Assembly: GCA_965637545.1 (NCBI GenBank) | Contig: OZ281494.1 | Span: 2,418,001-2,482,000, forward strand | Length of the DNA: 64,000 nucleotides | Direction of reading: 5' to 3' | Source of the DNA: Phallusia mammillata | Lineage: Eukaryota | In this document: positions 1 to 64,000 of the stretch, piece by piece | Numbering within the stretch: the stretch's first letter is position 1 | How the letters are laid out: every line of letters begins with the position of its first letter | Translations under genes and position numbers: made by a program | Notes under the pieces: model-generated | What the model was told of the DNA's origin: nothing | What the model saw: only the letters and a program-made list of their open reading frames with translations | The model's database searches: none

Positions 1-368
1 GGAACTTGTTTAGTTCGCAAAGATAAACAATCGAAATGTAGATAAGTTGTCTTTTAAAACCAAAACAACAAAAGCTAAAATAAGCATGAAAAATTGAGCC
101 CCTTAAACAGTTCGATACAATATAAAGTGCTTTTGTGCTAGTTGGAAAGTCACGTACATAACCGACGTCGACCAGATGATGACCAAACTATACAATAATG
201 AGCCTATCTATCAGCAACAAGAAAACAACACAGTCTCGTGGACTTTACGGCTCAACTCACAAAACCTCTGAACCACTAGATGTCGTACAACTACCGCTCT
301 CGTGGCATTAACATGTTTACTTCTAAAATGGGGTCAAATTTCAAAATGCACGTCCTGTTGCCTTATTA

Positions 369-678
369 CAGAGGTGGCCAAACTTTTTTACCAGAGGGCC
401 AAATTTGCAACTGTCTTGCCACTGGAGGGCCGGATTAAATGAGATTTACGTAAAATTTGTCGTAACTGGTTGCCATCTTTATTAAAATATATATTATTGA
501 AGTAGAATAACAATAAATAACACCATCTTGTTTACACTTGTATTTAATAAAAGGTTTATATATGTTCACAGTGGTAAATATGGTGCTTGGAAAAAAACCA
601 GGCAAGGTGTTTGGCGGGCCGGATGAAACAGGACTGGGGGCCGGATGCGGCCCGCGGACCGTAGTTTGGCCACCACTA
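369..678. mobile_element. hAT-type MITE
   Basis: TIRs CAGAGGTGGCCAAAC / GTTTGGCCACCACTA; perfect 8-bp TSD CCTTATTA (361-368, 679-686). Confidence 0.88.
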
Positions 679-974
679 CCTTATTACAACACAGTAAAAG
701 AAACGAAGGAGTTGGTACTCGGAGGTGTTCGAATGGTTTGAGGCAATTGGCCAATACACATACATAAATATTAATTCTTGGAATCGTGCTATTTCTTGCT
801 CATAAAAGGAAGAATTTAGCCACCTAAAAACATCTTCACTGTAAACAGTCCTTGGTATAAAAAATACGGAATGTCGGGCCTTTAAGAATTTCAGTCAACC
901 AGTTACATGCTTACTGCAAATATCAACCTTCAAAACACACATGGCCTGGACTCTGATAAACCAAACATTATTAC

Positions 975-3900
975 CTGGGTTTCTTTGCGACCTGATATTT
1001 CAGCAAATTTGCGATGGGCTTTGTAATATCTTTCGACGTCCTTTTCCTTAATTCGAATCGGACCAGCAAGATCGGGATTCCAATTGACTGCAACTACCTT
1101 GAAACAGACGTATTAAGTATTGTAAATCTCCGATGCAACTTTGTAACGGTGCCTTTGTTTGTTATTCAACTATAAATACATATTTGTTGTTTGGATGTTC
1201 TTCTAAGCCAGGGGTGGGCAACCTGCGGCCCGCATGCGGCCCTTCATTAAAGGTTGTGCGGCCCACAGAGACACTTGGATTTCAAAAGTACTGGCAAACG
1301 AGTCCAATTATCACATATTATTGAGCTGAATAATGCGCCTGATGCTAGTTTTCTGCGATCTGGCAAAATGTGGCTAGAATCAAATACGAATTATACTTGT
1401 AGTTAAGCATATTTGGTAAGAAGCACAGCAAAATCTCTTTGTGTTATGCACATGTGCGGCCCTCGATTCAATTTTGACATTTATAATTGGCCCTACAGTA
1501 ACAAAGGTTGCCCACCCCTGCTCTAAGCGTTCATGCACCAGCGTTCATATACACATCATATTACACCAGGCCTATTAATGGCGTAATACCGAATCGGCCA
1601 GTCACCAAGCTATCCTAAATACGACAAGGCACAGATTAAAAATGTATCCTGCAGTGGGATTTGGGTCAATGAAAGGCTCTTTGTAAACTTGATTTGGTGT
1701 ATGTTTAAAGGGTCCTCAGGGAGCTTGTGTGTATGCCCAGTCCTGTAAAAATCTATGCTGCACGTAAACTGGCATATGGCTACAGCATGCACAATTAGTG
1801 TTGTTTACAGTGGTCCTCAGTGTACTAAGTGAGCTTGTGTGCCTGCCCAGACACATGAAAATCTATGCTGCGCATAAACTGGTGTGTGGCCACTTCTTGC
1901 ACATCATATGTTGCCCACAGTGGTCACTCACGAGGCCTAGCTTAAGTATAGGCCCAGACATTTGAAAAACTGATGCGTGGTCACAGTGTGCACATTTAAC
2001 GTTTAAATACAGTGTGTACCCAAGTGTACCAAAGAAACTTATGTGCATGCATAACACACATTAAAATATATTTACATTAGGAGGATCAATAATTACAATT
2101 AATTAGTTAGATCAAGTACTGGTACTCACTTTGCCAAAGTAGTCCGTAACGATGTGACATTTCTGATGCTCCTGATGTGCCGGATGCTCAGTATTATAAT
2201 TGTAAGTATCCCATGAGCCAGGAACTTCCGTCAATGTTTCAAAATCTTCCGGTGATTCTTTGCGTAAGGTTTCAGCCACAAGGAAAAAATCAGTGAGTCT
2301 GCTCTTGCCCCCGCGGATTATTTCGTCAAATCTGAAATTTAAAAAAAAAAACTAGATTGGAAATACGTCTTAAGTTATTTTCTAAATGCAGTAGGAATCA
2401 AGTTTTATAATAAAAGAACACGTTTAGTACAAGCAAAGATGGAGCCGTGTCGTGGGTTTAAATCTTATGGCATGAGGCAACATGTCAAAAAAACAATTTC
2501 TAAGTTTTCTCTGTGCCAATCACTGTACTGTACATTAATTATACTGCACTTAATTTTTTTTAGGGATCTTTAGTGCATCGTTTAGGCAAAAACCGATAAT
2601 TTATTTGCAATATATTTTCTGCATGTTTTTAGTCAGTTTAGTCTGCAAATCTCTGGGTTGAGGGTTGGACGTGTTTGAGATAGAACTATTAGCCTTGTAT
2701 AATACTCTTTTTGTGTTGCTTTTTTGAACACAGCAAAATTTATTTGTTATGTATACGATAACTAACTAATTTAGCCTGGAAATAAGTGTTTCCTAACTTG
2801 TGACTTATATGCAGAGGTAATAATGTTGGTATAAATCAAGAATTACTTTAAGCAGTGCAGGAATACGACCCCAGGTGGTTGTTCGTATGAGCATTGATCC
2901 ATATGAAAGGGAAGAAGAACCTCATTATTGTTTCCGTGTTTTTTGCCGCTGAAGTTCACGTCAAATCGCTATAAGGAAAAATATGTTTACATTTATAAAA
3001 GTTACAAAGTTCACAATACGCAGTTTGAAGGATGGTACTAAATACCGCATGTGACCGCATGTTACCGGATGCTACCGCATGTTACCGCATGTTACCGCAT
3101 GTGACCGCATGTGACCGCATGTTATTCCGCTTAAAATACTGCATTGCATGTGAAATGCGGAAATACAAGCCCAACAAGGGTAAAATAAACCAGATTCTAG
3201 TGTTATTTTATTTATAAACCCTCACCCAACCCGAATAGCTCTAACCGTTAGCGCTTCCAAAAGTCCGCAAAATTATATTTTCGTAAAAGCATATTTAAGT
3301 CCTTTACAACTTCCTGTCGTGTGATAACATGCGGTCACATGTGGTCACATGTGGTCACATGCGGTAGCATCCGGTAACATGCGCTATCATGCGGTATTAA
3401 GTACCACCCCAGTTTGAGTATCATTTCCCGAAAGTATTTGCACAAAACGTAGCACCTACGATGTTTGTATCCGAGTTTGTATTTACAGTGGGCTACAAGA
3501 AGGTAAAATACACCGACTTGAAAGAACTTAGGTACTAGGCCTCAACGCTTCAGGAGTGATCTCAGTATGAATGTATTCATGTTAACAAAAGGTAACATAG
3601 TAAAAAAAGATTATAAGCTGCAGACAGTACCCACAGTTTCGACCTATGCAGCGGGTGACGAGTCACATACCGTGTTGGCTAGATTAGCCAAGTGTTGCTA
3701 TTAACGGATTTTGTGAGGCATGGCCTTTCAGCCTCACACTACCAACGAACTGGAGTGTTATTGGGTGGCTGCACTAGCCAATACGGCCTATGTCTTAACA
3801 CCAGCTGCACAGATGAGACCTTATAGGCCAAAACAGTGTGCAATATCTGTAGCTTATCGTTTACTGGCTTGATACTTTAAAAAAAGAGATGCCGCGTAGA

Positions 3901-6900
3901 TAAAAAACAAGGGACACACTTACTGTTCCGTAACACGTTTCCCTGATCGGACCAAGCATACGGAGAACCTAGAAATTAGCAAAATAAGGTTTAGTTTCGT
4001 AAATATGGCTCATATCTGAATTGAGCTACTTGTAACACCATGTTAAAAAGCAGTAATGGTTCATTAAGTCGATGAAAAAGTACAAAAAAGCTTTTTTATT
4101 GTTGCTTTTCTGACACCACAAAAAAGCTTTTTGACACAAGTTTCAACTGTCATGTGTTTTATGTTTCCTGTTGACTAAAATTTTATGTTTGGAAATTCGA
4201 GATTTTTTTAAGTATTTGTTGAACTATGAGTTCAAAGCTCTAATGTTACTTTTTACAGACCTCCAAAGATTTATTGTTTTCGCAAGGGACATTCTTGACC
4301 AAGCAAAATCCATGAAGAACCATCTTCTCGCAAAAGCTAAACACACACAATTATTAAGATTAACTTTTGGGAAAACATAATTTCGTGGATCCCTAGAAGT
4401 CCGTGAGAAGCCGTCAGGGCGAAAATACTCCAAAAAGTTTTTCTGTTTTCTGTGAAAATTATAGTTGCACGTTTTGGGTCGCATACGATTTATAAATTTC
4501 GGTTGATACAATCAAAAAAGGCGATAAATACTTAAAATATATGAAAAATTTTGATATGACGCAAAACGTAAGGCAAATCCTTAAGCACAAAACGTCCCTA
4601 CATTTAGAAGTGTTATTATGACAAGCTTTATTTTAAACAAACAGAAAATTTTAGCCTTATCTAAATTCAAAAGTTGATTTATCTTTTGCACAAACACTTG
4701 TTTCTCACTCAAAGACATTTCGGTCAGGATCGTCCAGCAAGTTTTGATACTCCACTTCCGGCAAAGTCATATCTCCCACAGAAACACCATTCTTACTGAT
4801 GACGTCACGCTTGTCGATGAGGTTATCAAGGCATGCGTCACAATAGCAATGTTGACGTAACCACTGGGCGCCATATTGGATCACGTGACCAGCAATAAGT
4901 TCCCCATTGATTTTAACGTTTATTGTTCCTCCTTTACGTAAAAACATGAGAAAAAAGTTTTAGACTTGAAACACAAACTAAGGTTTAAATCTTGTTTAAT
5001 AAAACTATACAAACATCGACTAATCATTGAAAAATAGAAGATTTATAACCAAAATGTCAAATCGTTTACAAATGTTGGCATGGATACTTTCACACGAAAT
5101 TATATCAGTTTAAGAAAAGAAGTTTCCTAACAGGTAACGGGTGGAGCCGTGAGTTAAGATGAACATAAATTCATAACTGGGATCAGCCCTGAAGTGTTCG
5201 TGCAGATTCGACTTTCGACGACCGCTCAGCCTGTGTAGGTGGTAGAGCGCGAGTCCCGGAAGACTCCTTCCGTGGGTTCGAATCCCACCGCAAGCTAGAT
5301 TTTTCAAGCCTTCGCCTTGTCATATGGTGGTGAATGCTTGGTGACCAGCTGATTCGGTATGACGCCTTTAATAGGCCTAAGGTACTATGATTAAGTTAAC
5401 CTATTTTGAGTTTGTTTTGCTGGCGAAAGAGATCGTATAACAGCATAATTGCACCACGATAAAAGTCAAAAACAGATGCACAACTTTGGGTAGTTGTAAA
5501 GCGCTAAATATCGTAAACGGCACAGTTAGTGGACAGATCAATAATACGATGCAGGTGCACTGTACTGCAATGCGTTTTGTGGAGGGGACTCAAACTAGAC
5601 ATTAGAGCAGGGTGCACAACCTTTCGCTACGACGGCCGCATCCCAGATCCTTATTTCAGCAACGGTCGCCAATATCCTGCTTGTTTTTGTTTTAAAAGTA
5701 CTGAAGTAAAGAAACAGATTTTTGTCATATCTAAATCATCTAAATGGCGCCTGACGAGCAGTCTTAAACTGTTTATGGCGTCATAACAAAAATTATGACG
5801 TTTGTGCTATCTGTTTTTAGCACACAAAAAGGGGTACAAAAAGTCTGACGCATATGGTTACTAGGCTGGTAATACTCTTTCCAGTCCCAACAGATCTGTT
5901 TAGAGCAGCTTAAAAATCAAAATATTTGGCAAAATATTTTGATTTTTGTCACGGCCGCCAGTACACTTCAATTTAATATATATGTTCGCGGCCGCCCAAA
6001 CTTGTCTCTACGATCCCTGCATTGGAGGTATGTAAACTATGCAAAACCACAAACTGTCTTTAATCTTTATTTCCAGTGCACTTTTGTTAAATGGTTCAGA
6101 CAATTTTCTTTGATATTAAAATACGATTTTGAAAGACAACTTTTAACAAACCACAGACGAACTTTAATTTAAATTTTAAAATGTAGGAAAGCAGCAAATT
6201 TTCCAAAGTTCAAACCGCTTGTTACTGCAGTCAACCTTCAGCAATATCAGTTTAACGCACGTTGTTGTTTCAGTCTTGTAACTCAATCCCTACAAAATGT
6301 TGTCTTCCACTGCAGCTCACTAATATGGCGTTTTTCTTGGACAAATACTGTTCTGGCAACGTAATTTACTTAGTAAGTTACGTTTTCAACCTCTGTAACA
6401 ATGTGAATCAGATGTATTAAATTTGATAAGATTGCAACGCCTTTTAAATCACAACATTATACCAGTTCGATACGAAGGGCCGCTCCTGAAAAGTGGACCA
6501 TAGTACATACCCGCTTTACGGTCATGCGATATAAAACACTATCAGTTGGCTTGAAATAAAAATTACCAAACGTATTTTAAGAGAAGTAAGCAAATACTAA
6601 AGCAAAATTAATTGTGGTGTTCGTTTAATTAAACCGCGTCAAAGTTTATTTTTCGGTCGGTACATTTGTAGGAGTTGCAAACACTGCAGTTTGGGAGTCA
6701 TTCAACCGTAACCGCCCCCTAAATCTGACGTCAGAACCTTGTCAATCGCAACAATACTATACAGCAGGTGTCAGCAACCCCTGGCATGCGTGCCAAGGTT
6801 GATAGTAGAGGTGATTTTTCATGATTCTGCAAACCATGTGCGTGTTTACATTGAAGTACTAATTTAAACTGTTACATTGCTCGTTTTCGGTATTTTATCA

Positions 6901-8400
6901 TTCAAAAGTCTCAAAATTCAGTTGCACCCACAAATATGTCTGCTTTCTGCTTATTGTTGATATTAGCTGGCACAAACCACTATTACCAGCAAAAATGTTG
7001 GCACGGGAAGTCATTACCGCATGGAAATAACATGGAAATTGACACGCGTCGATTGAAATGTAGTCGACCTCTGCTACAGAGCGTGACATTATTTTATGAA
7101 CAATACAGCCCAGGAAAAATGTTACTACATTTGCTCTTTTGCAAGTTAAAACTTAATTTAGAACTAAAGTAAACCACGGTTAATCCGGACCCCTTTGGAC
7201 CAAACAATTTGTGCGGATCAGGCGATAATCAAGACACAGACCAGAAAACCCGCATTCTATGGGCCTGGCGTAACATGATTTGTATACGAGTAAGTTATGT
7301 CTTATTTGTTGATGGTCTTCATAAACACTTCAGGGCTGATCGCAGATATAAATCTATGTTTATCTTAGGTACATTATATTCACGGTTTCGAATAATCTGA
7401 GCAAAAAATCTGAGTGTGTTCATCTTGGCTGGTATATAGTTAAATGCAAGTTAGTTGTAAAAATATGAAATAAGGAACGAAAACGGAAAAACGAAGTGGC
7501 TTAACAGGTCATCGTTTAATAATGTCAAATAAATATTCCCCAAATAAACCTTACCCTTTTCCTCCACATCAACTTTGGCGACTGTCAGAACATCTGGAAA
7601 TGCTGGGATATCAACAAGATAAGTTCCTTTTAGCTCGGGCTGGCATTTCTTGCAACGACAGTAAAATCTCAACCATTTCGTGTGAAACCTGAAAATGAAA
7701 GTCGGTTTTAGCACGATGTTATTGTGTACAAAACATTGACAACAGGCGACACAACTAGATTGTTTTGTTACTGTTTTAAAATTGCCACGCCTCATTGATG
7801 CAAGTGCCAGTTTTTAACACTCATTTTAGTAACAAAAAGAAACAGAAACGAAATGGTAACTTGAGCATGACGCGTTTACAAGCAAATCAAACTTCACATT
7901 TAGTGACCAAATCTGCTTCTATTGAAAGAATAATGAATGTTTTTACCATTACACATCATCGCTACATATGACTGGTTCGAACAGTGTAAAGAGTAGTTGT
8001 ATTAATTTAATGAAGAATATAATGGCCCAAATAGACTAAAAAAAGGACATGCTTTATTGTTCAAAAGTTTCGGCAAATGGTCATACCTTCATCAGTGATA
8101 TGAGGGCTACATCAGTTACACCCGTGTATATACACTGAAGTCCCAGAAAAGATCAATAATAAAGTGCAAAACATGCGTAAAATGGTATGATTTTTACATC
8201 CTAGCAGCTTGTAGGAAAGACCACAAAAAATGCAAGCAGTTATAATTGGCATATGTTAGTTTAGGTTAATTGTTTAGATTTTTCAACCATATATAATTGA
8301 CTTTGCATTATTCGTACCTGCTCTTATGTTGGTCGTTCCAAGTTACCTCCACCAATTTTTCACCAGCACTGGCACAAGCGGAAACAATCGAAAACTTCAT
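975..8400 (-). CDS. Gamma-butyrobetaine hydroxylase-like Fe(II)/2-oxoglutarate dioxygenase, paralogue A (3'-partial; last two exons lie left of the window)
   Basis: Exons 8318-8400, 7555-7688, 4709-4931, 4261-4336, 3924-3968, 2847-2968, 2130-2331, 975-1097, all GT-AG and in phase. Translation MKFSIVSACASAGEKLVEVTWNDQHKSRFHTKWLRFYCRCKKC...GFCLVKNVP...LGPIRETCYGT...LPFHMDQCSYEQPPGVVFLHCLK...GGKSRLTDFF follows the BBOX1/TMLHE layout (N-terminal WLRxxCxCxxC Zn motif, HxD, PPGxxxLHC, GGxS). Confidence 0.9.
1209..1520. mobile_element. hAT-type MITE
   Basis: TIRs CAGGGGTGGGCAACCT / AGGTTGCCCACCCCTG; TSD TTCTAAGC/CTCTAAGC; subterminal GCGGCCC motifs. Confidence 0.88.
1705..2045. repeat. Degenerate tandem repeat (about 120-bp units)
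   Basis: GGTCCTCAG...GAGCTTGTGTG...TGCCCAG...AAAATCTATGCTGC...TAAACTGG occurs at about 1711-1780 and 1812-1890, with a third decayed unit. Confidence 0.6.
3030..3409. mobile_element. Foldback/Mutator-like element with long TIRs built of 10-bp tandem units
   Basis: Arms 3030-3126 and 3326-3409 are inverted, made of GCATGT(T/G)ACC repeats; 9-bp flanks CAGTTTGAA / CAGTTTGAG. Confidence 0.8.
3613..3857. mobile_element. Palindromic repeat (family H2) with a hammerhead-like motif in its arms
   Basis: Inverted arms ATAAGCTGCAGA...TTGGCTAG / CTAGCCAA...TCTGTAGCTTAT; right arm 3806-3842 reads TGCA-CAGATGA-GACCT-tat-AGGCC-AAAA-CAGTG-TGCA. Relatives at 8862-8918, 17600-17690 and 54997-55285. Confidence 0.65.
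5228..5296 (+). mobile_element. tRNA-derived SINE head (tRNA-like pseudogene)
   Basis: A-box-like TGGTAGAGCG, B box GGTTCGAATCC within a GTGGG/CCCAC T-stem, mismatched acceptor stem, shortened D arm. The flanks recur inverted at about 1565-1607 and 7320-7367. Similar heads at about 22642-22701 (+) and 34075-34118 (-). Confidence 0.65.
5608..6019. mobile_element. hAT-type MITE
   Basis: Ends CAGGGTGCACAACC...GATCCCTG; TSD CATTAGAG/CATTGGAG; internal homology to 16018-16555. Confidence 0.7.
6765..7073. mobile_element. Degenerate hAT-type MITE
   Basis: Ends CAGGTGTCAGCAACC / GTAGTCGACCTCTG; GGCACG/CGTGCC subterminal motifs; TSD 6/8. Confidence 0.55.
8020..8100 (-). mobile_element. Penelope-like terminal-repeat fragment with degenerate hammerhead (family H1, copy a)
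   Basis: Minus strand 8098-8061: TCA-CTGATGA-A-GGTA-tgaccatt-TGCC-GAAAC-TTT-TGA, followed by AATAAA; homologous to 11213-11295 and 28040-28152. Confidence 0.7.
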
Positions 8401-8861
8401 GACTGTGAAATCGCACTACAGAAATTTGCCACACTGAGCTGCGTCTAAACGTGACAGAGCATTTGTTGCAACCCTGCGTTCGTTGGAGGGTTTGCATTTC
8501 ACCCATTTGCTCACCTTCTTTGCAATTTTGCTACAACATGGCGAAGGTCGGCAAAGAATTGACGCTCAGCTACAGCATTCGTCAAATTGAACCGTCATCA
8601 CCTAAAAATCATTTAGGGTTCAAAACACGAGCAAACTAACAAGGTGGACTCGTGACAATTTTGAAACCAAAGCTAGTATAATTTAAAACATATGTTTATC
8701 AAAACTCGTTTACATATAACGTAATGTTTCTTTGCAATCTTGCTTTATTTAGAAAACACAAACCGTTTTATGACATTTATATGGTAATATCTAATGTTCA
8801 AACTCAAACACGGTGAAAACGACTGTGAAAACGTATTTGGACAATTTTGAAGCGTGGCAAT

Positions 8862-8918
8862 AAAGGTCTCATCAGTGCAGCTGTAATGATATTCGCCACT
8901 GTGGCTAGTATATAGCCA
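8862..8918 (-). repeat. Family H2 arm fragment
   Basis: Minus strand CAGCTGCA-CTGATGA-GACCT, truncated before GAAA; TGGCTAGTATATAGCCA flank as in other H2 copies. Confidence 0.55.
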
Positions 8919-9878
8919 GGTTACGGAACTCTTTTTTGTTGGACGTAAAGGGTCAAAAAAACATGCCATACCAGATGCGTTGGTTTGAGTTGTTGTCAAG
9001 GTTTACCAATTGTACATGTGCCTTTTACTACCGAACAAAAATTTTAGGGTATATGTTTGAATATTATAGATTGATAAGGTTAAACACAAAGAAGGAAACA
9101 AAACCATCAATTTGTTGTTTGCTTTAATTTTGGTTTTAAGCCTTGCACGAATTCTAATTAAAACAGCAAAATCAGTTTGTAAAGTAATCCACTGAAATTT
9201 CACAACCCCAGCAGCGGGCGGCGCAAATAGCATGACCCTTGACCCGGGGTGAGTTCTGATTCTGCAACGAGCTTAAGTCATGCGTAAAAAGTGTTAGTCA
9301 GCAACAGGTGCCACTAAAGCGTGACAAAGGACACAGCGCAACCACAATGTAGAATTTAGACGGTTTAACAAAAATGTCACTTGAAAAACAATGTTTCTGT
9401 AGATGCCTGAAGTTCCTTCTGTTTTCAGCGGCGCTTGTCAAAATATTTCAACGCATTCTCAAAAGTTATAATCGTATGCAATAATCTTAAATGAGAATAA
9501 AATTGCTGTTGAAGTAAAGCATGGTGATGTTGTCATTTAAACCAAACGCTTTACCGCTTTACCAATGGCAATTTGTTTTCAGTTAATGTCCTGTGTACCT
9601 AAAACAATGCGCTCAATTTTCTTTAGCTAGCAAGATTGAAAAATAGACACGGCACTTAAGCTCGGTAAATCAATTACACTTTAAGAAACATAATAAAATT
9701 TGATACGCATTAGTGCGCATGTTTACACATTTTAAAAAGTTTCAGATGGAAATTTTTATGTAGGCTATTATTTCTTTGTCGACGTGGCTTTTTGGGCAAG
9801 GAATGTGCAGTACCTTATATTTGTAACTGCACATTAAGAGAACATTTTATTTTGTAACTCATGAGGTACGTCACAAAG

Positions 9879-9969
9879 TTGTGTTGTTACGCCCAACAGC
9901 GGCACTCAACGGGTATATACTGAAAATATGTATACCCGTTGGGTGCCGCTATTGGGCGTAACAACACAA
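9879..9969. repeat. Near-perfect inverted repeat (about 40-bp arms) between the two dioxygenase genes
   Basis: TTGTGTTGTTACGCCCAACAGCGGCACTCAACGGGTATA ... TATACCCGTTGGGTGCCGCTATTGGGCGTAACAACACAA, two mismatches. Confidence 0.9.
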
Positions 9970-10672
9970 ACGTTACTACTTATATCACAAGTAGTAACTA
10001 CATTTGGCATCCGGTTATAACATCATAATGAAACAGTTCAAAGTCAACTTACTTTGTGTTCCACAGGTTTTGACGTGGTTTCAACAGAAACATAATTTTG
10101 GCAAAAAAGCATTTATTTTGTAAGTTCGACGTATTTGAAGTTGTACGCATTCCATATTGCCTGATAACATCTCAAAGTACATTTGTTAACCTTTCATAGT
10201 CAACGCCGCAGCTAAATGCTCTGTATTAAGTTCTGACTGAATTCCATCTCTCTGTCAGTTGCCTGTACAGTCATGTTAGAAACTAACTTTTGGATGTGCC
10301 AGTAAAACAACTGGCGTTTTTTCTGCATTTCCAACTCTGCACAACCAACCACGCCCCCAGGGAATTTTATTTTTGCGCAAGGACTTGCGATGTCACCAAC
10401 TGATTAGTTTACCATGCTGATTTCGTTTATTATGCTCACAGTAAAAAAGCTTTAATTAAGTTCAACTGTTCGATTAACAGTTTAGATTGCGCTTAACTTT
10501 CACAGAAAAACTCTAACTTTTAAAACATTCTTTACAGTTTTTTAAAAAAAACTGTTCCAAATTATATACTAACTTGCCTACAAAAGAGTCAGATTATGCA
10601 AATAATAAATCACAGCGAAGGTATATGGTGCATTTGGATAATGATTTAACATTCGACTTTTATTCCTCGTTC

Positions 10673-13600
10673 TTAGAAGGAGCAGGTATTTCCCACTTTT
10701 GGTGGAGTCAAGTTTTTGCTCAGTTTATGTCCAAGATACATGTACTTGCTTTTCACATCGTCCAGGTCGAGAAAACAAGTCTGAAAAGCAAAGATAGAAT
10801 GAATATCAGTAGTAATGCAAGACGCGATTTAAAATATTAAACGAACGTTTATGTAAAAAAGCTAAATTTAATGGAATATTTAAAAACATATATATTCTAT
10901 GAATCTTGTTTAAATGATAATGGCCAACGTACGTAAACAAACATTGTTTTACAAAAAAAGAAAACTGAGCAAAAGTCCTTGCAAAGCAGAAATAAAAATA
11001 ACTTACATGCCTATGTGTGATTTTAAGGAAAGCATATTTAAAATAAGAAAACGTCGTCAAAGTTGAGAAAAACAAGTCTTGTAAAAGAGAATATTAATCG
11101 TCATTAGCTCATATCTTTAAAAAATCATTGTGATCGACCAAAAGCTTTTTAAGCAAATATTTGTGACCTTTGGAACACTATATACGGATCTGTTCATAAG
11201 TTTAATGGTAAAAATAACGGCCCAAATAGACGTAAAAAGCGACATGCTTTATTGTTCAAATGTTTCGGCAAATGCTTATGCCATCATCAGTGATATTTGT
11301 GACCTGTCGATGAATAAATGGAATAAAGCTTGCTAATGAAAGAAGCAAGAAATTATAGCAATATAAAAAATCTTATTTTCAAATGCATCACCTGCATATG
11401 TCGAGACCCACAATCAGCCACAATTTTTTCCCTTCCATGAACACATCGTCGATTGTTCACAACCATCACATCGCCAGCTTCCAGTCTAAATGTGATCTGA
11501 ACAAAAATAAATGTAACAGAGTTTATGTAATACGGTGGGTGGCATATTGACTTTTTTCTTTTTGACATGCTTAAAACTTTCACAGTTGTTTTGATAAGGC
11601 CAAATGTGATCGGAACAACAATATTGTAACAGAGTTTAAGAAAACATAATGACCTGTCTATGGCACACTTTACACTTTCACAGTTATTTTAATAACGACG
11701 AAATTTTAAACCAAGTTTCTGCAGCTGGGTGAGTACGAATTTATTCGGTAAAATTTGGTTGGTTAATTTTCTTGCTGACAACAAGTTAATTGTTTATGGA
11801 AAACATAATGACTTGTCTAAGACACACTTTTAAAGGTATTTTGATAACGCCTGGTAGCAAAAAATATTTTTGTCAAGTGCTAAGAAAAAGTGAATCTCGT
11901 AGTGGATAAGCGCAACTTTAAACCAAACTTACTGCAATTGAATGAACATGATTTTTAGTAAAATAGGTTTGGTTAATCTCGCGCTGAGAACAAGGCAATT
12001 GTTATTTTTTATGATTTCTTATCACATGTCTCTTATTATTTATGCTTTTTTGTTGTTATTTTTGTAGTCTGTTCTATTGAAAGACAAAGAATTTTTATTA
12101 TCTCTACCTGATTTTCAGGACGGTTTAGGATTTCGCTAAATTTTCTGTGTGCTTTGAAATATCTGTCTACGTCAGATTGACGTAAGCGAACCGGCGCAAA
12201 TTGATCTGGATTCCACGTCACACCCACGATCTGGAAACAAAGTGAGGAAATAGAAAAAATTAAACTGGAAACGTGATTGAAGCATATTCTCTTTGAGCAT
12301 TTACAGAATAATGCTTATCAGATCACGGTTGTAATCATAGAAATCGTAAATCGTAAACATCATGTTTAAATCAATAGTTAAACTTGTCGTTAAATAGTTC
12401 GTGGCTTCCGTCAAAAGTACACGTCAAAACCTTGTGGCTTTCCTGCTCAAACATCAAAACGAAGGATTATGTTCATGTACTTAAAGTAAAGGTGGGGCAC
12501 AAAAGACAATGGACTTCTTACCATAACACCATAATGCCCAAAGTTGTCATTTTGACTGTTTACAAACAATTTTAATAACAAACATCCAAACCTTTCCGAA
12601 GTAATCGAGAACAATATGACATTTCTGATGTTCCATATGACAGGGGTGGGTTATGTTATAGTTGACGATATCAAACGAGGCTGGCACTTCGGTGAGAGTT
12701 TTAAAATCTCCCGGAGATTCTTTGCGGAGAATCTCAGCGGCGTAAAACGCATCAGTGATCCTGGAATTCCCGCCTGACACCGTTTTGTCAAATCTGTTGT
12801 TATTGTAAAACAAAAACACGGAACTGTTCAGGATTTGTACAAAAAATATAACAAACCAAATAATCATAAAAATATAGGTGCTTTATTTTTTAAGAATTTG
12901 ACCAATTCTGTTTCGTGTTATTAGTGATGAACATTTGCAAAAAGTTTGATAATAAGACTGGCCGCTTTTTACCTACATCTGTGCCATATTATTTTTCACA
13001 AAAGTTTTGTCGACTTGTTAGTCTTGTACTAAGTGTATTTTTAAGCAAGCAAATCTCCTACTTTTCAGCAATAAGTGAGTGAAAGTTTTGCTTTCCTTCA
13101 AACGTGACAAAACAGGAACAACAGAATGGTACTCTGTTAAAAACTGTAACATGAACAAAGCATGTACTTGAGGCAATGTAGAAGAAGAACACCAGGGCAA
13201 CTCTCGTATGAAGGTTGGTCCATATGTAGAGGGAGAGCTCCTTTGTTGTTTGAACCATGTTTGCCTCCCGATAAGCGAATGTCGATGTACTGAGTATAAA
13301 TGCCCGGTATTTATACAACCATTTACTTAGCCAAATTAGGTTTACTTTCATATTTCGATTTAACATCACAACGTAACAACTTTGTTGCATGTCAGGCAGT
13401 AGTCAACCACTTCCATCAACTTTTACGGATATTTTATAAGCCGGATAAGCCGTAGACTTTATAAGAAATACTTACGTTGTGGTATATATGCATGCGGTTT
13501 AGATTTTGGTTGACATAATGTTTTTGCAACAAACGCTTAAAATAAACCACAGCAAAGCAAATTTTACCTTTCCATAAGTTGTTTCCAGTAGTGGTGATAG

Positions 13601-16600
13601 TTTTTTGGCAATCTGATATCATAACAAAACAGCAAGATTAGTTTTTAAAAATTTTTGTGTTAAAAAATTCTCTTTACCTCAACGACGATGCCGTTTTCCA
13701 ACGGAACTTGTTTTATGAGACAGAATCCAACCTCCATAATTGTTTTAGCCCATCTGTGTAACGCAATAATTAAACTTTAATATGTATTTTTCCCTGGTAA
13801 AAACTAATCACTGTAATAACTGGTAAAGTGGATTGAATCTAAAGAAACGCTTCAAAGGCGATGGTCAAAAAAGCGTGCAAACAACTTAAATTACTTGTGC
13901 TAATAATGGATATTCTTCAAAGCACATTCCATTACGATTGCTATGGTCACGTGCAGTGTTTTTTAAGGTGTTTTTTTTAATAATGGATATTCTTCAAATT
14001 TCTCCAGCGGTTTCCCAAAATTAAATATGGCTATTTTTTGGTATTTAAATGAAACACTTGCGGTCTCTTAAAACTACTTAGCGGTCACCCAAACCAAACC
14101 TTAAAAAATACCCTGGTCACGTGAGTAAAATTGCGAAAAGGCGTATAACTTTCTTGTCGCTTGAAAATGTTATCGACAAAAAGAAAACCCACTTAAAAAC
14201 GCCTTCGTCGTCGCCCAACTCGCTGTGCGTCATTTTCGGCATCTCTCTCACTCCAGCCGATATTCCATAGCGACTGATGACGTCACGAGCATTAATGACG
14301 TCATGGAGGCATGCGTCACAGTTGCAACGCTCGCGCAGCCATTTTGCCGGGTGCTTGATCACGTGATCTGGGTAAATCTCCCCCGAGATTTGAATTGAAA
14401 GGTTGGTACCTGGGAAGTAGAACATCATAGAAGTTGTGTCTTTATTAAATGTTCTAATTTATTTTACAATACTCGTAATTGAAACTTAACGCTGGAATCA
14501 CCCAGTCCGTTGCTTGGTGGATGAAGAATAAAAAGCCTTATAGCAATAGATGTAAGTTCAAAAAAACACTTAGTCGTTCACCCTTTGGTTTTAAAGATAT
14601 ATATATTTCGCTAATACAGCATCGTCAGTATCTACGAATAAGCAGAAAGATTCATTAAAATAAATGAAATCAGTATGCATAAAAATCTACTAATGAAAGT
14701 GTGAAATAGAATGCTGCTTTATATCGATGTTAATCTTTAATGTTTGTGATCATTTGAATGTATACATGTGTCAGGGATTTGTAAATGATGCAAGTTTAAT
14801 GTGTTAGACCGAAAAACAACTGCACATATTTTCGATTATTGCTTTGAAAGAAGGCGTGATTTATAGTCTAGCATTCTATGTTTTATACTTTAGTGATTGC
14901 CTGTAGTGAGAAGGTCAAATAACCTTACCTTTCTCTCCTACGTCTACTTCAAGAAGATTCATTTCCTCGGGAAAAGCTGGAATATCGACCAGATATAAGC
15001 CCTTGAATTCCGGCACACATTTCTTACATCGACAAAAGAAGCGAAGCCATTTCACGTTAAACCTGTAGCAATTGTAGTAATATTAATAAATGTTTAAATC
15101 AACCAATATTTAGTTGAAGGTCGGGTCAGCTAATGCGCCAGAAATTGAGGAAAAATCGATTCTTTTTTCAAGGCCTGAGTCTGGCTGGAAAATAAATTTA
15201 TCACAGTAATGTAACAGCATAAATGTGGCAGAGTGTATACGTTTGGCCTAAAGCAAGCTCGTTTTATTTCAATCAAAAGCCGAACTGGATAAATGCGACG
15301 CCCTGTTTGGTCTAGATCAGGGATCGCGTGTCAAGGTTGGCACTTAATGTAATTTTTAGGCCCCGAACGATTTGCGTGCATATACAGGAGTTTCATTTAG
15401 AGTGTTTTCAGTTGTCGCTGATATAGATAAAGAATAGTGGAAACAGTTTTTTTTCAATTTACAAATCAATATAATTGACTACTTTTTTCGGCTGCACTAA
15501 TTTTGATAATCAAAAGACAAATTAATGCGTATCAGAAAAGAATGATGACGTTTAAACCAGTGCTCTTCAACCGGGTATACTGTATACCCAAGTGTATACC
15601 ACATTAAAATTAGGGTATACGACTGAAGAAAGGTATACGAAGGGAATATAGCTGAGGTCAGTGTTACTAAACGTCGCTATTTTTATGAAATGCAGGAAGA
15701 CATAGCATGGTGACCAATGTGAGACTGACCTGCTTCTTGTAAATATTATTGCGTCAGGTTGGGATTGTTGCGTCAATAATGTGAATTTTGAAGCAATTAA
15801 GCACATACCTGGAGTATCTGTTAAGGTTGAACAATGTACTTTCTAAAATTTCACTTTTAATATTCCTGGAGTAAAGCATTGCGAATACAAAAAATTGAGA
15901 ACAAGTCAACTCCACAATCCATGTCCAAATCGCTCAAAGAATGCAGCAACAAGCCAGCTATTAAATCAACTTCTTAGGTTTACACACTTTTTTATGCAAA
16001 ATTTCCTGGACGTAGCACAGGGGGTGCACAACCTTTCCGCCGTGACGGTCGCATCGTAAACCCTTATTAATAGTGCCTGATAGCCAATTTAATTTCTAGC
16101 TTGTTACGTAGAACAGTCTATAGGGATCAGGCTTTACTGTTTGTAACGTCACCATCTAAATCAGGGGTTCCTAACCCGGGGTGCACGCACCCCCAAGGGG
16201 TGCGAGAACTGTTCCTAGGGGGTGCGGGGATGCTGAATCATTAAGGTTGGTTAGGTCTATTCTATTTAAGCAATTACAGAAGGGGGAGCGAAAATTGGTT
16301 AGTGATTTGTAAGGGGGTGCGAAAATTGGTTGGTGATTTGAAAGGGGTGCAGCAAGGAAAAAAGGTTAAGAACCACTGATCTAAATTGTGACGCTAATGA
16401 TGCCTGTTTTCACATTGTTTGCCCGTAATAGGCTTACAAAAAGTCTCAAACATGCGGCTTTTGGGCTGTTAATATTTTTTCCAGCCCCTCAAACTAGTTT
16501 TGCAAATCCAAATATTTCAGTTTACATGTTCACGGCCACAGGTTGTCTACTCCTGGCCTTGTATAACAATAATTCACGCGACCAGCCAAGTACCTATTGG

Positions 16601-17111
16601 TATTGGTAGACTGTTACTTTCTGTGCACAATTACAAATTTCTATGTGTAGGGTATACAAAGTTGCTTAAAAATTGTAAAAGGTATACCACGGGAAAAAAG
16701 GTTGAAGAGCACTGGTTTAAACAATCTTAACATTTTTGTCAAATCTTAAAGAAGTTGTTCTTTTTTATACTGGAACGTTTGTATCTTGTCAGAACATATC
16801 TGCAAGTAACCAGGATATTATTTAGTTGTCCAATCTTTCACTTAACAGTCTCAAGCTTATTGCTACAATTCCATACGACGCCGGGTTTGTATGGAAATAT
16901 AACAATCTGTTGTTATTATGACTATAAAAATAAACACTGAATCGCGTATGTTCCTGTAAACCGTTGGTAACGTGTAAAAAATTTGCAACGTCAGCAGGGG
17001 TTTACAAACTTTGCTGATAATTCTTTACCTGCTCAAGTGGGTATCTGCCCAAACCAGCTCGAGATTTTGTTTGTCCAAGCTAATTCGTGATTGCTTAACC
17101 TCATTCGACAT
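10673..17111 (-). CDS. Gamma-butyrobetaine hydroxylase-like Fe(II)/2OG dioxygenase, paralogue B (10 exons, about 404 aa)
   Basis: Exons 17029-17111, 14929-15062, 14193-14409, 13678-13753, 13568-13612, 13168-13289, 12592-12793, 12108-12230, 11392-11496, 10673-10780 (1215 nt, in phase). Motifs: WLRFFCRCKKC, LPLHMDQPSYESCPGVLLLHCLK, FRLEAGDVMVVNNRRCVHGR, SRHMQTCFLDLD. Exon lengths equal those of paralogue A except exon 3 (6 nt shorter). The start ATG at 17111 is chosen by homology to paralogue A. Confidence 0.92.
11213..11295 (-). mobile_element. Penelope-like terminal-repeat fragment with hammerhead motif (family H1, copy b)
   Basis: Minus strand 11293-11256: TCA-CTGATGA-T-GGCA-taagcatt-TGCC-GAAAC-ATT-TGA, then AATAAA. 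Confidence 0.72.
11500..12002. repeat. Degenerate local tandem duplication in dioxygenase B intron 8
   Basis: Repeated blocks TGTAACAGAGTTTA, CTTTCACAGTT.TTTT.ATAA, AAACATAATGAC.TGTCTA and TTTGGTTAAT...GCTGA.AACAAG. Confidence 0.55.
14595..14633 (-). ncRNA. Minimal type-I hammerhead ribozyme in intron 2 of dioxygenase B, sense
   Basis: Minus strand: AGAUA-CUGACGA-U-GCU-guauu-AGC-GAAA-UAUAUA-UAUCU; complete core, 5-bp stem I, 3-bp stem II, self-complementary AUAUAU stem III, AUA cleavage triplet. Confidence 0.72.
15558..16714. mobile_element. hAT-type non-autonomous element hosting nested MITEs
   Basis: 15-bp TIR CAGTGCTCTTCAACC, perfect TSD GTTTAAAC, subterminal GGGTATAC motifs; contains 16018-16555, which contains 16162-16378. 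Confidence 0.88.
16162..16378. mobile_element. hAT-type MITE (innermost nested element)
   Basis: TIRs CAGGGGTTCCTAACC / GGTTAAGAACCACTG; perfect TSD ATCTAAAT. Confidence 0.88.
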
Positions 17112-17599
17112 GTTTCGTCCAGGCACACACTTTTTCCAACTCGATAAGGAAAATACTAACCTAGATCCTGGACGAATGCACAAGTAACTTATAAAAATGA
17201 CGTGTTTCGAATGTTTGGTTTGATTACGTTTCATCTCTACATCATTGATAGCGTCAAACCAAAGGCACGATTGAAAAATGTAACATAGGCTTTCAAGCTA
17301 ACATACAGTCATGTTTACAGTTTTAGAGATCAAAGCACAACCAAACACACGTTGTTTTGAAAAAAACTGTAAAAACATAAAATTCAACAAACTCCATTCA
17401 GATACACAACTGCCACACATGGTTTGTAAACAAACAGACGAATCCTTGACTAAAAACTAAACTGTGACGCTGAGCCGACTTCACTTTGGTTTTCAAGCAG
17501 TTGCTTGGACATTTTGGGCCAGTTTCCTCAGTGGTGTATGCCCCAATTTTGGCATCGCACAGACCAGGTGGGGCACGGGTTTTTAGCCTGTTAGTGCCG

Positions 17600-17690
17600 T
17601 TGGATGGCTACACTAGCCAATACGACCGATCTGTCCTTACCGGCTGCGCTGATGAGAACGTATAAGTCGAAACACTGTGTACCGTCTGGT
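17600..17690 (+). repeat. Family H2 arm with hammerhead-like core
   Basis: TGGCTACACTAGCCAATACG...GCTGCG-CTGATGA-GAAC-gtataa-GTC-GAAA-CACTG-TGTA (17645-17681). Confidence 0.6.
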
Positions 17691-19454
17691 AGACTAAAAA
17701 GGATTATGACTGCACACCAGGGATGCACATGGCATCATACACACACTGCTATAATCTGAGCTATATCACTACAACTAGCGCAAGTGCATTTGTTTAGTGA
17801 ACTCCTACATACCCCTTCGCACTCATGCACCATTGTAGCTGGTGTTCTACACCCTCTAGAGTGCATCTTGTAACACGCTTGATAGCTTCTCATTCGTTTT
17901 ACTCCATTGTCAATTTTTCAGTTTAAAGCACTTTATCAACAACCACAAAAATATTCGGTCGAATCATAATAACGTACGCAACAGCAAAATATCTATTCTT
18001 CTACCACTCGATTGCCTAACGCCATGACCAGACGATCATCGTTTACTTTGTCGCGTTGCCCAAATGTTCTGTGTGTCAAACCACACAAAAAAAAACGTTT
18101 CAGGTCCACACTGAAAACGTGCAACCTAAAAAATGAACAGTTCTAACTTTATCACGATTCGTAGGTTTTGTGCTTTTTTCAGGAAGTTGAACTATTTTCA
18201 CTGGCATCCGTTACTTGGTTAAATACTAAAGCTAACAGCTATTCAGTAATTGATTGGCATGTATATTAAGCACAATATGTAAAGCTCTTTTGCTAGCTTA
18301 AGTCACATGTTAGTACATTACTAAAGTAATACTTCGAATTACTTAATCCCCGGTGCTGCCTTGTAAGTTAACACCAACCTAAACAGTTATCGTTCAAAAC
18401 AGGTGATACTTGCAGTGATTTCTCTTTCTTTCGAAACCCATCCGCTTTCCTAACACAGGTGGTTAGTTTGTGGGCCACACCTCGACTGGTTTCATCAAAC
18501 TCACTTTCTTGTGAGCTTCCGTCACATAACGCTTCATTACCTTGACGTTTTGATAAACGCATGTGACGTCGAAACGTAACATGAGTTTAATTGCCGGTGG
18601 AACAAGAAGGCAAGTTAAATATGCTTGGCAATAACTTTATATTATTTATATTCGACGAGCTGAGCTACAAAGCGATGCGGCGCAGTTACACATGCTTGCT
18701 TTACCTGAAAACCAAAACAAAGCTGGAAAGCCAGGAAACAACGCCACAGTTTTTTTTCCGGAAATGAAGCTGTATTAAAAATACATTTTGCATCCGGACT
18801 GCAAAATTCTGTAATGTGATGCAAACGTTATTTACATATTAACAACATTGTGTGTTAACAGCCTTGGACATAAAAGGCTAATTTAATAAAATTGTCAGAA
18901 ACTTGTGTACCACTATTCGACAACATTCTATTGATTTAAGATTTTAAGTTTAAAGCACAACTAAAGTGAAATGATTAAATTTGTTCCTGTCTAGGCACTA
19001 ATATTTTCCCGGCTTTAAAAGCCTATATGCCTCATTTTCTTGTTTGCCAAATAAAATATTGACATAATGAACATTTTGCGGTAACCAGAGTCATATTACA
19101 AACCGTTACAGTCTGGCATAAAGGTAACCTGCGCTAGCGACAACTAACGTCAAAAATATTCAAACGATTTACGTTTCAGAGCAAATTATTTTCTCCACAA
19201 ATGAACGTCTGATTAGCTGTTGTTTATTTGTCACGTGACCCATACATGGCACACAACAATGTCGAACATAATATTATACCACACTACTTTGTTTTTCACA
19301 GACTGACGATGCTTACAAAAGGGAAACACGTTTATCTTGCTGAAAAATAAGAAACATACTGGATTTTTTATTTAAACAAACTTTGCCTCTGTTCAGCAAT
19401 TGGTTGGCGACATTAGAGTTGTACACTGTGAAGTGATGGCGAAAACGCCATATA

Positions 19455-19604
19455 AAAATTTGTCCGGTATAGGCGAAGTTTCGGATTAACCGATGTCGAT
19501 TAATTAAAGCGTTACCGATGTTACAAATCATTTGTACCTAAAGTTTTGTCTGAATTAGGCGAAGATCCGGATTATCCGAATCCCATTTAATCCAGGTTTA
19601 CTGT
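19455..19604. mobile_element. Tc1/pogo(Tigger)-type MITE fragment
   Basis: Ends ...CCAGGTTTACTG|TA; inverted homologue at 49651-49815 (TA|CAGTAAACCTC...CCGGATCTTCGCCTAATTCAGACAAAACTT); more decayed copies at about 7167-7262 and 52804-52966. Confidence 0.65.
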
Positions 19605-20660
19605 ATAACGCCATAATGTGTCATAGTTTTCAAAAATTGTTCAACTTTTAGGGAATTCAAATAATAATTAAAAGTTTTATTAAACCAGTAAAAGGCCTTT
19701 GAAGTCCTGAGGGGGAAACATATCAAATCACTACATATTTTGGGTTATGTTCGTTCAAACGCGTGAGAATAAAGAATCGCTCTTTCCGTCTGCTGTTACC
19801 AAAATTTTGGCTCTTTCATCTTGTTGGTGATAAAAAGCACTCGTCGATGGGCTCATGGCGTTTTCCATTAGGGTTTTGTTTCAGCACGCCACCGCTAACA
19901 CCTCTCACACACATTAGCATGCCACTAATGGGCATGCCTGATTGTAAATACCAAAACAATTTGTCGAGGGCGCACACGGGTGTTAATTACACTTAAGCAT
20001 CTTGTGACTAACCTTGTACCTTTTATTCGACTCCAGATTTGTCATGTGACAGAAGAAATTATATTTAAATGTAGAACATGGCATGTAAACAATTTATTCA
20101 GTGGGTGATTTGCTGCCAACAGTTACAAACGTCATGTTTGTTTTCTTTGCAAGGAAGTTGATGTGCCAGAAATTCAACTGCAAGAAAACCTATGTAATTG
20201 ACAGCTCAATCATACGATAGTTGCGTTCGAAACAGTCGAAGTAATCTTTGAGAATGGAGTGTTGTGAAAGAAACAAAGTAAATCAACGCTTTGTTGAGCA
20301 TACATATATCGATCTTAAAAATGAAATCACGATTTTAGTGGATATGGAATAGATGCAGAACTTGTTTGTAAATTGAGTGTCTAGTGAAAAAATTTAAAAA
20401 AATTAAAAAAAACTAAAAAAATTTTTGCGTAGGAACTATGCATTTAGATTTTGAAAACAAATTGCTCTTATATATCTTTAACGTTTGATAGACTTCATGT
20501 TTAACGTTTAAGAGAACGAAAAGACTTTTTAACAAGAGCATCGCTTTATATTTGTGCTCACTTGTTTTCTGACTGTGTAATCATAGTAATGTTTAATATA
20601 GTTTGCATAAAAAATCGTCAATGCAAGATATTTTGGGGAATTCTGCTTCAGTTCATCGTA

Positions 20661-23600
20661 ATGACAAGTTGTGCAAGTCTCTTTCACGAGTTATCGGAGA
20701 CCGGTCTATGGGATCTGATAGCTGACGACCGATCTACCAATCTTATCGCAAAAGCTCTACTCGACAACGGCCTTCTCCGACATAAAGATTTCTGGGAAAT
20801 CCGAATCCAGGCAACAGAGAAATCAAGATTCAAAGCTCTTATATTATACATAGACTTGGTTATAAGTGAGCATAACGACCCTAAATTGGAGTTTAATGTG
20901 TCGACTATTATTGTCCTTTTGGTAAATGCTTTGTATCAGGGTTTAATTGAAAACCAATCGCTTACTTACTGCAGCCAGTTGCGTATTTGTTTCTTAATAC
21001 AATGGCTTGTAGATTACAGCGAGGGCCAAACGTACTTAAAAGCAAGCCAGAAGGTTTGCACTTTGTCAGGAATTCCAAGCCACAAACGTGACAACTCATC
21101 AGGTGCATTAACGACCGACCTATATGACGTCACGCCCCCCAGGCCCGCATTTACGAGCTCGCGAAGTTTTTCGGTCACAGCGCAGGTCCACGATTTTGCA
21201 TTACTCAACAACAAGAGTAGCGGGCGAGATGTTCCTAAGGTAGCGGGCGCGAGTGAAACAAGGAAACTGTTTAAAACTGGCGTAAACAGACATAAGAAAC
21301 GAAGCAAATACCAGCAGCCGATTCCCCGAGGCGTTTTAGCGTCTCACGATTACATCGAAGCTTTGGAATGTTGCGAATCTAATCAGCTTCCAACTTCACA
21401 CAACAACGATAACAAGAGAGAGAGGTTTCTTTCTCTACCAGGGCAAGTCGACAGCGAGATGGAGATTGTTGCGACGGCTTGTGGCATTAGACAGACTTTA
21501 GGCTTCAATCCCGAATGCATGGAGAATAACCGGAGCTCTAGGACTGGTTCATTTAAACAGAGAGTTACTGTCCGCGACGGAGAGATTAACGACGTTTTTG
21601 AAAGTTGCGATCGATTTAAATCTCTCTCCTGTCTCGACAGACTTCGTAATTTTTCTTCTAGTAACCTCGATGAAAACCAACGCGAAGATGTCGATGTGTG
21701 TTGTGACGTAACAAACGGTGATAGTGACGGAGGATTTGTGTCACATGACGAAGCAGATATTGTTTCAATTTCTTCTTTTGCTTCGGCGTCAAGTTTCTCG
21801 TCTGAGATTTTGAACGGTTGGTTGAACGAAGAGGAATTTGATTCGAGACAGGATTCTTTGCTGGAAAGCAAGAAAATGGAACAAACTGGTGAAGTAGATA
21901 ACAAAGAAAATGTTACAGCAAAGGTCAGCAATGTCAAAGAAAACCCAGTTACATATGTTTGCATCAAAGAGCCAGACGCCAAAATGCTAATTCAAGAATC
22001 TGAAGTTCAACGTAAGGTTGTAGAGAGTAAGTTAACGACGTCAGTTACCATGGGAACAGTACCCAGAACACAGAGAGACGTATTTTGGTCGACCGAGCCC
22101 GAACTAAGATCAACTGTGGACTTTAGAAAAGTGCTGCCAGATCTCCTGAAGTTCAACATATTCAGCGCTGAACAGAAATCGAGGTACGGGGATTTCAAGG
22201 GCAAGTTTTCCAGTTTGATTTTACAAGCTGTTGGTGAAAGAATCGACCAAGATGAGTCAGTGCTGGGACCGTTTCTGCTGGCTCTGCGGCCTCATTACCC
22301 TGCAGTTGTGGATAAAATACATCAAAGAGTATTTTGTGAAGTGCACAGCCAAAGACCGAAGTCAGGATCTCTTCAAAACGAAAATTGTGACACCGGTGGT
22401 GAAGGATTCCAGAAAACAAGGTAACATTTGAAAGTGTTGTTCAAACTAGATCTATCAGCTACGCTACAACTCCATCAGCTGCGACTAGCACTCATTAGCC
22501 AACACTTTATCCATTATTACCATGTTATTAATTATGCTTACGGGTTTTAGTTTTGCACTTATCGTTGTTGTGTAATTTATGTAAGGATTAAAACAAGTAC
22601 TTGAGACCCTTATTCGGTATTAGCACTGCAACTGCCGAGTCTGCGTGTTTTAGTTGGTTGAGCGCTCAGCCTGTGGTTGTGGTTTGTATCCCACAACATG
22701 CTTAATCTTACTAAGGCCACGCATGCTGTAGTAAACATTGAAGACCCACTTGGGCTCAAACCAACTTTTAAATCTAGAAATTCAAATCTCTATTATAAAA
22801 CGTTTTACCGCGTGTCTTTTGCTATCGTAATTTTTGCTTTGCCAAGAAAGTCAGGGGCTCAATTTAGGTTGCTGTTGTTGCCTCTAAATTTTGTAAAAAC
22901 TTTCTCGTTTGTTTTAATATTCATTATCGTTCCAGGGGGTTCCCCAAGCATCAGCGACGTTACAACTTCGACCACCAGGGGTCGCCCTATCGCCCTATCA
23001 CGTGACCCCGATCACATGATAAACTTGCAAAAAAACTACTTGCCACATCCTGCTACAAGTCGTTACTTCTCAAAGGGTAAGCCAATAGTTTGAAGTCTAT
23101 ACCATTCTTTTTTATGGGACAACATTGCACTAGCGCGACGGTCGAAACTTAAGACTGTACCTAAAAATAACTAACACATGTACAGTTGATGTTGCTTTGG
23201 TTGCACTTTCCCCGGGCCAGATAGAAGGGAAGTAGAACATAAGTCAGATTTGAGGGCAATGTGATATAGACATATACACTGTGTTGTCGTTGGACTGAAG
23301 GCAAAAGTATATGAAACAAAAGTTATCTGATTGTTAACACTAAAGCAAGCGCTGCAATCTTTGCCCCTTGCGCCCCAAAACAAAGACAGTGCAGCTTTAC
23401 CATCGGTTTTTGTTTAAGGTAGTATTCAGACGTTTACAGCTAGAAACTGTGCACACAATTAATGACATCTCATATTTTCCTTCATTATTTTTCAGATACT
23501 TTAAAGCACTCAGCAATCCCCAACAACAATACAACAGCACCACAGATTAAACCAAGTCTTACAACACTGACAACCCCGAACCAACACACCAGACTTGGTC

Positions 23601-26600
23601 TTAAAGCCAACAACACAAAGAAATTATCGTCCACAAATGACGCTAGAGCACATTCTTCACCAAAGAAAAATGCGAAGAACAGTAAGGAATTACCATCCAT
23701 GAAAACTGATGACAAATTGGTTGAGAGCAAGAAAACGCTCAACCATAAGACGGTGGCGGACCACAGTTTGCAACCAGTGATAGTTGAACCAGAGCAGTTC
23801 AACCAACCAGCGGACCAGGTAGACAAAACAGTAGACACGAAAGATGGAGAAACGAAATTGCCAAAAGAAGATTTATCGAAAACCGATCAACCAGAAGCCA
23901 ACGAAGATCAGCAACCATCATGCCTAGATGAAACACCAACCAAAACTTTGCCAGAAGAAGAAAAAGGTAAGCACCACTTTTTAACCATTTAAATGGGACA
24001 AACAAGAGAAAACGTCTGTTATTGGTGTATTAAGTATTTGATTTTCCTGTCCATAAAAGTAGGTGAAGTCAAATATTTCTTGTAATTAGATCAGCATTAG
24101 AAAACTAGCTCGTTACTTTGATCGCGGACAACTTGCAACGCTTATAGGCAATATCCGATTTCGAATCAGTTACACGGTTACATGCGTGAAACTTTATTGC
24201 ATGACAACGACGTCCGATGTCCAGGAAATTGCCCGGTGACCTTCAAACCTGTCTGGCGACCTTCAGGGCGACACGTGACCCTATTGTGACGCGTTCAAGT
24301 CTCATAAGTTCAAACAAAGGGGCACCGACTGCACAAAGCATTGCCGTAAACCTGTTTGACAGGGGCCCTATATTTAACTGTAGGTTCTTGCAGATGAATA
24401 ACGGCTTTGTTGGAAAGAAAAGTTTAAACCTTGCAATTTGACATTTGGCACCACATAGTTATCTGTAACTTTGCGAGATAAGACACTTGCGTGTAATGTT
24501 TGCATCAACGTTATCAGCTTGCAAGATAAGGATGAAAGACGAGCTCTGTTGCAGCTGAGACGTGAAATACCAAACTACTTCTGTGACACATTAGTGGCAA
24601 CGGAAACTCCATTAAAATTCCTGTAAAGTTAAAGCCACGAGTTCAAGGTCGAAATGCACTTAAGGTTCAATATCTTGTGCACAAAATCCGACTTAAAATT
24701 ATAGACTTACAAGTTTTATCGTGTTTTGGACATTGCGGCATTTTGTACAAACATATTTTGCCTGACAAGTTTTTTTTTTACCACATAGCGGTATCTTGGC
24801 AAAAATGCAGTTATAACAATGAAAAAATGCTTATAAATGACGAAAACTGATAAAACTGATATATTATCAACAAAATAGAAGAAAGAACTTTAAAATGTTA
24901 AAGCGTTTTTCATACATCTGTTTTTCAAATCGTGTGTTGAAATTAATTTTCTTTTTTAAAAACCATACTGGCTACAAAAAGTTAAAAAATCCACTTTAGT
25001 AATACCAAAGCAACAAAGTCTTGAAAAATGTGAAACAGTCGTGTTTTTCATGTGGTTTTTGAATCGTGCTTCTAAATTAATTTTCTCCCTTCTAAACCGC
25101 ACTGCACTTGTTATCAATAATCACCAGCAACAAACAACATAGATTCGCACTCAATTAGTTTTGCCAAGATCCAAGAACCACAACACTCAGGATTTACACA
25201 ACAACTACGGTGGGATACCACAGGGTGCGATGCTATCTCTACTTCGCGGTAAAAACTTAAAACACGTGCAATGTACCCGGTGATTTATCGATATTGCAAT
25301 CAATTTCAATCTGAAGGCGTTTGTTTTGTGCCCAACCCGAATCTAATTTTGTGCAAAACCGCAAGTTTTTTGTTTAAGCGGAAACCAGTTCATCGTTTTG
25401 CATCGGAAAACAGGTTATAACAGCGGTTCTCAAACTGGGGTCCGCGGCCCTTTAGGGGTCCGTGAGGCAATTTTGGGGGGACCGCGAAAAGGTTGAAGTA
25501 ATTTTATAATCTTATTTGGGGTCAGTTTGTGTCACTAAATAAGTTCAAATCAAAGTAGAATTGAGAATGTACTGTCTGTATTGCTAAACAATAGCCTTTA
25601 TTGCATGACAATTAACAAAAATGCAATTGTTCGCGCACAATCGTAATGTTTTTTTGTCTTGTTTGTGATGTCACAAGCATCTTTGAAACATTATTATTCG
25701 CAGTTTTGTATAACTAGTTAAAATCCTGCAATCAACTTTCGTTTTTCTGAAATACACATTCAAGCTTGAGGACCGCGAGCCCTTGAAATAATGGCAAAGG
25801 GGCCGTTTTGAAAAAATAATGAAAAAGTTTGAGAACCACTGGGTTACAACATTTAAAGTTTAAACTAAGAATTTTTGTATTGTTCCTAAAAATAAAATAA
25901 AATTAAAGAACATTTTAGCGGTTTTTAGATGTCGTATAAACCTTCATGTTAAATTAGGATTCGTGTAAAATAAACATGTTTAGACATTTTTTTTATTTTC
26001 GTTTCTTTAAGTAAGAAACAAATGTATTAGCAAGTTGCTGAGGTTACCAATATAAATAGCATCACCTGGCCTAATACGGAAATAAATCAAGATTATAAAT
26101 GATAGAAAGCGCAGATAAATAATGCAAATAAAATGTCCACAAATTAATGTGTAACAGCTACAACGCCAAGTTGAAAAATCAAAGTTTGTTAATGTTCACA
26201 TAAATGAAATGCAATAAACAAAAAAGTCGATTTTACACCGACAAGGTTCAGCAACACAACTACATTGTGACGTCGTAAACAATCCCTTATGACGTGTCCT
26301 CGGTACTTAAACCCCCGAAGATGAATCGGTAAACGCTTGTCTCCTGTGTTTGCGTTTTATTGCCCCCTTGAAGTAAAACCGTTAATCGCAAACAAGTTCG
26401 CCAACTGCACACTTTTTCCCACGCAACCACTTTTACCTTCGTTGATTATAAAAAGAAAAAAACAGAGTCTTTGACAAACACACATTTCCAAATAAGGCTT
26501 CATTTCTTTAAAGGTTCCGAGATTTTTTACCATCTTAAAAAAACAACTTATAAGACTTGTTGTTTGGTGAAATTTAATATATTGTGCTTTTTTAAAAGCA

Positions 26601-29600
26601 TTTAAACATAAGAACCTTTTATCTTTGATAACAAAAAAAATCTTGGAAAGTGTTGGAAAGTAGGTCATATATTTTATCGTTAATTATTACCCTAACCCTA
26701 AGTATTGTTTTTGATAAAACTAATAGTTTTCTTTTCTTACAAAGGTACAACCGACAAAAGTACGGAGCCCATCAAACGAAGTAGCCATGTGAAGCGCGCC
26801 ACATCTTTCCAGGAGCACAGAACCGGACAATGCGCTACTGGAGTGGATAAAATTACTCCCGAAAACAAAACTAAACGCAGTCGCCTCCTGAAAAACTATT
26901 TCCACGAGAAACAGGACGGAAAACCGCGAACACGATCTCTTAGTTTTTCATCACATCCAGAAAAGAGCCAGAAAACAAAGAATTCTCCAACAGCAGACGA
27001 AATAATACAATCCAAGCTTGAACAACTCAGCATGGGCACAGAGGCTTCACAAACTGACAAAGATGACCCTGACGCAGTTTTAACGGAGTTAGTCAAGCGT
27101 TGCGTGGTAAGCGCGCGTTCGGGATGGTTAATCCGAAGATTCCCGAGTGTTTCCGATCGTCGAAACAAGCTTCTCACCCTATTGGCTAATTTGCCTGAAT
27201 GTGACGTAGCGGAAGTGAAAGAAAATTGTCCAATCACAATCGAGTTTGTGAAACGCAACTGTCGCGTGGAAAAAACAACGAAACCAGAAAAAGAAAAGGT
27301 AAAAATTCGTAATCTCTTTAAACGTTGATTAACTAACAAGCTTAACGAAAGCAACTTTGAATACATAGGCTTGAAAACCAAAAAGTTTCGAACAGGCCCA
27401 AACTCATCAAGTGTGTTGAGTTTCAAACAAGTTTTAAGAACGGTTTCGGACAAGGCATTATTTGTATTTGAAAAGCACGAACAATAACTTTCTAATTATA
27501 GTGTTGAAGCCAAAGTGCCAAAAATGGCCTTTGACTTAAAACTCCCTAAAACGTGGTTAGAAAAAATGCGCTTGATAACGATATAACATATCATTCAAAC
27601 ATATCATTCAGCATGTTCATTATAAGGGTTTCAAAGACGTTTAACCTGACATTGCAGTCAAACCAAATTACCAAAAAATCCCATTTACTAAGCAAAGGGA
27701 TTCACAAACGTTCTATTAATTACTCTTTCCTTTCACGTAATTTTTTAAGGAATCACCTCCAAAGGAAAACAATGATGTCACTATGACGTCAGCGACCGCC
27801 AAACCGAACCTCGAATCTACGTCACCACCGCAGTAAGTGCAAATAAACACAAAGTTTCATCTCTGTGACAGAGTAGGTTATAAATACGAGATTACATTGA
27901 TCGGATTAAACTTCTGCGTCATAACTTTGTTTCTGGATGGGCGCGACAACTTGAACTTGCGTTTTGAGGAGAAAGTCGAAAAAATTACAAGTGTAGTGCG
28001 AATCTTTACGTGCTATTTGTGGCTTTGTTGTCTCACAAGGGACATGTAATGTTATGTTTCATTTTCAAACGTTGCGGCAAATGCTTATGTCATGATCAGT
28101 AGTTTGCCGAAAACTTTTTGTGACTTGGACATCGTTCTTTTTGCGTCTATTCGATTTCACATAAAGAATAATGTGACTGTTTCAGAGATTTGTCCACCAC
28201 TATTATTTAATATTAACACAACCACAACATACAATAATGCAAGATTTTGTTTTTAAACGAGCTTTCAGCAATCAAACCACGTGACTTATATATTTGTTGC
28301 GACATTTACCATTTCTATTTCCATGTGAAAGTTTTAGGTGAAAAATAAGTTTAAAATATACCTGTTGTAAATGGATATAATTAACTGAACGGGCTCAGTA
28401 GAGAAATGCCTTAAAAGGAAAATCCTATAGTAACGCCCCTACGTTTTAATTACGCAAGAACCGCTTAGTATAATCGCAGTACGAGTAATGAATTGCCCAA
28501 ATTGTTATCGCATAGTTTAATTGCAGGAATCAGTGTGAAATACAAGGAACTGAATCTAAGAATATGCTTGAAGTTGAAGCAGAGGTGGAAGCCACAACAA
28601 CAACCACAACGGATCTCTGCGGAGCAAAACGACTTCGCGGCGCTAATTCCGATTTAAACCGCGACATCGATTGTGACATCACACTTGAAGAGGCGCGGCA
28701 AGCAGAAGAGAATGAAAGAGAAAGAATCCGGGTCGGTGAAATCGAGGCTTTTTCTCTCGCCGCTGCACCTGAAGAGAAGGTTGGCCCGCCGACAGAAAGC
28801 TTTTCAAACTTGAACTGCTCGCAGCAAAACAATATCACAGCGATAGATCAACAATCATTAACAGAAGCAGTGCAAGATAGTACAGAAAACTTCCCGAAAC
28901 AACAAGCTAAGGAGCTTAGTACTGGTGATAATTTAAAGGAAATCAAAGCAGCAAACTCAGGCGAGAAATTGAAGAAAAAAAGTGGCACTTTTGTCAGCCA
29001 CATTTTGTTTCCTATTTCAAAGAGGAAAAACGCGGAAATACGAAAGAAATCAGAAGTTGGAAAACTTGCAATTCCAGTAAAGGTGACGCAGAGCGCAATA
29101 ACAGAAAAGCAAAAAGATTGCCCAGGCAATTCTTTCAGTGAAATAAACTCCGAAATGCCACCTGTGTTATCTGTTGTCCCGACTCAGAAGATGGATCTAA
29201 TACATGGACATTGTATGGAACCAATTCACTTTGACAGGAGGTCGCCTTCGCCTCTTACGACAATCTTAACAAATGGGGGAAATATTTCGCCGCCTTCGAG
29301 CAAAAAGAAAGGAGCTCGAGTCTCATTCAGCCAACTTCCCCCGGTAGAGATCGAGCTGGAGCCGCAGGATTCAGATTGGGACTCGAAGTCGAACTCTCAC
29401 AGCACCAATGTGACTTCGCTGGTCACCGATTCAGTTGTGACTCTCACAGTGAAATCAGAACCAGTTGTTCAGGAGCAATCGCTAACAAAGCCTGTTATTG
29501 TGACGAAGAAAACAAAAAAGAAGCCTGTCAATCATTCTATTAATGAAATAGATCAGATTAACGAGCTGCTGATGGATATACTCGAGGAAATTGAGGCTGA

Positions 29601-32600
29601 CAATATTTCACTCAACCATTGCTTGGATAACTTGGTACGCGATGGACTTATGAGTGAAGATGTTGCTCTCAGTGTGAGTCCGAATTTCGTGGAGTTCCAA
29701 ACACGCTCGGCGTCACCTACATTAGTGGATGAATATCAGAGCGACGTCGAAAAGGAACGAGGTGTAGAGAAACTTCTCGACGTCCTAACCAACCTTGGAC
29801 TTGAAAAGTTGCAACGCTGCCGCAATTGTGTTTTGGGTCGCTTGTGTCAACTCGCCAGATACGAAGATTTTGAAAGCGCACAAAAAGCGGCCGCAGCAGC
29901 CAGCGATTCCTCCCCTGAACTCTCAGCTAGCAGAAAAACTTACGAAAAACCCGAAATTGTAAAGTTTCCCGTCGTAAACTCTCCACCACGCGCTCTCACA
30001 ATAGGGAGAGTCCCTTCTACCGAAGACTCTGAGTTATCTGCCACTGAATCTGATGATGACTTTTACTCGTTACGTCATCAAATCGGACGTCAGCGTCATG
30101 ACGTCATCACCAATCCGACAATCGAGGAAGAAGATGATGACAATGATTTCTCTGCAGAAACTAATAAAAGGCTTGATCAGAATCACAATGTTCTCGGTTC
30201 GAGGGAGATTGTTGACGTCAAAGCTGCGATGCCAACTTTGATTGATAACTGCGTCATAGCGCCACGTCATGCTTGGCTGATTTTGGGCGCGGGCGATGAA
30301 CATGACCAGAAAGCAAAGTTGAAGCAATTTCTTCGCCTCGCGGATCAAGCGAAACTCCAATCTTTGTATTCAAATCCGCAATTCAGTTGGATTAAAACCT
30401 TGATGGAAGATGACAATATTGTGGAGGCTGTTTCAAATCCGCGTCTCTCATTTCTCAAAGCAAGAGAGAGATTTCAGAAGCCAGCATCCAAACTGGGAAG
30501 ATCTTCCTCCCTTCGTGCATCCGATCTTCATGGAGGGAACGCTCCCAATTTTTCGGATGTTGCTGATCTTGTGGAGAAGCACGCCGCGGCTCGGGAAGAG
30601 CAAGAGAAGAGACTCTCTCCTCCTCTGGACGCGCTCCTGAAAGGAAGAGGAGCAAGTTTGAGAAGAACTCAATCCGTGAACATGAACACTGGCGCCAACT
30701 TAAGGGAGAACAGAAATACCGACAACGGAACTGGTAAGATTAACAAAGATAAAGATACAAGTGGTTATCAAGGATGAACAAGAATATACTGAACTTAAAA
30801 AGTATACCAAAATTTTTGAAAGTATACCAAAATTTGCTTTTTATATAATATGTGTTCATTCTGCACCACATTAATCAAAGTTTTAATAATTGTCAGTAAT
30901 ATATTCAATATGAATTGTCAAATACCAATGTTTGAGAAATTTAAGTGCTTTGAAACGGCTCCTTTCGTTAAAGTTTTTCATAGCCTAACTCTAAACAAAC
31001 CGCTTGCTAAATGCATAACGATTACACCACCTTCTTGTTTAATTTGTTAAAATAAATTGACCTTTTAAGCGTATGCTAGTACGAAAGCATGCCTTAGTCA
31101 TTGCCTAAATTCATATTTGGAAATGTCAAGTATGAAGGCGATTAATTTGACAACTTAAACCTCGCGCGCCTTTAACGTAATTACTTGAATACCTCACTAA
31201 CACACTTGACACCACACACACACTTAATTGTGCAGCAATTTACATCAATTACACGTGTTCATGCGAAGATCTAAACCTTATGTGCATGAAATTGGTTTTT
31301 GCAAACTAAATTAGGAATTTGGTTTTAAACCGGTTTTCAAAAGTTGTTATTGCTTCAGTAAAGTAAAGCATTAACTGGGAGTCTGATCTGTTGAAATTCT
31401 ATCAAAATATATTTTAGAATTGACCTGATGGAAACTCTAAACCAGGGGTTTGCAACCTTTGTAACTGTGGGGCCAAATACAATTGCCAAAATTATATTGC
31501 GGGCCGCACCTTTATGTAACACAAGGTGATTTTACTTTGTTGCATGCCAAAAATGCCTTACTACAAGTAAAATTCGCATTTGATTCGTGCAGCATGTTGT
31601 CAGTTCGCAGAAAAATAGCACAGGGCGCACTAATCTGCTCATGAAAATATAATAAATGGACTCGATTGCCAGTACATTTTAAATCCAAGTGTCTCTGCGG
31701 GCCGCACAACTTTAGTCAAAGGGCCGCAGGTTGCCCACCCCTGCTCTAAACTAACAATTAAAATATCTTTTAATTCAGATTGTGAAAAACGTTTTATTTC
31801 AAATTGGCATATTTGTTGGTCAATAAATCAATAATATTTCGCCCCAAACCAAAAAAGCAAGTTTAAATTTACCCACATGTTGATTTACAGCCTGAAATTT
31901 AAATGACAGTGCAGCTAATTGCAGCGCCCTTTCATGAAATTTTAGCATTTTGATGTTGTTTACCACGCCATTAGGACAAGTATCCTTTTTTACCGTTTTG
32001 CATCATTACTGTAACACAGCTCATTTATAGCAAAATAAATTAAAATTGTTTTTTTGCTGTTACGTGCTAGAGAACGAAATTGAATTTAAATTTACCCCAA
32101 TGTCAGTTTACAGTTTAAACTGGCATTGACTGTAAATGATTGCTGCGCCTTTTTTCAATTTTACGTTTTTTTGTATTATTATAAGCTTACCTGATAGCAT
32201 CAAAGGTGACGTTCGTTTCTATAAAGTTCATAACATATAATTAAGTATTTTTTTAGTTTTCAGTAGGGCAGGGGTCAGTAACCTTTTTTGTGCCGCGGAC
32301 CGTTTTTGAAACGGAAATTTTTTTGCGGACCCACCTTTAAAAAACAACAAATATTCAGCAATGAAAACGACACAATTTTGCCGCTGTAGAGGACTCCATT
32401 TAGCAAAACAAATTAGCATTACTTTCTTGCTTATTCCAGACGAAAACTTGAGCAGTTGGTGCCGTTCCAAGCAGCTTTCCCAACAAATCACCGACGCCCT
32501 GTCACAAAACGGATACCAGGGAGTTGACGATCTGCGGGGAATCACCGAAAGTGAGATCGAGCAGCTGAGCGGACTTGGTTGGATCGAAAAAGCCAAATTG

Positions 32601-32690
32601 TGGGTCGCGGTTGAAAACATGAGATTGGATGAGTTTTATCAAAAGACACACAGCGGTCTCGCCGATATTATGAAGATACTAGACAAGTAG
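20661..32690 (+). CDS. Large uncharacterised protein (about 1,814 aa) with five CARD-like death-fold segments and a C-terminal SAM domain
   Basis: Proposed exons 20661-22398 (alternative donor 22420), 22936-23076, 23496-23966, 26745-27298, 27750-27832, 28527-30733, 32440-32690 (5445 nt, phases consistent), backed by long ORFs at 20562, 23462, 26705, 28564 and 32361. CARD-like segments at about 20661-21020, 22068-22335, 26995-27255, 29550-29850 and 30170-30410. SAM-like segment LSSWCRSKQLSQQITDALSQNGYQGVDDLRGITESEIEQLSGLGWIEKAKLWVAVENM at 32440-32625. The first donor and the C-terminal end are uncertain. Confidence 0.72.
25421..25841. mobile_element. hAT-type MITE
   Basis: TIRs CAGCGGTTCTCAAACT / AGTTTGAGAACCACTG; TSD GGTTATAA/GGTTACAA. 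Confidence 0.85.
28040..28152. mobile_element. Family H1 copy c: two degenerate fragments in inverted arrangement
   Basis: 28064-28100 (TTCAAACGTTGCGGCAAATGCTTATGTCATGATCAGT) matches copies a and b; 28103-28152 (TTTGCCGAAAACTTTT...TTTTTGCGTCTATT) matches them in the opposite orientation. Confidence 0.55.
31443..31743. mobile_element. hAT-type MITE
   Basis: TIRs CAGGGGTTTGCAACCT / AGGTTGCCCACCCCTG; perfect TSD CTCTAAAC. Confidence 0.88.
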
Positions 32691-33405
32691 AAAGGGTGAG
32701 AAATACGTTGTTTTGTACGTTGCACAAAGTTCAACAGCAGTGCAGCCTATTAGTATAAGAACTGAAACTAATAATATTCATGAAAAAAATTACAACATCC
32801 TTTCGTTTTTGAGTTTGATCATTTCAAGTTCCAAGTTTAAAACTTAAACAAAAAGTGTAGGACTCGACAGACACAATTCAGTGCTTTGTCTAACTCTCGA
32901 ATTTATTGTATTTTAAACTTTTGATTTTTTACAGAAACCCAAATAAAGTTGGCGCATATAACAATCAACAGGATGGTCAGATCTCAACAAAACTCTGCTG
33001 CGACACCTAAAGGAAATATTCACCAAATGTATGAACACTTCTTACAGTGTATCCACTGAGAACAGTTTTGTATAACTGCACAAGTAGTCATAAGCAAAAG
33101 CGTCTGCCTTATTTACCGGACAAAAACATTTTGTTGCAAACCAGGGAATTATGTTAACTTTTCGTGTTTTTTACTTGCTTCTTATACATTTTACAATTTA
33201 TTTCTTTTTTATGTTCCGTGTTTATGCTGAATTGTTAACTTACTTTTATGGCATATGCCAACATGCTCAAATACACATGTACACAACTACGACGTGTTTT
33301 AGTTGTTTACACTACGAAAGTGGAAATATCTTTACAACAACAATACTAGAATTAGGCTACTTACAACGGTTCCTTAAATAACACCAAAAACTCCTCCATC
33401 TAACG

Positions 33406-33640
33406 CAGTGGTCGGCAACCGCCGGTCCGCGGCCCGGTACCGGTCCGCGAGGAGTTCGTTACCGGGCCGTATAATTTTTCAGGGTAAATGCTATGAACAT
33501 TTTGCCCATGTATTTCGGGGATGATAAACTAATTTAAGCGTTTTTATTGCTAAATATTTGTAGTTTTTTTTATGACCGGTCCGCGGTAAAATTTTCATTT
33601 CAAAAGCGGTCCGCAGTGCAAAAAAGGTTGCCGACCCCTG
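33406..33640. mobile_element. hAT-type MITE
   Basis: TIRs CAGTGGTCGGCAACC / GGTTGCCGACCCCTG; perfect TSD ATCTAACG; GGTCCGC subterminal motifs; a partial inverted relative lies at about 32268-32335. Confidence 0.9.
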
Positions 33641-36600
33641 ATCTAACGCATTCTGTGGCAGATTGAAGGGGAATGTAAACTGAGGTAGGCCTACAGCTAA
33701 TTAAGGGCCCACAATCAACAAGCCTCCAACCCCTGAGTTGCATTCATATGCTCCATTAATGACAACTTTAAATTTAAATGAATAAATATCTATGAATCGG
33801 GTTCCTTTCCAAGAGTCATGGGCCCCGATTAAACTCGCAAAAGCACAGGTTACCCGTGTTTGCTTTATCGCCCAAGCTTATTCCGCATGTTGGCGCCAGA
33901 GAACAGCTCAGAATTCTGGATGCGATCATTTTTATCTTTAGATTAGCCAACGGAAGTCCGTTATCAGTCAAAAATACCCGCCCGACAATAAGATGCCTGC
34001 ACCAATTTAGTATGATGTCACAATCTTATATGCAACCCGTGAATTTATGACAATCATTTTTTTGTTTAAAAGATCCGAGTCTCACTGGGATTAGAACCCA
34101 TATCCTTACGAGTGTAGTTAGGTTGTATTTTCAACACTTAGGTAATAATTGCATCACAAATATTTTGTAATAATTGCATCACAAATATGTTTTGTGCTTT
34201 CAATGGAAACAAAGAAATTCGCACGCCTCTAAAATTATCTTACAGGTGGAAAAAATAGGTACGTCTAAAACCATATTGAGCCCTGTTCAAATCTTCAGCC
34301 ATTTAATTTGCTGAGTCATGAAACAATTTATATCAGGCTACAAATATGCTGTGTAACAAAATGTCAATAGGTCAGTCAATTATAACTACTGCCTTCATTT
34401 AGGCTTCACTAATATTATACTACATCTTATTTACCAACATACTGACGTCATTGCATTGTGACATAACTGTAGTGTCCGTGTTAATACGGAGAATTTGTGA
34501 TAGGTTGAACGGAAAACGACGTAATGCATCGATTTATCAGTCTGTTCCGCTAAGGTACAGGTGATATATTGGTTGTCAATACAGCGTTGTCTTTGCGGTA
34601 TGGTCTTAACTTGAAAAAAATAAAGTGACGGCTTAAAAAGGTTGCGTTCTGCAAGACGGTCATTAATCTACTTTTAAACTGCAGAAGTCGGGTATGTGGT
34701 ATTAAAAGTTTAATCGCATTAGCAGCTAATACAGATATACCTGTGTAAAGATAGAATGTAAATGGTATCTGCGTGAGTTTTGTCAAGCTCATGTGTCTAT
34801 AATTGAGTAAAACGAGCAGGAATAATGCTTCACTGAATGTGGTAACTGCCAATTTCACCTAATTTTGTGCAACACGTTTGTAAAATCTTTCAATTTAGCC
34901 GCACGTTTAGTTAAAGAATATAACTCAAAATTATAAGGAAAGCGAAAGAAACTAAGCTAATTTATTTAGTGTGGTATTTTTAGGGTTCGACCAAATACTT
35001 ACGAGCTACTTGAGAGTTCCCACGGGTTTCATTCACAAATTTGTGTTGAAAATCTTTATAAAGGCACGTTCAAAGCATGGACGAAACTAGGCTTGTCCCT
35101 AAATTTTGTATTTTTTACTACAATGTATAGCAGAGGTCGGTAAGCTTTAGAACTTAGGGTGCCAATTTTTCACGTGTTTCGTAGGTTTTATGTAAGTTCG
35201 AGCAGCAGATCAGTACGTGTAGGCCGCGATTTTAGTATTGCAAATTATAACAAAATAAAAAGCAAAATTGTACTGAAAGAACTTTCCAATCGCTCAGCGT
35301 GCCACGGCCTGCTTGCAGTCAAAAATGCTTGTTTGATTGGAAAACTTAGTGGGCGAAGCATTGCTGCCTTGTGTTGTTCTAATAATGAGTTCGCCGACCA
35401 ACCGCATTAAAATGTTAGTTTTTTTTCAAAATGTTAAATGTTATCTAGATGGGGTGCATCGTAATGTACTTGATAGGAGCATTTCTCCTATAATGGCAGT
35501 TGACTGAATCAAATTGCAGAAAATCGGGCTGAACAGTGAACAATGTTGTTACTTTTTTGCAGTTTAAGTTATCAGAAGCAAAAACTCTTGTGGTGAAAAG
35601 ACGCTACCAAGCAAAAAGACTGAAAAAAATCAAAGACTGAAAAAAATCAATAGAGAAAATCATTTAGACATTTTTTCACCGCCCTTGGACAACATGGGAG
35701 ACATAATTGAAGCAATATCAACATTTTACCGATTACTCCATGCTACCCTTTTACTTGCAAGCCTGATCAAGCTTGTATTAATTGTTATGATCATCTTCAA
35801 GTTAAGGGAGAGAATGTTTCGGTTTATCAAATACTCGCTCAAGTATTCCACATTTGTGTTGGTTTCATTGTTGGTGTTTCTCTTCACCAAAGTCAAGCGA
35901 CAAAAACAAAACTGATGCTTCTTGGTTCAAAAACATTTTGTAAAAAAGAGCCATGTTACATGCTTTTGTACCTTTATGGCATTTCAAACTTGAAATCATG
36001 AAATTCGTACTTTAGTTTGCCACTTAAACGGTTTGAAATGAAAGGTAGTATGATTTATAATTTAAATGGTATGAAGCATGGTGCGTCTGTGTTATACCAC
36101 AACTTCACTTTCTATTAGGTTGTTCCGACATAGAATTGAAATTTTAATTATAAGAAGCAAGACCTTAAGTTAGTAACTAAACAATCAACTAAACCCAGGG
36201 ATCCAAAAGTCATGATTCAAATTTAGGGTGCAAGATTTACTTTAATTGTGTACACACAATGATGAACTTTAAGGTTGCATAAGTGCATGGAACTTATGTA
36301 CATGAACACCATGAGTTTTCTCTTCTCACCTTCGCTTGTATTATACATGTGGTTTTGTGTCTGACAATGTATTTGCCAATGTTTATTTGTTGCATCACAG
36401 AGGGTAACATGTCAATAGTTTGCAGCAAAGGAGTTAATTATCAGTGCTATTATTTGGGTAATGGCTTAATCTATTATCTTGAAAAAGGTTTAAATTTTTC
36501 ACAAGACAAAGTAGATTACACACAAACTTTTGCTTTCATGCACTTTCGAACACAAGATTTTAGGACCTATTTTTCTGGGTCATACCAAAATGTATTTGTA

Positions 36601-36733
36601 CACCACTACTGCAACAGTTATTAAGCTCATTTCTGTTCGAAATAAATGAAAATAATCAAAATAGAACAACATAGTTTTACCTTTTATTTTCATGAGATTA
36701 CGAAGTTTGCAAAAACACTCAAATCAACAGGAA

Positions 36734-37972
36734 CTATTTGCGCTTGACAAACTTGCGGCCAACTGCGTTCGGATTTCTATGGCCTCGAGGATGTTGTTGC
36801 CCAGATCTCACACCCAAGCGAAAAGCGCGGCTGTTCACTTCATTTGTGATAAAAGGAGATGAATTACAATCATAATCATCACTCCATACATTGGTTTTCT
36901 GCAAAGCCTTGCGACTCAACCTGTCGTGTGGGAACCTCTGATCCTCACATAATAATGGATTGTGAGCATGCTTTCCACCTTGTGGTGTGGGAAGGGAATA
37001 ACGAAGTCCACGAGGATTTAGAACTTTTGGGTTTCGAGAAAAGAACATTTTCATCGTCCCATCTTCCTGGATTTCCACAGGGACTCGTTTTAAAGTTTTG
37101 TTCCCACATTTTGGACAGAAGATTTTATCCATGATTTTGGTAACATGAAAGCAAGCATGGCACCGAAGTACATAGCTTCTAGCTGTTTTAATTCGCATTC
37201 CGTCAACAGACAGTACCTGTAGATTCATTTGTATGAGAACATTCTGCATTGCAAAATCTGTTGTGAGACATGCAACACTTGTGTCCTGCTCCTGTAAGTC
37301 TTCAAGCTGTTCTTCTTTCATTTCCTGCAGCATCCCAGGAGTGATCCAACCATCAGTGTCCTCTTCTTCATCATCTGCTTGTTCATCCGAGTCTATTTCA
37401 TCCTCTCCAGATTCTGTCTTCTCCTCAGGAGCAACATCAGGAATTTGTAAATCATGATCTGCTGTTTCTTCTGTTTGAATGGTTATACTTTCAAACTTAT
37501 CAGTCAAGTTATTCTCATTTTCATCATTTGCTTTATCTTCACTTGTTTTTTCGTTTGCTATTTCCTTTGATTTATTTTTGTTTGGCAAATAAAATCCAAG
37601 TAGTTCAGTTTCTTTGATCGGTTTACGTCCCAACTCGATTTGGTTCTTAGCTTTAATATCTTCCTTAATTTTGTCTTTGGAGCCATGAAGGGAAGTTAAC
37701 TCATATGTTAAAGCAAGAACTTTAATGTCTGTGTGTGAAAGACTGCCATAATCTCCTGTTTTCTTTGAAACTTCTGTGATTTTTTGGATTGATTCCGTTC
37801 CTGGTTGTTTGTAGTTGATCTGATACGGAAGAGCGGCTAATCTTTGCTTCGTAGCTTTATCTTTGATTTCAGAAATCACCTCTGGGATAGTATAGATAGA
37901 ACTTCCCAATTGGTACAAATCAGCATTTCTTATAAATGCACCAGAATCCGCTATTAAATATTCCACTTTCAT
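36734..37972 (-). CDS. NOB1: RNA-binding protein NOB1 (18S rRNA site D endonuclease), single-exon CDS, 412 aa
   Basis: PIN domain start (LIADSGAFIR...EVISEIKD...TGDYGSLSHTDIKVLAL), GWITP motif, VACLTTDFAMQNVLIQM, Zn ribbon RCHACF...FCPKCGNKTL, RGLRYSLPTPQGGKH; AATAAA on the minus strand at 36683-36688. Confidence 0.97.
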   Translation of the reverse strand: MKVEYLIADSGAFIRNADLYQLGSSIYTIPEVISEIKDKATKQRLAALPYQINYKQPGTESIQKITEVSKKTGDYGSLSHTDIKVLALTYELTSLHGSKDKIKEDIKAKNQIELGRKPIKETELLGFYLPNKNKSKEIANEKTSEDKANDENENNLTDKFESITIQTEETADHDLQIPDVAPEEKTESGEDEIDSDEQADDEEEDTDGWITPGMLQEMKEEQLEDLQEQDTSVACLTTDFAMQNVLIQMNLQVLSVDGMRIKTARSYVLRCHACFHVTKIMDKIFCPKCGNKTLKRVPVEIQEDGTMKMFFSRNPKVLNPRGLRYSLPTPQGGKHAHNPLLCEDQRFPHDRLSRKALQKTNVWSDDYDCNSSPFITNEVNSRAFRLGVRSGQQHPRGHRNPNAVGRKFVKRK

Positions 37973-37996
37973 AGTGAAGAATTTTTCAACAAATTC

Positions 37997-39047
37997 CTGC
38001 TAAAATCAAACAAATGTCGGGCAAACAACAAATAGCCAGGATGATTAGACTTGAATTAACTGAGAGTATTTAAACTGAACAGTATCTGACCCTGAATTAA
38101 GATAGCTTAATATTAATTGTGGAAATAGAACTAAGATGCAGAAATTAACAAAATATCACCCAAAATTAAACAGTTAAAAACGCATTTTTAGACAATTAAA
38201 TCTAACTCAAATTTATTTACGTTTGGCCATTTCCAATAATACCTCTATTTTAATATATAGCTCACTAGCTCGACACGTTTCAAATAAATCTAATTTCATA
38301 ACTAAAGGTCAGCACCAAAAAGCTATATTTTAACAAAATTACTTTGCAATTTTTATTCCAATTCCAATCCAAACACATGTTTATTTTACACTCATCTAGC
38401 TTAATTACTTCGTATGAGGTCTGTGTATATGTCATTTTTTTGGGGAACTTTGAAATCATAAAAGTCAAAAATATTGATATGAATGCCAATCAGCTTTTAT
38501 ATCAAGCAGAAAAGGGTATTTAAATCAAATAAGTAAAAAATAACAGATAAACACTCGAATTTCAAATCCAGTTCAAGTATATACGTCTGTCAAAATTTGT
38601 TTTATTGTGTGTAGTGTAGATCAAGAATCTTTTAACCCCTAGAAATTTGCATCAAGTCAACAGCAAAAACTATGTTAAATGTTTTGTAAAGTTGTCGGTA
38701 CTAAAATACAATTTATTTTCACCTTGTGGCTGTTTTTTTTTAAATGTTTGTCACCAGAGGGGGGAAACAAGCAAGGGGGAGAAACAAATTTCCTGATCGG
38801 GAATTTTTGTTTTTTGAAATGATTTATTGTTTGTAATTCCTGGTCTTGGCTTTGTGCGAAATTGACGATCAAAATGTGTTTTTAAACTGTTTCGTGTCTG
38901 GATTTTGCCTATATGTCTATACATGATTTCTTGGTTTTAGATTGATAATAAATATGATAATAAAGAAAGTAAAACGTTTGGTTCTGTTTCGTTTTCCTGT
39001 GTTTCAATTAAATTATTAAAAGCTAACTTCTGTCAAAAACTTTTCAG
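37997..39047. promoter_or_regulatory. Putative bidirectional promoter / 5' region shared by NOB1 and ZCCHC8
   Basis: Head-to-head start codons about 1.09 kb apart (37972 and 39060); small palindrome AAATTTCCTGATCGGGAATTT near 38787-38807. TSSs cannot be placed from sequence alone. Confidence 0.55.
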
Positions 39048-39059
39048 ACGTTATAGGCG

Positions 39060-42000
39060 ATGTCTGTATTTGCTGAAGAAAGCTTGTTTAATGAGTTTGA
39101 GGAAAATGGTGAAGAATCAAGTGGAGATGAAAGTGATGGTGAAGAGGATTTCAACTCTGTGTTAGACGAATATAAAGAAGAAAATTCAAAGCTTAAACAA
39201 GAAAATATCCTTCAAAACACATTTGACATAATAACATTGTACAATTTATTGCTAAATATTTTTTATTAGGTGATTAAGTGAGCACTGTTTTATGAAATAA
39301 ATCTCTGCCAATTTAAATCATTCCAAAAAACATGAGTTTGAAAATAGTAAATCATCATTTGATATCAAATGTTAAATAGTTACTCCTTAGCAAATGCTTA
39401 CACGAAGAATTGAAAAAGGCATTGCGCATTATCACACAACCTGCAAATTTGAAAGTTCGTGATTCTGATGCTGATGGACCTGTGGCTCAGATACTTCTTT
39501 TCAACAATGTTTGCAACAACAGGTAACATTTGTGTTATATATTTTCAGAAACCAATTTTTAACAGCAGTGTTACATATGATTGATGCATAATTATATATA
39601 TTTAAGGAACCGTTTGTGTATTATGTTAGGAAAGCTTTTTTTAGTATCGGTTAATATTAGTATTTCGAACCATCACTTAATACATGATTTGCAGTTCAGT
39701 TTATTTTGTTTTTATGTGTTTCAAACATTTGAACTTTTGATTGTAGTAAAGATGCATTTCTCTAAAACAGGCCAACTTGCATTGATCAACCACATGAAAA
39801 TTCTTTTTTGACAGACAACAAGTTGAAGAGATCAAAAAGTTTTTGAGCACAATATCAACGAACCATTATCACCAAAGAGATGAATTTGCCGTTATGCAGC
39901 CCCAAACATCGGCTGTGCAATTTCCAAGTTACCAGCGTAAGTCGTATATGCCCGAAAAAAGCAGCAGAGACAAGAGACGAGCGCAGAAAGCTTACATGGT
40001 AACAAGAAGTTTCCAAGTTTTCAATGAAAAATTCTATATGGATCAGCTTGGCGAACCGTTGCAGGTATTTTTCTAACTTTATGTGTCCAATTATGTTAGC
40101 AGTGGTATTAAGGTGAGCTTGGTTTTGCAGAGAAATGAAAGGACTGACTGTGCAATTCCTGATTATGATCGGGCATATTACGATACACTTGATGGTGAAA
40201 TTGAAGTACCAGAGACAGATCCACATGCATTTTCGTAAGTCTATACCAAAATCTGCATACATTCTGATCTTGAGAATTAACAGGAACAGAAAAGTTTTCC
40301 TTTGAACATTACCCCCAAAAAATATTTGTTTTGCTAGTAACTATTTTTGTGTGATTCGTAAGCATGATTTTTTTGATGAAATTACTGTATTTTAGGAAAG
40401 TCAGTCGTATGTGTTTTAACTGTGGGATGAAAGATCATCAGGTAAAGGATTGTCCTTCACCAAGAGATCAGAGAGGAATTAATCAGAGAAGACAGGTACT
40501 TTGTAATCAATAGCTGTGGACCTATGTTTCATATGTTTGATTTTGTTTCAACTTTTGTTTATTGTTTACAATGTTTGATTTTTGTTGAGCACACAAAATA
40601 CTGGGTTACCGCCTGTGTTTACCCCTTTTCGTTTTGTGATAATGACAACAAACACAACTTTTGCTTTTTTAGCAATTTTTGGACAAAGTGTCCAATTCCC
40701 CACAAGCTGGCTCGACACGTTATCATGCAGACAAGGAAATAGATGAATCGGATCCAAGATTTGCAAGTTTCAAGCCTGGAGTGATCAGGTAAACATTGAG
40801 GTTTATATTTTACCAAGTATGTAGTTTGATGAACGGTGACATAACACTACTGCACACTGCACCAATGAAACAGTGTTTTTAACACTAAGTGAAATGGGTG
40901 ATTTCACAACCAGTCCACCACCCTAAGGTGTTTTTTTTTTCAATGTTTTCTGTATCTTAAATTGTCAAAAGTGACTTGAATGGCTTAAGAAATACTGTGA
41001 TAAAGTGCTGGGGATGCTTCCAGTTTAAACAATTATAAATTTATAACATTATCCACAGTTGAAGCACATAAATAAGCAAATATTTCACAACTTCAAAAGT
41101 TTTTAAAGTTGCATACTTTAAAGGTTTTGTAAAAGACATTGCATTTAGCCGTAACCTTTGACATGAAAAACAAAATAAATCCAATTTCCTTTGCATAACA
41201 AACCTCTCACTTATTTTCTTTACCATGTGTAGTGAGGCGTTACAAGAAGCGCTCGGTATGGAGCGTCACAACCTTCCACCTTACATCTATCAAATGCGAA
41301 TGCTGGGTTATCCACCAGGACATTTACACAACGCAAGATCAACGGTTTCTGGTCTCAACATGTACAACGGCACAGCAAACAAGAAAGACCTTTCAGGAGA
41401 CAGTGACACTGACGGAGGAGACGGTAACTTTATATTTGTGTAGTTCCCAGTTTATGTTGTAATTTTCGTATGCGTTGCTACATGATTTTATTGTTTTAGT
41501 TGTAGCATTAATGTTTTTAGTAGCATTGTGATCCAATACATGTAGGTTCTGTTGTTTTTGTTCTTTTGTTTGTATTCATGTCATGTTTATGTAAGGCAAT
41601 AAAAACAACAGTTCACATTTGAGTTCAAGTTGACATACACTTTCCTATTTCTAACAAATTTGTACAGTGGTAAATTTTGTTTTTCAGGTTTGGTGGATGT
41701 TGAGAAGATTATTGACTTTCCTGGTTTTAACACAAAACCCCCATCACACATATATGATGTAAGTTATAAAAACATACGGTTAACATTTACAAATAAGCAG
41801 TCTGAAATAATTCTTGTGGAGCACTTTACTTAACGTCACAACTTTACCACAACATCAAAATATGTGAAAAACCTAAATCCTAGTAAAGCAATTTGGGGAA
41901 TTATTTCTAAGTTTAAAGCAATTCTCATAATGCTTTGCACCTCTCACACTATGTTTGACAACATTTGTGTTAAAGCTAAAAGTAAACAGGTTTTCATTTG

Positions 42001-44517
42001 GATAAAGGCATTTCCAAATTTGTGGTAAAACACTTAAATGTAAACATATTAAATTTGTGCTTGCATAAACATATTTGTTTTGTTTCAATCAGGACCACAA
42101 AGAGAGAAATGCATTGCCAATGGATGAACGACATGACAAAGATATTATGATATCATATCACAGGCATCGCAACGACATATTACGGAGGTAACATGAAGCA
42201 ACGACACAAGAGAAATCTAGTGTGAATGACTAACTCCTAAAATACCTAACATGACTAAAACAGTTTGTTCATTGGCAGGCACAACTTTTCCTGTTGTACC
42301 ATGCATGAGCGCAAATATGCAACATTTGTAATCAAAGGTGCAACTGTTTCGTTTTTCTTAGCGACTTTAAACTGCACCCTGTCAAGGATTTTATAACCAT
42401 TAAATTGTTTATTTGAAATGCTATGTAGCAATTTTGTTGATAATGAGAACAAGCAATTTAGTCGCGTCTGTGTAAAGACAAACAAACTGCAGAGAATATA
42501 TCAGTGGTGTCAATATGTAGCTGTACATGCATGTTTTCACTGTTATGTGGTTTAAAAGTGGGATTGTGTTTTGTAACGAGTAATTACAGTATTGGAGGTG
42601 TCCAAAATATGACATAGGAATAACAGTTACCTTGTAATAAAACTGCTGAAAGAGAAACAATACGTAAAACACAAATCTTGTACAGAAAAATGGAAAAAGA
42701 AAACAAAGAAATTCGCTCAGCAAAGCGAAGGAAAATGAATGATCCTGAGGAGGAGTTGGTTGTGAGAGTGGAAGACAACATTAATGAAGTGGACATGGAC
42801 ATTGGCGGTGACAGTAAGTTTGCTCTGCTTTATAATATTGCAGTTTTTGCGATATTTAATTGCCCATATTGCTTTCTGGATTACCTGGTCTAGATGGGAC
42901 CAAATTTATAGAAAATTTACAGGTTGAACAAAAATGCATAAAATCACACATTCAGGCAACCTTTGACAGATAAAATGATATTTATGTTTAACACCATCGC
43001 CACCTCTGGAATGTAAAGCTATCTTAAAATTACAAGATTTAGGATTGATGTTTAAATGAATTGTTGATTAAAACATTTGGCAAACAGTACAAGACTTCAC
43101 AACAGTTTTTTGCCACACCATGACCTTTATAAGTCACAGAATAATTGTTTCAGTTATCAAGGTAAGCGTAAATGTGGAAGCTCTGTTGGTTCATAGTCGT
43201 GACATTAACTTATGTTCAACTTTTGTATTAATTAGGTCCCCAGCGAAATGAAGACGGATTAAAGCAAGCTCTGTTCCAGGATGATGCAGAAAATACCATA
43301 GAGGTAATCTATTGCAAATATATTTAAATCCAAAGTGTTTGTGACTTTCCCGGCAGTTTCCCAGCAAAATACATACAAGCCAATATCTGTGTAGAAAATA
43401 TAACAATGTTTTGAGTTTTCGACATCATCAGGTGAAGAAGTGCTAGACAGAAGAGTTATAGAAACCATATTGGTTGTATTTTTGCTAAGAATGTTTAAAA
43501 CCATGCATTGTGTACCTAAGTTAATGGTGTTGTTGTTAGCTTGTTTTAGTAAAATTGTAGTGTTATCTCACATTTTAGTACTTCACGAACAACTCAGCAA
43601 CTTTTTTTTTATTTGTGATGTATTTTTTCACTCATTAGATCATCGAAAGTGCTGATGGTGAAGTTGAGGAGGGAGAGATCGACGAAAATCCCCCGGAAAA
43701 CATCGAAGGTGGAGAGGTTGCCAACGAAAGTGACGAGGACTTTATTGAGGTGGTGGAAACTGGGGATCTCAGTGAAGAACAACTGAAGATCAGAAGAGAG
43801 ATCATCCTGAAAAAGCTTGAGGAACAGATGAAGTTGAAACAGGAAGATGAGGTCGTCATTGTGTCGTCCGAAACCGACCAATCAGTGATCTTGGTTGAGT
43901 CGGACAGTGATTCCGACCAGATGATGTCGATGGACAAAGATGCCGCGAGCCAAGAACCTGGGATTCGAGAGAATATGTTCCAGGGGATAAATGATGAGGA
44001 TCAACGTGATTCGGATTCTGTTAAAGTAGAAGAGATTTTGGTTGAAGAAGAGACATATGAGGAAAGTGGAATAGCAACAAACAATGATGATAATGGTGCT
44101 ATGGAAAATATGCCTGATGTTATCACTGAAGTCCACACAGAGATTGTAAAAAGCCCAGAATCAATTGTTGATTGTACTCAAGATGAAAACCCTGAAACTT
44201 TTTGTGAGAATTCAAATCAGGAAGACTCATATCAATATGAACCTTCACCCAAAACAATCCAATCACCTATTCATTGCAAGAATCTACCTAATAATGGAGA
44301 AAATGCGAGTACAAGTTTAACGGAAGAAAACTCGGGTTCACCATTAAATGATGAATCACTAGAAGTTTCAGCTAAGGGACTTCCCCACCGTTCGAAATTT
44401 GCCAAAGGTGTAACGCAGTTCGATGCATATTACACCGAAACCAAATCGAGTGGGGTTTTCAACAAACTGCGTGGTCTGTTAAAAAATTCACCAATTCGAC
44501 AAAGCAAGGGGTCTTAG
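39060..44517 (+). CDS. ZCCHC8: Zinc finger CCHC domain-containing protein 8 (NEXT complex scaffold), 12 exons, about 755 aa
   Basis: Exons 39060-39204, 39402-39522, 39815-40064, 40131-40234, 40396-40495, 40673-40788, 41233-41423, 41688-41758, 42093-42187, 42686-42813, 43236-43303, 43639-44517 (2268 nt). Zinc knuckle CFNCGMKDHQVKDCP, PSP domain FKPGVISEALQEALG...LPPYIYQMRMLGYPPG, C-terminal LPHRSKFAKGVTQF...SSGVFNKLRGLLKNSP resembling the MTR4-binding tail. Confidence 0.93.
39205..39401 (+). other. U12-type (minor spliceosome) AT-AC intron, ZCCHC8 intron 1
   Basis: 5' site ATATCCTT at 39205, branch-like TACTCCTTAGC at 39381-39391, 3' AC at 39400-39401; removal restores the frame (KQE-N-EELKKALRII). 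Confidence 0.9.
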
Positions 44518-47500
44518 ATGTGATGTTGTTTCTCATTCAAAGTAATCGGTTTAGTTTGCTGCTTTGTGTTCAAAACTTATCAAAGTGATATTTATTCAAA
44601 GTAAACTATTTTATGTTGCTGAGATCAAATATGCATTTTGTAACACTTGGCCGACTTCTTTTGTATGAAATAAAGTTTTCAAACGACTTTAGAAAGTTTG
44701 CTATTGGTTCAAGTATTGTGCAAATGCATTACCTTTTTGCATTATGAATAAATGTGAAACTTTGACAGGTTTAATGTTTTTTACTCTGCTCAAAATAAAC
44801 CACAGTTTGCAACATCATAACTGGAAAAGTTTAGTACCCAAGCAGGTATAGTGTGGAAGTGAATAAAGTTTTCAATTTTGTATCTTTGTGAAGTGACAAA
44901 AGATTGTTGAAAGTCAGTTTAGGTTTATTTTATTTTTCAAAAGATTCCAACTGCATTCTGTTAAACTGGAGAGAGGCAACTGAATTGGAGACAATTCTGA
45001 TCAAATGTATTCTTTATTTGCCTTTTTTCCTTTTAATTCAATAAAACTGATAATAGGAATGGAGTAGATAGTAAAACATACCTTGGGATTAACCACAATC
45101 AACTTTCAATTTACCCACATGCAGTCAATCTCACTAACTTGACTGAAATACCTCACTGACCTCAAACACACAATCACATTTCTTATCATTTGTGCAATAC
45201 ATCAAAAGATCAGCCATTTATTTTCAATGGAAAGCTACAAAGAGGGTGATAATGGTGGGGTTAAAGGGTATAGGGTTGGTATATGACCACTGATATTTAA
45301 TACGAGTTCAGTTGTTTAAAACTGTTTCTGCATTTTTAACAGTTGAATCAGAACACCATGGATTTGAGGGGGTTTGGGTGGGAAATAAGGGGGTGCGTGT
45401 GCGTCACAGTTAGCACGTTACAAGAGGTGGCTTATGGTGAAGTACAATGAAAGCAGTCGATGGATATGATAAACAAAGACTGGCTAGGAGGAAAGCAAAG
45501 AAAAAGCGGCAACTACATGAAAAAGCCCGCTGCAAAAACACAAACAAACGAAAAGCACAAAAACTGTAAAATCATGCAGGATAACCCAATTAAAAGAAAA
45601 AATACAAAATGACAACCACAAAAAAATGGGTACTACTGCTAAAGCTAAATGTAAAAGACGCTAAAAGTGTTTTTACAAGTCCCAGACGGGCCGGGTTGGT
45701 AATGTATTGCACACATATACAGCGTAACTACACTATTTGTTAAGCTCAACAGTATTAGTATTGGTGAGGTTGGAAAATATGGGGAGTCAATTCATAAACC
45801 GAAATTTTGATGAAAAACACACATTTTGGTTCAGTTATTTTTATGCAGATTCAGAAAACCTGCTGCCTAATCATAAAATTCATTATGTTTTATCATTTGG
45901 AATAATGGCATGGATTGCTCCTAATGGAACAAAAATGAGTGTTCGTAAAGTGGCAGTGCTCAATTAGCAACAAAATGATGAATGGCACAGATCGCATCGT
46001 CAAATTTTGAAATGTTTAACAAACACACTGAGGATTTCAATTTACGCAACAAGTCATGTTATTACTTCTTGTTTAAAATTCAAATTTCGCCAAAACTTAA
46101 ATTAATTTCATCATAACACTTCCTAACAAGCTTTAGTCTATGACCGTGATAAACAAAAAAGCCACGCTGCGTATTCATGCTACAAAGAAGCGGGCATACG
46201 TGGGCATAAAATGTACAACATACAAGCATGGTGGTAAATCACAGGAAAAATTGGCAATTAACACAGAAGATTACAGCACCGCTACGTACATCGGGATTAA
46301 ATACACACAAAATGATACAAGTGTATATGCCTTGAACTTCTACAAACTGGCAACAGCATGCAAATCTGGTTCACAAATAATACTCTACTAGGGATATAAT
46401 GGCCCACAGCCCAATACATGGTTTATAAATTCCAAACTAATATCCTTCAGAATATAAGCCTTATTTCATAGCAGGGAAATTTTGGGAAACACTAAAATGT
46501 TTATATTTTTTTTGTTTTTTTTAGTATAACTTATAGCCAGAATCAAAACACCCACAACTTTATCTTTACAACTACTAAAAATTACCGAAACAAAGTCCAT
46601 TCACGAAAATTACCTAACCACTGCAGCAAACTCGGACAATCGAGTAAGAGTGGTTCACACAAACAACATATTTTGCCCATACCTCCGTGACATCAAACTC
46701 TTTGCCCATTAGAGGGCGCCAGGCTTTTCGCCATAAAAAACACAAAAAATCAACAATAACATACCGACCAACAACTGGAGCAATAAAGGCACACTAAACC
46801 AGCACAACATATAAGGAGAGAGAGAGGTTTAATTTTCAAGCACTTACAGTGACTAAGAATTAGGAAAGCAACACTATAAATTGTGTCCGTTGCTGTAGCA
46901 TGGTAGCTAATACTAGCGACTGTAAGCGAGGCTTTTTATAGTTCAAATTAACTGCAGTACATAAGCACAAGCACTCTAAAGTTTGGTCTCTGTGTTTGAT
47001 ACAAATTGAAAACTTTCAGATGCTAATGAATCATTATAAGGATCATTTAAAAAATTTGAGTCACCAAGAAACACCAAGCGTGAAGAAAAATGCTTTTGGG
47101 TGGGCAAAAGACATTTTTTACTTCATAGTATTCGACCAAAATTTTGAGACAGTTTAAACTTATACAGGTAGCATAACAAACACTTTCCAAACAACGTCAC
47201 TGGTCTGTGTATAGTCCAGCACAATTATCAACACAGACGACGGGCCTTGCTGAAGTTTGTACATATTTTTCAGCAGATCGGCCATTAAAGAGACAAATTC
47301 ATAATAGCAGCAAAACAGCATGACAGACTAGTGTACTACAAAGCACAAATATGCTTAACAATACGCATATGGAGTAATAAGCGCGAACAACACAATCTTC
47401 GACTCTTGCTACTGTCGGGTTATAGGAAATTCCAAAGCATGGACAATATCTAGGTTAAATCGCACAAAATCGACAAATGCACATTACATGTTGTTGCTCA

Positions 47501-48119
47501 CGTAAATAGCTTTTGTACAGATGGGATATACCACAGCATTTTTCTTTTTTCATTCCTAATTTTTTTTCGATTATACATTGTATAAAAGCAATTTAGAAGC
47601 TAAACAATTCAGCATCCTATAATAAAAAGGCCAGTGCTTCAGCCACCGCTTTACAGAGCATTAGTTTTTGGAAATAGTACAATAATGTGTTGGTGTTGAT
47701 CACCAATGCATGGTAGCAAACACATAAAGTGTTGGAGTTGGAACACAGGTTATAACCACCAACAATCAATGCTTTTTTGACAGCCCAGAGCCTTGCAAGC
47801 AAATCTGTGTACATTTACAGTGATCTAGATTACAAAACGCATGGTGCGGCCAACAGAAAGTTTCAGACCAATTAGTGCAACAACAACTACACACACACAA
47901 CACAACAACAAAGACACACATAACATAAAACCATTGCTCCGTAATTCAAGACATCCTAATATCAATTTACCCTAAGTTCATCTTTTTTGGGGGAGTTTAG
48001 ATACATAGTTACATGTAGAGCCTGACATAGGCTTTTTTATGTATTGTATACAGGTATTTGTTATGTTTTTTTAAGTTGGAATGAAGCAAAGTATATTAAA
48101 ATCCAGTAAGCATCAAGAC

Positions 48120-48337
48120 CAGTGATTCTCAAACTCGGTTTTTGGGGGCGCATGCGGATCCCAACTACTTATTTTGCGGCTCGCATCAGACCCCAGAAAA
48201 CCACCAAACATTGCTATTTTAGCTTTCAAAGTAATAATCTTTAGTGATTTTCTCAAGGTTTTGTTTGTTTTGCGGCTCTCTACACACTTTAAAAAATACC
48301 ATTTGGCCCCGACAATAAAAAAGTTTGAGAACCACCG
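48120..48337. mobile_element. hAT-type MITE in the presumed HIPK 3' region
   Basis: TIRs CAGTGATTCTCAAACT / AGTTTGAGAACCACCG; perfect TSD ATCAAGAC; same family as 62298-62818. Confidence 0.88.
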
Positions 48338-48936
48338 ATCAAGACCAGTGCATTGTTTTAATCAGTTTATCAGTTGCCAAACCCAATATAATTTATGGAC
48401 CAAAGCATGAAGTAATGAAACTTGTAACAAGCACAGACCAAATGTGTGTACAACAGAATAAACAAACCCATACATCAGCATTAAAATAGGCTTGTTTGTA
48501 AACCTACATGTAAAACTGCTGATGCTACATGACATACACTGCACTTATGTGCACATTATAAATCAATGAATGTCATGATATTTGGAATATGAAACATTGG
48601 CATACGGACAAAGCCCACTGAGGGGTATCGGAGTAAAATAAACAGCCTAAGTAGCTAAAGGCAAGGATGCAATTTCACAAAACACTAAGCAAGTCGACGC
48701 GTTGTCACCCAGAACAGCAAGGGCTGATTATAACATTATGAGCGTAGTACAATACCGTTGAGTATATAAAAGGCAGCTACAAGGTTCGTACACTACATTA
48801 AAACACGCACACGTTTTCCACACAGCACGTACATTGGTATACTGATGCAAATATCACTACAACGTTTAAACGCGCAACACCAGTCCCCGATTATGGTCAA
48901 ATCGAGGTTGGTTACAGAGCAAATAGTTTTTCCGAC

Positions 48937-64000
<15,064 letters not shown>

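Follow-up and report, generated by a model that had tools for sequence, protein, structure and literature searches.

The palindromic-looking element at position 3613 of the window, the whole 64-kb stretch of DNA analysed here, is very probably an old and damaged insertion of a 282-bp hammerhead-bearing unit, a non-LTR retrozyme, whose inverted arms are likely one-step products of a Penelope-type reverse transcriptase/endonuclease borrowed in trans. The unit defines a new non-LTR retrozyme family, which the machinery of Penelope-like elements (PLEs) likely mobilises; the palindromic appearance probably reflects a Penelope-type insertion, a known layout, and not a new kind of element. The enzyme that moves animal retrozymes has so far been argued from co-occurrence and phylogeny, at least in the available portions of PMC7229834 and bioRxiv 10.64898/2026.07.22.740005, the latter arguing for a PLE origin of retrozymes on these grounds; the young, high-copy retrozyme described here displays the full PLE insertion signature. 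The value lies in this family and not in the window copy, which is an inert-looking relic.

Four places in the window are mutually homologous (E 1e-11 to 1e-3), as an earlier sequence-only reading had noticed, and two of them, 3613-3857 and 54997-55285, indeed comprise two inverted arms each with hammerhead-derived sequence facing outward; both begin with the same 11-nt word. The boundaries needed revision: the right arm of the first element continues beyond 3857 through a tail to about 3877, where a probable 10-bp duplication follows, and the places taken for single arms at 8862-8918 and 17600-17690 are really 8863-8956 and 17461-17688, the latter most of one 282-bp unit. In the following list, unit positions are numbered from +1, the first base 3' of the predicted cut site, and identities refer to a young unit.

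3601..3610, no strand: probable left target-site duplication, 10 bp, A-rich, repeating the 10-mer at 3878-3887
3613..3690, minus strand: inverted arm with the short end, unit about +10 to -81, 72/84 identities
3704..3877, plus strand: forward arm with the long, tail-bearing end, unit -142 to about +33, 138/173 identities
3803..3854, plus strand: decayed type-I hammerhead, supported by alignment to the unit and by the fold of a young copy
3857..3877, plus strand: one-sided tail, aligning to unit +10 to +33
3878..3887, no strand: probable right target-site duplication, 10-mer identical to 3601-3610
8863..8956, minus strand: old fragment, unit -120 to -25, 71/90 identities
17461..17688, plus strand: nearly full unit, +43 round to +2, 192/227 identities, E 2e-57
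54997..55118, minus strand: inverted arm of the second composite copy, unit about +9 to -99, 95/115 identities
55130..55285, plus strand: heavily decayed forward arm of the second composite copy, 114/154 identities over 55130-55300

With a short end at 3613, a long end at about 3877 and the probable 10-bp duplication, the first element fits the family described below. The duplicated 10-mers lie at the positions predicted from the family's short and long ends, and their low complexity makes the duplication only probable. All window copies are damaged, with about 74-86% identity to the unit over aligned bases, and every copy carries a lesion, as reported earlier. A 14-nt deletion removes the catalytic core from the arm at 3613-3690, and the right arm of the same element carries CAGATGA and AAAA: in its hammerhead, stem I pairs 3803-3809 with 3848-3854, the core at 3810-3816 has the change U4A, G12A lies at 3830 and C17 at 3847. 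The fragment at 8863-8956 has an intact core and is truncated within stem II; the copy at 17461-17688 retains core and GAAA, with stem II mismatched and the 3' strand of stem I gone; and the arm at 54997-55118 has CTAATGA, the G5A core lesion. An Rfam search of the 64-kb window returned no hammerhead at E<=5. The fragment at 8863-8956 sits among exon-sized frames on the minus strand (7451-14458) with Pfam matches to TauD and GBBH-like_N, which likely represent a gamma-butyrobetaine hydroxylase-like gene or genes, judging from these matches.

The unit itself is seen best in a head-to-tail array (locus L016) with a period of 282 bp, 4.3 copies and 98% matches; other arrays of the family hold 1.7-3.6 units each. 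It is non-coding, has no poly(A) at its ends, and is found both in tandem and dispersed. First-look candidates in the 240-Mb genome numbered 1397 in a DNA search, and 40 of them were scored. A 27-nt word from its ribozyme is matched exactly at 514 places in the genome, against 0 for the reversed control, so the family is not a product of chance, and since copies that are 98-100% identical occur at many loci, the unit itself has been recently mobile. Units show a mean of 0.6 differences within an array and of 7.5 between arrays (minimum 0), an identity that does not separate a circular from a multimeric template. Contigs from four runs guessed to be RNA cover 19-30 of 30 bins, and contigs cannot show ends, strand, cleavage or circularity. 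One locus (L308, G000:C6:2902800-2909800) is an inverted multimer array of five near-identical units with an assembly gap inside, and several young arrays adjoin 200-N gaps.

In a 66-nt young copy the minimum-energy fold is a three-stem type-I hammerhead (-17.9 kcal/mol) which runs from a 7-bp stem I through the CUGAUGA core, stem II, GAAA and stem III to C17; stem III has 6 bp and a palindromic loop. This fold is no more stable than those of shuffled sequences (z -0.73), for which reason stability alone is not evidence for a hammerhead. The Rfam hammerhead models align the young copy in the same register, weakly and below threshold (21.5-21.7 bits), and between 86/87 and 93/97 arms retain the core positions that lie beyond the search word. 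A word search with position 17 left free yielded 752 matches, and among the first 100 listed this position is C in 98 and G in 2. The G17 suspected earlier, which position 3847 also contradicts, arose from a mis-registered stem III, the palindromic loop having been taken for stem I. In the full unit or circle the hammerhead is predicted not to form (stem I probability <=0.02), and a hairpin from +8 to +43 is predicted in most long contexts (probability 0.7-0.94, with one exception at 0.09). Such a loss of the fold could keep the template uncut.

The manner of insertion was read from 97 of the first 100 listed places among the 514, three places already covered as L011 being left out. These gave 84 loci, reduced to 78 insertions once 7 overlapping or duplicate ones were dropped and to 75 once 3 more segmental duplicates were dropped. 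Inverted insertions account for 39 of the 75, all facing outward, and the remaining 36 have a single orientation. The inverted insertions span 76-594 bp, not the fixed size of about 245-290 bp proposed from the window, and their junctions are distinct in 39 of 39 cases. Their outer ends cluster at about +9 (short) and at +37 to +39 (long) past the cut site, separated by a tail of 29-30 nt that is present on one side only. Where both ends could be classified, one was short and the other long in 26 of 27 insertions (p 2.1e-7); at least one end fell outside both classes in 12 of the 39. A broader set that overlaps this one holds 48 inverted insertions, all young and clean, with 36 short+long, 1 short+short, 0 long+long and 11 other combinations, i.e. 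short+long in 36 of 37 classifiable cases. Direct repeats of at least 10 bp flank 39 of the 78 insertions as compared to 0.2% of 1500 mismatched flank pairs, and the target-site duplications have a mode of 13 bp, a range of 9-16 bp, 76% AT and variable sequence. The junctions between arms (n=48) overlap by 1-8 nt in 29 cases, are blunt in 4 and contain 1-13 extra nt in 15.

The arms themselves carry further information on their origin. Two arms that share an insertion have 19 of 51 variants in common, as against 315 of 3943 (8.0%) between insertions, a value reached in 0 of 2000 permutations; this could reflect one source RNA, and could also come from a dominant master copy, subfamily timing or gene conversion. 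At least 285 nt are reached by 22 of 96 arms, in a set partly selected for long arms, and these wrap into the next 282-bp unit and not into an ORF. Arms end at the cut site 6 times where 2.7 were expected (p 0.059), and a post hoc count restricted to long arms finds a stop there in 7 of 24 passes (p 0.03), no more than a hint that long arms tend to end at this point. Arm stops are also in excess at unit -86 to -70 (16 against 7.0 expected, p 0.0025, one of 8 windows).

The sequence-only reading had proposed a non-autonomous hammerhead family that is tied to PLEs and whose inverted copies carry outward-facing motifs, and this much holds; the MITE-like element that it built on them does not. A MITE or other fixed palindromic element, in which terminal inverted repeats bear paired ribozymes by design, would account for the palindromic appearance of the two window copies and their common 11-nt start, and is nevertheless extremely improbable. 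The fixed two-arm structure that such an element demands is refuted by the variable junctions, none of the 39 being common to different loci, an outcome that the sequence-only reading had itself named as refuting. In addition, the lengths range widely, the two ends are unequal by the 29-30 nt tail, the duplications vary in length and sequence where a transposase superfamily makes a fixed short duplication, tandem arrays exist, and nearly half of the insertions (36/75) are in a single orientation. A transcript of either strand would meet a ribozyme in the young copies, as had been envisaged, in a geometrical sense; this is likely a by-product of insertion, and the window copies are all damaged.

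The genome is rich in elements that combine a reverse transcriptase with a GIY-YIG domain and have minimal hammerheads behind the frame. Open PLE frames reach 796-851 aa, with Poseidon-type frames of roughly 800 aa at L183, L260 and L261, and apparently intact frames coexist with the retrozyme family. Two groups are distinguished here solely by the presence (Neptune-type) or absence (Poseidon-type) of the CX2CXXC linker described for Neptune (PMC8557442). Among the Poseidon-type elements 11 inverted pairs were found, and 7 of the 8 evaluable ones have direct repeats of 13-17 bp and a one-sided tail of 25-30 nt; the Neptune-type gave 9 pairs, with repeats of 12-16 bp and a tail of 76-90 nt in 7 of 8 evaluable ones. 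These Neptune-type tails are longer than the 30-40 bp given in the consulted portion of PMC8557442. The local inverted pairs (L258-L277, L223) have duplications of 12-17 bp in common, and their tail length is group-specific. Two pieces of PLE are present in the window, both on the minus strand: 14548-14713 is a solo terminal-repeat piece with a hammerhead from a Neptune-type family (95% identity to L255, 91% to L253), and 57225-57358 is a decayed hammerhead-bearing end from a Poseidon-type family (about 80% identity to L335/L338).

A reverse transcriptase/GIY-YIG ORF beside the arm, which had been suggested as a feature to look for, was not found in the partial PLE searches or in 120 family loci. 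The PLE searches scored 149/472, 113/752 and 150/534 candidates, and none of the 157 PLE loci they covered uses the 282-bp unit as its terminal repeat. Unit pieces occur at 13 of the 157: six were directly examined and all lie outside the PLE body, four can be put down to identical or duplicated loci or to an independent insertion (L123, L261, L276, L332), and the remaining three are short matches of 21-28 nt. A tblastn search with 20 PLE frames against the 120 family loci and the window found no attached PLE coding sequence, its sole match being a separate PLE near L040/L042. The unit's tail, compared to PLE tails (37 targets), shows no significant similarity (best 16/300 shuffles); the stem II of one Poseidon-type family looks like that of the unit by eye.

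Against this background the unit could be read as the detached terminal repeat (pLTR) of an unsampled or extinct autonomous PLE, its copies being truncated PLE insertions and not an independently mobile retrozyme. Truncated PLEs do yield dual hammerheads on opposite strands, 100-700 bp apart (PMC4209133), retrozymes have been proposed as pLTR derivatives (bioRxiv 10.64898/2026.07.22.740005), and the PLE candidates were scored in the above fractions only. We nonetheless regard this reading as unlikely, given that arms exceeding the unit length carry on into a following unit, that the 120 family loci are devoid of attached PLE coding sequence, and that the near-identical copies at many loci speak for recent mobility of the unit in its own right. 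An origin of the unit from a pLTR in the past is possible. Less probable still is the mobilisation of the unit by a LINE-type reverse transcriptase with inversions produced by twin priming. LINE target priming would fit AT-rich duplications of 10-16 bp and microhomology of 1-8 nt at 29 of 48 junctions, and the genome contains many RVT_1 elements. Twin priming, known from L1, takes its inverted piece from a variable position inside the element, whereas in the present insertions the two outer ends are fixed and the arms are repeats of a single region. The reading conflicts with the fixed short and long ends and is disfavoured; the unit also lacks a poly(A) end and is unmatched in the 30 loci of an RVT_1 search, and the local PLEs have the same layout as the unit.

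Mobilisation by a PLE protein in trans, the preferred reading, could proceed as follows. The protein would cut the two strands of the target with an offset of about 13 bp, and each target 3' end would prime reverse transcription, one at +9 and the other at +38 of the RNA. The two cDNAs would extend upstream, halt at variable points and then be joined, often by microhomology. The arms extend upstream past the cut site, where the template should therefore have been intact; no more than 38 nt could be copied from a cleaved monomer, which argues for a circle or an uncleaved multimer. With its 29-30 nt the tail suggests a driver of the Poseidon-type and not of the Neptune-type, an assignment inferred from the layout only, as no PLE tail showed significant sequence similarity to it. 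A more specific proposal is put forward tentatively, as one that may well prove wrong: the protein-free retrozyme RNA may bear paired Penelope reverse transcriptase start sites that bracket the predicted hairpin behind the ribozyme, with one PLE dimer using both at once to copy a single RNA, circular or uncut, into the two ends of the 13-bp staggered cut. If true, the strict rule of one short and one long end would show directly, from genomic data, that animal retrozymes are driven by PLEs through two-ended target priming, and tail length would single out a Poseidon-type driver without any shared sequence.

A biochemical precedent is provided by the Poseidon PLE PAc of Anolis, which in vitro cuts both strands and extends each of them, begins synthesis at two internal positions bounding the tail and works mainly on RNA that is uncleaved; the protein is predicted to form a dimer (PMC11167929). 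The family described here shares with it the two putative starts bounding a tail downstream of the hammerhead, the presumably uncut template and the AT-rich target. PAc is autonomous with start sites within its ORF (PMC11167929), whereas those proposed for the retrozyme fall within non-coding RNA and were deduced solely from the genomic ends.

The sequence-only reading had not recognised the layout as a described class, yet the portions consulted of three earlier reports contain its parts: PLE insertions with an inverted 5'-truncated copy and a one-sided tail of 30-40 bp (PMC8557442), an inverted pLTR with a 31-bp tail and duplications of 8-10 bp (PMC3846280), and the dual hammerheads mentioned above (PMC4209133). 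With endonuclease-positive PLEs (PMC8557442, PMC3846280) the family shares the inverted 5'-truncated copy, partial tandems, the one-sided tail of about 30 nt, target duplications and AT-rich targets. Unlike them, the unit has no ORF; it also differs from the local PLEs in its full 6-bp stem III (minimal 1-2 bp in the latter) and in its short end, which lies 9 nt from the cut site compared to about 40-75 nt in local Poseidon-type elements.

The unit has every testable feature of a non-LTR retrozyme, appears to lack the attached frame of an autonomous PLE, and does not have the features that define MITEs. In common with the metazoan non-LTR retrozymes, as described in the consulted parts of PMC7229834 and PMC7761336, it is a non-coding unit of 150-450 bp (282 here) with a type-I hammerhead, tandem and dispersed copies, duplications of more than 4 bp, a GC content of at most about 50% and co-occurring PLEs. 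Those retrozymes self-cleave and accumulate as circular RNA (PMC7229834; PMC7761336), whereas the hammerhead of the present unit is a predicted one. The word 'inverted' is absent from the main text of PMC7229834; here half of the sampled insertions are inverted and follow a fixed short+long rule. MRC1 (PMC8557442) and the Xenopus retrozymes (bioRxiv 10.64898/2026.07.22.740005) are, like the unit, non-coding, head-to-tail multicopy elements with PLE-dependent insertions, and according to the same sources their terminal sequence is often that of an autonomous family as well, whereas no such partner was found here among the 157 PLE loci. The main text of the latter report does not contain the word 'tail', and a statement of the short+long rule for a retrozyme was not found in the literature searched, which covered few subscription papers. 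The family offers an exceptionally clear genomic trace of the way in which such elements likely insert, and it supplies a small, defined RNA along with named candidate proteins for tests of trans-mobilisation and two-ended priming.

The window contains other repeats. Another hammerhead-like repeat is present in two copies that are 85% alike (8006-8101 and 11201-11296, minus strand), with no clear match to the sampled PLE loci beyond one weak hit. A near-perfect 90-bp hairpin lies at 9879-9969, and its chance matches to miRNA families are far below threshold. Further dispersed or inverted repeat pairs are found at 1209-1520 and 31443-31743, at 3030-3112 and 3327-3409, and at 48154-48285 and 62313-62443.

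What the first reader, a model, noticed from the sequence alone, without database searches (positions are those of the whole stretch)
20661..32690. Giant scaffold with five CARD-like domains and a SAM domain: candidate undescribed innate-immune/cell-death adaptor
Seen: amid long S/T/E/K-rich low-complexity linkers, five islands of about 85-100 aa share the CARD helix 2-4 pattern (L..L...g.l......I.......r...Ll..L): IAKALLDNGLLRHKDFWEIRIQATEKSRFKALILYI; LRSTVDFRKVLPDLLKFNIFSAEQK...FLLALRPHYPAVVDKI; DAVLTELVKRCVVSARSGWLIRRFPSVSDRRNKLLTLL; NHCLDNLVRDGLMSEDVAL...ERGVEKLLDVL; VKAAMPTLIDNCVIAPRHAWLILGAGDEHDQKAKLKQFL. The last coding exon is SAM-like. I see no NACHT, caspase, kinase, TIR or transmembrane region. 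Established: CARDs nucleate signalling filaments and SAM domains polymerise. Inference: a multivalent non-enzymatic hub that could recruit several different CARD partners and oligomerise through SAM. I recognise no vertebrate protein with this architecture.
Basis: partly seen in the sequence, partly recalled or inferred. Interest (0 to 1): 0.8.

Follow-up and report, generated by a model that had tools for sequence, protein, structure and literature searches.

The report
Tunicate scaffold with five CARD-like domains
This is a real, expressed sea-squirt gene for a roughly 1,800-residue, mostly disordered protein carrying five divergent CARD-like helical bundles, a conserved phosphatase-1 docking motif and a weak SAM-like tail, an arrangement no database or paper describes and whose function is untested.

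Summary
All five quoted peptide islands and the SAM-like last exon are in the + strand. Spliced transcript contigs from four studies join exon C, an 83-nt micro-exon, exon D and exon E with GT..AG introns.

The organism is Phallusia. The closest protein is the P. mammillata 'uncharacterized LOC100180752'. An exhaustive profile search of 1.84 billion proteins found 14 family members. Every named one is an ascidian (Phallusia, Clavelina, Styela) and all are uncharacterized.

New here:
- An invariant RVSF (PP1-docking) motif.
- Two extra small exons.
- An unresolved 20-nt frame discrepancy in exon A2.
- A short Styela form with only islands 4, 5 and SAM.

Verdict: a tunicate-restricted, non-enzymatic multi-death-fold scaffold. 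The hub function is inferred, not shown.

The parts
20661..22420 (+). Exon A: start codon at 20661, donor AAG|GT after 22420 (phase 2). Holds islands 1 and 2 separated by about 350 disordered residues.
   Evidence: ORF. The Clavelina orthologue starts at the same Met. P0003 aligns to 21459-22421.
20661..20960 (+). Island 1, a putative N-terminal CARD-like domain. Not folded here.
   Evidence: Conserved with Clavelina residues 4-64. The nearest language-model clusters include CARD families, score 0.89 and 0.86, a lead only. hhalign to island 5 gives E 0.0024 and to the genome's own CARDs E 0.09, both in the CARD register.
22068..22355 (+). Island 2, a putative full-length CARD-like domain. Not folded here.
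   Evidence: Conserved in Clavelina, L002 and L005. The profile against PDB sequences gives 9 weak hits at E about 1, of which 6 are CARD or CARD-derived: four NOD1 CARD sequences, MDA5 CARD and a design based on 1cy5. The top four language-model clusters are all PF00619 CARD, score 0.85. hhalign to the genome's own canonical CARDs gives E 4.3e-4.
22936..23076 (+). Small exon A2 (141 nt), which breaks the reading frame in this assembly.
   Evidence: P0003 aligns in two different frames, 22928-22990 and 22998-23135. The length is 0 mod 3 where 2 mod 3 is needed. The window has 7 nt where P0003 has 27, next to an 8-nt tandem copy.
23496..23966 (+). Exon B, disordered and rich in T, K, P and E.
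   Evidence: P0003 alignment. The loose 5' end of four transcript contigs at 26741 equals window 23933-23962.
26745..27298 (+). Exon C. The aligner placed it at 26741-27295; these are the GT-AG-adjusted ends.
   Evidence: Transcript contigs in four runs.
27041..27289 (+). Island 3, the short (H2-H6) CARD-like type and a paralogue of island 5.
   Evidence: BLASTP to island 5 gives E 2e-4. The island-5 part of the profile hits island 3 of Clavelina with iE 3.7e-5. hhalign gives E 2.4e-5, probability 76%. The own-genome profile hit is at 2445041-2445289. Conserved in L001, L002, L003 and L005.
27750..27832 (+). Micro-exon of 83 nt.
   Evidence: Joints 27295>27747 and 27832>28527 appear in all four runs. 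It is present in P0003.
28527..30733 (+). Exon D, the largest coding exon. It holds the conserved short motifs and islands 4 and 5.
   Evidence: Transcript contigs. 97% identical to P0003.
29302..29355 (+). Basic run followed by RVSF-S-x-L-P-P-x-E-I: an RVxF-type PP1-docking motif with a following hydrophobic pair.
   Evidence: It is at the same alignment column in 12 of 14 aligned rows (11 of 13 distinct homologues; P0003 is 98% identical to the window). It is the only RVxF-pattern match at that spot in those proteins. Majority-residue fraction is 0.71 against 0.22-0.29 in the flanks. The AlphaFold model has it in a disordered stretch.
29536..29907 (+). Island 4, a CARD-like bundle of seven helices: the six of a CARD plus one short helix inserted between H3 and H4.
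30217..30408 (+). Island 5, a short CARD-like module of five helices that superpose on CARD helices 2-6.
32440..32690 (+). Exon E: last coding exon, stop at 32688-32690, with a divergent SAM-like domain at about 32445-32627.
   Evidence: Joint 30732>32439 appears in four runs. Pfam SAM_2 gives E 0.0028 and 18.2 bits against a cut-off of 20.5; the best family member gives 6.6e-5. The profile against PDB hits the SASH3 SAM at E 0.001. hhalign to the genome's own SAM domains gives E 0.019 across the full domain.

Best explanation
The region is one expressed gene of an ascidian (Phallusia), with 7 coding exons. It encodes a non-enzymatic protein of about 1,815-1,830 residues that is mostly intrinsically disordered. 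Five small helical modules are embedded in it, and they are very divergent death-fold domains of the CARD type. Island 4, and probably islands 1 and 2, are full bundles. Islands 3 and 5 are paralogous short versions that correspond to CARD helices 2-6. The protein ends in a divergent SAM-like domain. In its disordered part it carries an almost invariant RVSF motif of the kind that docks protein phosphatase 1, plus several other conserved short motifs. The most likely mechanism is a multivalent scaffold. The CARD-like modules and the SAM would mediate homotypic or heterotypic assembly into a higher-order complex, and the RVSF motif would bring PP1 to that complex. Shown here: the gene structure, its expression, the restriction of named relatives to ascidians, the CARD-like fold of islands 4 and 5, the island 3/5 paralogy and the motif conservation. 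Inferred: the death fold of islands 1 and 2, the SAM fold, PP1 binding, oligomerisation and any biological role.
For: Splicing and expression: (four studies). Orthologues with the same order of modules. Narrow family: 14 true hits in 1.84e9 representatives, and all named ones are ascidian and uncharacterized. There is no paralogue in the own genome. Fold evidence: the AlphaFold models are confident only in the islands. CARDs fill the top of an unbiased scan of 48,161 chains for both modelled islands. Foldseek and the ESM Atlas point the same way. Sequence-level echoes, all in the same CARD register: hhalign against five canonical CARDs from the same genome gives E 4.3e-4 (island 2), 1.1e-3 (islands 3/5), 0.01 (island 4) and 0.09 (island 1). 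Six of the 9 weak PDB hits of island 2 are CARD or CARD-derived. Language-model neighbours of islands 1 and 2 are CARD clusters. RVSF conservation. SAM.
Confidence: 0.62

Rival explanations
1. It is a lineage-specific PP1-targeting, possibly nuclear, disordered scaffold. The helical islands are generic small bundles that resemble CARDs only superficially, or are CARD-derived but no longer take part in death-fold signalling, as with the SP100/AIRE or cIAP CARDs. The role would then be unrelated to immunity or cell death, for example chromatin, cell cycle or embryonic patterning.
Against: The top of both structure lists is specific to CARDs rather than a mix of helical bundles. Weak sequence signals to CARDs in a consistent register come from four independent routes.
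Confidence: 0.28
2. In this genome the locus is not one giant protein. The frame break in exon A2 truncates the product after island 2, and the downstream part is either a separate product or untranslated. Alternatively the break is an assembly error.
For: Exon A2 is 141 nt where 2 mod 3 is needed. Reading on from exon A meets TGA near 23003. Styela encodes a short form with only RVSF, islands 4 and 5 and SAM, so the C-terminal half can stand alone.
Against: One 5,240-nt transcript contig extends 1,840 nt upstream of exon C, which is more than exon B and A2 together, so it reaches into exon A. The downstream exons are intact and 97-98% identical to P0003. P0003 and Clavelina encode continuous proteins. 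An alternative donor at 22398 would restore one ORF.
Confidence: 0.1

Closest known systems
CARD domains of the death-fold superfamily (Pfam PF00619; e.g. NOD1, Apaf-1/CED-4, caspase-1, ARC, NLRC4)
   Different: There is no HMM-level sequence match. Island 4 has an extra short helix between H3 and H4. Islands 3 and 5 lack a confident helix 1. No partner or filament has been shown.
Tandem-CARD proteins (RIG-I, MDA5, NOD2) and small death-fold adaptors (ASC, BCL10, MAVS, RAIDD)
   Same: More than one death-fold module in one chain, or a non-enzymatic adaptor logic.
   Different: Those proteins have one or two modules, usually adjacent, and often an NTPase or helicase. Here there are five modules spread over about 1,800 residues of disorder, with no enzymatic or sensor domain and a C-terminal SAM-like domain.
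PP1-targeting disordered scaffolds with RVxF motifs (KNL1, Ki-67/RepoMan, NIPP1, spinophilin/neurabin); stated from my own knowledge of the literature
   Same: A basic run plus RVSF followed a few residues later by a hydrophobic pair, set in a disordered region and conserved across orthologues. Neurabin also ends in a SAM domain.
   Different: There is no PDZ, FHA, actin-binding or other domain of those families and no sequence homology. PP1 binding is untested.
SAM domains of SASH3/SAMSN1, Caskin, ASK-type kinases
   Same: These are the best sequence matches of the last exon (SASH3 SAM E 0.001; Pfam SAM_2), and the alignment spans the whole domain.
   Different: The window's sequence scores below Pfam's cut-off. 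It was not folded here, and polymer interfaces were not assessed.
Novel death-fold and TIR domain combinations in amphioxus (PMC2575513)
   Same: An invertebrate chordate lineage with unusual combinations of connector domains.
   Different: That paper lists TIR-SAM, DD/DED-NACHT and similar combinations, not a multi-CARD-SAM protein. This family has named relatives only in ascidians.

Membership tests
CARD (PF00619, death-fold superfamily) | Match to the family's sequence profile above the curated cut-off | tested here: not met
   hmmscan of all exon translations and of 13, 11 and 4 family members per island at E up to 10 gave no CARD, Death, DED or PYRIN hit. The genome's five canonical CARD loci are elsewhere.
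CARD (PF00619, death-fold superfamily) | Six-helix antiparallel Greek-key bundle of about 90 residues | tested here: met
CARD (PF00619, death-fold superfamily) | The same six-helix fold in islands 3 and 5 | tested here: inconclusive
CARD (PF00619, death-fold superfamily) | The same fold in islands 1 and 2 | not tested
Only leads exist: PDB profile hits to NOD1 and MDA5 CARDs at E about 1, language-model neighbours, and hhalign E 4.3e-4 and 0.09.
CARD (PF00619, death-fold superfamily) | Homotypic CARD-CARD binding or filament nucleation through type I-III interfaces | not testable with these tools
   Needs purified domains (EM, fluorescence polarisation, pull-downs).
SAM domain (PF00536/PF07647) | Profile match above the cut-off | tested here: inconclusive
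   For the window, SAM_2 scores 18.2 bits against a cut-off of 20.5 (E 0.0028). The best family member gives E 6.6e-5. The family profile hits the SASH3 SAM at E 0.001. hhalign to the genome's own SAMs gives E 0.019.
SAM domain (PF00536/PF07647) | Five-helix SAM fold and head-to-tail polymer surfaces | not tested
PP1 regulatory subunits with an RVxF motif | [RK]-x(0,1)-[VI]-{P}-[FW] in a disordered region, conserved among orthologues | tested here: met
   RVSF (KVAF in one protein) is at the same column in 12 of 14 aligned rows, preceded by basic residues, in a stretch with pLDDT below 50 to 61.
PP1 regulatory subunits with an RVxF motif | Physical binding to the PP1 catalytic subunit | not testable with these tools
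   Needs a pull-down or ITC with wild-type and motif-mutant peptides.

The most novel reading that the evidence does not exclude
A tunicate-specific organiser of supramolecular signalling complexes. A single chain presents five different death-fold modules that each seed or cap a different CARD assembly. The chain is concentrated by SAM polymerisation and tuned by recruited PP1. This would be a kind of death-fold hub with no counterpart in vertebrates, flies or worms.
Probability: 0.2. Interest if true: 0.8.

Novelty: new variant of a known kind. Interest (0 to 1): 0.58.

Why it matters
Death-fold domains are the connectors of apoptosis and innate-immune signalling. Known proteins carry one or two of them. 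A non-enzymatic protein with five divergent CARD-like modules, a SAM-like end and a conserved PP1 dock would be a new way of wiring such networks in the closest invertebrate relatives of vertebrates. It would also show that ascidian death-fold repertoires are under-counted by HMM surveys, because all five modules are invisible to Pfam. The gene is single-copy and expressed, and it lies in an experimentally tractable animal (Phallusia and Ciona embryos), so the hypothesis is directly testable.

Tried and rejected
- Pfam on the five exon translations, and on every member of the island 2, 4 and 5 alignments, gave no death-fold hit.
- Single-sequence and profile searches of PDB sequences found nothing for island 4.
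- The island 5 profile gave an apparent hit, 9ld1 at E 3e-4. It is the sum of 15 weak matches to TALE repeats and was rejected as a repeat artefact.
- The word-index search with exon A and with Clavelina residues 1-720 found nothing new. Island 1 therefore has only two sequences.
- Walking 5.5 kb further upstream in the L002 contig (L007), plus a sensitive HMM scan of all loci, found no island 1.
- hhalign of island 2 against island 4 (E 0.08) and of island 1 against island 4 (E 0.098) does not show that the full-length islands are paralogues of each other.
- No paralogue of the short island type or of the SAM exon exists in the own genome.
- Rfam found nothing in 20000-33500.
- Literature searches for the gene name and for CARD-SAM architectures found nothing relevant.
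Exons were searched by reference, and database proteins P0003 and P0004 were used as returned.
- Earlier notes of this scan near the window concern hammerhead motifs only and did not bear on this finding.

Full report
**Gene and expression**

Twenty public runs from six studies hold the stretch. Fourteen of them, guessed to be RNA, hold 34-54% of its sampled words; exons make up about half of the laid stretch. Contigs of four runs from four studies lie on it with three clean GT..AG joints: 27295>27747, 27832>28527 and 30732>32439. All four have the same loose 5' end at 26741, which equals the end of exon B at 23933-23962. One contig of 5,240 nt runs 1,840 nt upstream of exon C, which is further than exon B and the small exon A2 together.

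After GT-AG adjustment the coding exons are:

| Exon | Coordinates |
|---|---|
| A | 20661-22420 |
| A2 | 22936-23076 |
| B | 23496-23966 |
| C | 26745-27298 |
| micro-exon | 27750-27832 |
| D | 28527-30733 |
| E | 32440-32690 |

The frames of B through E are consistent by arithmetic.

**An unresolved frame break**

Exon A2 is 141 nt, but it must be 2 mod 3 to link exon A (donor 22420) to exon B. The P. mammillata protein P0003 has nine codons where the window has 7 nt, next to an 8-nt tandem copy. That is a 20-nt difference.

Read as in P0003, the window meets TGA near 23003. A donor at 22398 would restore a single frame. Possible causes are an allele, alternative splicing or an assembly indel.

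**Relatives**

- The word search with exon D found two unnamed proteins.
- An exhaustive profile search (islands 4 and 5, three sequences) of 1.84 billion representatives found 15 proteins at E <= 1e-3, of which 14 are real.
- The named ones are P. mammillata CAB3262599 'uncharacterized LOC100180752', Clavelina lepadiformis XP_076815800 and Styela clava XP_039256768. P0003 (the P. mammillata protein) is 1,573 aa, N-terminally partial, and 90-98% identical to the window exon by exon.
- The 2,201-aa Clavelina protein has the same five islands and SAM in the same order and the same start.
- A metagenomic 2-Mb contig (L002) has islands 2, 3, 4, 5 and SAM colinear.
- The Styela gene encodes only the RVSF motif, islands 4 and 5 and the SAM.
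- The window's genome has no paralogue of the short island type or of the SAM exon.
- No paper mentions the gene.

**Are the islands CARDs?**

By sequence they are not. Pfam finds nothing for the exons or for any member of the island alignments, even at E 10. The five canonical CARD loci of this genome lie elsewhere.

By predicted structure they largely are. An AlphaFold model of window 29254-30417, built with 14 family sequences, is disordered except for two parts:
- Island 4: residues 95-218, seven helices, pLDDT about 90.
- Island 5: residues 322-385, five helices, pLDDT about 88.

Island 5 was folded alone with 17 sequences of islands 5 and 3 (pLDDT about 90, helices 23-86). Its results:
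- 26 of the top 30 rows are CARDs, aligned to CARD helices 2-6.
- The top Foldseek rows are CED-4/CED-3, CARD8 and CARMA1, all with E above 1.
- The only domain-sized ESM Atlas match is a CARD16 cluster, TM 0.53.

**The other islands**

- Island 3 is a paralogue of island 5: BLASTP E 2e-4, profile iE 3.7e-5, hhalign E 2.4e-5.
- Island 2's profile gives nine weak PDB sequence hits at E about 1. Six are CARD or CARD-derived: four NOD1 CARD sequences, MDA5 CARD and a design based on the Apaf-1 CARD. Its four nearest language-model clusters are all PF00619.
- Island 1's nearest clusters include CARD families. It aligns weakly to island 5, at E 0.0024.
- Against a small profile of the genome's own canonical CARDs, hhalign gives E 4.3e-4 (island 2), 1.1e-3 (islands 3/5), 0.01 (island 4) and 0.09 (island 1). 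All are in the same helix register.

Islands 1 and 2 were not folded. Their death fold is an inference.

**SAM**

- The last exon scores 18.2 bits on Pfam SAM_2 (cut-off 20.5). One family member reaches E 6.6e-5.
- The seven-sequence profile hits the SASH3 SAM at E 0.001.
- hhalign to seven SAM domains of the same genome gives E 0.019 over the whole domain.

The domain is probably SAM-like and is divergent.

**Short motifs**

A basic run followed by RVSF-S-x-L-P-P-x-E-I sits about 70 residues upstream of island 4 in a disordered stretch. It is at the same column in 12 of 14 aligned rows (11 of 13 distinct homologues, since P0003 is 98% identical to the window). It is the only RVxF-pattern match at that spot in those proteins, and it is far more conserved than its flanks: 0.71 against 0.22-0.29. 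From established knowledge of PP1 regulators (my own knowledge), this is the canonical docking motif. Binding itself is not shown.

Other conserved motifs are listed under things noticed in passing.

**Interpretation**

The best-supported reading is a tunicate-restricted, non-enzymatic, multivalent scaffold with five divergent CARD-type modules, a SAM-like end and a PP1 dock.

The immune or cell-death role is not tested. The PP1 motif and the nuclear-type CARDs among the matches (SP100) leave room for a quite different biology.

The neighbouring genes are unrelated housekeeping genes: NOB1 and a GBBH-like dioxygenase.

Noticed in passing
window 31436-31720 (last intron of the gene): A dispersed repeat of about 285 bp. 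The own genome gave 1,373 first-look candidates, and the 40 rows listed (one is the query's own locus) are 87-91% identical. It explains the short high-depth RNA contigs inside the intron. There is no Rfam match.
   Followed up: partly
window 22936-23076: Exon A2 is 20 nt shorter than in the P. mammillata mRNA-derived protein and breaks the frame. An 8-nt tandem copy (CGCCCTAT twice) lies at the site.
   Followed up: partly
window 28993-29031, 30028-30066, 30520-30537, 21765-21839: Further short motifs conserved among orthologues inside disordered parts: LFPIS-x-RKN, an acidic S/T-rich SELSATESDDDFY-like patch, SDLHGG, and a serine-rich stretch ending W-L-x-E-E-F. Their functions are unknown.
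   Followed up: no
L006 (Styela clava OZ123524.1) 10001-14792: The Styela family member is only 548 aa: RVSF, islands 4 and 5, and SAM. No islands 1-3 were found within 10 kb upstream, which suggests that the C-terminal half is the ancestral core or a separable unit.
   Followed up: partly
window 20661-23966 versus 26745-32690: The 5' exons A and B are about 90% identical in protein to P0003, and the 3' exons are 97-98% identical. Divergence between the two Phallusia sources is therefore uneven along the gene.
   Followed up: no
window 36734-37972, minus strand: A single open frame of 412 aa with PIN_6 and the NOB1 zinc ribbon: the NOB1 ribosome-biogenesis endonuclease, apparently without introns.
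   Followed up: no
window 7451-7795, minus strand: An ORF with a weak match to the GBBH-like N-terminal domain (E 5.7e-4).
   Followed up: no
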